A DNA stretch of 64,000 nt from Promethearchaeota archaeon (GCA_048940645.1 JBHLOI010000011.1:14103-78102); one strand, 5' to 3'. Shown: positions 1 through 64,000, counted from the first letter of the stretch. The notes: generated by a model from the letters alone, not told the origin. Numbers and translations are program-made.

Positions 1-442
1 AAATAAAAATTCCAAGAAAAAAACATAAAGCTACACAAGTTATAACGAAAAATGTTAAGAAAACATAATGAAAGTATTTTCCAATAACAAATTTCCATCT
101 TTTAACTGGTTTTGATAAGATTAAATCAATTGTCTTATTCTCGATTTCTTTTGGTATGTCTTGGGTTGTTTTCATTATAAAGTATAGTCCAAAATAAAAC
201 CAAGCTAAAGCAAACAGATAAACATTTATATAACCACTAAATATTGTTAATGAAAGGAAATCACCAACAAGTTGTTTTATCGCATCTGGATAACTATCAA
301 GAATATCTTCCATTCCAGCAAACAATTCGGGGTCGTAAAATGATACAAACCACATGAAAAATAATGAGAGCAATATTGTGAAGATTAGTATACCCTTATA
401 ATTATACTTTATCTCTTTTAGAATAATCTGGAAAACTTTCAT
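1..442 (-). CDS. ABC-2 type transporter permease (N-terminal part; gene runs off the window start)
   Basis: Minus-strand ATG at 442 overlaps the stop of the upstream ATPase gene (ATGA overlap). My hand translation is MKVFQIILKEIKYNYKGILIFTILLSLFFMWFV..., hydrophobic and multi-TM, in the usual ATPase-permease order. Confidence 0.6.
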   Translation of the reverse strand, partial: MKVFQIILKEIKYNYKGILIFTILLSLFFMWFVSFYDPELFAGMEDILDSYPDAIKQLVGDFLSLTIFSGYINVYLFALAWFYFGLYFIMKTTQDIPKEIENKTIDLILSKPVKRWKFVIGKYFHYVFLTFFVITCVALCFFLGIFI

Positions 443-1395
443 GCGATCTCACCTTTTTTGGTATTCGTATCTTTATAGTATTGTAAAAAAATACTTTCTA
501 AACTAGAATGCTGTATTGTAAAATCCTTTATTTCTTCGCCATTCCACTTTTTTTCACTAAGATCTTTTAAGATATCTCGCGTTTCTTTAGGTGGTAATAG
601 AAAAGAAATATGATCATCAAAACTATAGTTTATAACTACTTCTGGAAATGTAGAAGTTAAATATGAATGGAAAGTTTTCATCCCTGATTTTGTCGCAAAA
701 TCTAGCTCTATTTTTTTTAAGCTTTTCTCTTTAAGATCTTGAACATTAGAGATTTCTACAATTTTCCCTTCTTTTATAATAGCAACTCGATCACAAAATT
801 TTTCTACTTCTGGAAGAACATGACTAGATATAAATACAGTGCAATTAGATTCCTTTTGGCGTTCAGATATGATGCGATAAAACTCAGATTGCATTAAGGG
901 ATCTAATCCAGATGTTGGTTCATCCATAATTAAAAGATCAAACTTTCCCATAATTGCTGCTAAAACTCCTACTTTTTGTTTGTTTCCTTTGCTTAATTCG
1001 CCTATTTTCCTTTCCATATCTAGTTTTAAACGGTTTGCTACATCTTTAATGAAGTCCCAATCAATTTCCACATCATATAATTTTGCGAAGTAATTGATTA
1101 ATTGATAACCATTTAAATCTTTGTAAAGTCCTAATTCTCCTGGTAAATATCCAATACGGTTTCGAATTTCCACATCTACACTTGGATTTATTTTTTCTCC
1201 TAGAATAGTGATTTCTCCAGCATCAATTTGTAATAGACCAAGTAAGCAGCGTATCGTAGTAGTTTTTCCCGCTCCATTAGGACCTAAAAAACCAAAACGG
1301 GATCCTTGTGGAACATTAAAAGAAATATTTTCAACTCCTTTTACTTTACCACGATTATAGTATTTTTTAAGATTTTTTACTTCAATTACATTCAT
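439..1395 (-). CDS. ABC transporter ATP-binding protein
   Basis: Walker A 'GPNGAGKTT', signature-like 'LSKGNKQKV', Walker B 'LLIMDEPTSGLD', H-loop 'SSHVL'. Confidence 0.9.
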   Translation of the reverse strand: MNVIEVKNLKKYYNRGKVKGVENISFNVPQGSRFGFLGPNGAGKTTTIRCLLGLLQIDAGEITILGEKINPSVDVEIRNRIGYLPGELGLYKDLNGYQLINYFAKLYDVEIDWDFIKDVANRLKLDMERKIGELSKGNKQKVGVLAAIMGKFDLLIMDEPTSGLDPLMQSEFYRIISERQKESNCTVFISSHVLPEVEKFCDRVAIIKEGKIVEISNVQDLKEKSLKKIELDFATKSGMKTFHSYLTSTFPEVVINYSFDDHISFLLPPKETRDILKDLSEKKWNGEEIKDFTIQHSSLESIFLQYYKDTNTKKGEIA

Positions 1396-1555
1396 TTTTT
1401 ATTTCATATCCTCTAATGACTAGTTTAAAATTTTTATAGAAATTAATTCCTATTAATTGAATAGATAGAATAATATTTAAATATTTTCACATTTTTCGAA
1501 ATTCATGAAATATGAAAATATATAAATGTCAAAGATAATATGATTTAATTAGGAA

Positions 1556-2086
1556 ATGTTAAGTGAATCATTATCAAATCATATATTTAAAGGAAAATTA
1601 AAGGATTTTGAACAAGAATTAGTTAAATTTTTTTCAGACTTAACAGAAGAGGATCCAAAAGGAAATGCATATATCGATATTGCAGCATATTTATTTATCC
1701 ATAGAAATTTAACCCAAAAACAGTTAAAAGAATTAACAGGATTTTCAGTGGGGTCAATTTCTAATATTTTATCAATTTTGGAGAACACTGGAGTTATTGA
1801 GAAGAAACCAGTATTACTTATTCGCAAAAAGAAGAAAGTAAGAGTAAATACATATTCTTTAGGTAATAATAGGGATCTATTTTTAAAGTCGCAGAGGAGT
1901 AGACTAGCAAATGCATCCCAAACATATCAATTTATTTTATCAAAAAAGAAAGAGTTAGAAATATTTAAAAATCAAGATAAGAAAGGATATCAATTATTAT
2001 CAAGTAGAATAGAAGATATATTGAAATTTTTAGACAATATTAGCACACTTGTTAAATATTTTACAGAACCTTATCTTAATAAGTAA
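1556..2086 (+). CDS. Winged-helix (MarR/GbsR-like) transcriptional regulator
   Basis: HTH block 'LTQKQLKELTGFSVGSISNILSILENTGVIEK'. Its stop abuts the ATG of a paralog (TAA-ATG). Confidence 0.55.
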   Translation: MLSESLSNHIFKGKLKDFEQELVKFFSDLTEEDPKGNAYIDIAAYLFIHRNLTQKQLKELTGFSVGSISNILSILENTGVIEKKPVLLIRKKKKVRVNTYSLGNNRDLFLKSQRSRLANASQTYQFILSKKKELEIFKNQDKKGYQLLSSRIEDILKFLDNISTLVKYFTEPYLNK

Positions 2087-2623
2087 ATGGGAATTAAATT
2101 GTCAAGTAAAGAAACGTCAAATAAATTAGAAGTTTTAGATCCAGAAATAAAAGAAATTGAAGATCAAATTATTCAATTTCTAGTAACTAATTTATTTTAT
2201 AGATATAGCCATTATTCTGCAACGATACTGGCATACTTTCTTACAAGAGAAGGTCTCACCCAAAAACATCTTCAAAAGCTTACAGGTTTTTCAGCTGGAA
2301 AGATTTCTGAAGAATTAAATAGATTTATTAAAATAGGCTATATTGAGAGAAAGAAATTCATTAAAGGGCAATATATTTACAAAATGCCTGAAATTGGGCA
2401 ATTTTTTAGAAATATTTTTTTTGGAGTAAAGGAAAAAATGGTTAAATGGGAAAAACGTATTAAAGGAATTCAGAATGAACTAAAAAGGCAAAAAGATTTG
2501 CAAAATCTTAATGGTTATGATAAAATAAATGAAGCTATAAACCTATTCGTTCCTATTTTTGATATTTATCATACTTTTATGGAGCAATTAGATGATATTG
2601 AGAAAGATTTAATAGATAGTTAA
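2087..2623 (+). CDS. Winged-helix transcriptional regulator, tandem paralog of 1556..2086
   Basis: Same HTH block 'LTQKHLQKLTGFSAGKISEELNRFIKIGYIER' at the same relative position, and a similar length (178 vs 176 aa). Confidence 0.55.
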   Translation: MGIKLSSKETSNKLEVLDPEIKEIEDQIIQFLVTNLFYRYSHYSATILAYFLTREGLTQKHLQKLTGFSAGKISEELNRFIKIGYIERKKFIKGQYIYKMPEIGQFFRNIFFGVKEKMVKWEKRIKGIQNELKRQKDLQNLNGYDKINEAINLFVPIFDIYHTFMEQLDDIEKDLIDS

Positions 2624-2736
2624 GTTATAAGATATTAACTTTTCTATAGAATCTTTCTTTAATAGCTTATTGATTTAGAAACTTTATTAAATAATAAGAT
2701 TGAAAATAGTTTATATAAATCAAAAGAATTTTAAGA

Positions 2737-4545
2737 GTGTTTATAATGAGTAAAATACTTAGAATTGATTTAACCTCAAAACAATTGAAGATTGAGCAGG
2801 TTCCATCTTCCCTGGAAGAGGAATTTATAGGTGGAGCTGGAGTTGCAGCAGCAATTTTTGCACGAGAAGTACCAGCTGATATCGATCCGCTCAGTTCTGA
2901 AAATCTACTAATAGTTTCAGTTGGTCCAATATGTGGCACTACAGTTCCATATTGTGGACGTCATTTTGTTACGGCAAAATCTCCCTTAACGAATATTTTA
3001 GGTGAATCATCTGCTGGAGGTTTTTTTGGAAATGAACTAAAAAGAACTGGTTTTGATCATGTTATTATAAAAGGAAAGAGTGATAAACCAGTGTATATAT
3101 GGATTGAAAATGAAAAGGCAGAAATTAGAGATGCCGCTGGATTATGGGGGAAAAAAATACGAGAGACAGAAGATGCAATAAAAGAAGAACTCGGAGATAA
3201 TAAAGTCAAAATTGCTTCAATAGGACCGGCAGGTGAAAACCTTGTCAAGTTTGCTTCAATTATGAATGAAAAAGGCCATGCAGCTGGTCGTTGTGGTATG
3301 GGTGCTGTAATGGGAAGTAAAAAATTAAAGTCTATTGCTGTGCGTGGTACTAAAGGCGTACCGATTGAAGATGAAAATAAATTGTCTGAAGCTGTAAAAG
3401 AATTAAGAAAAATAGCAAAAGAATCACCTATGTCTCAAGTAATGCATGACTTTGGTACACTTATTCATATAGATAATTATGTTAGTGCTGGAGACGTTCC
3501 AATTAAAAATTTTTCTTTAAGCCGATGGAGTGGAACAAAAAAAATTGGAGTATATGCCTTATTTGAGGATCGTGAAGTACAACATTATGCTTGTTTTAAC
3601 TGTGCAACCGCATGCAGAGGAAGAATTAAATATAAAGAAGAATGGGTGGCATGGCCTGAATATGAATTTCTGGCTATGATGGGTTCCAATTTATATATTG
3701 ATGATTTAGAAGCCATAATTAAATGGAATGTGATGGTAAATGATTTAGGGATTGATTGTATTTCTCTGGGTGGAATTCTTGGAGTTTTTCTTGAAGCCTT
3801 AGAGAGAAATCTACTTGATATTGATTATAATAAACTTGGGTTTGAAAAAGACGCCGAAACAGAGCAGTATAAAATTTGGGGGGCTACTAAAGCGATTGAG
3901 AAATTGATTGAAATGATTGCCTATCGGGAGGATATTGGAAATGACATAGCTGAAGGTACAAAGAGCTTCTGTCAAAATAAAAAATTACCAGAAGATCTTC
4001 ATCTCCATGGTAAGGGGCTCGAAATACCTGCCCATGAACCTCGTGCGAATAATATGACAGCATTAGATCTTGCTACATCTTCCCGTGGAGCATATCATTG
4101 CTTTGAACCTTTACATTTATCATTTGCAGCACACTTTAAAAAAGAACTAGAACTTACAGAAAGGATTGATCCTTTCTGTGTAGATGAGGCTGTAAATGCT
4201 GTTAAAAGAATTCAAGATGCATGTGAAGCATATGTGGCAACTGGTGGTTGTATATTTGGTTTTTGGTATGCGACTGAGATTTCTCCCTGGGTGAATGCGC
4301 TAAATGCAATAACAGGACGATTATATACAGTTGAAGATTGGGTACAAATTGGTGAGAATCTATTCAATATGAAACGAGAATACAATTTACAATGTGGTAT
4401 CACAAGTAAAGATGACTCTATAGGTTCAAGATTCTCTATTCCTATTCCAAAAGGGGGGACTAAGAAGAATGTACCTCCTTTAGAGGATATGGTGAAAAAA
4501 TATTATAAGATGCGGAACTGGGATTCCGAAGGAAAACCATTTTAA
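2737..4545 (+). CDS. aor: Aldehyde:ferredoxin oxidoreductase family (tungstopterin, 4Fe-4S)
   Basis: N-terminus 'ILRIDLTSKQLKIEQVP..EEFIGGAGVAAAIF', 'GRCGMGAVMGSKKLKSIAV', and the Fe-S ligand pattern 'CFNCATAC' (CxxCxxxC). The listed ORF starts at GTG 2737; ATG 2746 (MSKIL...) is the more likely start. Confidence 0.9.
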   Translation: MFIMSKILRIDLTSKQLKIEQVPSSLEEEFIGGAGVAAAIFAREVPADIDPLSSENLLIVSVGPICGTTVPYCGRHFVTAKSPLTNILGESSAGGFFGNELKRTGFDHVIIKGKSDKPVYIWIENEKAEIRDAAGLWGKKIRETEDAIKEELGDNKVKIASIGPAGENLVKFASIMNEKGHAAGRCGMGAVMGSKKLKSIAVRGTKGVPIEDENKLSEAVKELRKIAKESPMSQVMHDFGTLIHIDNYVSAGDVPIKNFSLSRWSGTKKIGVYALFEDREVQHYACFNCATACRGRIKYKEEWVAWPEYEFLAMMGSNLYIDDLEAIIKWNVMVNDLGIDCISLGGILGVFLEALERNLLDIDYNKLGFEKDAETEQYKIWGATKAIEKLIEMIAYREDIGNDIAEGTKSFCQNKKLPEDLHLHGKGLEIPAHEPRANNMTALDLATSSRGAYHCFEPLHLSFAAHFKKELELTERIDPFCVDEAVNAVKRIQDACEAYVATGGCIFGFWYATEISPWVNALNAITGRLYTVEDWVQIGENLFNMKREYNLQCGITSKDDSIGSRFSIPIPKGGTKKNVPPLEDMVKKYYKMRNWDSEGKPF

Positions 4546-4566
4546 ATTTTTCTTTTTTTTAAAAAA
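4546..4566. terminator. Oligo-T / oligo-A tract between convergent genes (possible bidirectional archaeal terminator)
   Basis: 'atttttctttttttttaaaaaa' lies directly after the AOR stop and before the stop of the convergent 4580..6562 gene. Confidence 0.3.
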
Positions 4567-4579
4567 TTGAGAATGCGCT

Positions 4580-6562
4580 TTATATTTTAACAAAAAGGTG
4601 TAGAGCGGCCCCTACTCCAAGTGCATTTGATATTACCGCTGAAAAGAATAATTGAATAATATTAAATGAACTAAAAATCACAGCACCAAATGATTTGGTA
4701 TACTGAAATATAAGTGTATTTTGAATAACTACTATCAGTAATATTATGTAAGTAAAAAGCACAGAAGGGAAGAAAATCCAAGACCATGTTAAAGACATTA
4801 AATTTACTAGCACGTATATCGCTATGATGATAGTAACTTTAGATTTTAATCCTTCATTTTTAAGAAAATTTAATTGAGGGTAAACGACTTTTCTAAATAA
4901 AATTTCTATTGAAAAATAAATTGGAAACACTGTGACTGAACCTATAAGGAAGTTAATGTAATTAGAAGGCCACATAAAAGCAAATGGATAAGAATAAGAG
5001 AAGATTAAATATAATATTATAAAATATAAGGAACATACTAAAGAATATAAAAAATATTTATATTTTACCTTGAACTTGAAAAGATTTTTGAAATCAGTCT
5101 TAATATCTTTTCTCTCTGTGCTTTTCAAATAAACTCTAAAACCTATAATCGTGAAGGTAATTGTTATTGCTGTTAAAATAATAAATACAATACTTATCGG
5201 TAAAATATAGGTGTGTATTGGATGAGTTGGAGAAAAAGAAAAGATAAAATAAATTGAAATAAAATAAATTGAGTATATTACCAATAAGATAAGAGTCCTT
5301 AAACTTACTTGAGTTGTAAGAAGTTCTTTAAGGTTGATTTTTCCCACATCTTTTTTATATTTTTTCAAATAAATAGCCGATTCAACTATCCCAAATAGCA
5401 AGATGATATTTAAGGAGGCGAGAAAAATACCTGGTAAACCAAATATCCTTTCAAATATCTCCCAATTTAATATGAATGCTGCCAAGAAGAAAATGATTTT
5501 TATTACTCTGAAAACAATTTTAAGTTTGGATAACTTTTCTTCTACGCTAGGTTTGAATAGTCTACTTGCCATTTCTTTAGTTTCTGATTCGTGATTGGTT
5601 TGTTGATTTTTAGAGAAAAATTTTGCAGAATAGGAAATTAATAACAAGCATATTAAGAATAAAAGCCCTAGGGTGAAGATTATAACTATATAATTAACCA
5701 TAAAAGTAATTATAATAGGACCATTAATTGTTTCTGATCCAAAGAAATTTTCTTCAAACCAATTAATAGATTCAATGATTACAATATCATCAAGTAATTG
5801 ATGTCCTCCTCCTATTAGTGGATGCGTAATTTTAATTACTTCACATCCAGTTAAATTTTGAGCAACACCTGCCTGATTTTCGAAATTCAATAACTCATCA
5901 TGTTCATGCATAATTATGAGTAAATTATGAGTGTTTGTAGTATTCATAAGCTGAGCTGGTACATATTTGTTATAATCGCTTGTCTCAAATATCCCTACTT
6001 CTTGAGGATCAAAATTTACAAGTGGAGCCCATGCTACGGTAACATTGAAACGAAGATCTAAAGCTTGATTCATAAGTACAACCATGCCCCCTAAAGAATG
6101 TCCTATTAAACCAATCTGAGAAGAGTTGACATTAGCATAAAATGGTAAAGTCTCTAATTTGTTTAATAGGTTGGAGCAAGCTAGAGCTAAAGCAGGAATT
6201 CCACTCGGATCAATATCTGAAATACTTCCTCCACTTTCACCATGTCCATGGTAATCAAGTGCGGCGACATAAAAACCCCTTTTAGTGAACTCTATGGGAA
6301 CCCTTAAATCAAAATCTCTCTGACTCCCAAGTCCATGACAATAAATAAGTAATGGTCTATTATTTTGGAAGTCTAAAGTCTTTGAAGGGTAAAATAAATT
6401 GGCATATAATGTTGAACCACTGGATTGGAATTCTATTCTTTCATACTTAGAATAGCTCAGATTTTTATTAAAATGTAAATATATTAATAATCCTGTTAAT
6501 AATCCTATTAAAATTAAAATTCTCTTAAAAAATTTGATATCTTGTTTACTTATCTTATCCAT
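4580..6562 (-). CDS. Alpha/beta-hydrolase domain fused to a polytopic membrane domain
   Basis: N-terminal TM segment, then 'LLIYCHGLGS', 'DYHGHGESGG' and the nucleophile elbow 'GHSLGG'. The C-terminal ~380 aa is almost entirely hydrophobic helices. Confidence 0.6.
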   Translation of the reverse strand: MDKISKQDIKFFKRILILIGLLTGLLIYLHFNKNLSYSKYERIEFQSSGSTLYANLFYPSKTLDFQNNRPLLIYCHGLGSQRDFDLRVPIEFTKRGFYVAALDYHGHGESGGSISDIDPSGIPALALACSNLLNKLETLPFYANVNSSQIGLIGHSLGGMVVLMNQALDLRFNVTVAWAPLVNFDPQEVGIFETSDYNKYVPAQLMNTTNTHNLLIIMHEHDELLNFENQAGVAQNLTGCEVIKITHPLIGGGHQLLDDIVIIESINWFEENFFGSETINGPIIITFMVNYIVIIFTLGLLFLICLLLISYSAKFFSKNQQTNHESETKEMASRLFKPSVEEKLSKLKIVFRVIKIIFFLAAFILNWEIFERIFGLPGIFLASLNIILLFGIVESAIYLKKYKKDVGKINLKELLTTQVSLRTLILLVIYSIYFISIYFIFSFSPTHPIHTYILPISIVFIILTAITITFTIIGFRVYLKSTERKDIKTDFKNLFKFKVKYKYFLYSLVCSLYFIILYLIFSYSYPFAFMWPSNYINFLIGSVTVFPIYFSIEILFRKVVYPQLNFLKNEGLKSKVTIIIAIYVLVNLMSLTWSWIFFPSVLFTYIILLIVVIQNTLIFQYTKSFGAVIFSSFNIIQLFFSAVISNALGVGAALHLFVKI

Positions 6563-6722
6563 CTTTATTTAATTTTAGATTTCAAAATATTTAATATTTT
6601 TAATTTCGTATGATAGAAATATGACGATTAGGGTAAAATTATTTAAACTCCTCATTTTACTAACAATTTAAGAAAAAAAATAATTACTTTTCGATAAAGG
6701 TAGATTAAGCGTATCTTTTAAC

Positions 6723-7259
6723 ATGTCTGACGAAACAAAAAGACAATTAGTTTTTAAACTCGTTGTTCTAGGAGATAGTGCAGTAGGTAAAACCTCTCTA
6801 ATAAATCGATATGTAGAGCATACTTTTGAAAAAGACTACAAACCTTCATTAGGAGTTGACATAATAATTAAAGAATTAGATATAGAAGACTTGAACGCGA
6901 AGATTAGATTAATTCTTTGGGATATTGCAGGTCAAACTAAATATGATCTCTCGCGTAAATTGTTTTTCCAAGGATCTCAAGGTGCCTTATTAGTATATGA
7001 TATAACTAGACCAAAAACATTTGAAAATATTGACAAAAAGTGGCTAAATGACCTTAAAAAATTTGGAAAAAAAGAACTTGTATATCTATTAATAGGCAAT
7101 AAAAATGATTTAGAAGATTTAAGAAAAATACCCACAGATACAGGGATAGAATTAGCGAACAAATTAAAAGCTAGTGAATTCATTGAAACGAGTGCTAAGT
7201 CAGGTGAGAATGTTGAAAAAGCATTTGAGAATTTAGTTTATGCGCTCATGAAAAAATAA
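6723..7259 (+). CDS. Ras/Rab-like small GTPase
   Basis: G1 'GDSAVGKTS', G3 'WDIAGQ', G4 'GNKNDL', G5 'ETSAKSG'. It is 178 aa and has no C-terminal Cys prenylation motif. Confidence 0.85.
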   Translation: MSDETKRQLVFKLVVLGDSAVGKTSLINRYVEHTFEKDYKPSLGVDIIIKELDIEDLNAKIRLILWDIAGQTKYDLSRKLFFQGSQGALLVYDITRPKTFENIDKKWLNDLKKFGKKELVYLLIGNKNDLEDLRKIPTDTGIELANKLKASEFIETSAKSGENVEKAFENLVYALMKK

Positions 7260-7261
7260 AT

Positions 7262-7507
7262 CTATTTGATAAATTCCTTCATGACCATATGAGTGTTAGA
7301 TTCCTCAATTCCTTGAATCATATCAATTTTATCTGCAAAAATTTGATATAATTCCTCAGGTGTTTCTACAACTATTTCGGCTAAAACATCATAATCTCCC
7401 GTTAAAGACATAATTTTAGTGATCTGGGGAACTTTTTTTAATTCTTCAATTACCGGTTTTATTACACTTATCCCTAATTTACATAAAATAATTGCCTTGA
7501 TTGTCAT
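7262..7507 (-). CDS. Stand-alone Lrp/AsnC-type ligand-binding (RAM) domain protein
   Basis: 81 aa with the 'SLTGDYDVLAEIVVETPEELYQIF..IQGIEESNTHMV' pattern typical of the AsnC C-terminal domain. No HTH is present. Confidence 0.65.
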   Translation of the reverse strand: MTIKAIILCKLGISVIKPVIEELKKVPQITKIMSLTGDYDVLAEIVVETPEELYQIFADKIDMIQGIEESNTHMVMKEFIK

Positions 7508-7525
7508 AATTTTACTCCTCCTTTT

Positions 7526-8848
7526 TTATTCAATTGATATTTTTTGAATTTTATTGATAAATAAAATATCAATATTTTCAATTTCTTTTAATGGTTTTAA
7601 TCGTCTATTTACAAGATTATAGAAATCTTTAATAGAAGTTATTTTTACATCTAAAAATAAATCATGTTTTCCAATTAAAGCGGAAATCGATGTCACCCCA
7701 TAATACTTAAACACTCTTATCGCAACCTTTTTAATTGAACCTTTTTTTATTTTTAGTAGTAAGACGGCATGAACCAAATTTTTTACCTCATGAGAGTATC
7801 TAAGAATAAAAGTAAATGCTAGTAGAAAAATTACTATTATCAATAATTCATAAGGAAAATATTCATTTACAAAGATGACAGCAAAAATAATAGAGCCCAT
7901 AGGATCAATTAAATTTAAAATACTGCTCCATTGACTATAAGTTAAATTTTGAGATTTCCAATTAACATTAGCAATAAAGACGAAGAGGTATGGGATAATT
8001 GTTGAAAAGATTATTAAAAAAATAATCTCCCATCTACCTAGAATGAGTAAAAGAATCCTAAATTGGCAAAAGAAAGTAGATACTTCATAAGTCAGATCAG
8101 TTTCTACAGGTAAGAAATATATGATGAATGCAAGTGGTATCATACAAACTACTCCTAATAAAAATGAAATTGCCATTTTAATGAGAAATCGAGGTATTTT
8201 ATAATCCTTATTTTTATTAATAATGCTAATTTCTTCCGTTGAATACGCATCTCTGTTAATAACTATATAAAGAAAAGAAATGGAAATACTAAAAATTAGT
8301 AAATAAATTATCCCATTTAACATGATAGGTTTCCCTTTTAATGTAGCTCCGGTATTTCCCACAAATATTAATATTATGATTGAAAATACTAAAATTAATA
8401 TATACAATACCTTGAATATGTCAAATTTCTCAAAATTTACCCCCTTTTCATAGAATGCAATGAAAATTACACTTAAAAGAAACCCAATCATCGTAAATGT
8501 AATTGAAGTAGTTTTTAACGTTAAAAAGAAAAATATAATGTTTAGAATTACTCCAAAAAATCCTAAATAAAGGTAATATGATATGTTTTTTATGTCAAAA
8601 AATCTTCTGTTCTTATGAAATAGATTTTCAAATAGAAATCTAACTGAAATTGATCTCCTTTGTGTAAATCTATTGTTAATTAATACTAGAATTAGAGCTA
8701 GAATTAATAATACAAATCCGGAAATCAGAAATCTCAAAAATATAACCATAATAATTGAAACTTCTATGAATAAATCAGATACTATTATTGGAATAAAGCT
8801 CCATAATAGATTTGCCAAAATTATATTGATAATTAGCTTGTTTTGCAT
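7526..8848 (-). CDS. DMT/EamA-like permease with a C-terminal RAM-like domain
   Basis: About 10 TM helices, starting 'IILANLLWSFIPIIVSD'. The last ~85 aa, 'HAVLLLKIKKGSIKKVAIRVFKYYGVTSISALIGKHDLFLDVKITSIKDFYNLV', have the RAM-domain layout. Confidence 0.5.
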   Translation of the reverse strand: MQNKLIINIILANLLWSFIPIIVSDLFIEVSIIMVIFLRFLISGFVLLILALILVLINNRFTQRRSISVRFLFENLFHKNRRFFDIKNISYYLYLGFFGVILNIIFFFLTLKTTSITFTMIGFLLSVIFIAFYEKGVNFEKFDIFKVLYILILVFSIIILIFVGNTGATLKGKPIMLNGIIYLLIFSISISFLYIVINRDAYSTEEISIINKNKDYKIPRFLIKMAISFLLGVVCMIPLAFIIYFLPVETDLTYEVSTFFCQFRILLLILGRWEIIFLIIFSTIIPYLFVFIANVNWKSQNLTYSQWSSILNLIDPMGSIIFAVIFVNEYFPYELLIIVIFLLAFTFILRYSHEVKNLVHAVLLLKIKKGSIKKVAIRVFKYYGVTSISALIGKHDLFLDVKITSIKDFYNLVNRRLKPLKEIENIDILFINKIQKISIE

Positions 8849-9068
8849 TATTTCAAATAAATTTTTAGAGTCAACATTTTAGATGTAATAAATAAAGATC
8901 ATAGAATTTCCTATAATTTGAATATTTTTGTTAAACATAAATCTACTAAAACTAGTGTCATTCCCATCTATTTCCCAACTCTCTTTAGAGTAAAAAATCG
9001 AAAACTTTAATCTTAAATAAGATTTTTAATTTAATGAATTTCTAATAAAAATAGATGTGTGAAATTTT

Positions 9069-10328
9069 ATGCCAAGTTCGAAAGAATTTATCGAAATGGA
9101 CCACGAATATTGTGCTCACAATTATCATCCAATTCCTGTTGTAATAACGAAAGCAGAGGGGGTTTGGGTATACGATCCGGAGGGTAATAAATATTTGGAT
9201 TGTTTATCTGCCTATTCAAGCCAAAATACTGGACATTGTCATCCTGAAGTCATAAAAGCCTTAAAAGAACAAGCTGATAAAGTTACGCTTACTTCTCGTG
9301 CATTTCATAATGATATGATGGGACCATTTTTAAAGAAACTATGTGAGATTGTAGGGCCTCATATTAATGACCCAAATATATCTGGAATTATGGCATTACC
9401 AATGAATACTGGCACTGAAGCAGTAGAAACAGGTCTAAAAGTTGCCAGAGCATGGGGATATATCAAGAAAAAAATCCCAAAAGATCAAGCCCAGATTATA
9501 ATCTGTAGAGATAATTTTCATGGGAGAACGATTACAATTGTTGGTTTTAGTACTGATATTTCTGCTGTAAAATATTATGGAAACTTCGGACCTTATACAC
9601 CAGGATTCACGATCATTCCCTATGGAGATGCTGATGAATTGGAAAATATTATATTAGAAATAGGTCCAGAACGAGTGGCTGGTTTTCTCTTTGAACCTGT
9701 ACAAGGAGAAGCTGGTGTTAAAGTTCCTCCAGAGGGATATATTAAAAAAGTAAGAGAAATCTGCAGTAAACATAATGTTTTAATGATCGCGGATGAAATT
9801 CAAACTGGTTTTGGCAGAACTGGAGAGCTATTTGCATGTGATCATGAGAATGTAAAACCAGATATGCTTTTATTAGGAAAAGCTCTTGGAGGTGGTGTAT
9901 ATCCTGTATCTGGAATAGTAACAACTAAAGAGATTGTTGGACCTGACGTAATTAAACCAGGAACCCATGGAAGTACGTTTGGAGGTAATCCTTTAGCATC
10001 TGCTGTTGCTATGAAATCTTTAGATATTCACATAGAAGATCACTTAGCAGAACGCGCTAAACAACTTGGTGCTTATTTTATAGATGGACTTAAAAAAATC
10101 GCAGAAAAAGAAACAATTGTACCTATAAAAGAAATAAGAGGTAAAGGATTACTAATGGCAATAGAATTTTCAACAGAAGCGAGACATATTGTAGAAATGC
10201 TAAAAGATAATGGAATTTTAGCTAAAGATACGCACTCTACTACCATACGCTTTGCTCCACCTTTAATTATTACGAAAGAACAAGTAGATTGGGCTTTAAA
10301 AGTCGTAGAAAAAGTACTTGTAAGATAA
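9069..10328 (+). CDS. rocD: Ornithine--oxo-acid aminotransferase (class III PLP aminotransferase)
   Basis: 'YCAHNYHPIPVVITKAEGVWVYDPEGNKYLDCLSAYSSQNTGHCHP', 'DEIQTGFGRTG', 'THGSTFGGNPLA'. Confidence 0.8.
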   Translation: MPSSKEFIEMDHEYCAHNYHPIPVVITKAEGVWVYDPEGNKYLDCLSAYSSQNTGHCHPEVIKALKEQADKVTLTSRAFHNDMMGPFLKKLCEIVGPHINDPNISGIMALPMNTGTEAVETGLKVARAWGYIKKKIPKDQAQIIICRDNFHGRTITIVGFSTDISAVKYYGNFGPYTPGFTIIPYGDADELENIILEIGPERVAGFLFEPVQGEAGVKVPPEGYIKKVREICSKHNVLMIADEIQTGFGRTGELFACDHENVKPDMLLLGKALGGGVYPVSGIVTTKEIVGPDVIKPGTHGSTFGGNPLASAVAMKSLDIHIEDHLAERAKQLGAYFIDGLKKIAEKETIVPIKEIRGKGLLMAIEFSTEARHIVEMLKDNGILAKDTHSTTIRFAPPLIITKEQVDWALKVVEKVLVR

Positions 10329-10402
10329 AAAATCCGCTTACACACTATTTAAAATTTCCAAAAAAAAAAGATTTAAATAATTATAATGTTCTAAAATTTA
10401 AA

Positions 10403-12868
10403 TTAAAGATAATATATAAGATATTTCATAGACTCTGCTATACTCCTAATTTCCCAGTAATCATATCGCATTGGCTTGTATGTCCAAGTTTCATACAACA
10501 TTAATTGATCATAAGCATGAGGGCTCAGCTCCATGTATCCATTTATGAATCCACTTTGACCTGGTGGAATAACATTCATTGCATTAACCGTATCATCATA
10601 AACTGACCAACCTCTTGTTTTTATCATTTCTACAACTTGGTTGTATGTTCCACGATTCATAGAATGCATTACAGGGGACGGTAATGCTCCCTGCGCTCCA
10701 AACCATGTTTTCATAACTGGTGTAAGCCATGTATCCATATCAGGTCCACGTTCACCTATTAAATATGTGAGTGCATCCTTTAATACTTGATTAATGACGT
10801 CATTTTTATCTTCGCCATTGAGATAATCATAATATAAAGGTAATTTTGAAGCAGGGCCATCAAATACGTGGATCAATTCACTAGTTCCTCTCCCCACTCC
10901 TGCGGGAAGGTCATCATCAAACACAGCGTTATCAATTCTTCTATACCACTCATCAAAGATTGTTAAGCCAGGATCGTCATAAGTAGCGGCAGGATCGGGA
11001 TAGCGTGGTAATTCAATATCATTATAATGATGATTCCATGCTTCTAAATAGGGTAATGCTGCTTGAATATCTGGATCAACAGAACTACTGGCAGCTGCTA
11101 TTAAATCATCTAATAAACTCATCGCTGGAATATGGTTATAGCCAGCATCCATATTAATGCCATTCATATCCTCGTATGTATGTTTATCCTTCATACTTAA
11201 GAGATCCTGTATTCGTTTAACACGATGTCCTTCACCCCAATCAACTTCTGCATAAGGCCAATTAGCTATTGGTTTATTATTCCAATTAGCAAGAAAACCT
11301 TCTTCAGGGTTAAGGCATTTTGGCATATCAGCGAACCCCCCTATACGTACCCATTCTTCTTCTCCAGTACCCCATAATGGAAATCTATCATCGATAATTC
11401 TTCCATCTTTACCTGTTACAGGCTTTATAGGGAAGTATCCAGAATGGCAATATGCTATATTTCCATATCTATCTGCCCAATAGAAGTTATGATTTGGTTG
11501 GACCGTAGCACAAGCATCAAAAAAGTCCCAATGTGTTCGTGCTTGTTGAAAAAGAAGCCATCCCTCTTCAGCCTCAAGATCGTTTAAGTAATAAGGAGTT
11601 TTCATGGTGAAAGCTAAATGGTTATCTTCATCCTCCCCAATAATAGGCCCATGAATGGTACGTCTAATATCAAAATCTACGTAAGTCGCTTTTCCAGGGC
11701 CATAAATTCTTTCGGTTCTTACATCCATATCCTCCCATACACCGTTATACAAATATTGGTTATGATTGTTAGGATTTAGAACTTCAATGTAAGTATCCAT
11801 TACATCTGAATTGCCAGTCGTAGAAGTCCAAGCTCCATGAGTGCTTACTCCAATCAGTATACAAGGAACCATAGGCATCATCATGCCAACAGCATTAATT
11901 CCAGCTCCGTGTAACCCTACTTCCATAACAATTTGAGGAATTGAGTGTCCCATTTGAGGCCCTCCTACTTGAAGCGCATTTCCCGATTCAGACTTAATTG
12001 GACTAACTATCCACGCATTGCTTCCAAATGTAGTAGGTAATCCTAAAGATTCGAAGAGTTCAGTTTGTCCCATTTGAGCTTCCTCATAATTACTCCATAC
12101 TTCATTTATATTGCTTGAAGCCTCAAGAATGCTACTAACATCATTTAAATCACCAGCAAACCAATTTACCTCTCCCATACACTCGCCTCTGATTGATGTT
12201 TCCGACCCAGGATCGTTTTGTGGGTATAGATCATTAAAGATACCCCATGCATCCTCTGGTCCATATCGGTTCATCAATGACTCTAACGCTGCAGCATACC
12301 CAAGCTCACCACCTCCACAACCTCCAAATCTCCATGCCATCATAGACATGATAGCTACACTATCTTCAATTGTCCAAGGTTCAGGAAGGAATCCAAATGC
12401 TAAATATTCAAGAGGTATCTTTGAAAGATCTCCCATCATAAGAGCCTGCAAAGCTTCATTGATATATGCATTCATCCCATCAACAAATGCTAATAACATC
12501 TCTTTAAGTTTTGCTTGTGGTTTAGTTGGAACCCATTTATTAAAAATTTCTAATAATTCTGCTCTACTATATCCTAGTTTTCTGGTCTGTAAATCCTGTT
12601 CTATTGTAGCTAAACCGAGTTCTGCAAGGCTTCCAAAAGCATTATGTCTATAAAGTTCTGCCTGCCACAGTCTATCTTGTGCCGTTATGTATCCGCATCC
12701 AAAACCCAATCCTTCTTTTGTTCTTGCGAAGACATGAGGGACGCCATAATTATCTCTTATAATTGTGATTCTATCATAACTATAAGGATATGGTTTAACA
12801 GGAGTTATTGATAAAATTGTGGTTAGAATCAATATTGATAATAAATATGCTAATTTCTTTTTATCCAT
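10403..12868 (-). CDS. Penicillin-acylase family (Ntn hydrolase, S45) amidase, secreted or membrane-anchored
   Basis: N-terminal hydrophobic signal, 'IIRDNYGVPHVFARTKEGLGFGCGYITAQDRLWQAELYR', and the predicted nucleophile site 'TFGSNAWIVSP'. Confidence 0.75.
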   Translation of the reverse strand: MDKKKLAYLLSILILTTILSITPVKPYPYSYDRITIIRDNYGVPHVFARTKEGLGFGCGYITAQDRLWQAELYRHNAFGSLAELGLATIEQDLQTRKLGYSRAELLEIFNKWVPTKPQAKLKEMLLAFVDGMNAYINEALQALMMGDLSKIPLEYLAFGFLPEPWTIEDSVAIMSMMAWRFGGCGGGELGYAAALESLMNRYGPEDAWGIFNDLYPQNDPGSETSIRGECMGEVNWFAGDLNDVSSILEASSNINEVWSNYEEAQMGQTELFESLGLPTTFGSNAWIVSPIKSESGNALQVGGPQMGHSIPQIVMEVGLHGAGINAVGMMMPMVPCILIGVSTHGAWTSTTGNSDVMDTYIEVLNPNNHNQYLYNGVWEDMDVRTERIYGPGKATYVDFDIRRTIHGPIIGEDEDNHLAFTMKTPYYLNDLEAEEGWLLFQQARTHWDFFDACATVQPNHNFYWADRYGNIAYCHSGYFPIKPVTGKDGRIIDDRFPLWGTGEEEWVRIGGFADMPKCLNPEEGFLANWNNKPIANWPYAEVDWGEGHRVKRIQDLLSMKDKHTYEDMNGINMDAGYNHIPAMSLLDDLIAAASSSVDPDIQAALPYLEAWNHHYNDIELPRYPDPAATYDDPGLTIFDEWYRRIDNAVFDDDLPAGVGRGTSELIHVFDGPASKLPLYYDYLNGEDKNDVINQVLKDALTYLIGERGPDMDTWLTPVMKTWFGAQGALPSPVMHSMNRGTYNQVVEMIKTRGWSVYDDTVNAMNVIPPGQSGFINGYMELSPHAYDQLMLYETWTYKPMRYDYWEIRSIAESMKYLIYYL

Positions 12869-12990
12869 TTAAAAATTTCACTTTTTTATTTTTTGTTTTT
12901 TCTTTTTATTAAATTCAGATTTCACGAACAAGTTTGTCGATTAAATATTTAAACTTTACTCTTAGAAGCTTTGCGTCAAAAAAATGAAAA

Positions 12991-13017
12991 AATTTAGTGT
13001 TTTTATCACACTAAATT
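12991..13017 (-). terminator. Perfect 10-bp stem, 7-nt loop hairpin followed on the minus strand by a T-run, downstream of the carbamate kinase gene
   Basis: 'aatttagtgt'-'ttttatc'-'acactaaatt'. The plus-strand A-run at 12978-12990 reads as oligo-T on the transcribed strand. Confidence 0.4.
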
Positions 13018-13065
13018 ACTTTTTTGGTAATATAATAGAAATTTTTATCCCAAAAAGTAAAAAGA

Positions 13066-13971
13066 TTAAATATAGAAATGCGTGCCAGCCTCTCCTTCTA
13101 ATGCTGCTTTAATTTTTTCAATGGACGTTATAATTGCTTGTTCACCTCCACTTTCTAAGAAATTAATTAACGCCTGAACTTTCGGACCCATACTACCTGG
13201 AGGAAAATGTCCTTCTTTCATATATTTTTTAGCTTCCATGATTGATAGTTTATCGAGATATTGAAAATCTATTGTCCCATAGTTTAACGCAACTTTTTCC
13301 ACATCCGTGGCGATTAATAAGATATCTGCACCAATTTGTTCAGCTAATTTGGAACTTGCTAAATCTTTATCAATCACAGCCTCTACACCATTAAAACGAT
13401 TACCTTCTTTGACAACTGGTATTCCCCCGCCTCCACAAGCAATAACAATAAAATTTTCTTCCATTAATTTTTTGATTTCTCTTCGTTGTACAATCCTTAT
13501 TGGTTTTGGGGAGGGTACTACACGTCTCCAACCTTTTGAAGTTTTTACAAAACCAGGTTTTTTACGTTTGTATATTGGGCCAATTGGTTTAGTTGGACGT
13601 TTAAATGCGCGATCATTTGGATCAACTTCTACATATGTCAAAACTGTTAAAAAATATTTTTCAACATCCATTCCTAAATGCATAAGTTCTTCATCTAATG
13701 TAGATTCGATAAGAAATCCAATTTGTCCTTGGGTTTCTGCGACTAAAATCTCTAAAGGCATTTTAGATACTTCAGATGTAGCTTCTTGTTGAAGCAGAAG
13801 TGCGCCAACTTGTGGGCCATTCCCATGCGTTATTATTATATTATATTCCTTTGACAATTCAGCAATTTGTTTAATAGGAGCTTTTAGATTATTTAGCATC
13901 TGTTCTGCAGTTCCTATCTCCCCCGGCTTAATAAGAGCATTTCCTCCAAGGGCAACTATTAAAGTTTTCAT
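13066..13971 (-). CDS. arcC: Carbamate kinase
   Basis: 'MKTLIVALGGNALIKPGE', 'IITHGNGPQVG', 'ACGGGGIPV'. Confidence 0.85.
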   Translation of the reverse strand: MKTLIVALGGNALIKPGEIGTAEQMLNNLKAPIKQIAELSKEYNIIITHGNGPQVGALLLQQEATSEVSKMPLEILVAETQGQIGFLIESTLDEELMHLGMDVEKYFLTVLTYVEVDPNDRAFKRPTKPIGPIYKRKKPGFVKTSKGWRRVVPSPKPIRIVQRREIKKLMEENFIVIACGGGGIPVVKEGNRFNGVEAVIDKDLASSKLAEQIGADILLIATDVEKVALNYGTIDFQYLDKLSIMEAKKYMKEGHFPPGSMGPKVQALINFLESGGEQAIITSIEKIKAALEGEAGTHFYI

Positions 13972-14134
13972 CGCATATGGGTACTGAAGAATTTAAAATT
14001 TAATTACAGATATTATATTTTACTGTCCAAAAAAATAATTTAGTCTTTAAGTTTTTAAAAATTTTATGATTCTGAAGAGTATAAAATTCCCTCATTCCTT
14101 TTATAAATCCTTCTCCTCATTCTCATCATCCCAA

Positions 14135-14150
14135 TTTTTTCTTTAAATAT
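14135..14150 (+). promoter_or_regulatory. Promoter element, TTTTTCTTTAAATA class
   Basis: 'ttttttctttaaatat', 53 nt upstream of ATG 14204. Confidence 0.4.
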
Positions 14151-14194
14151 CCTCATAACTTCACATTATTTATCATAAAAAGTACAAATTTGAG

Positions 14195-15280
14195 TTGAAA
14201 ATTATGCAACTAGTAGAAGTTATAAGGGATATACAAACACGAATTCTAGAAAATCCAGATGAAATTATGAAATACATTCAAATTGGCATAAGTATCCCTA
14301 TATTGCCAGAATTTTGGAAATATATGCGAAGTGATTTCGAAGAATACAATGCCAAATCGATCATTCTCGAAGAGGAAGTAGGTACAGAAACATTTGGAAA
14401 GATGACCGATAAAGTAATTGGTCATACATTAGTCTATAATGACGGTGGGGATGTCTTATTTTTTGGATTTTTTAGGGTAATCGATCATGATCCGCGAAAT
14501 ATCGAGGTTTTAGTAAATAGAATAATTGAGTATGCTCGTGAAAACGATTTCACTTCGATTCGAGGCCCCATTAATGTACCCACGGTCATTTTTGGATGGG
14601 GTTTTATGGTTGAAGGGAGTAGAAAAGATTTATTTATCGGCTCACCAGTAAATCCCCCAATTTATCAGAAAATGTTCATGGAAAAGGGGTTTACGATAAA
14701 ATTTCAAGAGGATAGATATTGGATGCCTGCTATGAAAATGGATCCATACCGTAATCCTGCTTTAAAAAAGAAAGGGGTAAATTTTGCAGAATATGAATTT
14801 TCCAATCCAGGGTTAGAAGGGATGATGCAAATCAAGGATGAGTATATCGAAATCCATGCAGACTATATGCCTCCTTCGGCAAAAATTACTCCCAAAGCAT
14901 CAAAAAACTTTGATAATATTGTGGATTTCGTACATAGATATGGGACTAATTGGATGATGTGGATTGTGCGTCATAAAGCAACTGGGCAGCTTGCAGCCTG
15001 TGGTTACGTAATTCCAGATGTATTCCATAAAGACAGAAAAGGAGAACTTGACTCGATTAGCTTTCATGACTGGGTAGTCCATCCTAACCATCGTCGTAAA
15101 TATCTCTCCATGCTAATGTACGGAGAAACTTCATTACGAGCAAAAGACCGAAAAACACCTCACTATATAAAACGGGGTTCATGGCCAGTGGGAGCTGACA
15201 ATATTGCCAATGCCAATGCTGCTAAAAAGATGGGCGGAAAAAAAGATAGAAGCCATGTAATATTACAATTGGAGTTATAA
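14195..15280 (+). CDS. Hypothetical protein, possibly GNAT-like acyltransferase fold
   Basis: Long ORF with conserved-looking blocks ('VLFFGFFRVIDHD', 'IRGPINVPT') that I cannot assign safely. The listed start is TTG 14195; ATG 14204 is more likely. Confidence 0.3.
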   Translation: MKIMQLVEVIRDIQTRILENPDEIMKYIQIGISIPILPEFWKYMRSDFEEYNAKSIILEEEVGTETFGKMTDKVIGHTLVYNDGGDVLFFGFFRVIDHDPRNIEVLVNRIIEYARENDFTSIRGPINVPTVIFGWGFMVEGSRKDLFIGSPVNPPIYQKMFMEKGFTIKFQEDRYWMPAMKMDPYRNPALKKKGVNFAEYEFSNPGLEGMMQIKDEYIEIHADYMPPSAKITPKASKNFDNIVDFVHRYGTNWMMWIVRHKATGQLAACGYVIPDVFHKDRKGELDSISFHDWVVHPNHRRKYLSMLMYGETSLRAKDRKTPHYIKRGSWPVGADNIANANAAKKMGGKKDRSHVILQLEL

Positions 15281-15328
15281 ATTAATTAGATTTTTTTTTA
15301 TTTTTATTTTATTTAAATTGTTATATAT

Positions 15329-15664
15329 TCATTCTTGATCAATTTTCTCTTTTAAACCATGATAAATAGTATTAATCCTTCCTCCTATTTGTTCTAAAAA
15401 TTCATTTCTTTCTTTTAGTTCTTTTAGCAACCTATCTGACGTTAAATTATGATGGGTATCATTTTCTAGCCTAACATACGAGGGGAAAAACTTTAATAGA
15501 TCCTCTTTCATTTTGATACGAGATTTTAGAATATATTCTCGAAGCTGCTTCTCGCTAATCTTTCCCGAAACTGCTTGATTAATAATGAGCTTTAATTTAT
15601 AAAACTCCTCTTTTTTTAATAATACATCATCTAAAGCATCTTCTAATATGGTACTTATTTTCAT
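15329..15664 (-). CDS. Small alpha-helical / coiled-coil protein, last gene of the VirB4-like cluster
   Basis: 111 aa, rich in charged heptad-like sequence. It starts 7 nt after the stop of the 1234-aa gene. Confidence 0.5.
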   Translation of the reverse strand: MKISTILEDALDDVLLKKEEFYKLKLIINQAVSGKISEKQLREYILKSRIKMKEDLLKFFPSYVRLENDTHHNLTSDRLLKELKERNEFLEQIGGRINTIYHGLKEKIDQE

Positions 15665-15671
15665 AGTATTA

Positions 15672-18600
15672 TCACCTATTTAAAAATTTTTTTAAGCTGA
15701 TATACCAATCATACACCAAATTATACACTTCATTAGCTAAATGTTCCTGATTACCTGTTCTTAGCTCAATTTGCTCACACCTTTCGAATAAGCTTAATAA
15801 ATCATCAGCATAGAAAGGAAATCCTTGAATATCAGAAATTAGCTTGATAAACTCAACAACATTTTTTTTAGTAATTTCATTCTCAGGATGATAATAGTGA
15901 AGATAACACCTCTTAAAATAATCTGATAAAAACACTTTTAACATTTTAAGACTAGCAATAAATTGTTTATTTTCGATAAAATAGTTAATATTAAATAGAT
16001 TTCGTAACATTTTTCCGTCAAAATTAAGCGTAAGTACGTTCTTAAGTCTTATTTGAGTTTCATGTGATAATTTAGGTGTTAAAAATCGGGGAACTCCAGA
16101 TGATTCCTTTTTAATTACATTAAATACAATATGACCCGGATTATTTGATTTCGCTTCATAATATTCCTGTATTGCTTTCTCATAAGCAGGACCAATAATT
16201 AGACAAGTCCTTGTAGATTGGCCACCTCCCGCAGCTCTGGGATGGTCTTCTACTAAATAATCATATCTTCGTAAAATTTCATAAATAGTATCTCGGATTA
16301 TCATAATTTGTTTTTTATTTTGAGAATAATTTTGAGAAATTTTGGGATGTAAATATTCCAAGAGCAATTTCTTTATTTTTTTTTCGTACAAGCCAGCAAC
16401 ATTTTGTACAGCTTTTATTTGTTTAAAAAATCTAATTAATTCATTTCGATATTCGATGTATTCCCCTAAATCTCGTTCAAGCTTAGTTTTTTGAGCCAAG
16501 CTTAAAATCTTTTTTTCACTAAATTTCAAATCATAACCTAGGGTATCCATATGATCTACAATTTTATTATATTCCAATGGTTTCGCATTATTCACATCAT
16601 CAATCAGGAGTATTACTGGAAATGACTGTTCCACGTCCGAACGTTTCATAAGTATTTGATTATGCTTTAAGTTTCGTAAGAAATGGATTTGATAATTCTC
16701 ATTCCTTGTGGAACTATAATATCCCGTCCCATGTAACTCATTTAAGTTTAACAGATTTGATAATGTGGCAATATCGCGTGAATCTGTGGTCCGAAAGGTC
16801 ACTAAATTGCTCAAAAATTTATATATATTAGGATGTAAATAGCGAATCTCATTTGCAGAGCAAATAATACCAAAGTTCTTTTCTTTTAAGGGATCAAAAA
16901 ACTTATCTATTAAACCATAATTTGCCACTTTATCTAAGTAGGCATTCTCAAAAACGATATCAACATGAGGGAGAAAAATAAATTTAGAGAAATATCGGGG
17001 TGAATTCTCACAGTAGCGGATTAATTTTGAAAGGACCAAAAACATAAGGTAACAGAGCGTTTTATAATCCTTTGAAATAGAAATATCTACAATAACCGTA
17101 TGATGAGTAGTGATGAATTCATGTACTTTCACTATATTCTCATCTGTAGTATGCAAAAACGTTAAATCTTCTTGAGAAATATCACTTAGAGTAGAGAGCA
17201 ATCCCTCAACAGTTGCATTTTTCTCATATTCTGGTTTGTGCTGAAGATCAATCTTTGCCAAATTTAAGTTTCCCCCATATTGACGAATACTATTTTTAAA
17301 GCTGTGCATAAAACGCTCATCTTTTCTAAAACTCATCGCATATGCCTCAAACATATACTCTAAATACTTGATATTATCATTTTCATAGGGAATTTCAGAA
17401 TCAAACGGATCTAGCGTAAAAGCCTTTCCTAATTTAAAATATAAGATATTCTGTTGAAACTTTGTATTTTCAAAGTAAGTTAGCAATCTTGACCATCTCC
17501 CGGTAAAATCAAAAATAAGGCAGGGGATTTCCTTTTTAATAAGTTCAGCAGCCATTTTCATATTAAGTAGTTCTCTATTAAAGTTTGTACCATTTGTAAT
17601 CAATAAAGAATGAAGTTGTTCAAACAAAAATCCTGCTGGAACCTCTTCTCTCAATGTTTCTGTGTTTAAAGCGCGTCCAATTTCAATAAAATTGTCTAAA
17701 TGTAAGGGAGTATTAAACTCAGTTGCAATCTGGACATCTATTCCTTTCTTTAGTTCATTTGGGATGGTAATAATGCTTATAAGTGCAGTTCCTTGATACA
17801 CCACATGCCACAGGTGGGAGCCATTAGAATAAATATTATTGTTTTTTACCAGCTCGCATTGGAAACCAGATTCTAATAATTGTTTTTGAAGTTTGATCAA
17901 TTGAAATCTTTTAAAATTAGTTCGGAAGGTTTCCAGGAGTACAGTTCCCGCTTTATATAGCTGTTTATTAATGATGGATATAGATTTCGTGGAAACATGT
18001 TGGGTAGGTACACGAAATGAAGTTGAAAGTGAAAAAATTGATTCCCAAATACCACCACGTCTATCTAACCAATTATATCTATCCTCATCATTAAGTAACC
18101 GTCTTACGATGAAATTCCTTACTTTTTCACGAGTCTCCTTCGCATATTTCTTATCCACCTCAGCAAATGAAAGTGGACGGGAAATTGCTGTATAGGTAAA
18201 AGGTAGTTGATATCGGTTTACTCCTGAGAAAAATTTACTGAATGAACCAAATGGAGGCTTTAAAACCTTATTTACGGTGTACATTTTTATTCCGATTAAT
18301 TCTTTGTTATCCATATGGGCAAAGAGAATATCAGGGATACGATTGGATAGAAAAAATCTTACATTTTGAAAGGGATCCACAACACTAATCTCTTGATAGT
18401 TAAAAAATTTTAAAGAGAATAGTTGAAAAAAGATGTTTTTCCACCAAATAATCAAGAGCACGGGGATGAAAATTATATTAAACATTATAATAAAAAGCAT
18501 GGGAAAAGAAAGAAGTACGAAGTATGTATTGAAGATTACTAATAGTAGTGAGCTGAATATTGTTCTGAGTAGTGTAATTCTTTTACTAAAAGTGTTTAGA

Positions 18601-19376
18601 GTAGTTTTTTCAATAGAAACATCATTAAAGTCTTCTTGAAAAAGAGAAGATCTGATCGCGCCAATTATAGCATTACTTTTAAGAGATGTGACATGAAAAT
18701 GATGGTAATCGGAAGCAAATAAAGATTTAAGTTTTGCTCCGTAATGAAATAATTTTTCATTTAGTTGTCCAATTTTACGGGAATTTAGCGTCCCTTGTGT
18801 AGAGCTAAATACAACGATATAGATATAGGTCTTGAATGCTCCAGATCTTTTTTTGGTATGTACTACTTGATAGGTGAAGGGGACATACTCATTAATATCT
18901 GAAAATGCTTTTAAGAAATGCATTAGAGAGGGATGTACATTTTCAGCCATCACCCTAATAGAAAAGATTTTCATTCCAACTGTAAGAAGATCTTTATAAT
19001 TTGTATAATACAATGTGCTTTGATCTTCCTTTATCTGCCAAAAAATGATATCCTTAAATGGATGGAACGTGGATTTCCCTCTCCATATAAAAAATGCTTC
19101 ATAAAAAACTAAGGAAAACCCTAACTCCAAGATAATTGTTAGACCTATTGTTAAATATAGGTTATTGCTCAAAAAATATGTCCCTATCATGAATAAAAAG
19201 CCAAAAATTAAGAGAAATATAGTCTTGCTTAAGGAATACTTTATGGAGATATCTCTCCGAGAAGGTTGTTTTTCCCAGATATATTGATATTGGAGTGATG
19301 ATTGAGAAGAATTCTTTTCTTTTTTCTTAGCAACTAATTTCTTTTCATGCAAATATTTTGTATAAAATTGGACCAT
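15672..19376 (-). CDS. Polytopic membrane protein with a VirB4/HerA/FtsK-like translocase domain (Walker A degenerate)
   Basis: Two TM hairpins (residues ~50-98 and ~266-320) are each followed by similar soluble segments ('VGMKIFSIRV..VPFTYQVV' / 'IGIKMYTVNK..LPFTYTAI'). The block 'LHSLLITNGTNFNRELLNMKMAAELIKKEIPCLIFDFTGRWS' is laid out like the P-loop strand/helix plus the next strand of HerA/VirB4. 'FGIICSANEIRYLHPNIYKFLSNLVTFRTTDSRD' resembles the C-terminal part of that fold. Confidence 0.5.
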   Translation of the reverse strand: MVQFYTKYLHEKKLVAKKKEKNSSQSSLQYQYIWEKQPSRRDISIKYSLSKTIFLLIFGFLFMIGTYFLSNNLYLTIGLTIILELGFSLVFYEAFFIWRGKSTFHPFKDIIFWQIKEDQSTLYYTNYKDLLTVGMKIFSIRVMAENVHPSLMHFLKAFSDINEYVPFTYQVVHTKKRSGAFKTYIYIVVFSSTQGTLNSRKIGQLNEKLFHYGAKLKSLFASDYHHFHVTSLKSNAIIGAIRSSLFQEDFNDVSIEKTTLNTFSKRITLLRTIFSSLLLVIFNTYFVLLSFPMLFIIMFNIIFIPVLLIIWWKNIFFQLFSLKFFNYQEISVVDPFQNVRFFLSNRIPDILFAHMDNKELIGIKMYTVNKVLKPPFGSFSKFFSGVNRYQLPFTYTAISRPLSFAEVDKKYAKETREKVRNFIVRRLLNDEDRYNWLDRRGGIWESIFSLSTSFRVPTQHVSTKSISIINKQLYKAGTVLLETFRTNFKRFQLIKLQKQLLESGFQCELVKNNNIYSNGSHLWHVVYQGTALISIITIPNELKKGIDVQIATEFNTPLHLDNFIEIGRALNTETLREEVPAGFLFEQLHSLLITNGTNFNRELLNMKMAAELIKKEIPCLIFDFTGRWSRLLTYFENTKFQQNILYFKLGKAFTLDPFDSEIPYENDNIKYLEYMFEAYAMSFRKDERFMHSFKNSIRQYGGNLNLAKIDLQHKPEYEKNATVEGLLSTLSDISQEDLTFLHTTDENIVKVHEFITTHHTVIVDISISKDYKTLCYLMFLVLSKLIRYCENSPRYFSKFIFLPHVDIVFENAYLDKVANYGLIDKFFDPLKEKNFGIICSANEIRYLHPNIYKFLSNLVTFRTTDSRDIATLSNLLNLNELHGTGYYSSTRNENYQIHFLRNLKHNQILMKRSDVEQSFPVILLIDDVNNAKPLEYNKIVDHMDTLGYDLKFSEKKILSLAQKTKLERDLGEYIEYRNELIRFFKQIKAVQNVAGLYEKKIKKLLLEYLHPKISQNYSQNKKQIMIIRDTIYEILRRYDYLVEDHPRAAGGGQSTRTCLIIGPAYEKAIQEYYEAKSNNPGHIVFNVIKKESSGVPRFLTPKLSHETQIRLKNVLTLNFDGKMLRNLFNINYFIENKQFIASLKMLKVFLSDYFKRCYLHYYHPENEITKKNVVEFIKLISDIQGFPFYADDLLSLFERCEQIELRTGNQEHLANEVYNLVYDWYISLKKFLNR

Positions 19377-19382
19377 AACTTA

Positions 19383-20249
19383 CTATTCCCCTCGCTTAAA
19401 TAATTTGCGATAGATAATAAAGAGAAGTAATGCTACCCCCAGAAAGGTAATTAGATACATGCTTAATACAGATACTAAATGCTGAAAGACTAACGACTCA
19501 TATATGATAACAGCGTCTAAGAGAATGAAGACTATCACCCCCCCTAGAAGTAAATATTTAAGGCTTACCTGCTGAGAGATTTGATAATAGATATTATAAG
19601 TCAATTTTCCCGTAGCAGAAATACGTCCTTTAGATTTGTTTTTTAGAGAAGATTTTAATCTATTTAACTGTAAAGTTTGTTCAAAAGAATCTTTATTAAA
19701 GGAATCCTCCATTGACTTTCGTAATACTTTTTGTTTTTGTGCGATTTGTTGAAAAAGAAGAGATTTAACACGATCCCGATGATTAATTTTTTTCTTTCCT
19801 TTATTTGTTAAATATGAAAAGAGGTTTAAATCTGAATACTCATGCATATCTTTTGCTTCAAATGATTTGTATACGTTTGGAACATCAATCTTTCGTATTT
19901 CATAATAAATTTCATAAAGTTCTTTGATATGATTATAGGGTAGGTCCCCTCTGAGCTTCATAAATAAAAGTTCTATGGTTTTTAGTGATTCGACAATTTC
20001 TTCAGGAACAATAATAACTTGTACAGATTTATAAAAAATTTGATTGATAAACTCGATATATTCAAATAAATGTTCATATTCAGTTTTTTTTCGGGCACGT
20101 ATTCCTAACTTAGCACTTATTTCATCTACTTTATTACTAATTAAGATTAGGCCTACTACTGCCAATTTTTTATAATTACCGGTAGCTTTGCATAACCGTA
20201 TTAAATTTTTTAGTTTTGAATCAGATAATTGAATATTCATTTTTATCAT
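19383..20249 (-). CDS. Hypothetical protein with a C-terminal TM hairpin
   Basis: 288 aa: soluble helical N-terminal part, then the C-terminal 'LLLGGVIVFILLDAVIIY..LSMYLITFLGVALLLFIIY'. There are 6 nt to the next gene. Confidence 0.5.
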   Translation of the reverse strand: MIKMNIQLSDSKLKNLIRLCKATGNYKKLAVVGLILISNKVDEISAKLGIRARKKTEYEHLFEYIEFINQIFYKSVQVIIVPEEIVESLKTIELLFMKLRGDLPYNHIKELYEIYYEIRKIDVPNVYKSFEAKDMHEYSDLNLFSYLTNKGKKKINHRDRVKSLLFQQIAQKQKVLRKSMEDSFNKDSFEQTLQLNRLKSSLKNKSKGRISATGKLTYNIYYQISQQVSLKYLLLGGVIVFILLDAVIIYESLVFQHLVSVLSMYLITFLGVALLLFIIYRKLFKRGE

Positions 20250-20250
20250 T

Positions 20251-20937
20251 TCACCTTTTATAATCCTTTTTATGTTTATCTAGCTTTAGCTCCTCTTCTC
20301 TGATATATTTATCAAAATCCAGAGGTTCTTGAATTTTTTCAAGATAACGGTTAATTAAGTTTTCAGGAGAGTATGATTCCTTCTCGAATGAGTTTAACGT
20401 ATGGTAATAAAATATGGTATAAGGAAATAAAAGAATAAATCCAATTATTTGTATTAAATACCCAATATGAATTGTGTATAGAAATTGCACTTCTAGATTA
20501 GGATCATTCTGTTCTATAAATGGGAAATACAAATTATTTGGAAATAAATACCAAATAGGGTATATAAAGATATAGAAAGCGGTAAATAACACAGTGAAAA
20601 TGTGAATATATGCATAAAACCGTAATTTTTGAAATGGATGATCCTTCTCAATATCTTTAAATAAAACGCCAAATATAGAGAGGATTACCGATATAATAAA
20701 CAAAATTGTCATTGCAAGAGGTATAGAACTATTTTTTGGTTTATACAGTTCATTAAATATTGAACCAGAGGCAAATACAGGACTGTACCAATCAAAAAGT
20801 GGAGTATAACTCCAATAAATAACTTGTTCTCCTTCTATATTAAACCCTTGGAGAACATACCAATCTAAAAACAATGAAATTACAGCTAACACTAACCCAA
20901 TTACAAATAATTTCCTAAATATACTTTTTATTTCCAT
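20251..20937 (-). CDS. Polytopic (about 4-5 TM) membrane protein
   Basis: 228 aa, hydrophobic throughout, with a charged C-terminal tail. The gap to the downstream gene is 1 nt, and a promoter-like element lies upstream. Confidence 0.5.
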   Translation of the reverse strand: MEIKSIFRKLFVIGLVLAVISLFLDWYVLQGFNIEGEQVIYWSYTPLFDWYSPVFASGSIFNELYKPKNSSIPLAMTILFIISVILSIFGVLFKDIEKDHPFQKLRFYAYIHIFTVLFTAFYIFIYPIWYLFPNNLYFPFIEQNDPNLEVQFLYTIHIGYLIQIIGFILLFPYTIFYYHTLNSFEKESYSPENLINRYLEKIQEPLDFDKYIREEELKLDKHKKDYKR

Positions 20938-20970
20938 ATTGATTATCCCTTAGTAAGGCTAGGTTGTAAG

Positions 20971-20985
20971 TATATAAAGAAAAAA
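20971..20985 (-). promoter_or_regulatory. Promoter element, TTTTTCTTTAAATA class
   Basis: The minus strand reads 'ttttttctttatata', 33 nt upstream of ATG 20937 and directly after the stop of the upstream gene. Confidence 0.4.
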
Positions 20986-20992
20986 TCACTAC

Positions 20993-22699
20993 TTAATCAT
21001 CTAAAAAATCCCCAAATCGAGCTATATATTCTGATTCTATTTCAGATTTTCCTTCTTTCTCATGTTCAAATAGCTCATTGTAATCATGTTCCGTTTTTTC
21101 AACCAAATAATTCTCTGCCTGTTTTTGTTCAATCTTGGTCAATACCTTGTGAGTAGTTATTTTACCAAAGCATTCATACCCAAATTGCAGCATGAGTTCA
21201 TCGGTAAGCTCCTGGGAAATAATCTCTAAACTGGTATCATCCAAGGATAATGCCCTCTGATGATGTGGTACCAAGAAACCATTTTTAATTTCGCGCTGTT
21301 TCACCCTAAAAGTATAATAGAGATATCCAATCATTCCTGCATAGACTCCCAATATTCCATAACTTAAACCAATAAATGTCTGTAATAAAAATCCTAACTG
21401 TGATAATGCAAGAGTTATCATTAATGCCCCAAATCCCACAAAGGGTATCGAATATTGGCGTATCTTTTTTTGAAAGCTTTCTTCAACCTTGTATAATCTC
21501 TTTTCAGGGGGTTCCTCATGGTTATATTCTTCAATATTATAATATTTCTTTTCTAGAAAGCGTATTAATCTAGTCAATTGGTTAGTCTCTATGAAATGAA
21601 TATTTGAGACCCTCTGAAAGGCAAAAGGAAGAGATTTTTCGATAAACTGTATAGCAGAATTGGAGATAAGGATTGGATCAATATATGGTTTAAATTGAGT
21701 TTGTCTAGAATATAGTGAGACGTCTATTGAGGTACTTTCACTTATGTCCATTTCTACCATGAGATACTTTTGAAGATAATGGAATATCTGTTTACGCTGA
21801 GTTATATTTTCTATTAAAACTTGCTGAATTTGTCTTAATTCCTCGATCCAAGTATCTAATTGCATATTTTTCTCCGATAATGAGTGAAATTTTACCTTTT
21901 GTTCTGAGACAATCAAATTATCCTCTATTAAATTAACTATTATAGGGCAAATTAATAAAATGTTCTTAGAGTTTTGCGTTTCAATAGTTTTGATAATAGT
22001 GAGATCAATATTAGAAAAGATATTTTCTAACTCCTTGCCAATTTGAGGGAAGATGTGAAACCCTTCACCTATTACTTTTTTACTGATTTTTTGGATGAGA
22101 ATATCTTCTTCTTTCAACTCACCCTCAATGGAAATCTTACTAAAAATATTCTCTTTTTCTATATCAATTTTGGCTGCTAGTATTTCTTCCTTCCTTTCCA
22201 ATCCCATTTCTGTTTTTGTATATTTTGAAAGTAAACTTTGATGTGGGTAAAAATATTCATTAACATCCAAATCAGTTTCATGAACATATCCCAAATACTC
22301 TTTAGCTGCTTTAACAAATTTTTTAGCAGTTGCTAGGCCAATCCCTTCTACGGTTGCCAATATTTTAGGAGAAGCTTTGGCAAGTTGGTCGATAGAATTA
22401 TACCCAGCTTCCTTTAAGTTTATGGCATGGATAGAGTCAATGCCATTTACTTCTGTCAAATCATTTTTATCTTCTTTGATAACTGCTATTTTAGGTTTAC
22501 GAGAAGTTAGGTTTGCCTTTATATGATTTGTAAATATTTCGAATTTAGGCTTCCATTCAGCATCAAGTTGCAATTCTGCTTCCTTTAATCCTCTTTCGGA
22601 AAACTTTATAGCTTGTTCTATATCTCCAGCTTCCATAGCTTGCTGTGCCATATTATAGATATATTTTAAATCCCATTTTTCATCAATCATATTTTGCAT
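20993..22699 (-). CDS. Membrane-anchored protein with an N-terminal (HhH)2 DNA-binding module
   Basis: 'LTEVNGIDSIHAINLKEAGYNSIDQLAKASPKILATVEGIGLATAKKFVKAAKEY' closely resembles the RadA N-terminal HhH domain. A TM hairpin 'IPFVGFGALMITLALSQLGFLLQTFIGLSYGILGVYAGMIGYLYY' lies near residue 420-465. Confidence 0.55.
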   Translation of the reverse strand: MQNMIDEKWDLKYIYNMAQQAMEAGDIEQAIKFSERGLKEAELQLDAEWKPKFEIFTNHIKANLTSRKPKIAVIKEDKNDLTEVNGIDSIHAINLKEAGYNSIDQLAKASPKILATVEGIGLATAKKFVKAAKEYLGYVHETDLDVNEYFYPHQSLLSKYTKTEMGLERKEEILAAKIDIEKENIFSKISIEGELKEEDILIQKISKKVIGEGFHIFPQIGKELENIFSNIDLTIIKTIETQNSKNILLICPIIVNLIEDNLIVSEQKVKFHSLSEKNMQLDTWIEELRQIQQVLIENITQRKQIFHYLQKYLMVEMDISESTSIDVSLYSRQTQFKPYIDPILISNSAIQFIEKSLPFAFQRVSNIHFIETNQLTRLIRFLEKKYYNIEEYNHEEPPEKRLYKVEESFQKKIRQYSIPFVGFGALMITLALSQLGFLLQTFIGLSYGILGVYAGMIGYLYYTFRVKQREIKNGFLVPHHQRALSLDDTSLEIISQELTDELMLQFGYECFGKITTHKVLTKIEQKQAENYLVEKTEHDYNELFEHEKEGKSEIESEYIARFGDFLDD

Positions 22700-22720
22700 A
22701 CATAGAATAAGTTTTATGTT

Positions 22721-22737
22721 TATATTTAAAGAAAAAA
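22721..22737 (-). promoter_or_regulatory. Promoter element, TTTTTCTTTAAATA class (leaderless geometry)
   Basis: The minus strand reads 'ttttttctttaaatata', 21 nt upstream of ATG 22699. Confidence 0.5.
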
Positions 22738-22750
22738 TTTTTTCTATTTC

Positions 22751-24232
22751 CTAAGAGACTATCTTAATTTTCTTTTTTCCTTGTATAGTTTTAGTTTTTG
22801 TCAGATAGTGGTTGATCAATTCATTCTTTAACTTTTCTGCTGCTTTTTCAATTTCACTTGCTGTCATTTCTTCAGTCTCATGTCCTGCATACTTATCCCA
22901 AGGAGAATCTGTCATAGAAATTTCTTCTTTTTGAAAAATTTTAAGCCCCCAACGGTTAGGATTTTTCCAATAGGGAGTTCCTGGAAATATTTGCAAGATT
23001 CGAATATCAGCAATATCCATCCCTGCACCATCTAATTCGAAAATTAAATCTTTTGTTTCTTGTACTGACTGCCAATTTTCTCCTGGTAATCCTATAACCC
23101 ACGAGCTACCACATAATAAGTCATACTTTTTTGCTGTCCCCACAGCATTGAATAAGTTTTTCACATGTTGATAACCATTACCATGATCCTTACCATTAAG
23201 TTTTTTCAAGACTTGAGGAGAACCAGATTCAGCCCCAAACCAAACAAAAAACGGATCAATTTGCTTTGTAAGTTTGGCAATATTATCAGTAAATAAGTCA
23301 GCTCGCGTTTCAAACATCAGTTTTATGTCTATTTCTGCGTTTTTATACATTTCTACAAACTTACTTAATCTTTGCTTGTTAAGAGTAAACGTTGAGTCTA
23401 CTAGGTATCCCCCTTTACATCCATATTCATCTAATATTTTAAGTTCTTGTCTTAAATTGCTTAGCGGTCTAAATTTTGCTTCTAATCCCCAAAAGTTTGC
23501 ATGTGCACAGAATGGACAATTAAAGGGACACCCTCTTGATGCTTGGATGTTGCAAAAGTGATTATCTTTCATGTAATCTGTAATACATAATCCCTCAAAA
23601 TCATAGGGCGGTATTTTGCTTAAGTCTGGTTCTACAGCATAATAAGGAGAAACATTTATCTTTCCTTTGCGAGTTCTAAAGCAAAAACCTTGGATATTTT
23701 TTCTTTCATTTAACAAAGGATGTTGGATGTATTGCTGAATAGCGACTTCTGCTGGACCTCGTATTAATTGATCAATTGATGAGTGTTTTAAGAAAAAGTC
23801 AGGATACATCGATGGTAATATTCCACCAATCATCACTGTTGTAGCCTGATTTACTTTTTTAACAATATTAGCATACCTAAAAGATTCATGAGCAGCTTCA
23901 GGGGAACCAATCGTCATCCATACTTCATTATAATCAATAGCTCTAATTTTTTGTTCAATTTCATCATCATTAACATATCGTTTTGTTGCATCCAAAATGA
24001 AAGGAATATGATGAGTTTCGACATTACTTTGCTTAGCGATTGAAGATAGCTGAGCTAAACCTAACGGTATTGAATGCAAGCTAGTAAGACGTAATCGATA
24101 TTTCCGATAGATTAAACCTATAGCGTAAATCAATAAATTATTTTTGCTTTTATTTTTTATATTTTGATCTTTGGTTAAAATTTCAAGTGGAGTATTGATA
24201 GGTTCTAAAAGTAACACATTCTTAAGTTTCAT
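22751..24232 (-). CDS. B12-binding-domain radical SAM enzyme
   Basis: 'ASRGCPFNCPFCA' (CxxxCxxC) sits after an N-terminal Rossmann-like segment, followed by 'GAESGSPQVLK'. Confidence 0.75.
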   Translation of the reverse strand: MKLKNVLLLEPINTPLEILTKDQNIKNKSKNNLLIYAIGLIYRKYRLRLTSLHSIPLGLAQLSSIAKQSNVETHHIPFILDATKRYVNDDEIEQKIRAIDYNEVWMTIGSPEAAHESFRYANIVKKVNQATTVMIGGILPSMYPDFFLKHSSIDQLIRGPAEVAIQQYIQHPLLNERKNIQGFCFRTRKGKINVSPYYAVEPDLSKIPPYDFEGLCITDYMKDNHFCNIQASRGCPFNCPFCAHANFWGLEAKFRPLSNLRQELKILDEYGCKGGYLVDSTFTLNKQRLSKFVEMYKNAEIDIKLMFETRADLFTDNIAKLTKQIDPFFVWFGAESGSPQVLKKLNGKDHGNGYQHVKNLFNAVGTAKKYDLLCGSSWVIGLPGENWQSVQETKDLIFELDGAGMDIADIRILQIFPGTPYWKNPNRWGLKIFQKEEISMTDSPWDKYAGHETEEMTASEIEKAAEKLKNELINHYLTKTKTIQGKKKIKIVS

Positions 24233-24264
24233 TTTGATACTTCTCAGAAAGTTATAGTAATAGA

Positions 24265-24291
24265 TTTTTTTCTTTATATTTAAAAGAAAAA
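24265..24291. promoter_or_regulatory. Near-palindromic double promoter element in a divergent intergenic region
   Basis: 'tttttttctttatatttaaaagaaaaa' reads as the motif on both strands around a shared TATA core. Confidence 0.4.
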
Positions 24292-24321
24292 TTAAGTTCT
24301 CTCTTCTTTTTCATTAAGATG

Positions 24322-24337
24322 TTTTTTCTTTATATAT
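24322..24337 (+). promoter_or_regulatory. Promoter element, TTTTTCTTTAAATA class
   Basis: 'ttttttctttatatat', 34 nt upstream of ATG 24372. Confidence 0.45.
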
Positions 24338-24371
24338 CTTAAATCTAGTAAATTTACTGAGGTTTGTATAA

Positions 24372-24677
24372 ATGGGTGTAGAACCGTTAAAAGAAAATGG
24401 CAACATGAAACCTATTCCAAGAAAGATTTTTAAGTGCCCATTTTGTGGATTTTTAATTGAACTTGAAGTGGATCGTACATTATTCACACGGTATGTGAGC
24501 GAAAGCCACTTTTTGTATCCCCACTTGCATATTCATGGCAATCCACTTCATGGAACCCTCTGTTATTTGGATCCTAACATGGCAATACGAAATATTGAAA
24601 TTATCAGAAGTATCGAGATATTCAGGAGTTCCGATACATTCCAACAACTACTAAATAAATGCTTAAATCAGTTATAA
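24372..24677 (+). CDS. Small Cys/His-containing protein overlapping the helicase start
   Basis: 'FKCPFCGF' plus a His-rich 'YPHLHIHGNPLHGTLC'. The 3' end overlaps the next gene by 19 nt. Confidence 0.4.
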   Translation: MGVEPLKENGNMKPIPRKIFKCPFCGFLIELEVDRTLFTRYVSESHFLYPHLHIHGNPLHGTLCYLDPNMAIRNIEIIRSIEIFRSSDTFQQLLNKCLNQL

Positions 24678-27217
24678 TAAAGATAGGTGAGCTTATTACT
24701 CTTTTAAATTTTACTAAAAAAGGTGAAAATGATGTTGAGCACCATAAAGAGGAAATTTTCAATTATATCCATGACGAGCGAATTCTACGAGTATTATTTG
24801 AACAAAAAATTTTTCAGCTAAGAAATATCCAGAAAAAAGCGATTGAAAAGGGATTGTTTTTTAGAAAATCATTTCTAGTATGTGCTCCCTCAGGATCTGG
24901 CAAAACTATGATCGGAGAAATTTGCGCATTCCAAAACATTTTTAATAATTATGGAAAGTCTGTATATTTAGTCCCCTTTAAAGCCCTGGCTACAGAGAAG
25001 TATTACTATTTTAAAAAATATTATAGCAGGTTCAATGTAAATATTGAGTTATCCATAGGAGATTATGATATAGATGATTCCGTATTGGCTAAAGCAGATA
25101 TTATTATCACTACATATGAGAAAATGGATTCAATTCTTCGCAATTTTTATGATAAAGAGTGGATCCATGATATATCTACAGTGATAGTAGATGAAATTCA
25201 TATCATTGGTGAGTCAGATCGAGGTCCACGACTTGAATCACTAATTGTGCGGTTAAATGAATTCTTAAATTACCCCCAAATTATCGGACTTTCAGCTACC
25301 ATAGCCAACTCTCAATTTTTTAATAGCTGGTTATCTTCATTAGGGAACAATACTACACTTATTCTATCTAATGAGCGACCTGTACCTCTACATTATCAAC
25401 TGAAAGTTACTCAAAATAAAGATTCTACCATTAAAAAAATTATTAAAAGCACGTTAGATCAAAAAGGTCAAGTGCTTGTCTTCCTAAATAAGCGAAAGTC
25501 TACCCAACAGACCTCATTTCTACTAAAAAATGTAGTAATAAATCATATTGACATAAATAATCTTGATAATTGTAAAAAATTAGAGAAATCCTTAGAGGGG
25601 ATCAAGGGAGGACATAAGGAACTCAAAAAAATTGTAAAGTATGGATTGGCATTTCATCATGCTGGATTATTACCAAAAGAAAGAAAGTTAGTCGAGGATA
25701 ACTTCCGGAAGGGAATATTGAAAGTAATTTGTAGCACTACTACGTTAAGTGCTGGGATTAACACCCCTGCAAGAGTCGTGATTCTTAGGGATTTTAAAAA
25801 ATACGTCATTTCTGGGCATAACATCAAAAATTTTTCAGGGTATTATGAAAATGGAGATGGTTTTTCCTATTTTAAACCCTTCTCAGCAAATCAAGTATTT
25901 CAAATGTTAGGGAGGGCAGGTAGACCTGGACTGGATGCTGTTGGCTATGGGATTATTTTGGTAAATAATGTGGAGGAACGGAACTGGATTGAGGATAAAT
26001 ATTTCCAAACTCTTTTAACTAAAGAAAGGCTTATCCCAAAGTATAATAACCTTGATTCTGGTTTGAATAAATTAAATACACTTAAAGAACAAGTGCTTTT
26101 AAGAATTTATGAGGAGGGAAATATCACAATAGATCAACTTAAATTATTTTTCGAACGTACATATTTTTGGTTTAATGTTAAACACAGAATGAATGATCAG
26201 CAAATCCCTATTGAACAATTTCTCATGATTAAGGAAATCACCCCCGAAAATATTCTCAAGCTCCATTCGGATAAGGAAAGGGTTAAAAAATTAGAATCCA
26301 AAAAAGATCAAATAAAGCTTTCGGAGATAACTAACTCTACAATCATGGGATTTATTAAAACTGCTTTTGGTGTGTTCACATGCCGATTTGATATTGATTC
26401 TGGGATTCAATGTTCCTGTGGCTTCAAGAATGGGATTTCTGATAATTTTGCCAATGATGAGTTTGCATTTGAATTTTGCGACCATATTACCTCTTTTTTG
26501 AAATACCTCATTGATGTCCCTGATCCAAGTTTCCAGAAGTACATTTCAGACATCATACCCAAATCAATTAAAAATCAATATATTCTTAATTATTTATTCG
26601 AAAAAGGGTTAATTATAAAGAATAATAATGGGCTGATTAAATGCTCTCAATTTGGTAAATTGATTATTAGATTATATCTGTATCCCGTATCTGGAGTTCT
26701 CATTCGTCATAAATTAGAAAATTGTGCGTTAAATACTTTTCAAGAAATTATTAAAGAGGCATATGACGTTTTACGAGCAGAATATAAGGTAAGAGATTAT
26801 AAAATGCTCCAACCGATTTTAGAATGGACAGATGAGGTTCCAATTGAGGAGATTTTAGAGAGATATAATATTATGGCCGGTGATTTGCATATGATCAGAG
26901 ATAATTTAGAGAGGATCATAACATTTATTGGGATTATTGCCATTCATTTAAGCGAAAATGGGTTTGATATTCAAGATGCTATGATTCGAGTATCAGAAAT
27001 GGCAGAAACTCTCAAAATTCGTATTCATTATGGGATAAAAGAAGAATTATTTGACTTAGTATTACGATTAGATAACGTGGCACGAGTGAGGGCACGTATC
27101 TTATTTGATGCGGGATATCATACTGCTACTAAGGTGAAAAAAGAAGTTCCCTATATTTTGCATCGTAAAACAGGATTAGGTGTAAATTTATGTAAAAAAA
27201 TTATCAAAGGAAAATAA
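24659..27217 (+). CDS. hel308: Ski2/Hel308-like SF2 DNA helicase with an inserted SWIM-type zinc motif
   Basis: Motif I 'APSGSGKT', motif II 'VDEIH', motif III 'SAT', motif VI 'QMLGRAGRPG'. The C-terminal HhH-like 'VARVRARILFDAGYHTATKV' matches Hel308 domain 5. The insertion is 'CSCGF..(19)..CDH'. Confidence 0.8.
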   Translation: MLKSVIIKIGELITLLNFTKKGENDVEHHKEEIFNYIHDERILRVLFEQKIFQLRNIQKKAIEKGLFFRKSFLVCAPSGSGKTMIGEICAFQNIFNNYGKSVYLVPFKALATEKYYYFKKYYSRFNVNIELSIGDYDIDDSVLAKADIIITTYEKMDSILRNFYDKEWIHDISTVIVDEIHIIGESDRGPRLESLIVRLNEFLNYPQIIGLSATIANSQFFNSWLSSLGNNTTLILSNERPVPLHYQLKVTQNKDSTIKKIIKSTLDQKGQVLVFLNKRKSTQQTSFLLKNVVINHIDINNLDNCKKLEKSLEGIKGGHKELKKIVKYGLAFHHAGLLPKERKLVEDNFRKGILKVICSTTTLSAGINTPARVVILRDFKKYVISGHNIKNFSGYYENGDGFSYFKPFSANQVFQMLGRAGRPGLDAVGYGIILVNNVEERNWIEDKYFQTLLTKERLIPKYNNLDSGLNKLNTLKEQVLLRIYEEGNITIDQLKLFFERTYFWFNVKHRMNDQQIPIEQFLMIKEITPENILKLHSDKERVKKLESKKDQIKLSEITNSTIMGFIKTAFGVFTCRFDIDSGIQCSCGFKNGISDNFANDEFAFEFCDHITSFLKYLIDVPDPSFQKYISDIIPKSIKNQYILNYLFEKGLIIKNNNGLIKCSQFGKLIIRLYLYPVSGVLIRHKLENCALNTFQEIIKEAYDVLRAEYKVRDYKMLQPILEWTDEVPIEEILERYNIMAGDLHMIRDNLERIITFIGIIAIHLSENGFDIQDAMIRVSEMAETLKIRIHYGIKEELFDLVLRLDNVARVRARILFDAGYHTATKVKKEVPYILHRKTGLGVNLCKKIIKGK

Positions 27218-27237
27218 TCTAACTATTGAAAGGAATT

Positions 27238-28215
27238 TTAAGAAAATTTTAATTTCCTTTTTCGTGTTACTAAAATTACTAAGCAAAAAATTGATAAAAT
27301 CCCAAATGTAGTTATTAATGGAAAACTCCTAATATTTAAAGGCTTTTTAATTGAAAAAGTATCACTAATACTATAGAACTGTGGATGATCATAATCAATT
27401 ATTTTTATTATAAAGTTATGCCCCTCATATTCTCCAATATTCCAATTAAAATTTCCATCATTTTCGGTAAAATTATTTGTAAGTTGTTCCAAGAAACCAT
27501 ATAAATTATCATGGAGTTCTATTTTAACCTTTTGTATGGGACCACTTGAATTCCAACTGATCCTAAAAATTGTTTTACTGTATAATATGTCTAAACTAGT
27601 AGGTCTTAGTATTGTTAGTTTGATTTCAATTGCTCTTAGCTTTATAAAAACATGGTCATTTTCATCCAATATAGTCTCGGCCTTTAATACTCCATTTGTA
27701 TCATATTCCCTCTGATGAATATATGTTTTATTAATCTCACTTTTCATTTGTTGAAATATAGATGAACCAACGCAATAATAGTCTAATGGGTATAGATCCT
27801 CGACTTCTTCAAGATAATCTTCTATAGGTATTGGTAAAAAAATACAAGCTTCAAATTGAATTGGATTTTTATATATTTGAACATTTTGTATGCTACCATT
27901 GTCATTAAAGTCCGTTCCATAATCCCAAAACTCAACATTTACACGCCAATAATTACCATAATCAGAAATATCCAGAATAAGTACCTTAAGTAAATCTCTT
28001 ACCCCAAAACTAGGTTCAGAACCTAAAACTTCAGTAAAAAGAGTAGAATTAAGTTCTTCAACCTCATAAATAAATTCATCACCTTCTTCTATTCCCAAAA
28101 AATATTCTTGAGCCACTACTTCAACATTATAATAACAAAGAACTAATAATATGTTAAAAAAAGCAACTAAACAATATTTTTTTGAAAAACTTTTCATAAA
28201 CTTCGCTTTACTCAT
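27238..28215 (-). CDS. Surface/secreted protein with an N-terminal signal anchor and a C-terminal TM anchor
   Basis: N-terminal 'YCLVAFFNILLVLCYY', C-terminal 'FPLITTFGILSIFCLVILV' followed by basic residues, and N-glycosylation sequons in between. Confidence 0.45.
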   Translation of the reverse strand: MSKAKFMKSFSKKYCLVAFFNILLVLCYYNVEVVAQEYFLGIEEGDEFIYEVEELNSTLFTEVLGSEPSFGVRDLLKVLILDISDYGNYWRVNVEFWDYGTDFNDNGSIQNVQIYKNPIQFEACIFLPIPIEDYLEEVEDLYPLDYYCVGSSIFQQMKSEINKTYIHQREYDTNGVLKAETILDENDHVFIKLRAIEIKLTILRPTSLDILYSKTIFRISWNSSGPIQKVKIELHDNLYGFLEQLTNNFTENDGNFNWNIGEYEGHNFIIKIIDYDHPQFYSISDTFSIKKPLNIRSFPLITTFGILSIFCLVILVTRKRKLKFS

Positions 28216-28381
28216 AAATCAATTATAAACTTCTGTCTCATAAAATAAACCATCACAAACTAATATAATATTTATGTTTTTGGTCCTCAAAGAATCTATA
28301 TTATTTTACTTTTTAAATGTATTTGTTTCCTCCTCTTTTTTTCCTTTTTATTGTTTCAAACTAGATATTTTAAGAAGGATT

Positions 28382-28690
28382 ATGAATGAATCAAAGGAAT
28401 CTGAGGAATTCGATTGGGAAGATTATATTACAAAAAAGAAATCTCCTCAAGAATTCATGATCCGAGAATTTATTGTCTATAAGAAGTTAGGACAAAATTC
28501 GAATGAATATGTGATAAAAAAATTTGATAAGACTAAGGAACAAAATCTTGAAATGTTAAACCTTATTAAAGATATTTTGAACAATGTAGCCAATCTTACT
28601 CCTAAACAAATAATTGATTATTGTAACAGTCAAAGATACTTTATGAAACTTTATTTTAAACTAATACAGGAAGAATCTAAAAATGAATAA
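28382..28690 (+). CDS. Hypothetical small acidic protein
   Basis: The ORF track starts at 28274, but the first 36 codons are low-complexity, Phe-rich promoter sequence. ATG 28382 (MNESKESEEF) is more plausible. Confidence 0.35.
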   Translation: MNESKESEEFDWEDYITKKKSPQEFMIREFIVYKKLGQNSNEYVIKKFDKTKEQNLEMLNLIKDILNNVANLTPKQIIDYCNSQRYFMKLYFKLIQEESKNE

Positions 28691-28750
28691 ATTATTAAAT
28701 TTTTAGTCCAATCGCCTTTTTTTATTCCTTCTTTGATAATCAATTTAGAA

Positions 28751-28766
28751 TTTTTCTTTAAATAAA
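28751..28766 (+). promoter_or_regulatory. Promoter element, TTTTTCTTTAAATA class
   Basis: 'tttttctttaaataaa', 41 nt upstream of ATG 28808. Confidence 0.4.
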
Positions 28767-28807
28767 TTTAAAAATATTTAAATTTAAAAATAGTTAGTCG
28801 ATGAAAA

Positions 28808-29068
28808 ATGAGTTCTGGAATAGTAGAAAAAGATAAGGACGTTAATGTTAAGATAGATATACAAAGTGATCTTGAGTTAGAATATATATTATCTAAAATG
28901 ATTGTTCCTTTTACATATTTTTTGGAGGTAGAGCATGAACCTGATATTTATAATGGTAAAGAGTTGATTTCTTTTTCCCAAAGACATTCGACTTATAAAG
29001 CTCTTATGCTTACAGAATTTGAAGAAGCAATAAAAAACTTTTCAAAAGTTATAAAAACAAAGAAGTAG
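28808..29068 (+). CDS. Hypothetical protein
   Basis: 86-aa ORF with a promoter-like element about 41 nt upstream. Confidence 0.35.
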   Translation: MSSGIVEKDKDVNVKIDIQSDLELEYILSKMIVPFTYFLEVEHEPDIYNGKELISFSQRHSTYKALMLTEFEEAIKNFSKVIKTKK

Positions 29069-29080
29069 ATAAAGAAAAAC

Positions 29081-29230
29081 CTAACTTTTCCTAAAGATTT
29101 TCACGGTATAATCCCAAATAGCAGGATTAGAAAACCCGTCTTCTCGAATCTCTTTTAGTACAGCCTCTTTATCCCTATCTTTTGGAGTTAATATAATGTG
29201 TTCTGTAATTCTTAATTCCTCTTTTATCAT
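29081..29230 (-). CDS. Possible 49-aa protein (below the ORF-track cutoff)
   Basis: My translation is MIKEELRITEHIILTPKDRDKEAVLKEIREDGFSNPAIWDYTVKIFRKS. 'GAGGTG' lies 5 nt upstream of the ATG. Confidence 0.35.
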   Translation of the reverse strand: MIKEELRITEHIILTPKDRDKEAVLKEIREDGFSNPAIWDYTVKIFRKS

Positions 29231-29325
29231 ATTACACCTCATTTAGCAATTTTACTATCAAATAATTGCAGAAATATATAAATAAAAAAAATCTCTTTTT
29301 TGTAAGCAAATCCAGATGGTTCACA

Positions 29326-29340
29326 CTTTTTCTTTAAATA
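29326..29340 (+). promoter_or_regulatory. Promoter element, TTTTTCTTTAAATA class
   Basis: 'ctttttctttaaata', 49 nt upstream of ATG 29390. Confidence 0.4.
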
Positions 29341-29389
29341 TACCTGTTATTTTTAAACAGTACCAAAATCATCTGATATAAATATAATT

Positions 29390-30613
29390 ATGATTACCAA
29401 AAAAGTAGTTCCTTATATTGTACAACGGGAGGAGTTATTTCCTAACACGATAGATGAATATCTGAGAAGGCTAATCCCTCTGGTAAATGTAAACATTAAT
29501 AGTGGAGCATGTTATCCATTTGAGCTGGAACATCGGTTAGGAAATACTAAGATCAATCCCTTTCTAAGAATTGCCCACCCAGATGATGCTCCAATCATAG
29601 CTGATATTTGTAAGGAAGTCTATGAGAATTCCTATCCCTATAAAGAAATGGAAGATGAGACATATGTGCGCAGCATGATCAAAAGCCCAACCAATCACTT
29701 TATCTTATTTGAAACAGAATCAGGAGAGAATGCCGGTTGCTTCCGCTGTGCTTTGGATTTCGAGCATAAAAAAGGCTATATGGGAGGATTCATGGTGCGT
29801 CACAAGTTCCAGAATAAGCTGGATGTGATTCGAGCAATTATGGGATCCTATATCTGGATGTGGAACTCATTTAAGGAAGATATTTTGGTATGGTATTGTG
29901 AAAATCGAACTGCCCATGCTTCTTCTCAGTATATTACCGCGGTATGCGGAATTAACACCATTGCTATCTTTCCCAATAAGGACATTTTTTTTGGACAAAT
30001 CGAGTCTGATGTAATGGGAATCATTTATACCGAAAAGGTTTTACGAGAGATGAGAAGTGCTTTAGTTCCAACTCTCATTCCTTCAGCATTAAATTCATTT
30101 TTTTATTCAGATAAATTATATAGTCTCGGAAATATTAGAGTTGCCCAGCCATCTCTCAACCTGGATTTTAACTATATAAAAGGAATCTATGAGAATGTAA
30201 GGTGTGAATTTGAGGACGATAAGTATGGGTATAAACATTTTAAGTTCACAATTGCAGGAACAGATTCTTACTTTACATTCTTGCATAATACTCACATCCA
30301 GAATTTTGAGAAAGCTGATTATTCAGTCCAATCATTAGAGGAACTTTTTGTATTTATTGAATTTTTAAAAAAATTTATGAAGGAAAACACTATTCGCTAT
30401 TGCGAGATGTTTATCTCAGCATATCGGCCTAAACATCAACAATTATTTTACGATGCCGGATTTCGGGCTCGAGGATATATTCCATGCTGGAACTACATAC
30501 CAGAACAAAACAAATTTGAAGATTATATAGTGTTTAACTATTTTGAAGGCAATATTGAAAATATAGATTTATTACCTCTAGGATATGACCTGCTAAATTG
30601 TATAGAAGTTTAG
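29390..30613 (+). CDS. Hypothetical protein, N-terminal part GNAT-acetyltransferase-like
   Basis: 'RIAHPDDAPIIADICKEVYENSYPY...HFILFETESGENAGCFRCALDFEHKKGYMGGFMVRHKFQ' has GNAT-like spacing. The assignment is weak. Confidence 0.3.
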   Translation: MITKKVVPYIVQREELFPNTIDEYLRRLIPLVNVNINSGACYPFELEHRLGNTKINPFLRIAHPDDAPIIADICKEVYENSYPYKEMEDETYVRSMIKSPTNHFILFETESGENAGCFRCALDFEHKKGYMGGFMVRHKFQNKLDVIRAIMGSYIWMWNSFKEDILVWYCENRTAHASSQYITAVCGINTIAIFPNKDIFFGQIESDVMGIIYTEKVLREMRSALVPTLIPSALNSFFYSDKLYSLGNIRVAQPSLNLDFNYIKGIYENVRCEFEDDKYGYKHFKFTIAGTDSYFTFLHNTHIQNFEKADYSVQSLEELFVFIEFLKKFMKENTIRYCEMFISAYRPKHQQLFYDAGFRARGYIPCWNYIPEQNKFEDYIVFNYFEGNIENIDLLPLGYDLLNCIEV

Positions 30614-30647
30614 TATTATAATTCTGCTGATTTATGAATTAAAAAAC

Positions 30648-31151
30648 TTACACTTTTAATAAAGTAAAATAGGCTTTTTCTGTATACTTTAAAACTCCAT
30701 TTTTTATGGATCTTCTAATTAGCAATTTTAGTTCTAAGGGAGGGATATCATAATCTTTTGCTAGTATTTCAATCATATAGGCTGGAAATTTTTTATACCT
30801 TGAAGCTAATGTGTTTAGCAAGGCCTGAAATGTTAAAGTATAATCTTCCTTTTCTTTTGAAGTAAGTTTATCACTGAGTGCTTTTGGTGCAGAAAATAGA
30901 ATAAATTCATTTTCAATTGAAAATTGAGCCTCGCCCAAAGAATTTTGCTGTTGTTTCACTTTGTTTACCGCTTCAGTCATTCCATAGACGATTTCTCCCT
31001 TATCTAAAATGTTCCTGACTTGATGAATTCTACCACAACGCAAACATTTTTTAGTTTTTTGGGTAGTTTTCACATAAGAATACTGTTGACATTTAGTACA
31101 AATAAAAACCACATAAGGAGTTTGATCTTTTTCCCATTTTCTCTGCTCCAT
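30648..31151 (-). CDS. Zinc-ribbon protein (DUF1922-like)
   Basis: 'FICTKCQQYSYVKTTQKTKKCLRCGRIH'. Its start overlaps the helicase stop (TAATG). Confidence 0.5.
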   Translation of the reverse strand: MEQRKWEKDQTPYVVFICTKCQQYSYVKTTQKTKKCLRCGRIHQVRNILDKGEIVYGMTEAVNKVKQQQNSLGEAQFSIENEFILFSAPKALSDKLTSKEKEDYTLTFQALLNTLASRYKKFPAYMIEILAKDYDIPPLELKLLIRRSIKNGVLKYTEKAYFTLLKV

Positions 31152-33304
31152 TATAGGGTCTCCATTTTATGAACGTTTTCAATGATATTTTTTATTATAA
31201 AATAGAGTTCTTCCACATCTTCTATGATAACTATTTGAATTTGGGTTTTTTCTGCAAATTCCTTAACTTTTTGTTTTATCACTCTTAATTCTCCATTTAT
31301 TCGCTCGGTAAAGTCTATAAAATCCAATATGATGATGATAAGCTCATATTTGTGGTGAAATGCTTTCGCAAAATTGCACAGCTCATTTTGTAATGGTTTG
31401 TCAATACTTTCTGAAGAGTATATTTGGACAAGCACTTTCTCGTAGATTATAATATGTTCATCCATGTTGATAATGGAAAATTGAAATCCTTCCTTTTGAA
31501 ATTTCTTCCGCAATCCAAATTTAACAGGTAAAGATTTACTTACTTTTACTTTTTCCAGAAATTTTCTCTCTGTGGAAGTTTTATGGTCATGTATAAATTT
31601 CAATAATCCCGCTTGATGCTCTCGTTTTACTGGCATTGTATTAAGTGCTACTTTAGGAACTGTTTTCTCTTGAGCTTTCTGAATTACTGAAGCTCTAGGT
31701 AAAAAAGTCTTTTGTTTCCCTTGACTTTTAAGATTCACATTCATCCGTTTTAACTTATTCATTGCAATTTTCAGATAAATCTCATCATGAGTATTTTTAC
31801 AATAAAGAATTATAACTCTACCTTCTCGATGGCGAGCTGTCCTTCCTTTCCTCTGGATAAAACGTATTTCGGATGCTACCACATCATAAAATATTACCAA
31901 GTCGCACTCTGCAATATCAAGTCCCTCTTCTCCAACATTAGTACTTACTAAAACGTTATAAAATCCTTGCTTAAATTTTTCAAGAATTTCCAGTTGATTT
32001 TTTTGAGATAACCCTTTGTCATCCGTAGATTTCGTTGCCTGTCCCACAAATCGAGTGGTTTTAATACTTTCTACGGTATTCAGTTTATTCGTGATATTTC
32101 TTACTGAGTCTCGTAATTTGACAAAAACTAAAATTCGTGATCCTGGAGTGTTTTCTAATTGTTCTAAGATAATTTGTTTCAATATCTTATACTTTGGATG
32201 GATTAAAGTTTCAGGAGTAAAATCATGATGTTTTAGTAGTTCTACATATAATTGGTATAATCTATATTCTGAAGCAAGAACCTTCACTGCTTTAGAGCTT
32301 GACTTCTTTTTTGCATCCCCTCTCATTTTTTCTAAGTATCTAAGTAATACATCTAATCCTTGCTGTTCAATTAAGTCAATCATATGATATAAAATAAGGG
32401 CTTGAGCATTCACAGAGAGAGCAGTATACACTCCAGTCTTATCTCCATTATCATTTAATAATTTAACTAATTCTATATTTAATTTTAATAAATCCTTACG
32501 AAAAATTTTTTCTACTAATTTTTCCGCAGCGCCATCTAAGAAACCTAATTGATAAAGATATTGTAGTCGTTCTTTTAATAAATTTTTTATGACCACATAT
32601 ACGTCTTCCATTAAATCTGTTAATTTTACGCCTATTTTATATATATCCATAGGCTTTAGATATGTTTTCACGTCCTGATCTGTCCTTGTTCGCGTATGAA
32701 TGTTCTCTTTGCGAATATGGAGGTTTTTACATAATTCACTAATTTTTCTTTGAGATGCTCCTGGAGATGCAGTTAATGCTAAAATATTTCCATCTGGATT
32801 TTGATCGAGATACTCATCTGCAATCAATGGATAGGGATAATCTCCAGAAGCATGATGTGCCTCATCAAATATGATTAAACACGTATTATTAAGCGAATAT
32901 CTCCTTTTTACGAGATCATTTCTTAGGGTTTGCGGAGTATAAAAAACAATTTGGTGTTTAGTAAAGAGTTCTGTACGTTTTTCAGGGTTCACCTTTCCTG
33001 TAAGTACAACAAATTGTTTTTCAGGAATGGTCAATAACTTTTTAAAAGTCTCATAATGTTGATTGATTAGTGGTCTAGTAGGGGCAAGGATTATTATTTT
33101 ACTCTTTCTGGGAAAATTTTCTAAGGTATATGCTGTAACAAATACCGCAATAATGGTTTTTCCAAGGCCAGTGGGTAAAACCACGAGCGAGTTCTTATTT
33201 ACGCACTTTTTTGCAATCTCAAACTGGTATTTTCGATACTCAATATTTAATTCCTTAATAAATTCATTTTCAGCAATTTTATTATTTGAATTTGACAAGA
33301 TCAT
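31151..33304 (-). CDS. hef: Hef/FANCM-family SF2 helicase with a degenerate ERCC4-like C-terminal domain
   Basis: 'YRKYQFEIAKKCVNKNSLVVLPTGLGKT', 'FDEAHH', 'LTASPG', 'QRKGRTAR'. The last ~130 aa align by eye to the ERCC4 nuclease fold but lack GDx(n)ERKx3D. Confidence 0.75.
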   Translation of the reverse strand: MILSNSNNKIAENEFIKELNIEYRKYQFEIAKKCVNKNSLVVLPTGLGKTIIAVFVTAYTLENFPRKSKIIILAPTRPLINQHYETFKKLLTIPEKQFVVLTGKVNPEKRTELFTKHQIVFYTPQTLRNDLVKRRYSLNNTCLIIFDEAHHASGDYPYPLIADEYLDQNPDGNILALTASPGASQRKISELCKNLHIRKENIHTRTRTDQDVKTYLKPMDIYKIGVKLTDLMEDVYVVIKNLLKERLQYLYQLGFLDGAAEKLVEKIFRKDLLKLNIELVKLLNDNGDKTGVYTALSVNAQALILYHMIDLIEQQGLDVLLRYLEKMRGDAKKKSSSKAVKVLASEYRLYQLYVELLKHHDFTPETLIHPKYKILKQIILEQLENTPGSRILVFVKLRDSVRNITNKLNTVESIKTTRFVGQATKSTDDKGLSQKNQLEILEKFKQGFYNVLVSTNVGEEGLDIAECDLVIFYDVVASEIRFIQRKGRTARHREGRVIILYCKNTHDEIYLKIAMNKLKRMNVNLKSQGKQKTFLPRASVIQKAQEKTVPKVALNTMPVKREHQAGLLKFIHDHKTSTERKFLEKVKVSKSLPVKFGLRKKFQKEGFQFSIINMDEHIIIYEKVLVQIYSSESIDKPLQNELCNFAKAFHHKYELIIIILDFIDFTERINGELRVIKQKVKEFAEKTQIQIVIIEDVEELYFIIKNIIENVHKMETL

Positions 33305-33309
33305 TATTT

Positions 33310-33894
33310 TTACTCTCCAGAATTAATTAATATTTTATTATCGTTAAGAATTAGTTCTTTAATTGGCTTATTCCCGCGTTGGTAAGAAAGAATCTGAACT
33401 CCAAGATCTACAGCTAATTTAGTAGGATATATTAAGCCATTCCCTCGATGTTCGAAAAAATAGGGATGGGTTCCTTTTAGTCTCTTAACTTTTTGAATGA
33501 GTTCTGAATTATTATATAAGACGTCAAATCCTCTACCAATCTTTATATGTTGGAAGTAAAAAATAATATCGCTTAATAAATTTGATTCTGCTTTAGTAAG
33601 ATTAATCTCATTAACCTCCAAATTATCTCCATCTTTTATTAGTGACTTTTTCTTCAGTGCTAAGTAAAGATTTGTGTTTTTCCTTTTTTTATACAGTATA
33701 TATCCATCTAACTTAAAATGAAATAGTTCTTGAAACTGAAATATGAGATTTAACAACTCTTCACCCTCTTTTGGAAGCAACCCAAGAACGTCTTCTAATT
33801 TGCTAAAGTTAAAATTGGAATTTTGATGTTCATTGAATCGTTTTAAAATGTCTAATATTTCATGTAATTTTTGAATTTTCCAACTTGAGGGCAT
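33310..33894 (-). CDS. Hypothetical protein, first gene of the Hef-like operon
   Basis: 194 aa. It ends 5 nt before the helicase ATG, and a leaderless-type promoter element lies 21 nt upstream. Confidence 0.45.
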   Translation of the reverse strand: MPSSWKIQKLHEILDILKRFNEHQNSNFNFSKLEDVLGLLPKEGEELLNLIFQFQELFHFKLDGYILYKKRKNTNLYLALKKKSLIKDGDNLEVNEINLTKAESNLLSDIIFYFQHIKIGRGFDVLYNNSELIQKVKRLKGTHPYFFEHRGNGLIYPTKLAVDLGVQILSYQRGNKPIKELILNDNKILINSGE

Positions 33895-33915
33895 CTAATC
33901 CTATAAGTCGTAGTG

Positions 33916-33931
33916 ATATAAAAAGAAAAAA
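33916..33931 (-). promoter_or_regulatory. Promoter element (variant, leaderless geometry)
   Basis: The minus strand reads 'ttttttctttttatat', 21 nt upstream of ATG 33894. Confidence 0.4.
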
Positions 33932-34029
33932 TTATGGGTAGTTACAAAAATCAGTGATAAAAAAATAGATCATAATATTCATAGTAATGTAAAAAATTAA
34001 TCATCACTGAGTTTTGTATCAACCCAAAA

Positions 34030-36369
34030 TTATGAGTTTTTAATTTTTTTAAACTGTAAATGCTTTTTTGTGTTTATTGAATCCATTTTTTTGGAGGAGA
34101 AATAAACCAAACAAATTGGACATGCGATTAAAATAACGCCTATTATTGTTGCATGAGTAAATTCACCATTGAAATCTTTAAAAAAGTTTGTATCCGCATA
34201 ATCAGGATTCGAAAAATTCTTTTCCATAAAGCATACCCAGTATAAGGCTTCATGGCAAATTTTTTTTCTCTCAATAGATAAATAAAATTCATAAAAAGTA
34301 GAATCGAATATTCCTGCTATGAGTTCTTGAATAGAACTTATCTCAAAATAGATATTTAAATCTAATAATTCTGAAATTAGATAACTGTAATATACATTCT
34401 TTATGTTTGTATAATCAAGATGCTTTATGATAAAATTCTTAATTTTAGAATCGTCTAAATCATAGAGATTAAGTAATCTTAACATATAAATGCCGAAATA
34501 TGTATTTTCAAGGGTAAAATCAAATTCATTATCTTTGCATGGACCAAAATAAAGTTCACTAGCAGTTTCTTCTACCTGATTGAGAATATACGTACTCAAA
34601 GCACTCACATCAAATCCAATATATAAAAAGTTACCTAAATTTAAATAATCTGCAAGGAGCTCCAAGGCACGGAGTGCATAATAAGTTGTTTCGAATTCGA
34701 TACTAAAATTTTGGTATTCAACTGTAGAATGAATAAAGGAATAAGTTGGTAAAAAACCTCCATTATTTATATAATTATCATTTAAAAATTGACTTTGAAT
34801 AATTCTATTTACTATATCTAGTAAATCATGATTTAACTCGAACACTTCAAGTCTTGAAATCTTATTGAGTGTATCTAGTGCCAAAAAAGTACTTTTATGA
34901 GATTGCATTCTTCCTATTTCATATATCCCATATGAATAATATTCAACTGGAAAGGAACGGAATATTATGGAATCAAAATTCATATTTGTACAGGATATAA
35001 ACATATCACCATCTTCTGCATAATCATAATAACAGGCACTTTCTATTAATTGGTATAGTTGAGAAATGGGAAATTCATTTATTTTATCGTCATATGCATT
35101 AATCAATGAGTAAAGGAGTTGCAAGGAGGTATAGTCTTCTGAAAGAAGAGCGAATCCATCTAGGTAGAAATACTTTTCTAAAGAAGCAACAATCATATCT
35201 GTTTCAATGCTATTTAATCGTGAAAGTTCACCAACTTGTTCTAAAGAGCGAAGAATCTGAAAAGTATCAATTAACTCATGATATTGAATGTTTGTGGATT
35301 GCTCCCAGATGCCCCATGAATTTCTATTATTGAAGATGAATTGTGAAACATTTACTTTGGAATAATTAGAATAACCAGTTAAATAAGCCAATTCTAAGGC
35401 TAGAGCGCTTCCAATTACATCTAATTCGTTATGCTGTTTACAGAATGCTGAAAAATAGAAGTGATAATCGGATGGATTATATAGACGATTAAGATAGAGA
35501 TAAAAGTTATTAATATTAATAGAATCAATTTGATTGAATAATTCTAAACTTTTAAGGCAATAATATGCTGAAAGTAAATTAGGATCATTAAATTTAAGTG
35601 AGGAGATAATAAAATCGTCATCATTGAAGAAACCGCCAAAAAAATCGGGATGACTTCCAGTTGCTTGCAGTCCAACTATATAATCAATGATATTGTTCTT
35701 TACTTGAGTATATAGATCCCAATTGTCTAATATATCGATTACTTTTATTGCGTAGAATGTATTATCCATAGTAGTTAATTTCAAATAGGGGGGAAGGGAA
35801 ATATCAAATTGTTTTCCAATAAAGCCGTGTCCCACAGGATTATAGCAATCCCAAATAAAGTCTATTATGCTTTGACTATCAATGAGATCCAATTTTCCAA
35901 GAATTTTCAAAGACAATACTGCATAACAATTAATCTCAAGCAAAGAGGATAAGGGATAGATAATTTCCTTGTGGGGATCACTTTCAAGCCACCGTTTTGC
36001 GTAGTTATCAATAAAAAGATTCTCATCTGATTGATAAAAAGCCATGATAAATTCAGTAATCTGAGTGGTATTAATCTCATCCAATCTGTCCAATTTATCT
36101 AAAATTTCGAGTGTATAATAAGTTGCTTGAATGGAGGGCTCATAAATCTGAGAAAAATACCCTTTTTCACCAAATTGTCCCAATTTTTTATTAAAGATGT
36201 TGTTTATCAACCCATGATATCCTAATGAAGAAGACGAGAGCCCTTCCTTCTCTGTATATGCTGCTATAGGAGGGTTATTGGAAAATCCAATAAAGAACAT
36301 AATATTCACTGTTAAAGAAACCATTAAAAGTATAGATAGTAAGTTTTTACCTTTCATTTTTATTTGCAT
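34030..36369 (-). CDS. Large extracellular protein with prenyltransferase/terpene-cyclase-like alpha/alpha-toroid repeats and a C-terminal TM anchor
   Basis: Signal anchor 'LLSILLMVSLTVNIMFFIGF'. Recurrent repeats include 'QATYYTLEIL', 'NTFYAIKVIDIL', 'LSAYYCLKSLELF', 'TTYYALRALELL' and 'NTYFGIYMLRLL'. C-terminal TM 'ATIIGVILIACPICLVYF'. Confidence 0.4.
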   Translation of the reverse strand: MQIKMKGKNLLSILLMVSLTVNIMFFIGFSNNPPIAAYTEKEGLSSSSLGYHGLINNIFNKKLGQFGEKGYFSQIYEPSIQATYYTLEILDKLDRLDEINTTQITEFIMAFYQSDENLFIDNYAKRWLESDPHKEIIYPLSSLLEINCYAVLSLKILGKLDLIDSQSIIDFIWDCYNPVGHGFIGKQFDISLPPYLKLTTMDNTFYAIKVIDILDNWDLYTQVKNNIIDYIVGLQATGSHPDFFGGFFNDDDFIISSLKFNDPNLLSAYYCLKSLELFNQIDSININNFYLYLNRLYNPSDYHFYFSAFCKQHNELDVIGSALALELAYLTGYSNYSKVNVSQFIFNNRNSWGIWEQSTNIQYHELIDTFQILRSLEQVGELSRLNSIETDMIVASLEKYFYLDGFALLSEDYTSLQLLYSLINAYDDKINEFPISQLYQLIESACYYDYAEDGDMFISCTNMNFDSIIFRSFPVEYYSYGIYEIGRMQSHKSTFLALDTLNKISRLEVFELNHDLLDIVNRIIQSQFLNDNYINNGGFLPTYSFIHSTVEYQNFSIEFETTYYALRALELLADYLNLGNFLYIGFDVSALSTYILNQVEETASELYFGPCKDNEFDFTLENTYFGIYMLRLLNLYDLDDSKIKNFIIKHLDYTNIKNVYYSYLISELLDLNIYFEISSIQELIAGIFDSTFYEFYLSIERKKICHEALYWVCFMEKNFSNPDYADTNFFKDFNGEFTHATIIGVILIACPICLVYFSSKKMDSINTKKHLQFKKIKNS

Positions 36370-36413
36370 AATTTTAATACAATAGATTATATTGTGATCA
36401 GAATAAGTTAGGA

Positions 36414-36430
36414 ATATTTAAAGAAAAAAA
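36414..36430 (-). promoter_or_regulatory. Promoter element, TTTTTCTTTAAATA class
   Basis: The minus strand reads 'tttttttctttaaatat', 44 nt upstream of ATG 36369. Confidence 0.45.
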
Positions 36431-36462
36431 ATAGAATAAATAAAAGAAAAAAAATATTGGTG

Positions 36463-37728
36463 CTAGATTATAAGATCTCCATTAAATTGCGGAGGCCCTT
36501 TCACTTTCCAAATGCCTAAATCAAACAACTGATTATTAATAATAACAGGTTTCTCATTCTCTTTTGATGTTGAGAAATTTTCTTCAAATAGATTTTTAAC
36601 TGCGTTTTTATTTACCTCACAAGAGATAAACATTGTATTATTTTCCAAGTCTCTTAACGCATAAAAATAATATTCATTATTATCATGCGGATTGAATATT
36701 TGCATCGCATTGCCTAATTCAATCTCGATTATTTCAGGAGCTATTTTTTCATTTTCTTTGAATTGATCTAATAATACACCAAGGTGTTCCATCACTTTTT
36801 TTAACAAATCAGCAGATCGTACCAAGCTTTTAAATCCAGGAATACGGAGGCGATTAAATATCTTTCTCTCTACTTGTTTATGAATAGTACTCATTCGAAT
36901 ATTTAACCTATTACAAATATCACTTACTGTAATTGGATTTTCTGGCAAACAGAGAACAGAAATAGAGGTAGCCACTCCTACTACTACATCATCTTTAGTA
37001 TTTTTAATTGAATCCCATAATCTATATAGGATTTTTTTTGATTGATAATAAAAATACATTCCCAATCCAAAATGTTCGGTTAATTCCATAATTCTCTGAA
37101 GAATATACTCTTTTCGATTTCTCTCTTTATATTCTGGCATGAATTCATTAATCTGGAGCTTAAATGCTTGAAAATCTTTTTTAGAAATTTTTGCTACATC
37201 TAATAAAGCTCGCTCATCCACCGGTTTACATTCATATTTGTATGTGAAGTATATTACTATTGGAACCAATTTTTCAGGGCTTCTATATTTTGTACCATGA
37301 CCTAACTTTGTATGAATTTGTTTAAAGTTCTTTAAGATTTTACTCTTATCTGTAGCTGGGAGAGAAAGAGCTTCAAATATTCTGCCAATTTCAATAATAG
37401 CTTTTATTTCTACATTTTCATCATTACTTTTAATTGAATCAATCCTATTTAACCGTTCTAATCGATATGATTGAGGATTTCGTAATCTTTCTCGTTTGAA
37501 TCCAATTTTTGTTTTCCCAGGTGTGGCATATTGTAAAATATCTTCATTATAGGGCCGATGATATTGCATAATCTGGATGGGAAGCATTACTCCACAATCT
37601 TTACAAACAAATCCAAACTCATTTTGGATTATATCTGTTGAATTACATATATCACATCTTAACGAAGTACGCATCTCAACTTTATTTAATTGAGATTTAT
37701 TATGGGTTGCCAACTTAATCACAATCAC
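36463..37728 (-). CDS. tfb: TFB/TFIIB-like transcription factor paralog with a C-terminal extension
   Basis: Zn-ribbon 'CDICNSTDIIQNEFGFVCKDCG', then two cyclin-like repeats and about 90 extra C-terminal residues. The true start may be the internal Met (MRTSLRC) at 37674. Confidence 0.6.
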   Translation of the reverse strand: MIVIKLATHNKSQLNKVEMRTSLRCDICNSTDIIQNEFGFVCKDCGVMLPIQIMQYHRPYNEDILQYATPGKTKIGFKRERLRNPQSYRLERLNRIDSIKSNDENVEIKAIIEIGRIFEALSLPATDKSKILKNFKQIHTKLGHGTKYRSPEKLVPIVIYFTYKYECKPVDERALLDVAKISKKDFQAFKLQINEFMPEYKERNRKEYILQRIMELTEHFGLGMYFYYQSKKILYRLWDSIKNTKDDVVVGVATSISVLCLPENPITVSDICNRLNIRMSTIHKQVERKIFNRLRIPGFKSLVRSADLLKKVMEHLGVLLDQFKENEKIAPEIIEIELGNAMQIFNPHDNNEYYFYALRDLENNTMFISCEVNKNAVKNLFEENFSTSKENEKPVIINNQLFDLGIWKVKGPPQFNGDLII

Positions 37729-38311
37729 AAATTTTCTTAATTACTAAGTTAAAGAAGATGGGGAGTGGCCTTTTTAAATCTTATCCTCTTGATCAGAAAT
37801 GACTGATAGAATCTTTCTAATCACAAATTAGATTTTTCCACTTATGTAAAAATGGGTAAAATTTCCATTTTATCGATCACCTCCTCATGATCTGAATTGA
37901 GGAAAAGTTGATATTATCATTAAAACGTTAAAATAAAGCTAAGTTTAAATCGCAAAATTGTATTAAACCCAAGATTTAGCTAATTTGGATTAACTAGAAG
38001 ATTTTAGATTTTTTACTTTTAGTAAAAGTTATTACTTTTCTTTGTGTTTAGTTTTTAGAAAGTGAAAAAAAATCCACTCCCAGTTAGCAGGAAACACAAT
38101 TAAAACAATTTTTTTGACAAAAAAAATGCACCTAGAAGTTTAGCAGTAGGTATACCTGCTACTGTTAAAAAAAAATTACTGGGATCAAGAAAATTAATTG
38201 GAGAAAAACTTTCTGGAATGTAAGTTGCAAATGGAAAATCTTTTAAAGAATTTTTTAAAAACAACCCGGAAGGAATAAACTTTTAACTTTCTTCTTCTTT
38301 TTTTTTTAAAA

Positions 38312-38327
38312 TTTTTCCTTTATATAA
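38312..38327 (+). promoter_or_regulatory. Promoter element (leaderless geometry)
   Basis: 'tttttcctttatataa', 20 nt upstream of ATG 38348. Confidence 0.45.
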
Positions 38328-38347
38328 TTACACTTTATAATAGGATC

Positions 38348-39127
38348 ATGATATTCATTGATATGCTCATTTGGTTTTGTATTATTTTGACTATCTCACT
38401 TGTTAGTCAATTGATATATCGTTATTCTAAGGGACCTATTAGAGCATTTCTGAATGTGGTTGGCTTCATTGGAGTCTTCATTCACGAATTAAGTCATGCT
38501 TTGATGTGTATAATTTTTCGAGTGCCTCTTAGGGGCTTTTCAGTGAAATTTCGCTCACATTACACCAATGAAGTTGCCCCCCATGGAAGAGTGAAAATAG
38601 GAGAAGTGGAGCGTATATCATTTTTACAAAAGGTAATGGTATCAGTTGGTCCACTGATCATCTCTACATGGATCTTTTTATTCTGCCTTGATATAATAAC
38701 AATACAGGAAGCTGAACTTATGACCAAGATTGTCCTAGGGCTTATTATGGCGTCTCTATTAATAGGAGCAAGCCCTTCAGGGCATGATATTTACTACATG
38801 TTTTACTCATATGGCATAGATCCACTGTATTCCACCTACCAATTGTTTCTAACAGCATTAGCTATAATTATTGTTTATTTTGGAATTGATTTTTCATCAA
38901 TTGTCCTTCCCATGGAATTGTTTTACTACATTTTAGCTTTCTTTACGGTTATCGCATTCTATTTTACACTTAAATATTTTCTAAAATTTTTCTATTATCT
39001 ATACCGCCGGATATTCCACGCTTCACAGTTTACCTCTCGACAACTAACTCGTAAAAGGCATAAGCCTTATAAACCAAAAGAAGAATATTATGAGGAAAAT
39101 TATATTAAACGAGGGTATAATGAATGA
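38348..39127 (+). CDS. Polytopic membrane protein with an HExxH motif (putative M50B-like metalloprotease)
   Basis: 'GVFIHELSHALMC' sits at the end of TM2, and there are about 6 TM helices. Confidence 0.4.
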   Translation: MIFIDMLIWFCIILTISLVSQLIYRYSKGPIRAFLNVVGFIGVFIHELSHALMCIIFRVPLRGFSVKFRSHYTNEVAPHGRVKIGEVERISFLQKVMVSVGPLIISTWIFLFCLDIITIQEAELMTKIVLGLIMASLLIGASPSGHDIYYMFYSYGIDPLYSTYQLFLTALAIIIVYFGIDFSSIVLPMELFYYILAFFTVIAFYFTLKYFLKFFYYLYRRIFHASQFTSRQLTRKRHKPYKPKEEYYEENYIKRGYNE

Positions 39128-39462
39128 AGATCTTATGTTATTTTGTCATAATTATAGCCTTCATGATGTATTTTCAGAAGGAACCGATCTATACTGTCGT
39201 AATTATAGGAATAGGGATTGGACTTTACATCTATTTTAAATCACGAAAAGGAAAGTCAGGTGTATTCGGAAAATTTCTAGGTGGTAACTCAGAAGATTCA
39301 GATGACCGTATGAATGATTTAATTTTATTTTTCATGCTCCAGCAGATGGCTACTAATTCTTCCCAGCAACATGAATCCACAAAACAACGAGAGAAAGACA
39401 AGAAACAAGATCAAATTGATAAGATAAAGCACGAAGTTCTTGATCTTTTAGAGAGTGATTAA
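39124..39462 (+). CDS. Small membrane protein
   Basis: Two N-terminal TM helices and a charged tail. ATGA overlap with the upstream gene, and its stop abuts the next ATG. Confidence 0.4.
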   Translation: MKILCYFVIIIAFMMYFQKEPIYTVVIIGIGIGLYIYFKSRKGKSGVFGKFLGGNSEDSDDRMNDLILFFMLQQMATNSSQQHESTKQREKDKKQDQIDKIKHEVLDLLESD

Positions 39463-40170
39463 ATGCAAGACTTTTTATTAGAAATTAAGACCTTACTTCA
39501 ATCTAGAATGCTGATATCCATTTATGGAAAATCAGGTACAGGAAAAACTTTTTTAGGCCTATATTTATTAGGTAATTTATTGACTGAAAAGGAACCATAT
39601 CATTATCAATGTATTTGGATACAAGCCTGTGAATTTTTTCCATCAAAACGACTCTCTCAGTTATTTCAAAAAGACCTTAACAAATTACAATTTCTAAGAA
39701 ATAATATTTTTATTACACCTTTGAAAAAACCATTTCTTTCTTATCAAGAACAAGCAGTTTTAATTTCCCAAATTCAACATAAAACTTTACCTCCTGAACT
39801 GAAGGTAATAATAATTGATAATATTTCACATCATTTACGATATGAAATTTCAAAATATGAAAGTATTTCAGAAAAAGTGTTTATTCTAAATGATTTTTAT
39901 GAAAACCAACTATTTCCTTTAATTATGTATTGCCAACAAGAGAATATGATTCTCATATTAATTCATGAAGTGTCTTATAACCCAAACTTAAAAAAGATCG
40001 TGCCATTTTTGCATAAATTATATAACCGGATTGATAGTATTAATGTTTACCTGGAAAAAAACCTATTATCTGAAAATAAGATATTACATCTTATTTATTC
40101 TGATTATAATAATCAATTTAATTATCGTATTGAAAATCACGGCTTCCAATGGATTGAATCTCTCTTATAA
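39463..40170 (+). CDS. RecA-superfamily ATPase, RadB-like RadA paralog
   Basis: Walker A 'YGKSGTGKTFLG' and Walker B-like 'VIIIDNISHHLRYE' (compare RadB 'VVDSxTxxYR'). It is 235 aa with no HhH domain. Confidence 0.55.
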   Translation: MQDFLLEIKTLLQSRMLISIYGKSGTGKTFLGLYLLGNLLTEKEPYHYQCIWIQACEFFPSKRLSQLFQKDLNKLQFLRNNIFITPLKKPFLSYQEQAVLISQIQHKTLPPELKVIIIDNISHHLRYEISKYESISEKVFILNDFYENQLFPLIMYCQQENMILILIHEVSYNPNLKKIVPFLHKLYNRIDSINVYLEKNLLSENKILHLIYSDYNNQFNYRIENHGFQWIESLL

Positions 40171-40208
40171 TATTTAAAGCAAAACTGTGTTGTTTATTGA
40201 TATATTAA

Positions 40209-40673
40209 TTATTTTAGTGAATGATTCTCAGCTCCACAATTTAAGCATTGAAAGATCCCATGGTCCTCGTCAATATTTTTTAGGTTATTTTTTACCCCAC
40301 AATACCCACAGATATAGTTAACCCTTTCCGCTCCTAAATCTCCTATCTCTTTCTCAATTCGGAGCATGTATGTTATATTAGGTGCTGCTTCCATTTTTGT
40401 CTCAATAATTTCTTTTTTTTCTTCAATCCTTTTTCTCCTTTTTTCAATCCGTTTTCTCCTTTCTCCTTTTGTAGGAATAAATAACAACCAACCAAAAATA
40501 CTGATTAAAGTACCAACCAAAAAGAATTGAAGACCAGAATCAAATAAAATGAACTGAATTAATCCCACCAATTGAATTGGTATAGCAACAAGTAATAAAA
40601 TTACTGATATCCATAGGAATATCTTCTTAACCAAACCCAAAATACTCACCACGTTTGTGAGAATTAGATTCAA
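40209..40673 (-). CDS. Membrane protein with a C-terminal zinc ribbon
   Basis: Two TM helices, the basic repeat 'RRKRIEKRRKRIEE', then 'CGYCG...CLNCG'. Confidence 0.45.
   Translation of the reverse strand: MNLILTNVVSILGLVKKIFLWISVILLLVAIPIQLVGLIQFILFDSGLQFFLVGTLISIFGWLLFIPTKGERRKRIEKRRKRIEEKKEIIETKMEAAPNITYMLRIEKEIGDLGAERVNYICGYCGVKNNLKNIDEDHGIFQCLNCGAENHSLK
40422..40463. repeat. 21-nt tandem duplication (2 copies, 19/21 identical) inside the 40209..40673 gene
   Basis: 'ttcaatcctttttctcctttt' / 'ttcaatccgttttctcctttc', encoding RRKRIEK/RRKRIEE on the minus strand. Confidence 0.7.
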
Positions 40674-40798
40674 TATAAGTTTTTACAAATTTATCAAAAA
40701 TTTTAATCAGAGACTTTTTTGTTAATAATAATAATTGCGAAATAAAAATATCTGATTCAAATCTATTTAAAGCAAAAATCTCCTACTTGTTACCATTA

Positions 40799-40813
40799 TT
40801 TTTCTTTAAAAAA
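40799..40813 (+). promoter_or_regulatory. Promoter element (leaderless geometry)
   Basis: 'tttttctttaaaaaa', 20 nt upstream of ATG 40834. Confidence 0.45.
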
Positions 40814-40833
40814 GTCTACTTTTTATAGTTATT

Positions 40834-41214
40834 ATGGGACTCAATTCTAGTGATTCATTGAGAAAGGAAATTTGTTGTGTAATTTGTAATAAAAATATAA
40901 AAAAAATTGACGAAGTTTTCCAACTCTCTCACAAATTAGGAATAATATGTCAAAACTGTGTGAAAGTTTTTTCTCCTGAAGATATTGAAATAATGACCTA
41001 CTTATTTTTCATTTATGGGGGTTATTTTGGAAAATTCGATCAAAGAACTTTTTCCTTACCAGAGGCAATCAAATGTTTGACAAAGCAAGAATTTAATCCT
41101 AAAAACCGGATAATGATTGAAGATCTTAATGAAAGATTAGTCCATAAGGCATTATTACATGGAATTTCTCCAGTTAATCTAGTAAAAACGTTAGAAAACT
41201 TTTTGAATAGATGA
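40834..41214 (+). CDS. C4 zinc-finger protein, family shared with 53828..54214
   Basis: 'CVICNK..(20)..IICQNCVKVFSPEDIEIM', 'GGYFGKF', 'HKALLHGISP'. The same blocks occur in the 128-aa paralog. Confidence 0.55.
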   Translation: MGLNSSDSLRKEICCVICNKNIKKIDEVFQLSHKLGIICQNCVKVFSPEDIEIMTYLFFIYGGYFGKFDQRTFSLPEAIKCLTKQEFNPKNRIMIEDLNERLVHKALLHGISPVNLVKTLENFLNR

Positions 41215-41244
41215 TATTGTGGAATTTCTTCTTTTTGTATTCAA

Positions 41245-41261
41245 TTTTTTCTTTATAAATA
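41245..41261 (+). promoter_or_regulatory. Promoter element upstream of radA
   Basis: 'ttttttctttataaata', 46 nt upstream of ATG 41308, which is itself preceded by GGAG. Confidence 0.5.
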
Positions 41262-41332
41262 AGGATTGTATCTAACTAGGTAATTAAAATTATAAATTGG
41301 AGTTGATATGAAAAATAGCTGATCTTAATCTT

Positions 41333-42562
41333 GTGAAAGGAATTAATGCTCGTCAAATAAAGTTGCTCCAAGAAAATGGCATCAGTACAGCTGAAGCTTT
41401 GGCTATGTCTCCTCATTCTATCGTATCAGATGTTGATGGTTTGGGTGAAAAAACTGCTAAAAAGCTTATTTGGAACGCTCGAAACGCATTAGGTATGACC
41501 GAATTTACCATAGCTGAAGAAATTGATGAAAATACTGAGTATATCACCACAGGCTCTTCAGAGTTAAATCGTATTCTTGGTGGAGGAATTGCCACTGGAA
41601 AATTAACGGAGGTATTTGGACCATTTAAATCAGGAAAAACAAACCTCGCTCACACAATTGCAGTTACAATACAATTACCAGAAAAAAAAGGGGGATTAAA
41701 TGCTACAGTTGCATATATAGATTCGGAAAATACGTTTGCGAAAGAAAAGATTAAACGTATCGCCAAACGATTTGGACTTGATCCTAAGAAAGTGCTTTCC
41801 AAAATCCATCATGGAAGGATTTACAGTTCTGATCATCAACAACAGATGATTGTTAAAGCAGAAGCTTTATGTAAGACTCGTGGAGTGCGATTAATTGTAG
41901 TAGATAGTTTGATGGCCCTTCTACGAAATGAATATGTGGGCATCGGGATGTTAGCTAGACGCCAAAATGTACTCAATAACATGATCCATGCCCTATCAAG
42001 AACGGCAGAGACCTATAATTGTGCAGTCTTGCTCACAAATCAAGTAGCTACAAAAATGGTAGGAATGTTTTCAGCTGATGATGCAATTGGAGGAAATATT
42101 GTCGCTCATGGTTGTCATTTTCGAGTGATGTTCAAAACCAAAGGATTTTCTTCTAACAATTCTTTGAAACGTAGAGCTATTATTGTGGATGCCCCAGATT
42201 TACCTCCTGAAGAATGTGAATTTTTCATAACCAGTGCTGGTATTGCTGATTCTGATCAAGTTGAAATGCCAAAATCTAAAGAAATGGATTTTCAAATTGA
42301 GGCCTTATACGAAGAATCAAATGTTAACCAAGAAGAGGCAGTTGAGTCCAATATTGAGACAGAGGAATCAGATGAAAGTGATCTTACCAGTGTAAAGGGT
42401 ATTGGAAAAGGCACTGCTGAAAATTTAATGAACTACGGAATATCTAGTATCTCTCAATTAATTGAGTCTGATCCAGAGGACGTGGCATCAAAAATAAGCG
42501 GTATATCTTTAAAAAAGGTACAAGAATGGCAGGAAAATGCACGAGCAATTTTACAAACCTAA
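41333..42562 (+). CDS. radA: RadA recombinase with an extra C-terminal HhH module
   Basis: N-terminal HhH 'GINARQIKLLQENGISTAEALA..GLGEKTAKKL', Walker A 'GPFKSGKT' and Walker B 'LIVVDS'. An acidic linker and a second HhH 'LTSVKGIGKGTAENLMNYGISSISQLIES' follow. The listed GTG start is probably not the true N-terminus (see findings). Confidence 0.9.
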   Translation: MKGINARQIKLLQENGISTAEALAMSPHSIVSDVDGLGEKTAKKLIWNARNALGMTEFTIAEEIDENTEYITTGSSELNRILGGGIATGKLTEVFGPFKSGKTNLAHTIAVTIQLPEKKGGLNATVAYIDSENTFAKEKIKRIAKRFGLDPKKVLSKIHHGRIYSSDHQQQMIVKAEALCKTRGVRLIVVDSLMALLRNEYVGIGMLARRQNVLNNMIHALSRTAETYNCAVLLTNQVATKMVGMFSADDAIGGNIVAHGCHFRVMFKTKGFSSNNSLKRRAIIVDAPDLPPEECEFFITSAGIADSDQVEMPKSKEMDFQIEALYEESNVNQEEAVESNIETEESDESDLTSVKGIGKGTAENLMNYGISSISQLIESDPEDVASKISGISLKKVQEWQENARAILQT

Positions 42563-42660
42563 TTCTTAGTTTTTTTCTTCTTATTTTAAAAAGGAATAAA
42601 TCGAACATTTCTTTAACAAAAAGGTTAAATAATGAGATATAATCTTTTTAAAATAGAAAA

Positions 42661-43254
42661 ATGAACATAACAAACTATGAAAAACGTAAAAAAATTGGAC
42701 TCTCTTTAATAGGAATTGGAACTGGTGTTTACTTATTGGGTCTTTTTGTCTTTCGTGTCTTATTGACATATCTCTCTAATTTATATTATGACCCTCCCAT
42801 CGTCCCAACATTATATTTTAATATACAATTATTACAAAATTGGAGCTTCATGGTGGGTGTTATTATTTTTTTTATTGGAGTGCCTTTTTTGGATCAGTCT
42901 TTAAGGAACAGAGGAAAAGAAAGAAGTGAATATAAAATTATAAAAAATTACCACAAAATTGGTATCTCATTGATAATAACTGGATTCATAATCCTGGTAT
43001 TAGGAATTATAGGAGGTTGGATAATATCAGGTTACTACAGGGGATTGATGTCACTGACATCAAGGGTGGGTTTTGGTTTACTTTCAGCACTATTATGGTT
43101 TTTCTTACTTTGTGTTGGAATAGGTATTATACGCACATCAAAGAACATACAAAAATGGAATAAATCAAAAGTAAGTATTATTAGCAGTAGAATTATTATA
43201 ACCATTGTTATTGTTTATTTTATTCTTTTTATTCCTCTTTTTCCTCTAGGATAA
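42661..43254 (+). CDS. Polytopic membrane protein
   Basis: 197 aa with about 5 hydrophobic helices. Confidence 0.45.
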   Translation: MNITNYEKRKKIGLSLIGIGTGVYLLGLFVFRVLLTYLSNLYYDPPIVPTLYFNIQLLQNWSFMVGVIIFFIGVPFLDQSLRNRGKERSEYKIIKNYHKIGISLIITGFIILVLGIIGGWIISGYYRGLMSLTSRVGFGLLSALLWFFLLCVGIGIIRTSKNIQKWNKSKVSIISSRIIITIVIVYFILFIPLFPLG

Positions 43255-43297
43255 CTCCTAGACCTCTATTCTAATATAGCATATGAAAAAAGAAAAA

Positions 43298-44314
43298 TTA
43301 TTTTTCTTTAAATTTAAAGCTGATATCACCTTTCCTGCGATAATGAAAGACAATTAACACTAAAACTCCAGTAATTAATCCCGCACCTAGGATTGTGTAT
43401 AGCCCTAAATCAAGCGGTATAGAAAAATTATTTGCTATGGAGGATTGATTATCATCAGGTGACGGAGGATTACAAATCGGCCCGTTGTCCACAATAGCGT
43501 AGGCAACATTCATCCAGTCTACTTCACAATAAACCCTAATACCAATGGTGTAGGGTCCTCCTATTGCGGTACCAAATGAAAATATGTTTACACTTGCTAT
43601 AGATGCTAGGGTGTCATTTTCATAAATTGCGAATGGAATAGCATTAGGATCAATAATGTTATATATTACGCCCCCTTTGCTACTTAGATTCATAGATATT
43701 GAGGATACTCTCCCAATATAAAATTTATAACTTCTATCTGTTCCAAAAAATACCTCGTGTGATATAAAAAAACCATCTGAAAAACAAGTTACCTCATAGA
43801 AAATAATATTTCCGAATTCTTGCTGAGTAATTTTATCAAACAGACAATTTACATCTTCTCTTAATATTTTTATTTTAATATTAAGATTTTCCTCAAGCGT
43901 TGCTCTAAACATGAATGTATAGTTTCCGGCAACGGCAGTCCCAAATGGAATTGAAAATTCGCCATCTATTTGGGAAATATAGGTATAAAATATTTGAAAT
44001 TCCCGATTAAAGCTATCCCATAGTGTAATATTCATATAGCAACTATGGGGAGTTACCACACTTACAATAATAGTATGCATGTAGGTTCTTAATAGGTCGA
44101 AGCTTAAGGTGTATGTATCTTGTGTTTGGGTAAAGGTGAATACTTTGCAAATATATTCGTGATTGCTGGTGTGAATCCTATTGTGTGTTAAATTCCCCAA
44201 TGATTGGGAGGAATTAGCAAGCGATCCATTATCTCGATATATATTGGGTGAGGAAAGTATTAAAAATCCGCCAAGAATTAAAATATATATAATTTTTCGT
44301 TTTTTAATATCCAT
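43298..44314 (-). CDS. Surface/secreted protein with a signal anchor and a C-terminal TM anchor
   Basis: N-terminal 'IIYILILGGFLILS' and C-terminal 'LGLYTILGAGLITGVLVLIVF' followed by 'HYRRKG'. The ectodomain looks beta-rich. Confidence 0.45.
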   Translation of the reverse strand: MDIKKRKIIYILILGGFLILSSPNIYRDNGSLANSSQSLGNLTHNRIHTSNHEYICKVFTFTQTQDTYTLSFDLLRTYMHTIIVSVVTPHSCYMNITLWDSFNREFQIFYTYISQIDGEFSIPFGTAVAGNYTFMFRATLEENLNIKIKILREDVNCLFDKITQQEFGNIIFYEVTCFSDGFFISHEVFFGTDRSYKFYIGRVSSISMNLSSKGGVIYNIIDPNAIPFAIYENDTLASIASVNIFSFGTAIGGPYTIGIRVYCEVDWMNVAYAIVDNGPICNPPSPDDNQSSIANNFSIPLDLGLYTILGAGLITGVLVLIVFHYRRKGDISFKFKEK

Positions 44315-44621
44315 ACACCTCTAACTCTTTAAATTCTGATTTTAATCCATGGATAATAACGCATCTATCATAATCAATACAACTAAAGCACGGTTTATCT
44401 GTCCAAAAATAGGCTGATTGGTGTGGACGTTCTATAATAAGTATTGGAAAGTTATTTCGAGGACAATTCAAGGCAGAATTGCTGATTTTACCTTTTTTGG
44501 GTAAAGGGTAAGAAATCTTGCAGATTTCACATTTTACAAACCGCTTGTAATTACTAGTTTTATACATTGTAAGAGAGCACTTACACTTAGGGCAAATCCC
44601 TATCTCTTCTAATTTTTTCAT
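44304..44621 (-). CDS. Small zinc-finger protein (topoisomerase-type C4 finger-like)
   Basis: 'CPKCKCSLTMYKTSNYKRFVKCEICK'. It overlaps the downstream gene by 11 nt. Confidence 0.4.
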   Translation of the reverse strand: MKKLEEIGICPKCKCSLTMYKTSNYKRFVKCEICKISYPLPKKGKISNSALNCPRNNFPILIIERPHQSAYFWTDKPCFSCIDYDRCVIIHGLKSEFKELEVYGY

Positions 44622-44667
44622 TCAAAGGTCACATTACAATAAATTTAGAATACAGTATTTTTTGCCC

Positions 44668-44682
44668 TATATAAAGAAAAAA
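44668..44682 (-). promoter_or_regulatory. Promoter element, TTTTTCTTTAAATA class
   Basis: The minus strand reads 'ttttttctttatata', 46 nt upstream of ATG 44621. Confidence 0.4.
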
Positions 44683-44754
44683 TTAGAAATCATGGAGAGA
44701 CCCTCCCTTTATATAAAATACTATTTGTATTACTCTACGATTTTTCTAACCTCA

Positions 44755-44770
44755 TTTTTTCTTTAAATAT
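44755..44770 (+). promoter_or_regulatory. Promoter element (leaderless geometry)
   Basis: 'ttttttctttaaatat', 20 nt upstream of ATG 44791. Confidence 0.5.
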
Positions 44771-44790
44771 CCATAATCAAATATCTCATT

Positions 44791-45015
44791 ATGGTCTTTT
44801 TTGATTATTTTGATGGGTTCCAGACAGGAATTGAATTTTTAATCGCATTAGGATCAATTATTGGGTTATTAGGTCTAATCATGGGAATTATTTTTTTAAT
44901 TTGGGGGGGATCTAGATTGCGATACAAAATGCTTGGAGTTGTACTTGTTTCAATTGTTCTTTTAGTAATCTGTGGATTCGATACAGGATTAAAATACTTC
45001 ACCATTTACCGATAA
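44791..45015 (+). CDS. Small two-TM membrane protein
   Basis: 74 aa. A promoter element ends 20 nt upstream of the ATG (leaderless geometry). Confidence 0.45.
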   Translation: MVFFDYFDGFQTGIEFLIALGSIIGLLGLIMGIIFLIWGGSRLRYKMLGVVLVSIVLLVICGFDTGLKYFTIYR

Positions 45016-45036
45016 GAATTTAAAAATAAAGGAGAT

Positions 45037-45402
45037 TTAATGATATCCTTGGGACGATTGTTCTCCTATCTGAAATCCCAATAACTCAAATGCTTGTCCC
45101 GTAAGAAATGCTCCTATCCACAGTAAAAGAATCCCAAAAGCCATATATTTAAGATAGATTTTTCTGTTAAAAATAGTTCCCAGAATTGAAAATCCAAATA
45201 TAATCCATCCTGCCCATATACAAAGGTCACCAAGTTTACTAAAAATGAAATGAAAAAAGGTTCCTACTTGATACTGTAAGTTTATCCCGAAGAAGGGTAC
45301 ATAAATTGCGATAATCGCAAATATACCAATGAATACCCATGTAAATGCTTTCGATTTGTGTTTTCTTTCTCGAATAATATAAATTCCATCCTTTCTGGAC
45401 AT
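45037..45402 (-). CDS. Small membrane protein (start re-assigned)
   Basis: The ORF track starts at 45450, but a promoter element sits at 45456..45471. The internal ATG at 45402 (MSRKDGIYI...) is the more plausible start. Confidence 0.4.
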   Translation of the reverse strand: MSRKDGIYIIRERKHKSKAFTWVFIGIFAIIAIYVPFFGINLQYQVGTFFHFIFSKLGDLCIWAGWIIFGFSILGTIFNRKIYLKYMAFGILLLWIGAFLTGQAFELLGFQIGEQSSQGYH

Positions 45403-45455
45403 AATTTCCTTCCTTTTTATGATTATTGAAAGTTTGACGAACAATAACAATGAGA

Positions 45456-45471
45456 ATATTTAAAAGAAAAA
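45456..45471 (-). promoter_or_regulatory. Promoter element, TTTTTCTTTAAATA class
   Basis: The minus strand reads 'tttttcttttaaatat', 53 nt upstream of ATG 45402. Confidence 0.4.
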
Positions 45472-45482
45472 CAGCATCTCTC

Positions 45483-45500
45483 TTTTTTTGTTTAAATATA
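45483..45500 (+). promoter_or_regulatory. Promoter element (G variant)
   Basis: 'tttttttgtttaaatata', 50 nt upstream of ATG 45551. Confidence 0.35.
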
Positions 45501-45550
45501 TAGAACAATGAAAAATATCAAAACAAAGTTTATTGATAAATTGAGGTTTT

Positions 45551-45700
45551 ATGCCAGGTCTCCACGAATTTGATGAATATGTTTTATATAGTTGGCGTAA
45601 TGAACAAATTAAAGAGCAAATTAAAAAAAATAAACATGTTAAGCGTATTCGTAATAAAAAAAAAAAAACGAATAAAAAATTAGAGATCGGATATTCCTAG
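45551..45700 (+). CDS. Possible 49-aa highly basic protein (below the ORF-track cutoff)
   Basis: My translation is MPGLHEFDEYVLYSWRNEQIKEQIKKNKHVKRIRNKKKKTNKKLEIGYS. 'TGAGGT' lies 4-5 nt upstream, and a promoter-like element sits at 45483..45500. Confidence 0.35.
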   Translation: MPGLHEFDEYVLYSWRNEQIKEQIKKNKHVKRIRNKKKKTNKKLEIGYS

Positions 45701-45816
45701 TTTTTTTAGAAAAAGAGTGCTATTTGCTTTACCAAAAATTTTTTTACGATATTCTTTTCATATTATAATATTTTTTAAGAAGAATTAGAATGGATGTTCT
45801 TAAAGAAAAAGAATAA

Positions 45817-45830
45817 TTTTTCTTTAAATA
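45817..45830 (+). promoter_or_regulatory. Promoter element (leaderless geometry)
   Basis: 'tttttctttaaata', 21 nt upstream of ATG 45852. Confidence 0.45.
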
Positions 45831-45851
45831 TTTTTAGTAACATTTTTTCTC

Positions 45852-45947
45852 ATGAAAGAAGATCTAATGGATATTATTGGATTAATCGCAGCATTTGGTG
45901 TATTGTTAGGATTAGGAATATGGTTTAGTCTTCTGGTATTTCTTTAG
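45852..45947 (+). CDS. Possible 31-aa single-TM micro-protein
   Basis: My translation is MKEDLMDIIGLIAAFGVLLGLGIWFSLLVFL. A consensus promoter element ends 21 nt upstream of the ATG (leaderless geometry). Confidence 0.35.
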   Translation: MKEDLMDIIGLIAAFGVLLGLGIWFSLLVFL

Positions 45948-46058
45948 GATGATATAAAATATGGGTATTTTAATAAATTTCCCAATACTTTTCACGTAAA
46001 CCCTTTCTTTTATAAATCCTAATTTTCTGTAAAGAATTTTATTTCGTTAAACCAGATA

Positions 46059-46077
46059 TTTTTTCTTTTAATATATA
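46059..46077 (+). promoter_or_regulatory. Promoter element upstream of fen1
   Basis: 'ttttttcttttaatatata', 17 nt upstream of ATG 46095. Confidence 0.45.
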
Positions 46078-46094
46078 GTATTTCTATTTACATT

Positions 46095-47195
46095 ATGGGA
46101 GTAAAATTACATAATCTTATTATCCGCAAAAAATTGGATTTTTCTGATTTAGCAGGAACCATTATTGCAATCGATGCTCCCAACATTATAATGAGTTTAT
46201 TTAATTTTGTCCGTAAAAATTCAGATGGTAGTCCTGCTGGTTTAATTTTAGATCGAACCCAACGTCCAATTTCTCATTTATATGGTCTTTTATATCGAAT
46301 TAACTTCTATTATAGTAAGAAGATTTTTCCTCTATTCTGCTTCGATGGAAAAGTATCTGAATTAAAGAAACTCATAACTAAAGACCAGTTAAACGATTAT
46401 CTATTTACTCAGAAATGGTACCAATCTGCCTTGAGGTCTGGCAATAATGAATTAGCAAGAAAAATCGCATTAAGTAAAGAGTATTTATGGCAAAACATTA
46501 TTCAAGAATCAAAACAACTCCTTAATAATCTTGGAGTACCGTATTTCGATTCTCCGGCCTCAGCAGAGTCACAATGTGCCCAGTTAGTAAGAGATAAGAT
46601 TGCTCATTATTCCAATTCCCAGGATTTTGATTCTTTAGTATTTGGGTGTCCCCACTTAGTTCAGAACATTTCAAAGTCATTACGAAGAAAAGTCCACGGA
46701 AAATGGACGTATCAGAAAATTATTCCCTATAAAATTAATTTAAAAGAGAATTTACACTCCTTAGGAATTGATCAGTTTCAGTTAGTTGATATGGTCATCT
46801 TGATGGGATGTGATTATTTTCCTGGTGTCAGAGGAATCGGTCCAAAAAAAGCCCTTAATTTGATAAAAAAATTCCATTCTTTAGAAAAGGTAATATTTCA
46901 AGAAAAAAAAAGATATAATTTCAAAGCGCTTACTTCAGATTTAATTATTAAAATTCGAAAACTATTTTTACTTCCAGATGTGTTATCTTCATATTCTGAG
47001 ATCACTTGGAACATACCAAATGTACCCCTGGTTAAATCCTTTTTATGTGAGCAGCATTTCTTAAATAAAGAGCGAGTGCAAAACAATCTCAAGAAATTCT
47101 TACGGAATTTTGAGAAGTGTAGAGAATTTTTTGTCACTCAAAAAGATAAGCCTCGTATTATTCAAAAAACATTAAATCAATACTCCTTAATTTAA
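46095..47195 (+). CDS. fen: Flap endonuclease FEN1 (XPG/Rad2 family)
   Basis: 'MGVKLHNLI..IAIDAPN', 'FCFDGK', 'SQDFDSLVFG', 'LMGCDYF', and the C-terminal PIP-like 'QKTLNQY'. Confidence 0.85.
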   Translation: MGVKLHNLIIRKKLDFSDLAGTIIAIDAPNIIMSLFNFVRKNSDGSPAGLILDRTQRPISHLYGLLYRINFYYSKKIFPLFCFDGKVSELKKLITKDQLNDYLFTQKWYQSALRSGNNELARKIALSKEYLWQNIIQESKQLLNNLGVPYFDSPASAESQCAQLVRDKIAHYSNSQDFDSLVFGCPHLVQNISKSLRRKVHGKWTYQKIIPYKINLKENLHSLGIDQFQLVDMVILMGCDYFPGVRGIGPKKALNLIKKFHSLEKVIFQEKKRYNFKALTSDLIIKIRKLFLLPDVLSSYSEITWNIPNVPLVKSFLCEQHFLNKERVQNNLKKFLRNFEKCREFFVTQKDKPRIIQKTLNQYSLI

Positions 47196-47199
47196 CCAA

Positions 47200-47215
47200 T
47201 TTTCCTTTATAAATA
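47200..47215 (+). promoter_or_regulatory. Promoter element, TTTTTCTTTAAATA class
   Basis: 'ttttcctttataaata', 52 nt upstream of ATG 47268. Confidence 0.4.
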
Positions 47216-47267
47216 ACCATTTTATGGAATTGGTAAACAATTCTTTTCCATTCCATATTGATGAGTT

Positions 47268-47864
47268 ATGGCAGATACTATCGCAAAAAAGTTAATGCCC
47301 ACTAGTGTTTTAGTAAAAATTCTTCTTGATTTTTCCTCAAAATCTACGGTATTGAATTACCTATTCCGGAAAAAAAGTTTCGTTGATTCCCATGAAAATA
47401 TCTTAGTTCTTTCCGATTTCACTATTAATAAAATTTCCCAAGAAGTAAATGTTCCTTTTGATACAACCGAAGGAATTATTATCCAATGTTTACTTAATAT
47501 GTTTTACTTTAAACGTGCCTTAAATTGTGTTAGATTCATATGGAACAATGATATGGAAAAACTCAGGCGGAGATTAAGGGTATATTTATATAAAGCACAT
47601 CGAATTGCTCCTGTGTTTGATTATAAACGAGCCAGGACAAATAGTGAAACTCTCATTACATTAATGAAGAGGAGTTGCTATTTCCCGCGATTCACTACTC
47701 AGCTTGCTTTAGTAATATATGTAACTGATGCGAATAACCAGCATAAAATCTTTGATACGCCCATTCTCCAGCGGAATCTACGAGCTTTTTGCGATTGTTC
47801 TGCATTTGCCTTTCATCGAGCAAGAAATAAGTTGAGAATAAATAATCAAGGTAAAACTTATTAG
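47268..47864 (+). CDS. Hypothetical protein
   Basis: 198-aa ORF with an upstream promoter element. No domain recognised with confidence. Confidence 0.4.
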   Translation: MADTIAKKLMPTSVLVKILLDFSSKSTVLNYLFRKKSFVDSHENILVLSDFTINKISQEVNVPFDTTEGIIIQCLLNMFYFKRALNCVRFIWNNDMEKLRRRLRVYLYKAHRIAPVFDYKRARTNSETLITLMKRSCYFPRFTTQLALVIYVTDANNQHKIFDTPILQRNLRAFCDCSAFAFHRARNKLRINNQGKTY

Positions 47865-47989
47865 ATTTTTTCTGTGCTAATGGACAACTGCTTTAAAAAC
47901 ATAAAAAACATATTTATTACCAAAATTGTTATATTTTGAATTTCCTTATTTTTTTATTGATAAAATAAGACAAAAAAGAGGAATCTGAG

Positions 47990-48394
47990 TTGAAGGATAA
48001 AATTAAGCTTACATTGCCATTAGTTACTTTAAAAATATTAAATAGTCTTTGTATTCTGTTCAGTGCATTTATATTGATAAGTACTTTAAGAGCTTTGTAT
48101 TTTCTCACTGCTGATCCTCCAGATTTACCCTGCCTTATGTGTGAGGGATGCCCCTGTCCACCTAGTGATTTTGTTATAGCCAGAAATTATTATCTTAATT
48201 TCTTGTTCCCAACGTTGATTTTCTCAAATATAATATTGATTGCTCTTTGTATCATTTTAATTTCAATTTTGAAATTTAAATATAGCTTCCTCAAATTAAC
48301 TCTTTTTATAAAAAAGTATGGAAAAAGTGAGGATTTATTCAAAGCATATAAATCTACAATCCAATCTAATGATTTTAACCTTAAATATAGATGA
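47990..48394 (+). CDS. Small membrane protein with a Cys-rich loop (TTG start)
   Basis: 'LPCLMCEGCPCPP' lies between two TM helices. 'GAGGA' lies 9 nt upstream of the TTG. Confidence 0.35.
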   Translation: MKDKIKLTLPLVTLKILNSLCILFSAFILISTLRALYFLTADPPDLPCLMCEGCPCPPSDFVIARNYYLNFLFPTLIFSNIILIALCIILISILKFKYSFLKLTLFIKKYGKSEDLFKAYKSTIQSNDFNLKYR

Positions 48395-48433
48395 TTTAAG
48401 AATAATTATTCTTAGAAGTGTTTATTTAGAGTA

Positions 48434-49762
48434 TTACTTTTTCATATTTTTTAATTTTAATTTTCTCGATTTTAAAAAATTTTGAAATTCAAAATCACTT
48501 ATTTTATCTGCTTCGAGGGCTCCCGTACTTTCTAGATACTTTTTAAAATCTTTAATAAGAGAGATAACTTCTTCTTGTTTAAAATTTTCTTTAAAAATGA
48601 AATTATTTCGCTCTAAAATAAATTCAGAATACCACCAATAAAATATGACAGTTATAAGTATAATTAGGAAATTGTTTACTAAACTAATCTGACTTTGACT
48701 AGCATAAGTTCCTGAGATTGAACCAGCTCCAATAATCATAATGATTTGCCCTTCAAAATATAAAATTGTGAATGCAAAAAGGAAAAATGATAAATTATTG
48801 GGAGTAAATATCTTAAATCTGAAAAGTTTACCTCCTAAACCCTTTAAGACCAAAATTGCTGTTAAAATCATTAAAAGAATGTCAATAACTACTCTGAAAA
48901 AATCGAATCCATGGATTTCTGTTACTCTTCTAAACGACCAAATGAAACTAAACGATCTATACCATAAGTAAAGCCATATAAATATGTAAAATAATGAAGA
49001 AAAAACGTTTGGCGTTTCATTTTTAATGCTTTTAATAAATAAGTTAATTACTTTATAAGAGGTTATGATTATGATAATATACATTGCTATATTCCATCCA
49101 TTAAACCAATAAATTGGTTCTAATGAATCTCCTGGACTTTGAATTTCAAAATAATTTAATAATCCAAAATAAGTACTTAATTGGAACACAATTGGTAATA
49201 TTAATCCAATAGTTAAGAATACGTAACTGTATATTCTACTAATATTGGACTCTCTATTTCTAGTTATTAATATATCATTAGCTTTATTCGAAATGCTAAC
49301 CATAATTTTTCTAATAAAGAAAATCTGGATCAAATTCCACCCAAAATAAATAATAACACATGAATATGGTAGTATTATATCCCAACCTAAAAACTGAACT
49401 GGTATTTGTGAAGAGGAGCCAAAGAAGAAATAGATTAATATTAAAATTAAGCAAATTCCAAAAGTAATCATTAGGATTGTAAGCTTTTTTATGGTATGTT
49501 TTCTTTCTTTTGAGAATATTTGAGCCTCCATTTGAGGGATCATACTAATAAACATTAAGATTAAATAAGTAAGAGTAAAGGAAATGGTTACAATCAAGAC
49601 AATATTACCGATATCCTCTTTTGGATAAAGGCTAAGAACAGTAATTACAATTATAATTAAAAAAAATAAAATCGTATAAATAATATGACTATGTTCAAAT
49701 AATCTGTGAAATCTTGTTTTAATAGTTTCTTTATCCTTTATAGTATTAATATTTTCATTCAT
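48434..49762 (-). CDS. Polytopic membrane protein (about 10 TM)
   Basis: 442 aa, hydrophobic throughout, with a soluble C-terminal tail. Confidence 0.5.
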   Translation of the reverse strand: MNENINTIKDKETIKTRFHRLFEHSHIIYTILFFLIIIVITVLSLYPKEDIGNIVLIVTISFTLTYLILMFISMIPQMEAQIFSKERKHTIKKLTILMITFGICLILILIYFFFGSSSQIPVQFLGWDIILPYSCVIIYFGWNLIQIFFIRKIMVSISNKANDILITRNRESNISRIYSYVFLTIGLILPIVFQLSTYFGLLNYFEIQSPGDSLEPIYWFNGWNIAMYIIIIITSYKVINLFIKSIKNETPNVFSSLFYIFIWLYLWYRSFSFIWSFRRVTEIHGFDFFRVVIDILLMILTAILVLKGLGGKLFRFKIFTPNNLSFFLFAFTILYFEGQIIMIIGAGSISGTYASQSQISLVNNFLIILITVIFYWWYSEFILERNNFIFKENFKQEEVISLIKDFKKYLESTGALEADKISDFEFQNFLKSRKLKLKNMKK

Positions 49763-49806
49763 AGCTCTAATAGTTAAATTATTTCGATAATATTATTTCT
49801 AACTCA

Positions 49807-49823
49807 TTTTTTCTTTAAAAATA
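49807..49823 (+). promoter_or_regulatory. Promoter element upstream of the RPA-like gene
   Basis: 'ttttttctttaaaaata', 51 nt upstream of ATG 49875. Confidence 0.4.
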
Positions 49824-49874
49824 TTTATTATAATTTTAACTTATCTGTCTATTTATTAATATAAAGAGTTGATT

Positions 49875-50795
49875 ATGAGTTCATACATGGAAGAGATATA
49901 TCAAAAACTTATTGAACATGGTTTTTCAAAAAAGGAATTAGAAAACGAAATTAATAAGAAAGCAAAGGAATATGGTGGATTTATGTCTAAGCAAGGTATC
50001 CTTTTTATCATTGCTAAAGAATATGGAATGAATATTAATTCTCCAGAAATAGAGACAGAGCTTTATCAGAAGGTTGAGGAGAATATAAACTATGATGAAT
50101 TTACTATTCCTATTTCCAATCTCAAAGAAGGCATGGAAAATGTAGTGTTATTGGGTAAAATTTTAAAATATGTTCCTCCAAAAGAATTTCTACGTAAAGA
50201 TAATTCCATTGGGGCAATTTCCTCATGTATTATTGGTGATAATTCAGGGGATATAAAAGTTGTCATGTGGGATGAAAAAGCAATAGCAATGAATAATGAT
50301 TCTTCTAAAGAGGGCGAATTAGTAAGAGTAATTAGTGATTATATCAAAATAAATCGAAATGGAAACCTAGAAGTTCATGTAGGAAAAAAAGGCAAGATCA
50401 TTTTAGCACCTAGAGATATAAATTCAAAGATTAAAAAAAAATTAGCAGAAATACCATATAAAAGGAAGGAATTCAATAATCATTTTTCAATTAGTGATCT
50501 AATCAATAAATATTCGTTTATTCAAAAATTAAAAGGACAGGTTCACATTAAAAAATTCAAGGAAATTACCAAAAAGGATGGTGAAAAAATGTTTTTATTA
50601 AAGCTAATTTTGAGTGATGATACTGGATCTGTTTGTATGAATATTTGGGGTATGAACGCTATAGAAACTTTGAAACTTATTGAAGAAGGAGATCATATTA
50701 TTGTAAAAAATCTTTCTGTAAAATTCAATTCTTATACTAGTGAAAAGGAGCTTTCCTTTACTAAAAAATCTACCTTAGAAGTAGTTTCTTTTTAA
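49875..50795 (+). CDS. rpa: RPA-like single-stranded DNA-binding protein (two OB folds)
   Basis: N-terminal helical domain 'EEIYQKLIEHGFSKKELENEINKKAKEYGGFMSKQGILFIIAKEYG'. OB-fold blocks 'VVLLGKIL..GAISSCIIGDNSGDIKVVMWDEKA' and 'LKLILSDDTGSVCMNIWG'. The track start is TTG 49869; ATG 49875 is preferred. Confidence 0.6.
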   Translation: MSSYMEEIYQKLIEHGFSKKELENEINKKAKEYGGFMSKQGILFIIAKEYGMNINSPEIETELYQKVEENINYDEFTIPISNLKEGMENVVLLGKILKYVPPKEFLRKDNSIGAISSCIIGDNSGDIKVVMWDEKAIAMNNDSSKEGELVRVISDYIKINRNGNLEVHVGKKGKIILAPRDINSKIKKKLAEIPYKRKEFNNHFSISDLINKYSFIQKLKGQVHIKKFKEITKKDGEKMFLLKLILSDDTGSVCMNIWGMNAIETLKLIEEGDHIIVKNLSVKFNSYTSEKELSFTKKSTLEVVSF

Positions 50796-50868
50796 AAGAA
50801 TTTACTGAAAAAAAAGTCCCACTCTCTATGTTCTTACTTTAATTATTTGATATTCTTTTGTTCAATTG

Positions 50869-51189
50869 TTAATTTATACTTTCTTTCTTCTTTAATAATC
50901 GGTCCTTATATTGATTTGCCTTTGGATGAGTGGGTGTTATTTCTAAGGCTTTTTCATAATATTTTAAAGCTTCCTGATAATTTCCCATCTTCTCATAGGT
51001 TTTACCCAACATTACCCAACCAGTATCGTATTTAGGGTTTATAGTTAGTACTTTCATCCAATTTTCAATTGTGTTATCATAATTTTTAGAAAAAGAATAT
51101 TTAACAGCTTGATGAAAGTATTTATTATAATCCTCTACCTTTATCTCCTCTTCTTCTTCATTTTTTTCTTCTTTTTTAGGAATATTCAT
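50869..51189 (-). CDS. TPR-repeat protein
   Basis: 'WVMLGKTYEKMGNYQEALKYYEKALEITPTHPKA'. Confidence 0.6.
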   Translation of the reverse strand: MNIPKKEEKNEEEEEIKVEDYNKYFHQAVKYSFSKNYDNTIENWMKVLTINPKYDTGWVMLGKTYEKMGNYQEALKYYEKALEITPTHPKANQYKDRLLKKKESIN

Positions 51190-51283
51190 TACCTCTTAAA
51201 GTAATTTACATTGAACATTCTTTATAATTTGTATATTGGGATTCAAATATTTATAAGTATTATTGTGAATATCTCATTTTCAA

Positions 51284-51300
51284 TTTTTTTCTTTAAATAC
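51284..51300 (+). promoter_or_regulatory. Promoter element upstream of mglB-like gene
   Basis: 'tttttttctttaaatac', 42 nt upstream of ATG 51343. Confidence 0.45.
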
Positions 51301-51342
51301 TACTGCTTAACTCTTCTTATAAAATACGAAAGATGTGATAAA

Positions 51343-51876
51343 ATGTCATTTTATGTACCAAAAGTATTATATGAAAATGAAATTGCTGAAGTGCTAGATG
51401 AAATTCGATATAGCTATGGAAAGTTAACGAGAAAGGGATTTATTTACGGTCTAATTGCTATCGATCAAGATGCAAAAATTATTGCAATCGATTCACGATT
51501 TGATCGTAAATTGAATTATTGGGATTTGAGCTCTATTGGAGCAGCATTATATGGAGTTGCTCGTCAAGCTCAAGATTTCTTTGATACTCAAGCTTTAATT
51601 AGAGCCACATTGATTTTTAAAGATTTACAATTATACGTTAAATCGGTCGGTTATGTGGATCTTCCACAAAAGGGAAAGAGAGAGATCTTAGTTATCTTAT
51701 TGGTTAACAATGAAGTAAATATTGGTGTTCTTATTTTACAAATGACCAAATTCGCAGAAAAAATTCGCAATGCCATTAAAAGAAACAATGAAGTAATGAC
51801 TAAATTAGAAATGAATGAAGCAGAGCTTAAGAAATATCTTAAAAATCTAAAACAGAAGGTATTTGGATCTACATAA
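51343..51876 (+). CDS. mglB: Roadblock/LC7 (MglB-like) protein
   Basis: 177 aa from ATG 51343 (MSFYVPK...). Roadblock-like pattern 'GFIYGLIAIDQDAKIIAIDS..LSSIGAALYGVARQA..ILVILLVNNEVNIGVL'. The track start at 51211 lies upstream of the promoter element at 51284..51300. Confidence 0.6.
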   Translation: MSFYVPKVLYENEIAEVLDEIRYSYGKLTRKGFIYGLIAIDQDAKIIAIDSRFDRKLNYWDLSSIGAALYGVARQAQDFFDTQALIRATLIFKDLQLYVKSVGYVDLPQKGKREILVILLVNNEVNIGVLILQMTKFAEKIRNAIKRNNEVMTKLEMNEAELKKYLKNLKQKVFGST

Positions 51877-52579
51877 GACATTTATGGAGGAGGATATCAT
51901 ATTGTCAGTAGGTTCAAATGATGTAGAAGATATTAAGAAGAGTGAAATAGAAATGAGCAAGGAAACTACTCCAAAGGCTCTTAAGGAAATTTTACAATTT
52001 AAAATTGTATACTGGGGTCCGGGTGAATCTGGAAAAACAACCAATTATTTTCGATTACGTGAAAAGTTTAATGGAATAATATTAAATAAAGGAGTCTCAA
52101 TTGAAACTACGGATGGAAGAACTCTATGGCAAGATTCTATTAGAATTTCTTTCTTTCTAAATCTTGGAGATGTAAAATTCAACATAATTGCTCAGATAGT
52201 AACATGTACCGGTCAAGAACGCTTTCTCCAAACCAGAGAATATGTACTTGATGGAGCCGACGGAGTGGTTTTTGTTGGAGATTCTAAATATCAAAAAATG
52301 GAACAAAATAAACGTAGCTTTCGGGAATTAGTAAGCTTTACCAAGAAGACTAAAATTCCTTATGTAATACAACTAAATAAGAGAGATATAGAGGATGCCA
52401 TAGCAATTGAAGAGTTTAAAAAGCAACTAGGTTTACCATCATCTGATTTTTATAAAGATGGAACAGCAGTGGTGTATCCAGTAATTGCATTAAGTGGAGA
52501 AAACGTAAAAGAATGCTTTGAAGATTTGATTATTCAGGTTATCTTCAATTATTTTAAGAATAAACTCAATCTAATTTAA
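51863..52579 (+). CDS. mglA: MglA-family small GTPase
   Basis: 'KIVYWGPGESGKTTN' (MglA 'KIVYYGPGLCGKTTN'). G3 is 'TCTGQ' with Thr in place of Asp, as in MglA 'TVPGQ'. Also 'GADGVVFVGDS' and 'IPYVIQLNKRD'. The start could instead be ATG 51884. Confidence 0.8.
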   Translation: MDLHKTFMEEDIILSVGSNDVEDIKKSEIEMSKETTPKALKEILQFKIVYWGPGESGKTTNYFRLREKFNGIILNKGVSIETTDGRTLWQDSIRISFFLNLGDVKFNIIAQIVTCTGQERFLQTREYVLDGADGVVFVGDSKYQKMEQNKRSFRELVSFTKKTKIPYVIQLNKRDIEDAIAIEEFKKQLGLPSSDFYKDGTAVVYPVIALSGENVKECFEDLIIQVIFNYFKNKLNLI

Positions 52580-52605
52580 GTTTTAATTGAACCATTATTT
52601 TTTAG

Positions 52606-53784
52606 GTGGATCCTTTGGATACGGGTTATGATTTTATACAACCAGAATTTTTAAACATTCTGTTCTTTCAACAAAAAAGCCTAGTTATAGCTCCCTATGT
52701 AGATTTGAAACATCTTCATTCTCTTGAAATTTTCACAGTCGGTTATAACGTAGTTGATTTAGATTCCACAGCACTACATAATATCAGTGAGATCGTTGAA
52801 CTAGAAAATAATAATTCTTATTCTCAAACTCCATGCTTCTTCTTTATAACTAATATTAACAGCAATCAACTTCATGAAATAATAGAATTAGATAATATCC
52901 ATTGCGTTATTAATGCATGTGAGAAAATTGATTCCACCATTAATAATGGACGTTTTGTTTTTTATAATAAAAAGAATGGATCTTTTTTAAATTATGATCC
53001 AACTAAAATTAATTTAGAATTTGAAAAACAGCTAATTAATAATTCTAAAAATAAATCTATTTTGCAGGATAAAATTTTGCGAATAAAAAGTATTGCTACC
53101 ACTATTTTCACTGAATTGAATGAAGAATTAAACATAAATAGCCGTAAAATTTCTCAGATCCTCTCTGAATATGATCCTAAATATTGGGATAAAATCCTTG
53201 ATTTTACACGACGCTATTATAAAATTGAGATTCCTAAAGCTGATATTAAGTTCTCTTTCAACAAAAAATCAAAACATTCAAATAAAAAATCGTTAATTGA
53301 TTTCTCAGATGAGTATCATACTATTGTATCTAGCAATAAAAAACTTGGTCGTGAATTTATTCAACTACTTCATGATTACCGCAGCAGAAGAGTAAATCCT
53401 TCAAATTTAGATTTGGAACAACTATATAATCCTCAAAAACTCTATGAATATTTACGAAATAATCATTGGAAAAATGGAATTGATCGGGAATTTTTAACTG
53501 AATGGCAAAGAATGAACAATACAAAATATACATTAGATAAGGATGATCTCTCTGATTTTTATAGAATATTTAACATTCTTAAAGTTCCTGAGGATATATT
53601 AATCAATTTCTCAACAGAAATAATGAATTATGATGAGCCTTTTGCCAGTAACAAAGAAGTAATATTTTCAGAACAAAATAATAATAAAGACTCGCAATCT
53701 AATTCAAATCCTTCAATTAAAAACTTCCCACAATTCAAAAAATGGGTATTAAAAAAATTAGATGAAATTGAAAAATTGCTTTAA
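52606..53784 (+). CDS. Hypothetical protein downstream of mglBA (non-ATG start)
   Basis: 392-aa ORF beginning 26 nt after the mglA stop. There is no in-frame ATG for more than 300 codons. The start is GTG 52606 or TTG 52615, preceded by 'AGGTGG'. Confidence 0.45.
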   Translation: MDPLDTGYDFIQPEFLNILFFQQKSLVIAPYVDLKHLHSLEIFTVGYNVVDLDSTALHNISEIVELENNNSYSQTPCFFFITNINSNQLHEIIELDNIHCVINACEKIDSTINNGRFVFYNKKNGSFLNYDPTKINLEFEKQLINNSKNKSILQDKILRIKSIATTIFTELNEELNINSRKISQILSEYDPKYWDKILDFTRRYYKIEIPKADIKFSFNKKSKHSNKKSLIDFSDEYHTIVSSNKKLGREFIQLLHDYRSRRVNPSNLDLEQLYNPQKLYEYLRNNHWKNGIDREFLTEWQRMNNTKYTLDKDDLSDFYRIFNILKVPEDILINFSTEIMNYDEPFASNKEVIFSEQNNNKDSQSNSNPSIKNFPQFKKWVLKKLDEIEKLL

Positions 53785-53790
53785 TTACAA

Positions 53791-53807
53791 TTTTTTCCTT
53801 TAAATAA
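53791..53807 (+). promoter_or_regulatory. Promoter element (leaderless geometry)
   Basis: 'ttttttcctttaaataa', 20 nt upstream of ATG 53828. Confidence 0.45.
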
Positions 53808-53827
53808 GTTTAGTTAATAAAAAAATT

Positions 53828-54214
53828 ATGATGATTCAAGAACCAATTAAAAGGAAAACAAATCTACCTGTTGCACAATGTAGAATATGTCATACTGATA
53901 CAAAAAAACAATCTAAAATCTTAAAATTGGGAAATAATTATGAGATAATTTGTAGTGAATGCTCCAAAATGTTTTCACTTGAAGACATTCATTTAATGTA
54001 TAATATGTTTACTGCCTTTGGTGGATATTTCGGGATGCTAAAAGATACTGTATCTTCTACATATAAAATTATAACCAAATTAGTAAAAGAATATGATTTA
54101 CAAGAAAAGGATTTAAAACCAACTGAAGTTGATGTAAAAGTTCTTTATAAAGCATTGCTCTACGGTATTACTCCGAGGCAGCTAATACAAGGTGTTAAAT
54201 TGCTACATGAGTAA
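53828..54214 (+). CDS. C4 zinc-finger protein, paralog of 40834..41214
   Basis: 'CRICHT..(20)..IICSECSKMFSLEDIHLM', 'GGYFGML', 'YKALLYGITP'. Confidence 0.55.
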   Translation: MMIQEPIKRKTNLPVAQCRICHTDTKKQSKILKLGNNYEIICSECSKMFSLEDIHLMYNMFTAFGGYFGMLKDTVSSTYKIITKLVKEYDLQEKDLKPTEVDVKVLYKALLYGITPRQLIQGVKLLHE

Positions 54215-54320
54215 TTTCTAATTAAGATAGAATTATCATATTATCTGAAAAAATTTTAGAGATCTTTAAATAATGAGAATCATACATTTTTTTTAGTAGA
54301 CTTATATCCGGTTTACAAAA

Positions 54321-54500
54321 ATGGATAAGGAATATCACTGTCCTCGATGTCAAAATCGTAATATAATTGAATATCAGGATTCAATTGAATGCCCTAGATG
54401 TGAGCTTGATTTTGATAAAAAAGATTTAACACTCTATGACGATGATCAAATTCTTTCTCTTCAAGAAAAATCAGGTTTCATTAATTCTTTTGATGATTAA
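54321..54500 (+). CDS. Possible 59-aa zinc-ribbon protein (below the ORF-track cutoff)
   Basis: My translation is MDKEYHCPRCQNRNIIEYQDSIECPRCELDFDKKDL..., with two CPxC pairs. Confidence 0.4.
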   Translation: MDKEYHCPRCQNRNIIEYQDSIECPRCELDFDKKDLTLYDDDQILSLQEKSGFINSFDD

Positions 54501-54588
54501 CGACATTAAAAAATTCTTAATTGTATTTAAAAATAAAAAAATTAATTCTCTCTCTTTTATTATTAAAGTTCTTTTTTTTTAAGTTTAT

Positions 54589-55059
54589 ATGGAAAAACCA
54601 ATCTCATATTTTGATTGGAAATTACATTTTCGGAATAATCTTCCTCATAAAAATAGAAAAAAATCAGCTAATACCAAATCGATTTCTTTAAATGAATTTA
54701 AAGAGTTATTACAGAACTTTTATAAAAAAGAGAGTCTACTTAAAAGTGGAGGGATATTATCTTCTCAATTTGATTTTCAAAATTTAAATTTATCTAATGG
54801 AATGATTATATGTACTATTAAAAATCCATCTGCTCAGGATTATGAAATTGAGATTAATAAAGAAGGCATGTATATACACCATAGATGTCAAGAATTTCGG
54901 AATCTCAATAAATTTGAAAAATATTTTTGTTCTCATATAATACGGTTATTCTTCATATTAAAGGAAAATGATAGACAGAAAACAGAAGATTTATTAGATC
55001 ATATATCTTCAAATGACTACAATTTCTTCCCAAACATTAAAAAAAAGACAAAGAAGTAA
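54589..55059 (+). CDS. Small protein with a SWIM-like motif
   Basis: 'HHRCQEFRNLNKFEKYFCSHIIRLF' (HxCx13CxH). Confidence 0.35.
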   Translation: MEKPISYFDWKLHFRNNLPHKNRKKSANTKSISLNEFKELLQNFYKKESLLKSGGILSSQFDFQNLNLSNGMIICTIKNPSAQDYEIEINKEGMYIHHRCQEFRNLNKFEKYFCSHIIRLFFILKENDRQKTEDLLDHISSNDYNFFPNIKKKTKK

Positions 55060-55265
55060 AATTTTGGAATTATTATGAAATTAATTTTTCGAGTACTTTA
55101 AATAACTTAATTAGGATACCAATTTGATCACAAATTTTCAATAGTCTATTCCTATAATTCCTACTCATTGGATGCTATTATTTTCGGAAATATGTTTCCT
55201 ACATATTTCCTCCTATTTTTCAGTTTCAAAGTCTATGACTATAGAATAAGGATAGAGTAAGACAA

Positions 55266-56816
55266 TCATATTTCAAACTTATCGTTCTTTTCTTTCTTTT
55301 TCTTCAAATTTTGCCTATCTTTTTTATCTTCATATAGTTTAACAGGCTTAGAGTAGTCAATAGGCATATCACATATCCAACAAACATTCTCTAGAGCGGT
55401 TATTGCTCGAGCGCAATTTTCGCAATAAATAGCTCCACACTTACATATGTATGAAAATCTTAGTACTTCACCTCGACAGACTAAGCAAATTTTAGTCTCT
55501 TTGGTAATTGCTACTTTCTCCTCCCTAACATAAGCCGTAGGTATAGTAGGATTTCGAATCATACCCTTAATCTGCTCATCTAAGCGAGCTAAATCAGCAC
55601 GATCTGCCATAGAAGCACCATCACTTTCTAATTTTTGCCATAAGTCTTCCTTTTTAAGTAAATCATCATATTCTTTAGCAATTTTGATCGACAATTGAGT
55701 AAGACCAAATCTTCCAGCTACCTGTTGAGCTTGAGTTAAAAACCGTTTAGCTTTCTTCACATCAAAAGTTAATAATGATAACTTTGCCTGTAAAAGGTGA
55801 GTTTCACACAGAATCCAGTAGGACTGCTGCTGCTCACTAAAATCTATTAATTTTTGGATATATGGTTGTATCTCATCTATTATTTCAGGATAATTAGTAA
55901 TACGCAGTTCAATAAGGAGTAAATCACAAATATTAATAATGGTAAAAATACGTTTTTTAGCCCAAACTGATTTTATACCACTAGAAATTTCTTCAGTTTC
56001 AATAATTTGTTTAAAAATTTTTTCAGATTTAACTCTATCTTTTGAACGTAGGCTCATTTTCAACATTAAAGCTTTATAATAGCGATATAAAACGTTATTC
56101 ACTTCACTTTTATCCTTTTCTCTAATCTCACTCATTTGACGGAAGTAATAATTTGCTTCTTTAATATCACCCTTATCAAGCAAAATATCAATCATAAATC
56201 CTAGCTGATATATTAACCAAGGTTGATATTGAATTTTAATAGCTCTCTCTGCATATAATTTCGCCTTTTCATAATCACCCAAAAATTCGTATTTTTCAGC
56301 AATATTAATAAGACTTGCCGAGGTAAGTTCTTTATTTTTACTGCCCTTTGCAAGTTCAAAAGCTTTTTTATTAAGTTCAAGAGATCGTTGAATCTCTCCT
56401 TTCCAAGTGAAAATATTAGCTTTTATTCTGACCAAAAAAGACTCTCGTTCTCTTAAATCTATTGTTGAAGCTACTTTAATTTTCTTAAAAATATCTTCTG
56501 TTTTTATCATTAAATTTTCAGTTTTACTCACATTCCCTTGCATTATATGAGAAAATGCTTGAATCAGTAAAACATCTAAATATGTGAGTAAATCTTCTTG
56601 TTTCTGACATTCTTGTGATAATTTTTCAGCATGAGCAATTACTTCTGTGAATCGACCTGATTTATAGACCAGGTTTAATTTTACAAGTTTAAAGGAAAGT
56701 AATTCTTTAGGAGAAAAATCGTCTCTTTTTTCTAATTCTAAAACAATTTGAGAGGATTCCTTAATTTTCCCCTCTTCCATAAGCTTTTTTGCTTGAATCA
56801 ATTTTTTTGATAACAA
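55266..56816 (-). CDS. TPR-repeat protein with a C-terminal eight-Cys (RING-like / double zinc-ribbon) module
   Basis: Multiple TPR-like helices. The C-terminus is 'CLVCRGEVLRFSYICKCGAIYCENCARAITALENVCWIC'. Confidence 0.55.
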   Translation of the reverse strand: MLSKKLIQAKKLMEEGKIKESSQIVLELEKRDDFSPKELLSFKLVKLNLVYKSGRFTEVIAHAEKLSQECQKQEDLLTYLDVLLIQAFSHIMQGNVSKTENLMIKTEDIFKKIKVASTIDLRERESFLVRIKANIFTWKGEIQRSLELNKKAFELAKGSKNKELTSASLINIAEKYEFLGDYEKAKLYAERAIKIQYQPWLIYQLGFMIDILLDKGDIKEANYYFRQMSEIREKDKSEVNNVLYRYYKALMLKMSLRSKDRVKSEKIFKQIIETEEISSGIKSVWAKKRIFTIINICDLLLIELRITNYPEIIDEIQPYIQKLIDFSEQQQSYWILCETHLLQAKLSLLTFDVKKAKRFLTQAQQVAGRFGLTQLSIKIAKEYDDLLKKEDLWQKLESDGASMADRADLARLDEQIKGMIRNPTIPTAYVREEKVAITKETKICLVCRGEVLRFSYICKCGAIYCENCARAITALENVCWICDMPIDYSKPVKLYEDKKDRQNLKKKKEKNDKFEI

Positions 56817-56950
56817 TTCTATTTCTCTTTAGCTTTACTCCTCTCTATAATTTCTTAAAAGATCTAAATAAGGAATTCTAAGTATTCTAAAAATTCGCTT
56901 TAATAGATATTATTATCTCAATCTTTAAAAATCTAATAAAATTAAAAAGT

Positions 56951-57883
56951 CTAAAGCTTATCTCGTAAAAAGAGCATTATTGCTTTTTGACTATGGAGTC
57001 GATTTTCTGCTTCATCAAAAACTATTGAGTGGGGGCCATCAATTACTTCTGCTGTTTGTTCATATCCTCGCATTGCTGGTAAACAATTCATAAAAATTAC
57101 ATCATCTTTAGCTATCTCTATAATTTTTGAATTAACTTGGAATGGCATAAAAGCCATTTTCCTTTCCTCTTCTTTCTCAATTGGTATTCCATAGCTCATC
57201 CAAGAATCAGTATAGATAATATCTGAATCTTTTGCTGCTTCAAAAGCATTATGCAAAACATTTACTTCAGCTCCAGTTGTTTTTGATAACTTTTCAACTT
57301 CATCCAAAACAATTTGTTCTGGAGTGTATCCATCTCCATTGGGACAAGCAACATCCATCTTCAAACCATATAGGGCGCATATTCGCATCAAATCGTATGT
57401 AACGTTATTATATGCATCTCCAAAATACGACATTTTTAAATTAGATAACTGACCTTTTTTTTCTTTAATGGTCATAAAATCTGCGAGAATCTGACAAGGA
57501 TGAGCAAAGTCATCAAGCATATTAATAACTGGAACATCGGAATGTTTTGCGAGATCCCAAATATCTTCTCTTTTGAAAACTCGAGCAGCAATTAAATTAA
57601 CATACCGAGATGCAACTTTAGCTGTATCATGAATGTTTTCTTTTTTGCCAAGAGGAGAATCCTTTATCGAGTAAAATATGGCATGGCCACCTAACTGTTG
57701 CATCCCTGTTTCAAACGAAATTCTTGTTCTCAGTGATGGTTTCTCAAAAAGCATTAATAATGTTTCGCCTTTTAATGCAGTCATGAAGTTTTCAGGATTT
57801 TTTTTAATTTCAATCGCTTTATTGATTATTTTCTCACATTCTTCTTTAGAGAAATCAGATATTTTTAATAGATGCTGAACCAT
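56951..57883 (-). CDS. Ornithine-carbamoyltransferase-like transcarbamylase with atypical substrate motifs
   Basis: 'FEKPSLRTRISFE', 'HPCQILAD', 'YTDSWMSYG', 'FMNCLPA', 'DEAENRLHSQKA'. The overall layout is that of OTC. Confidence 0.7.
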   Translation of the reverse strand: MVQHLLKISDFSKEECEKIINKAIEIKKNPENFMTALKGETLLMLFEKPSLRTRISFETGMQQLGGHAIFYSIKDSPLGKKENIHDTAKVASRYVNLIAARVFKREDIWDLAKHSDVPVINMLDDFAHPCQILADFMTIKEKKGQLSNLKMSYFGDAYNNVTYDLMRICALYGLKMDVACPNGDGYTPEQIVLDEVEKLSKTTGAEVNVLHNAFEAAKDSDIIYTDSWMSYGIPIEKEEERKMAFMPFQVNSKIIEIAKDDVIFMNCLPAMRGYEQTAEVIDGPHSIVFDEAENRLHSQKAIMLFLRDKL

Positions 57884-57914
57884 TTCTAATATCTCAAAAT
57901 TTTTTATTAATAAT

Positions 57915-57932
57915 TATATATTAAAAAGAAAG
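57915..57932 (-). promoter_or_regulatory. Promoter element (variant) upstream of the OTC-like gene
   Basis: The minus strand reads 'ctttctttttaatatata', 31 nt upstream of ATG 57883. Confidence 0.35.
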
Positions 57933-58003
57933 ATTAGATATAAATCAAATAAAGTTAGTCGTTACTGAGAATTAATTCCTTTAATATTGAGGAAGATCAA
58001 CTT

Positions 58004-59641
58004 TTAGACAGGGCGGCGTAATACTTTTCCTGAAAATATCCGCTTTTGTTTATTATTCTCTACAGCAAAAATTCCATTAACGATTACATAGGGGATACCT
58101 TCAGGAAACTGATGCGGTTCCTCATAAGTTGCTTTATCAATTACGGTATCTGGGTTAAAAATAACAAGATCTGCCCAAAAATCTTCCTTTATTAATCCGC
58201 GATCGGTTAAACCTAATCTTAATGCAGGGAAAGAAGTCATTCTCCGAATTGCATCTTCTAATGTTAATAGTTTTTCTTCTCTAACGTATTTACCTAAAAT
58301 TCGTGGATAGGTTCCATAAAATCGAGGATGATATTTACCAAAATTATGTCTACTTGGAAGGCCTACCCCATCTGTACCAACCATATGATATGTACCTGTC
58401 ATGATCCTACGGATGTCTTCTTCTTCCATTGTTTCAAGGGTTACAGTAGAACCACCCTTATCATCAATTAAAATTGAAAATAAGGTTTCCCACTCATCTT
58501 TCATTCCTTTAATTTTTGTAATTTCCGGAATGCTCTTCCCTTCAATATACTTCCATTTCTCAGATACAACAGAGGATAAGTAAACACATTCAAATCCATT
58601 TCTTCTGATAAAATTTTCCCATCCTTCTTTTTGGTTAGTTGTTTCTTTTTTGATTCTTTCTTGAATCATTTTTTCTTTAATACGTTCAAGTAATTTATCA
58701 GGACCACCTTCATGCACCCATGGTGGAAGTAATGCACTTAGAGTAGTCCATCCTCTATTATAAGGGTATTGATCATAAGTAATACTGATGCCACGATTAT
58801 TTGCTTCAGCTATGAGTTTTAAAGTTTCCTTGCTTTTGCCCCATGAAATTCTACCTGAAACTTTATGATGAGCAATATGGCCACCTCTACATTCAGATTT
58901 TTCTACAATTTCAATACATTCTCTAATTGCATCAATCACGTTTTTTCCTTCATCACGAATATGAGAAAAGTATAATCCACCATATTTGGCAATCACTTTA
59001 GCCACATCTATGATCTCTTTAGTTTTAGCATAAACCTGAGGAGCATAAATTAAACCAGTACTCATTCCAAAGGCACCAGCTTCCATCGCTTCTATGGCGT
59101 ATTCCTTCATCTTCTCAGTTTCAACAGAAGTAGGGGGGCGATTTTCGTATCCAGGTCCACCAGCAATGCGTATATTTTCAAATCCAACCACAGGAACTAA
59201 ATTTAATACGCACTGATCTTTTTCTAATTTAAATAAATATTCTTTAAAAGTATTCCATGTATATTGATAATCTTTATAAAGAGGAATTATACGAGCATAA
59301 AATTTTCGAAATTCTTCGACATGATCGGGATGAATGGGGGCTAAACTATTCCCACACATTCCTATAACATTAGTGGTTATACCTTGACGTATGAAAGATT
59401 CCGCTCTATTATAAATTGGCAGAATATAATCAGTGTGAGAATGCGTATCGATGAATCCTGGGCAGATAATCATCTTAACCGCATTAATCTCTCTGGATCC
59501 TTCATTCCTTATTTTTGATCTTATTTTTTTTATCTTCCCATCTTTTATTCCAATTTCTCCATGATACCATGGATTGCCTGTTCCATCAATAATTCTTCCA
59601 TTTCTAATTATTATATCAAAACTCATTTTTACATATTTCAC
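58004..59641 (-). CDS. D-aminoacylase-like metal-dependent amidohydrolase
   Basis: 'DIIIRNGRIIDGTGNPWYHGEIGIKDGKI', 'PGFIDTHSHTD', 'YDQYPY'. Confidence 0.7.
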   Translation of the reverse strand: MKYVKMSFDIIIRNGRIIDGTGNPWYHGEIGIKDGKIKKIRSKIRNEGSREINAVKMIICPGFIDTHSHTDYILPIYNRAESFIRQGITTNVIGMCGNSLAPIHPDHVEEFRKFYARIIPLYKDYQYTWNTFKEYLFKLEKDQCVLNLVPVVGFENIRIAGGPGYENRPPTSVETEKMKEYAIEAMEAGAFGMSTGLIYAPQVYAKTKEIIDVAKVIAKYGGLYFSHIRDEGKNVIDAIRECIEIVEKSECRGGHIAHHKVSGRISWGKSKETLKLIAEANNRGISITYDQYPYNRGWTTLSALLPPWVHEGGPDKLLERIKEKMIQERIKKETTNQKEGWENFIRRNGFECVYLSSVVSEKWKYIEGKSIPEITKIKGMKDEWETLFSILIDDKGGSTVTLETMEEEDIRRIMTGTYHMVGTDGVGLPSRHNFGKYHPRFYGTYPRILGKYVREEKLLTLEDAIRRMTSFPALRLGLTDRGLIKEDFWADLVIFNPDTVIDKATYEEPHQFPEGIPYVIVNGIFAVENNKQKRIFSGKVLRRPV

Positions 59642-59651
59642 TGTAGAATTT

Positions 59652-60818
59652 TTATTTTAACTCTTCTTCTTGACAAAATTCACGTGAACCTCTAAGATCT
59701 GTTAAAATTTCATTATCTTTTGATGTTAAGTTATCAATTAAGATACGACTTATTAATTCTCCTACTCCCGGTCCTAACATAAATCCTTGCCCACACATAC
59801 CAACAGCATTTATATAACCTTCAATATTATCAAATTTTCCTACTATAGGATTACCATCAGGAGTCATGGGATATAATCCCCGCCATGTTCGCCTTATCTT
59901 TATATTTCTTAATCTAGGTAATAATCTTATCATACGTTTTGCAATTTGAGGTAAAAATGAGCTAGTTTCTCTTCTATCAAATCCTATGATGTTAGGTTTA
60001 GGAGTTAGACAGAATATTATTTTCCCTTCTTTATTTTGATAAAAATAGTAATTTTTAGAATTTCCAAATAAGGAATCTACTGCTGGTTGAATATCAACTA
60101 CCATAGTGGAGAAAAAATTCTGTACAGGCTCAGTGATACCAGCTTCATGTGACTCAGGTGTTACCGGTAAATCAGTTCCAATCATCTGACCTATATCTTT
60201 AGCATATGCTCCAGCAGCATTAACTACATTTTGAGTTTTATATGAGTTTTTAGTGGTTTTAACTCCAATTATTTTACTATTTTTAGTTAAGATATCAATT
60301 ACTTTTTCATTGAATTTATATTCTGCTCCATTATTTTTTGAATGGCGATAAAACGCATGTAAGGATAATAAAGGCGAACAATTTCCATCCTCCGGGCTAT
60401 GAGTTCCCCCATACAAATTTTCTCCATTAATTCCAGGAATTAAATTTTTAATTTTTTCTGGGGTAACATAATCAATATTAAGCCCATAACCTTTTTGAAG
60501 TTTAACAGTGTTTCTAAGCACTTTTTCATCCTTTTCTGTAAAAGCCAGAAATGTATAACCACCCTGAGACCACCAAATATCATCTCCATACTTTTCTTCC
60601 CAAGTAGAAAATATCTCAATAGATCTTTGACACAACCAAATCTTACTTTTCTGGGAATGTGTGGCTCTTATACCCCCTATTGCATGCTTGTTGTCAGCTT
60701 GTGCTACTGATGGTAATATATCAATTACCAGAGTTTTTAAATTTTTTTTAGATGTCGCCAAAGCTGTTGGAACCCCTATGCTTCCAGCTCCGATAATGAT
60801 AACATCATATTCTGTCAT
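59652..60818 (-). CDS. FAD-dependent oxidoreductase, beta-subunit type (sarcosine oxidase beta / archaeal proline dehydrogenase beta / OoxB family)
   Basis: 'YDVIIIGAGSIGVPTA' dinucleotide fold and DAO-family length (388 aa). It starts 2 nt after the alpha-type gene. Confidence 0.7.
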   Translation of the reverse strand: MTEYDVIIIGAGSIGVPTALATSKKNLKTLVIDILPSVAQADNKHAIGGIRATHSQKSKIWLCQRSIEIFSTWEEKYGDDIWWSQGGYTFLAFTEKDEKVLRNTVKLQKGYGLNIDYVTPEKIKNLIPGINGENLYGGTHSPEDGNCSPLLSLHAFYRHSKNNGAEYKFNEKVIDILTKNSKIIGVKTTKNSYKTQNVVNAAGAYAKDIGQMIGTDLPVTPESHEAGITEPVQNFFSTMVVDIQPAVDSLFGNSKNYYFYQNKEGKIIFCLTPKPNIIGFDRRETSSFLPQIAKRMIRLLPRLRNIKIRRTWRGLYPMTPDGNPIVGKFDNIEGYINAVGMCGQGFMLGPGVGELISRILIDNLTSKDNEILTDLRGSREFCQEEELK

Positions 60819-60820
60819 AA

Positions 60821-62905
60821 CTATTTTTCTCCTTTCGTCTCCTTAACTTTGGCAAAAATGCCCATTGGAACCTCAATAAATAAAGGACGGTTTGTTCCTT
60901 GGTTTATCTGATTATTTAAAACACCTTCTTCACGAAAAATTCGATTAATAAGAGGTGTACATGTTTTACCTCCACAAGCACCCATTCCAGCTTTTGTCAA
61001 AGCTTTTAGTTCGTTAAAATCTCTTACACCATATCGAATCCATTTCCGTATTTCTCCAACGCTCACTCTCTCGCAACGACATATAATAATATCATCATCC
61101 GTAAGAGGAGTCTGATAATAATCTATAGGTTGGTTATAATATGCCTTTTCTAGTTTGATGCCCACAGCTTTCTTAGCTATTATTGAGGGTAAAGTAACAG
61201 TAATAAGTTGTGTTCTAGGAAATTCTGGTAATATCCGTGATCGTACTATTTCAAATTCTCCTAATTCTTCTTCATTGCCAACCACAACGACTATTTGTCC
61301 TTTTTCGATTTTTTTATCACTTAATTCAAGTGGAAAGGTAACTCGTGGGTTATTTTTATCTTTTCTATAATCAACTAAAGTTACTGCTAAGCCTGGGCAC
61401 ACCGCAACACAATTTCCACACCCTATACATTCTTTCTCATCTTTGAAATAAGGTAATTGAGTGATAAGGTTATCTATCGTTTCTATTTGTTCTTGAGGAC
61501 ATACGGTTGTACAAGGATTACAAGGAATTTCTTGATTACAGTGAAATAATGGAAAAATTCCTTCTTCCATAGAAATAACTTCAGTCTTAATTGGTGAAGG
61601 AGGTTTTGCTTTCATTATATTAGCAAAATTTTGCAGTTTATCTATGTCTTCATCGAAATCTATTTTCATTTCTTTCAAGATTTTCAAGGCTTCAATTCTG
61701 CCAGTAAAAATTGCTGTTGATGCTTCCGCGATCTCTTGGGCATCACCAGCCACCCACACTTTCATGTTAAATTCTTTAGCCTTTTGATAAAACTCGTCTA
61801 CTGAATTTAAACCAACAGCAATGAGTATTGTGTCACATATAAAGGTTTGTTCAGATCCTTTGATGATATTATTATCTTTATCTAATTTCCCAATGGTAAT
61901 TGATTCAACTTTATTATTTCCATTTGCAGAAATTACTGTATAATTTGTGTAGATTGGAACACCCATCCTTCTAAGTTTATCTTCATGTACTTTGTATCCT
62001 CCACATTGAGATAATGCTTCAACTAATCCCACAACTTCTATTCCTGCTTGAATAGCATGATAACCTGTGATTAAACCAACATTACCTCCTCCTACAATAA
62101 ATATCTTATTAGCTGATTTCACTAAGTCTCTATTTACTAACGTTTGGAAAGCACCAGCACCGTAAACTCCTGGAAGTGTATTACCAGGAAACACTAACAT
62201 TTTTTCTCTAGCACCAGTCGCCACTAGAAGATATTTTGGTTTTACCATTGCATATTCTACATTATTTCTTAAAATTCCTACAATCCCATCGCTAAAAACA
62301 GCTATAACTGTACTATTTAACCACACATTTACTGTTTTCAATTCCATGACAGAAGTTCCAAGAATTTCTGCTATTTCGATCCCCCTCTTACCTGCATAAA
62401 CATCTTTTTGTGAGCCAAAAAATTTATGTGTTTGAAGAACAAGTTTTCCTCCTAAATGATCTTTATCATCAACAAGAATTACATTAAGACCATAATCTCC
62501 TAATATTTTAGTAGCTGATAATCCAGCTGGACCTGCGCCTATAACAAGAACATTTGCTTCAATAATTTCCGGATCTCCAATCTCCACAGGATTATCAAGA
62601 GGAGGTAAGTCTGGGAGCCCATTGCAACTTTCTATAATCATTCCTTCTTTAAGGGGCGTCATACATGCTTTAACAGGGATGTCATTTGCAATCACATTGC
62701 ATTGTGAACATTGACCATTTGCGCAGAAAATACCTTGAGGGCTTCCATCCTTTACATGATGACCAAAAATTCTTATTTTATTGAGAAAAAGAGCGGAGGA
62801 TATAACCATTCCCTCAAAACCTGTTAATTCTCTCCCGTTGAATTTAAAATTTATTTTCTTTCTAATAGGTATTTGTAAGATGGGATGTTTAGTTAAATTC
62901 TCCAT
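60821..62905 (-). CDS. Multidomain Fe-S flavoprotein, alpha-subunit type (2Fe-2S + FAD/NAD(P) pyridine-nucleotide oxidoreductase + 2x[4Fe-4S] + BFD-like 2Fe-2S)
   Basis: 'CANGQCSQCNV', 'VLVIGAGPAGLSA', 'IVGGGNVGL', 'CNPCTTVCP', 'CIGCGNCVAVCP', 'CRCERVSVGEI..GACGGKTC'. Confidence 0.7.
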   Translation of the reverse strand: MENLTKHPILQIPIRKKINFKFNGRELTGFEGMVISSALFLNKIRIFGHHVKDGSPQGIFCANGQCSQCNVIANDIPVKACMTPLKEGMIIESCNGLPDLPPLDNPVEIGDPEIIEANVLVIGAGPAGLSATKILGDYGLNVILVDDKDHLGGKLVLQTHKFFGSQKDVYAGKRGIEIAEILGTSVMELKTVNVWLNSTVIAVFSDGIVGILRNNVEYAMVKPKYLLVATGAREKMLVFPGNTLPGVYGAGAFQTLVNRDLVKSANKIFIVGGGNVGLITGYHAIQAGIEVVGLVEALSQCGGYKVHEDKLRRMGVPIYTNYTVISANGNNKVESITIGKLDKDNNIIKGSEQTFICDTILIAVGLNSVDEFYQKAKEFNMKVWVAGDAQEIAEASTAIFTGRIEALKILKEMKIDFDEDIDKLQNFANIMKAKPPSPIKTEVISMEEGIFPLFHCNQEIPCNPCTTVCPQEQIETIDNLITQLPYFKDEKECIGCGNCVAVCPGLAVTLVDYRKDKNNPRVTFPLELSDKKIEKGQIVVVVGNEEELGEFEIVRSRILPEFPRTQLITVTLPSIIAKKAVGIKLEKAYYNQPIDYYQTPLTDDDIIICRCERVSVGEIRKWIRYGVRDFNELKALTKAGMGACGGKTCTPLINRIFREEGVLNNQINQGTNRPLFIEVPMGIFAKVKETKGEK

Positions 62906-62946
62906 TTGGATTCATGGGTTTTTTTAAGTTTTTTTTTAAGTTAATT

Positions 62947-64000
62947 TTATTGATATTGTTTAATAATCCTAATGATATCATCAAAATCAATACCTAATTC
63001 TCTGATTTTTTCAATTTTAGGACAGCCTTTTTCATTCCATCCTCTTTCTTTATATACAGCGTTTTGTAACTTCTCATATTGTTCCTCACGATGTTGGCGC
63101 AAAATTTTTATTTTCTCTTTAGTAGATTTAGTAGAGATATCTTCTCCTAATTCAATAAGTTGTTTATCGTATCTTTCTTTACGGCTTTCGTATTCGAGGG
63201 GAGTGACTGGCCCCATAGCTCTATAAGGAAAATTTGAGTCATGTTTTCGAAGGCCTTTACCTTGTCTAATATTAAATATTCGCTGTAAATTATAGACTCT
63301 CTCAGACATATTGATTAAATCATCTGGAGTCGATTTAAATCCTGTAACAGCAGAAAAGTATTTAGCATACCATTCAACATGGTCAGGAACTTTTGCACGA
63401 ACTAACTCTCCGGTTTTAGGATCTTTAATTGGATAGTCTGCTTGGCTTTCTGGCTGGATATCATTCCAAGGTAATTTACAGAGTCCACAAAGGCTGAACC
63501 AAGTACGCCACAGAGGAAACCAACGCAATGCTTTCGCTTTATCTTCAAATGTGGGAATAGATTGTCTTATAACATCTTCAAAAATTAACCATGCCTCATC
63601 ATGCTGAGGTCCCTTATTTGTAAGACCATATCCTCCTTGTTGTGATAGTGATTCCTTAGTAACATATTCAGAAAATTCTAATCCCTTATGTTCCATCCCT
63701 ATATCTTGGACAAATTGAGGATTTGCATTATAATTTTCAGTAAAGATTCTTTTCATTTCTTTTATTCCTTGTCCTACAACAACTCCAAAACCTTCCCCTC
63801 TAGCCATCTGATGTATTAATTCTATGGCTTCTTTAGCATTACCAAAATTGAGATCTAATCCTCCAGTAATATCTTTATTTAATATCCCTGCTTCATAGCA
63901 CTCCATAACAAAAGCAATTCCAGTTCCAACCGAGATTGTATCAAGACCATAAGTATCACAGTAGAAATTTGTCTCCAAAACCCATTTAGGATCCCATACA
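62947..64000 (-). CDS. aor: Aldehyde:ferredoxin oxidoreductase family, C-terminal part (gene continues beyond the window end)
   Basis: 'DTYGLDTISVGTGIAFVMECYEAGI' is typical of AOR domains 2/3. The reading frame stays open upstream of the listed Met up to 64000. Confidence 0.8.
   Translation of the reverse strand, partial: VWDPKWVLETNFYCDTYGLDTISVGTGIAFVMECYEAGILNKDITGGLDLNFGNAKEAIELIHQMARGEGFGVVVGQGIKEMKRIFTENYNANPQFVQDIGMEHKGLEFSEYVTKESLSQQGGYGLTNKGPQHDEAWLIFEDVIRQSIPTFEDKAKALRWFPLWRTWFSLCGLCKLPWNDIQPESQADYPIKDPKTGELVRAKVPDHVEWYAKYFSAVTGFKSTPDDLINMSERVYNLQRIFNIRQGKGLRKHDSNFPYRAMGPVTPLEYESRKERYDKQLIELGEDISTKSTKEKIKILRQHREEQYEKLQNAVYKERGWNEKGCPKIEKIRELGIDFDDIIRIIKQYQ

Follow-up and report, generated by a model that had tools for sequence, protein, structure and literature searches.

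In archaea, Ced and Ted are chromosomal DNA import systems that derive from type IV secretion systems (T4SSs) and lack a relaxase (PMC9905601). The systems of Crenarchaeota compared here comprise CedA, CedA1, CedA2, CedB, CedD and CedE in Ced, and TedA, TedB and TedC in Ted. CedB and TedB have been described as ATPases powering transport, and Ted has been linked with HerA and Rad50 (PMC9905601), while CedB and CedD together make up one VirB4 N-domain (PMC11868833). The locus described below lies in a stretch of 64,000 nucleotides (nt), here called the window, from Promethearchaeota archaeon GCA_048940645.1 (JBHLOI010000011.1:14103-78102).

The five-gene cluster

Five open reading frames (ORFs) on the minus strand at 15329-22699 encode, in gene order, proteins of 568, 228, 288, 1234 and 111 amino acids (aa), and the gaps between them measure 55, 1, 6 and 7 nt.

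22723..22734, minus strand: BRE/TATA promoter-like consensus TTTCTTTAAATA, at about 25-35 nt before the start codon of HhH568
20993..22699, minus strand: 568-aa membrane protein HhH568 (ORF, Pfam, NCBIfam, AF2, Foldseek, orthologue alignment)
22298..22462, minus strand: (HhH)2 DNA-binding module, aa 80-134 of HhH568 (Pfam, NCBIfam, Foldseek)
20971..20982, minus strand: promoter-like consensus TTTCTTTATATA, within the 55-nt gap and upstream of the four tightly packed genes
20251..20937, minus strand: 228-aa four-TM protein TM228 (ORF, hydropathy, orthologue alignment)
19383..20249, minus strand: 288-aa protein p288 (ORF, hydropathy, orthologues)
15672..19376, minus strand: 1234-aa VirB4-like probable pseudo-ATPase, the cluster core (AF2, Foldseek, profile search)
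15329..15664, minus strand: 111-aa small helical protein cc111 (ORF, related loci)

An earlier note, made from the sequence alone, had described these genes, and ORF calling returned the same coordinates, lengths and spacing, while hydropathy reproduced its membrane segments in the 1234-, 288-, 228- and 568-aa proteins. The five-gene membrane cluster is thereby confirmed, and its arrangement is far beyond chance, since it recurs in dozens of genomes. The promoter element placed in the 55-nt gap matches TTTCTTTAWATA exactly (20971-20982, minus strand), and a second copy lies at 22723-22734 upstream of the 568-aa gene. TTTCTTTAWATA is an over-represented promoter-like consensus of the window (36 matches against 10.6 expected, with 0 of 100 shuffles reaching 36), and its matches lie mostly 25-45 nt upstream of start codons.

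A VirB4-like protein with degenerate catalytic motifs

The 1234-aa protein had no sequence match in Pfam, NCBIfam, PADLOC, PHROGs or PDB sequences. Its AF2 model (pLDDT 87.6, pTM 0.68) found TrwK/VirB4 of the R388 type IV secretion system as its best Foldseek match (E 1.4e-16); the TrwK/VirB4 entries 8rtd, 7o42, 7o43, 8rtb and 7o41 gave E 1e-16 to 3e-12 over ~910-1000 columns, and the alignment covers the whole ~800-aa VirB4, N-terminal domain included. HerA hexameric translocases form a second tier for the core domain (E 1e-9 to 1e-6), the anti-phage HerA complexes SIR2-HerA, DUF4297-HerA and TdpAB are also among the structural matches, and the best BFVD matches are VirB4-like and HerA-like phage proteins. 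The similarity to ASCE translocases on which the earlier note had relied was thus found, first to VirB4 and then to HerA. By its predicted structure, the protein is homologous to VirB4, the T4SS ATPase, along its full length, a kinship that is structural only. Two copies of a TM hairpin with a VirB4-N-domain-like module are followed by a VirB4/HerA RecA-like core and a helical tail; the hairpins were located by hydropathy.

18591..19268, minus strand: module A, aa 37-262, TM hairpin 1 (aa 47-98) and an alpha/beta domain (hhalign)
17772..18590, minus strand: module B, aa 263-535, TM hairpin 2 (aa 269-322) and an alpha/beta domain (hhalign, Foldseek)
16497..17771, minus strand: VirB4/HerA-type RecA-like core with degenerate catalytic motifs, aa 536-960 (AF2, Foldseek, alignment)
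17571..17594, minus strand: Walker A position, aa 595-602, NGTNFNRE, a strand, short loop and helix in the model (column counts)
16959..16982, minus strand: Walker B position, aa 799-806, FIFLPHVD (column counts)
15675..16496, minus strand: helical C-terminal tail, aa 961-1234 (AF2 secondary structure)

Judged by profile alignment, module B is an internal duplicate of module A (hhalign probability 98.9%, E 1e-17, 222 columns). At the distant locus L014, which belongs to a distant subfamily, module A is a gene of its own encoding 257 aa (probability 97%), which parallels the joint formation of one VirB4 N-domain by CedB and CedD (PMC11868833). In the AF2 model, the tail holds a helix-helix-helix-strand-strand unit (aa ~1020-1062) with the conserved motif YLVExHPxxAxGxESxRTSY, and it looks like a winged helix; an 847-aa subfamily gives weak PadR/HTH_34 matches at the equivalent place, and the tail profile found nothing among PDB sequences.

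The earlier note had proposed a P-loop-type translocase, and this part was not supported. The family consensus at the Walker A position is [N/G]-G-[T/S]-x-x-x-R-E, while at the Walker B position hhhh-P-[H/N]-h-[D/E] replaces hhhhDE; all 74 diverse family members lack both the GK[S/T] of Walker A and the hhhhDE of Walker B, and a search of all five cluster proteins found no P-loop. Because both motifs are missing in all 74, the protein is probably no motor but a pseudo-ATPase, and an ATP-driven motor of the VirB4/Ced type is therefore unsupported. The missing canonical motifs are no proof of lost nucleotide binding in the family, and in the columns of the same 74 members a conserved Arg-Glu pair takes the place of Lys-Ser/Thr, while an Asp/Glu close to the Walker B position is conserved as well.

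Partner proteins

HhH568 consists of an N-terminal helical region, the (HhH)2 module, a disordered linker, an alpha/beta domain (aa ~197-392) whose fold has no known match, a TM hairpin (aa ~398-476; around aa 417-465 by hydropathy) and C-terminal helices that end, in the orthologue alignment, in the conserved motif (K/R)(Y/F)(G/S)xFL(E/D)D. Orthologues are present in 47-57 related loci. The module matches Pfam HHH_5 (E 6.9e-10) and the NCBIfam RadA N-terminus (E 6e-8); its second hairpin is canonical (GIGLATAKKF), and the first reads GID in the window and GIG in most orthologues. In the AF2 model (pLDDT 73.4), the segment folds as (HhH)2, as the earlier note had supposed from its RadA-like sequence. 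Foldseek matched the HhH part alone, to the RAD51/RadA N-terminal domain, NusA AR2 and Hel308 domain 5 (TM 0.78, rmsd 1.3 and 55 columns against 8xbw_L), and the other domains matched no known fold. Of 21 aligned homologues, 3 lack the module, so not every member can depend on it for DNA binding. Contacts between proteins are another role that HhH modules can have.

TM228 has a strongly conserved aromatic outside loop and a charged cytoplasmic tail, and its orthologues, found in 48-58 loci, always lie between the HhH gene and p288; it has no PDB or Pfam relative. In p288, which carries a net charge of about +18, a basic N-terminal domain of ~225 aa, predicted to be cytoplasmic, precedes a C-terminal TM hairpin (aa 226-285, hydropathy). 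Its orthologues occur in 51-61 loci with a median overlap (-4 nt) with the upstream gene, and searches gave only a sub-threshold DUF2207_C match in Pfam and no PDB relative. Counterparts of cc111 in other genomes are often about 295 aa long, and in 5 of 44 members the protein includes an NYN ribonuclease domain of the Zc3h12a type (best E 1.5e-17), a nuclease domain absent from the window's own cc111 in profile searches. All five proteins except cc111 are predicted to be anchored in the membrane and, short loops aside, hydropathy places the mass of the cluster proteins in the cytoplasm, which makes them a poor fit to an envelope-spanning conduit.

Distribution and genomic neighbourhood

Profile searches gathered the 1234-aa family into 268 representative clusters at 50% identity, and all 73 species-representative loci come from Asgard archaea, the only group in which the family was found here. 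The order HhH, four-TM, p288, VirB4-like and small helical protein is kept in 42 of 54 informative loci (those with at least 3.6 kb upstream, counted if all three upstream genes are in order), with median gaps of 48, -4, 3 and -1 nt in cluster gene order, and it is retained down to 25-40% protein identity. Synteny, on which the earlier note had staked its reading, is thus conserved.

22751-24232, minus strand: B12/radical SAM gene (Pfam, NCBIfam)
24372..27217, plus strand: operon of p101 and a Hel308-like helicase (DEAD, Helicase_C, Helicase_dom4_arc)
24372-24677, plus strand: p101, CPFC zinc-ribbon-like, first gene of the helicase operon
24659-27217, plus strand: Hel308-like DNA helicase, the only P-loop near the cluster
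29390..30613, plus strand: 407-aa GNAT-like p407 (homologues in related loci, weak GNAT signal)

The radical SAM gene that the earlier note had set beside the cluster is real, but it occupies a cluster-flanking position in only 2 of the 73 loci (L015 and L016) and is absent there even in the close relatives L006 and L017; it is a lineage-specific insertion and no cluster member. The conserved neighbourhood, on the other hand, is larger than the five genes first delimited, as it takes in the p101 and helicase operon and the GNAT-like gene. The helicase (E 1e-95 to 1e-120 against Hel308 models, below curated cut-offs) adjoins the cluster on the opposite strand in 31 of the 34 type-1 loci with enough flank to judge, at 65-93% identity. 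Amidase, amino-acid kinase and aminotransferase flanks are kept in the 3 closest genomes only. The window and the distant locus L007 also share part of their wider gene order, so the adjacency of the helicase could reflect inherited synteny instead of a link in function. Homologues of p407 occur in 32 of 73 loci, 31 of them on the cluster's strand; in other genomes the gene lies just downstream of cc111 on the same strand and has been relocated in the window's lineage. Its Acetyltransf_1 matches are weak (16 of 32 members, best E 9e-5), and the best PDB matches of its profile are GNATs (E 0.03-0.4).

The proteins of the cluster evolve at three to five times the pace of the genes around them; in one comparison they shared 27-40% identity where the helicase shared 64-67%. 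Such fast divergence is unusual for a core housekeeping machine.

Several paralogous variants with swapped partners exist per genome. In type-2 loci, the pseudo-ATPase lies beside a canonical HerA-type ATPase, either DUF87/HerA with GLTGxGK[S/T] or HerA_C with GIPKTGKS and ILEEAH, together with TFIIB-repeat/HTH giant proteins; locus L071 has a 50%-identical cc111 homologue beside a type-2 paralogue. Type-1 and type-2 loci share the same MAGs, including that of the window's closest relative. When the profile of the core was compared with that of the type-2 DUF87 ATPases, the match was not significant (probability 11%).

The cluster is chromosomal and not mobile, because its GC content is like that of the rest of the window, it has no flanking repeats, the family has no relatives on IMG/VR contigs, and the five proteins have no PADLOC or PHROGs match. 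The library and repeat searches likewise upheld the earlier observation that integrase, relaxase, coupling protein, pilin and element boundaries are missing. This chromosomal gene module is passed on vertically, and here it was found in Asgard archaea alone.

Proposed function and alternatives

The earlier interpretation as a DNA-transfer apparatus is partly supported: the VirB4/HerA-like layout, the synteny and the HhH module stand, while the ATP-driven motor is not supported, and the place of the radical SAM gene and the extent of the neighbourhood differ. The best reading is a chromosomal T4SS-derived platform that handles DNA at the cytoplasmic face of the membrane, with DNA transfer itself putative. 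The five proteins would form one candidate complex, which TM hairpins would fix in the cytoplasmic membrane and which would have nearly all of its mass in the cytoplasm, and by analogy with Ced and Ted it may be a domesticated derivative of the T4SS inner-membrane platform. The VirB4-like subunit would serve as an oligomeric scaffold or adaptor, and the (HhH)2 module would hold duplex DNA at the membrane without sequence specificity, possibly assisted by the basic domain of p288 and the tail's putative winged helix. As DNA would be held there, the complex may capture, tether or hand over DNA at the membrane. If DNA is moved, the energy would have to come from another protein, with the Hel308-like helicase and the type-2 HerA-type ATPase as candidates. 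A domesticated, T4SS-derived membrane complex of this kind, with a VirB4-like scaffold and no motor, has in our judgement about an even chance of being correct.

An active DNA mover resembling Ced or minimal conjugation systems is unlikely. It would combine a four-TM channel and an HhH receptor with a VirB4-like motor, which would rely either on a nucleotide site of non-canonical type or on a partner ATPase in trans. VirB4 as top structural match, polytopic and small TM-hairpin partners, HhH DNA binding supported by profile and fold, the R-E pair at the P-loop position and the apparently active HerA-type ATPase in paralogous loci of the same genomes all speak for it, and Ced and Ted show that chromosomal T4SS-derived importers can lack a relaxase (PMC9905601). 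Against this, Walker A and B are missing from all 74 members and a P-loop from all five proteins, VirB6, VirB2, VirB8 and VirD4 signatures appeared in no library searched, the candidate channel has only four TM segments, and with nearly everything cytoplasmic nothing would span the S-layer or reach another cell.

The rapid divergence, the anti-phage HerA complexes among the structural matches, the NYN ribonuclease fused to the small subunit in other genomes (5 of 44) and the paralogous variants with swapped partners could also point to a membrane-anchored conflict or defence system, in which a HerA/VirB4-like sensor-scaffold detects foreign nucleic acid entering at the membrane and triggers the NYN nuclease or another effector. 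This is distinctly improbable, as none of the five proteins matches PADLOC, the top match is VirB4 and not a defence HerA, the window's small subunit has no nuclease domain, and the type-1 locus is fixed and syntenic beside Hel308 across a wide Asgard span rather than sitting in variable islands.

VirB4 in T4SSs also extracts pilin from the membrane, and a dead VirB4 scaffold could serve the insertion, extraction or modification of membrane proteins, as an envelope-biogenesis platform without a DNA role. All cluster proteins but the small one are membrane-anchored, the GNAT-like neighbour and the TM228 outside loop are conserved, and the HhH module, dispensable in some lineages, would then be used for protein contacts. 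Yet modules associated with nucleic acids recur around the family, namely HhH, NYN ribonuclease, the putative winged helix, TFIIB-repeat/HTH proteins and the Hel308-like helicase, and Pfam and NCBIfam revealed no known envelope-biogenesis domain, leaving this platform highly doubtful. That the five genes are mere neighbours with unrelated functions can practically be dismissed, as it is already contradicted by the order, orientation and overlapping or near-touching frames kept in 42 of 54 loci at 25-40% identity.

Comparison with known systems

The HhH568 module resembles the N-terminal (HhH)2 of RadA/RAD51, NusA AR2 and Hel308 domain 5 in sequence and structure, but here it forms part of a membrane protein in which the remaining domains match no known fold. 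HerA translocases (HerA-NurA, SIR2-HerA, DUF4297-HerA, TdpAB) are a second-tier match to the core, and the family's paralogous loci carry bona fide DUF87/HerA_C ATPases beside the pseudo-ATPase; the cluster differs in having no NurA, SIR2 or DUF4297 partner and no catalytic motifs, and in being membrane-embedded. VirB4 is the better match, over more of the 1234-aa protein.

Compared with VirB4/TrwK, the conserved T4SS ATPase of the FtsK-HerA superfamily, the protein is alike over its full length, with an N-domain and a RecA-like C-domain, and is likewise encoded with small and polytopic membrane proteins. Two-helix hairpins lie N-terminal to the N-domain, in the place that VirB3 takes in VirB3-VirB4 fusions. 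It differs in lacking Walker A/B and sequence-profile membership, in the duplicated hairpin and N-domain module, and in an extra helical tail of ~270 aa. Unlike VirB4 systems, the cluster is chromosomal, inherited vertically and found only in Asgard archaea, and VirB6, VirB8, VirD4, relaxase and pilin partners were not detected.

From Ced and Ted, the cluster differs in phylum, in lacking ATPase motifs of the CedB and TedB type, and in having no recognisable VirB2-like pilin or 6-7-TM VirB6-like channel; no sequence similarity was found, and Ced and Ted have no counterpart to its HhH membrane protein, p288 or small helical/NYN protein. Still, both are chromosomal and combine a VirB4-like protein with small TM proteins and no relaxase or coupling protein, and in both an N-domain is split or duplicated between genes (CedB/CedD; module A in L014). 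A link to DNA-repair genes is also common to both, with HerA and Rad50 in Ted and the Hel308-like helicase beside the cluster.

Organization of the gene cluster

The five open reading frames (ORFs) that the earlier note had assigned to the cluster were all confirmed, with the coordinates and lengths it gave, and the membrane segments it named were reproduced by hydropathy analysis.

Table. Genes of the cluster in the window
20993-22699, minus strand, HhH568, ORF of 568 aa
20251-20937, minus strand, TM228, ORF of 228 aa
19383-20249, minus strand, p288, ORF of 288 aa
15672-19376, minus strand, 1234-aa protein, ORF
15329-15664, minus strand, cc111 (the small subunit), ORF of 111 aa

From HhH568 to cc111, the genes are separated by 55, 1, 6, and 7 nt, and the cluster has a GC content (0.30-0.32) similar to that of the remainder of the window. 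Hydropathy analysis placed two transmembrane (TM) hairpins in the 1234-aa protein (aa 47-98 and 269-322), a hairpin at the C-terminus of p288, four TM segments in TM228, and a TM hairpin around aa 417-465 of HhH568. Judging from the flanking positive charges, nearly all soluble mass of the cluster proteins would be cytoplasmic.

The element TTTCTTTAWATA has 36 matches in the window against 10.6 expected, mostly 25-45 nt 5' of start codons, and is probably the BRE/TATA promoter consensus of this organism. The strong over-representation is window-wide, with correctly oriented copies 5' of many ORFs (e.g., 14138-14149, 24325-24336, 29329-29340, and 36415-26). Because exact copies of the element lie upstream of the HhH568 gene and within the 55-nt gap, two promoters are plausible, one serving the HhH gene and one serving the four packed genes.

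Fold and motifs of the 1234-aa protein

None of the curated family libraries searched recognizes the five proteins as wholes, the HhH segment of HhH568 being matched. Neither the 1234-aa protein as a single sequence nor its family profile matched anything in Pfam, NCBIfam, PADLOC, PHROGs, or the PDB sequences, and no VirB4, TraC, TrbE, DUF87, or AAA_10 family was found in Pfam or NCBIfam at E-values up to 1; distant members of the family show no Pfam domain either. A word-indexed homologue search returned seven relatives, all from Asgard archaea, and an exhaustive profile search extended the family to 268 representative clusters, about 60 of them with full-length proteins of 1230-1340 aa, and to a distant tier that includes a subfamily of ~840 aa.

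The fold of the protein was predicted with AlphaFold (aa 35-1234; 74-sequence alignment; pLDDT 87.6, pTM 0.68). When this model was compared to the PDB with Foldseek, ranks 1-7 were all taken by TrwK/VirB4 of the R388 type IV secretion system (T4SS), with E-values from 1.4e-16 to 3.3e-12 and alignments of 910-1000 columns that cover the entire VirB4, i.e., both the N-terminal and the RecA-like C-terminal domains. The predicted structure is thus VirB4-like and has the two-domain fold of this protein. HerA translocases and HerA-containing defence complexes followed in the ranking, and the top matches in a viral structure library were VirB4-like and HerA-like phage proteins.

The N-terminal half arose, as read from its sequence profiles, by internal duplication of a unit made up of a TM hairpin and an alpha/beta domain. 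The two copies, module A (aa 37-262) and module B (aa 263-535), align in hhalign with a probability of 98.9% (E 1e-17); when all modules and partner proteins were compared with one another, hhalign found no other relationship. Residues 961-1234 form a tail that is helical in the model and includes one unit with winged-helix-like secondary structure, at a site where the ~840-aa subfamily gives weak PadR/HTH matches. The tail may therefore hold a winged helix; its profile matched nothing among the PDB sequences. In one Hodarchaeota MAG (L005, 142-3546), the big gene is split into three consecutive ORFs of 716, 205, and 198 aa, which could reflect assembly-error frameshifts or a pseudogene.

At the level of sequence, the catalytic motifs are lost family-wide. 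No GK[S/T] is found at the Walker A position in any of the 74 aligned family members, and none of the 74 has a canonical Walker B. A regular-expression search likewise detected no Walker A in the 1234-aa protein and no P-loop in any of the five cluster proteins.

Table. Catalytic motif positions of the 1234-aa protein
Walker A position: window, NGTNFNRE; family, [N/G]G[T/S]xxxRE; canonical, GxxGxGK[S/T]
Walker B position: window, FIFLPHVD; family, hhhhP[H/N]h[D/E]; canonical, hhhhDE

The most economical reading of these alignments is that the 1234-aa protein is a pseudo-ATPase. There is a small chance that the family has an unusual nucleotide site instead, because an Arg-Glu pair is conserved with an acidic residue nearby. 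The family makes a clear case of an entire VirB4/HerA-type family that is devoid of catalytic motifs, yet strongly retained.

Partner proteins

The earlier note had also proposed an (HhH)2 module in HhH568, and this module is real. Residues 80-134 match Pfam HHH_5 (E 6.9e-10; 39.7 bits against a gathering cut-off of 27), and the protein matches the N-terminus of RadA in NCBIfam (E 6e-8). In the AlphaFold model (21-sequence alignment, pLDDT 73.4), the segment folds as (HhH)2, making it a putative DNA-binding module, and it is the only part with Foldseek matches, namely to the RAD51/RadA N-domain, NusA AR2, and Hel308 domain 5. Nothing in the PDB was matched in Foldseek by the alpha/beta domain (aa ~197-392), the C-terminal helices, or the long TM hairpin. 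The HhH module is missing from 3 of the 21 HhH568 orthologues, and the orthologues retain (K/R)(Y/F)(G/S)xFL(E/D)D at the extreme C-terminus. Searching for homologues with the HhH-family profile yielded zero new sequences.

The window also encodes a RadA recombinase (41333-42562, plus strand; 409-aa ORF; NCBIfam RadA, E 4e-96), which shares 33% identity in its N-terminal HhH with the HhH module of HhH568 and carries an additional C-terminal HhH-like segment (aa ~342-408). Elsewhere in the window, a 235-aa AAA_22/nSTAND3-like P-loop protein is encoded at 39463-40170 (plus strand).

Profiles of p288 and of the four-TM protein gave chance-level TM matches or nothing against the PDB sequences. Homologues of cc111 reach ~295 aa in many genomes, and at least 5 of 44 small-subunit members contain a Zc3h12a-type NYN ribonuclease domain.

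Conservation and gene neighborhood

When one genome per species was scanned, 73 loci were found, all of them from Asgard archaea (Promethearchaeota, variously labelled), the only group in which the family was found. The five genes follow a strict order with tightly coupled reading frames. This includes loci that were located by way of remote HhH homologues (27-30% identity), where the order of the five genes is identical; there the cluster proteins are 27-40% identical to those of the window, and the adjacent helicase 64-67%. In close relatives, the whole neighborhood is retained. The type-1 loci in the table are those that combine the pseudo-ATPase with the HhH, four-TM, and p288 genes.

Table. 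Conservation of the cluster and its neighbors
HhH, four-TM, and p288 genes all present and in this order: 42 of 54 loci whose upstream sequence extends for 3.6 kb or more
Median intergenic distances within the cluster, across loci: 48, -4, 3, and -1 nt
Hel308-like helicase, accompanied by a small CPFC protein, opposite strand, adjoining the HhH gene: 31 of 34 type-1 loci whose upstream sequence extends for 7 kb or more
Homologue of the 407-aa ORF (window 29390-30613, plus strand): 32 of 73 loci, 31 of them on the cluster strand directly downstream of the small subunit
Radical SAM gene at its window position: only 2 of 73 loci (L015 and L016)
Remaining flanking genes of the window (amidase, kinase, aminotransferase): retained in just the three closest genomes

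Two genes are thus recurrent neighbors, the Hel308-like helicase and the 407-aa ORF, the latter weakly GNAT-like in sequence. In the lineage of the window, the 407-aa ORF has been relocated to the far side of the helicase. As its homologues in 31 other Asgard genomes are co-directional and directly 3' of the cluster, the protein may be a sixth component.

In the window, the helicase (852 aa) is preceded by p101, a zinc-ribbon-like CPFC ORF of 101 aa that overlaps its start by 19 nt (24372-27217, plus strand), and 17 loci have kept the two genes together. The window helicase scores far below the curated Hel308 equivalog cut-offs and may therefore be a distinct Ski2/Hel308-family paralogue.

The radical SAM gene (22751-24232, minus strand) codes for a B12-binding protein and, in the window, separates the cluster from the helicase operon. 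It was rejected as a part of the system, since it occupies this position in the closest relatives only, and even L006 and L017, both close relatives, lack it. Among the PADLOC models, the candidate defence model PDC-M51A matches it best (E 3e-12). Convergent with the cluster, a 361-aa ORF (14195-15280, plus strand) is 92% identical in relatives, compared to 52-88% for the cluster proteins, which points to fast evolution of the cluster. The region at 30648-36369 (minus strand) encodes a DUF1922/DUF5817 protein, a 717-aa DEAD/RNA-helicase-like protein, a 194-aa ORF, and a 779-aa prenyltransferase-domain protein; the distant locus L007 has this set close to its cluster as well, and the wider synteny is thus partly conserved.

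Paralogous loci

In a second kind of locus (type 2: L063, and also L060, L068, L071, L079, and L044), the HhH, four-TM, and p288 genes are missing. Here, the gene after the pseudo-ATPase encodes a DUF87/HerA-type ATPase of 630-690 aa that has a canonical GLTGxGK[S/T], and the next gene encodes a protein of 1466-1745 aa, which in L063 (11778-18814) contains a TFIIB cyclin repeat and, at its C-terminus, an HTH. Type-1 and type-2 loci share MAGs, including that of the nearest relative of the window (L015 with L071); the window itself contains no type-2 locus.

A further arrangement is found in L014 (5449-14288), which belongs to the distant ~840-aa subfamily. Module A is encoded there by its own 257-aa gene (probability 97%), followed by an 847-aa pseudo-ATPase with a PadR-like C-terminus and a 794-aa HerA_C/TraG-P-loop ATPase with intact motifs (GIPKTGKS and ILEEAH). 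A CxxCxxCC protein is encoded upstream, and a 106-aa protein with EEVEPIGD repeats follows the HerA_C ATPase. The paralogous loci thus encode HerA-type ATPases that are predicted to be active. Aligning the pseudo-ATPase core with the type-2 DUF87 ATPases and the L014 HerA_C ATPase in hhalign gave probabilities of 11% and 0.5%, which are not significant; the register was sensible, but the alignments were not counted as evidence. That a pseudo-ATPase family stands in some loci beside an ATPase of an apparently active, paralogous type raises the question of what role pseudo-ATPases play in secretion-like machines.

In two bins, the whole type-1 locus, helicase included, is present in several copies (L029/L036/L078 in MAG CSMAG_616 and L026/L076 in MAG 33X4). 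As these copies are 75-93% identical, mixed strains in the bin are a likelier source than true paralogy, and the copies were not used as evidence for joint duplication of the helicase and the cluster.

Proposed function and alternative readings

The main reading, about as likely as not, is that all five proteins assemble into a single complex at the cytoplasmic side of the membrane, which would have descended from the inner-membrane platform of a T4SS, like Ced and Ted of Crenarchaeota (PMC9905601, PMC11868833). The VirB4-like subunit would then serve as a scaffold, and DNA might be held or handed over at the membrane by the complex.

Among the alternatives, a conflict system is kept alive by the rapid divergence of the cluster, the NYN fusions, and the turnover of paralogues, but the chromosomal position of the cluster is fixed across lineages, and no PADLOC model of known defence matched the five proteins. 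A classical DNA conduit across the membrane, closer to the DNA-transfer or uptake apparatus that the earlier note had proposed around a translocase, is opposed by the lack of a motor and of signatures for a pilin or channel, and by a near absence of extracellular mass. An origin from a mobile element or virus was rejected, as the cluster is chromosomal, has no boundary repeats, and is flanked by syntenic housekeeping genes; IMG/VR viral contigs held no relatives, and the window has no tRNA genes or Rfam matches.

The proposed T4SS-derived complex can be taken one step further, to an Asgard-specific, domesticated DNA-exchange machine analogous to Ced and Ted, in which VirB4 would be a passive membrane dock and DNA would be driven or processed by the Hel308-like helicase or by a separate HerA-type ATPase. 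This version is an unlikely one. If true, it would represent a division of labor unseen before for moving DNA across a membrane, in a lineage ancestral to eukaryotes. How Asgard archaea exchange, take up, or organize DNA matters for ideas on how sex, recombination, and the attachment of the genome to the membrane arose in the forebears of eukaryotes. A search of the open-access literature, with incomplete coverage, found no paper describing the family or the cluster.

Comparison with known systems

The 1234-aa protein has its predicted fold in common with VirB4, whereas recognition by curated sequence models, Walker A, and Walker B are missing. Sequence searches of the neighbors found no domains of the VirB6 channel, VirB3, VirB8, the VirB2 pilin, VirD4, or a relaxase; a substitute for VirB3 could be provided by the TM hairpins that are fused to the N-domain modules. 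Both HerA-NurA and the HerA-type defence complexes contain an active HerA ATPase, in contrast to the motif-less 1234-aa protein; the five proteins had no PADLOC match to these systems, and no NurA, SIR2, or DUF4297 partner was detected by Pfam.

In Ced and Ted, DNA import is powered by the VirB4/HerA-like ATPase CedB/TedB (PMC9905601); the cluster shares the VirB4/HerA-like fold but not the catalytic motifs. Their VirB6-like channel, CedA/TedA, has 6-7 TM segments; the only polytopic partner in the cluster has four by hydropathy and no relative detected by sequence. Two further hallmarks of Ced and Ted are inducibility by DNA damage and an established function in DNA import. Ced and Ted also include a VirB2-like two-TM pilin (CedA1/TedC), and the cluster is without a small secreted two-TM protein: the hairpin of p288 follows a 225-aa domain predicted to be cytoplasmic. 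For the exchange, uptake, or organization of DNA in Asgard archaea, the family offers a tangible candidate that is broadly conserved and amenable to experiments, a proposed VirB4-derived membrane complex with a putative DNA-binding subunit, encoded beside a repair helicase.
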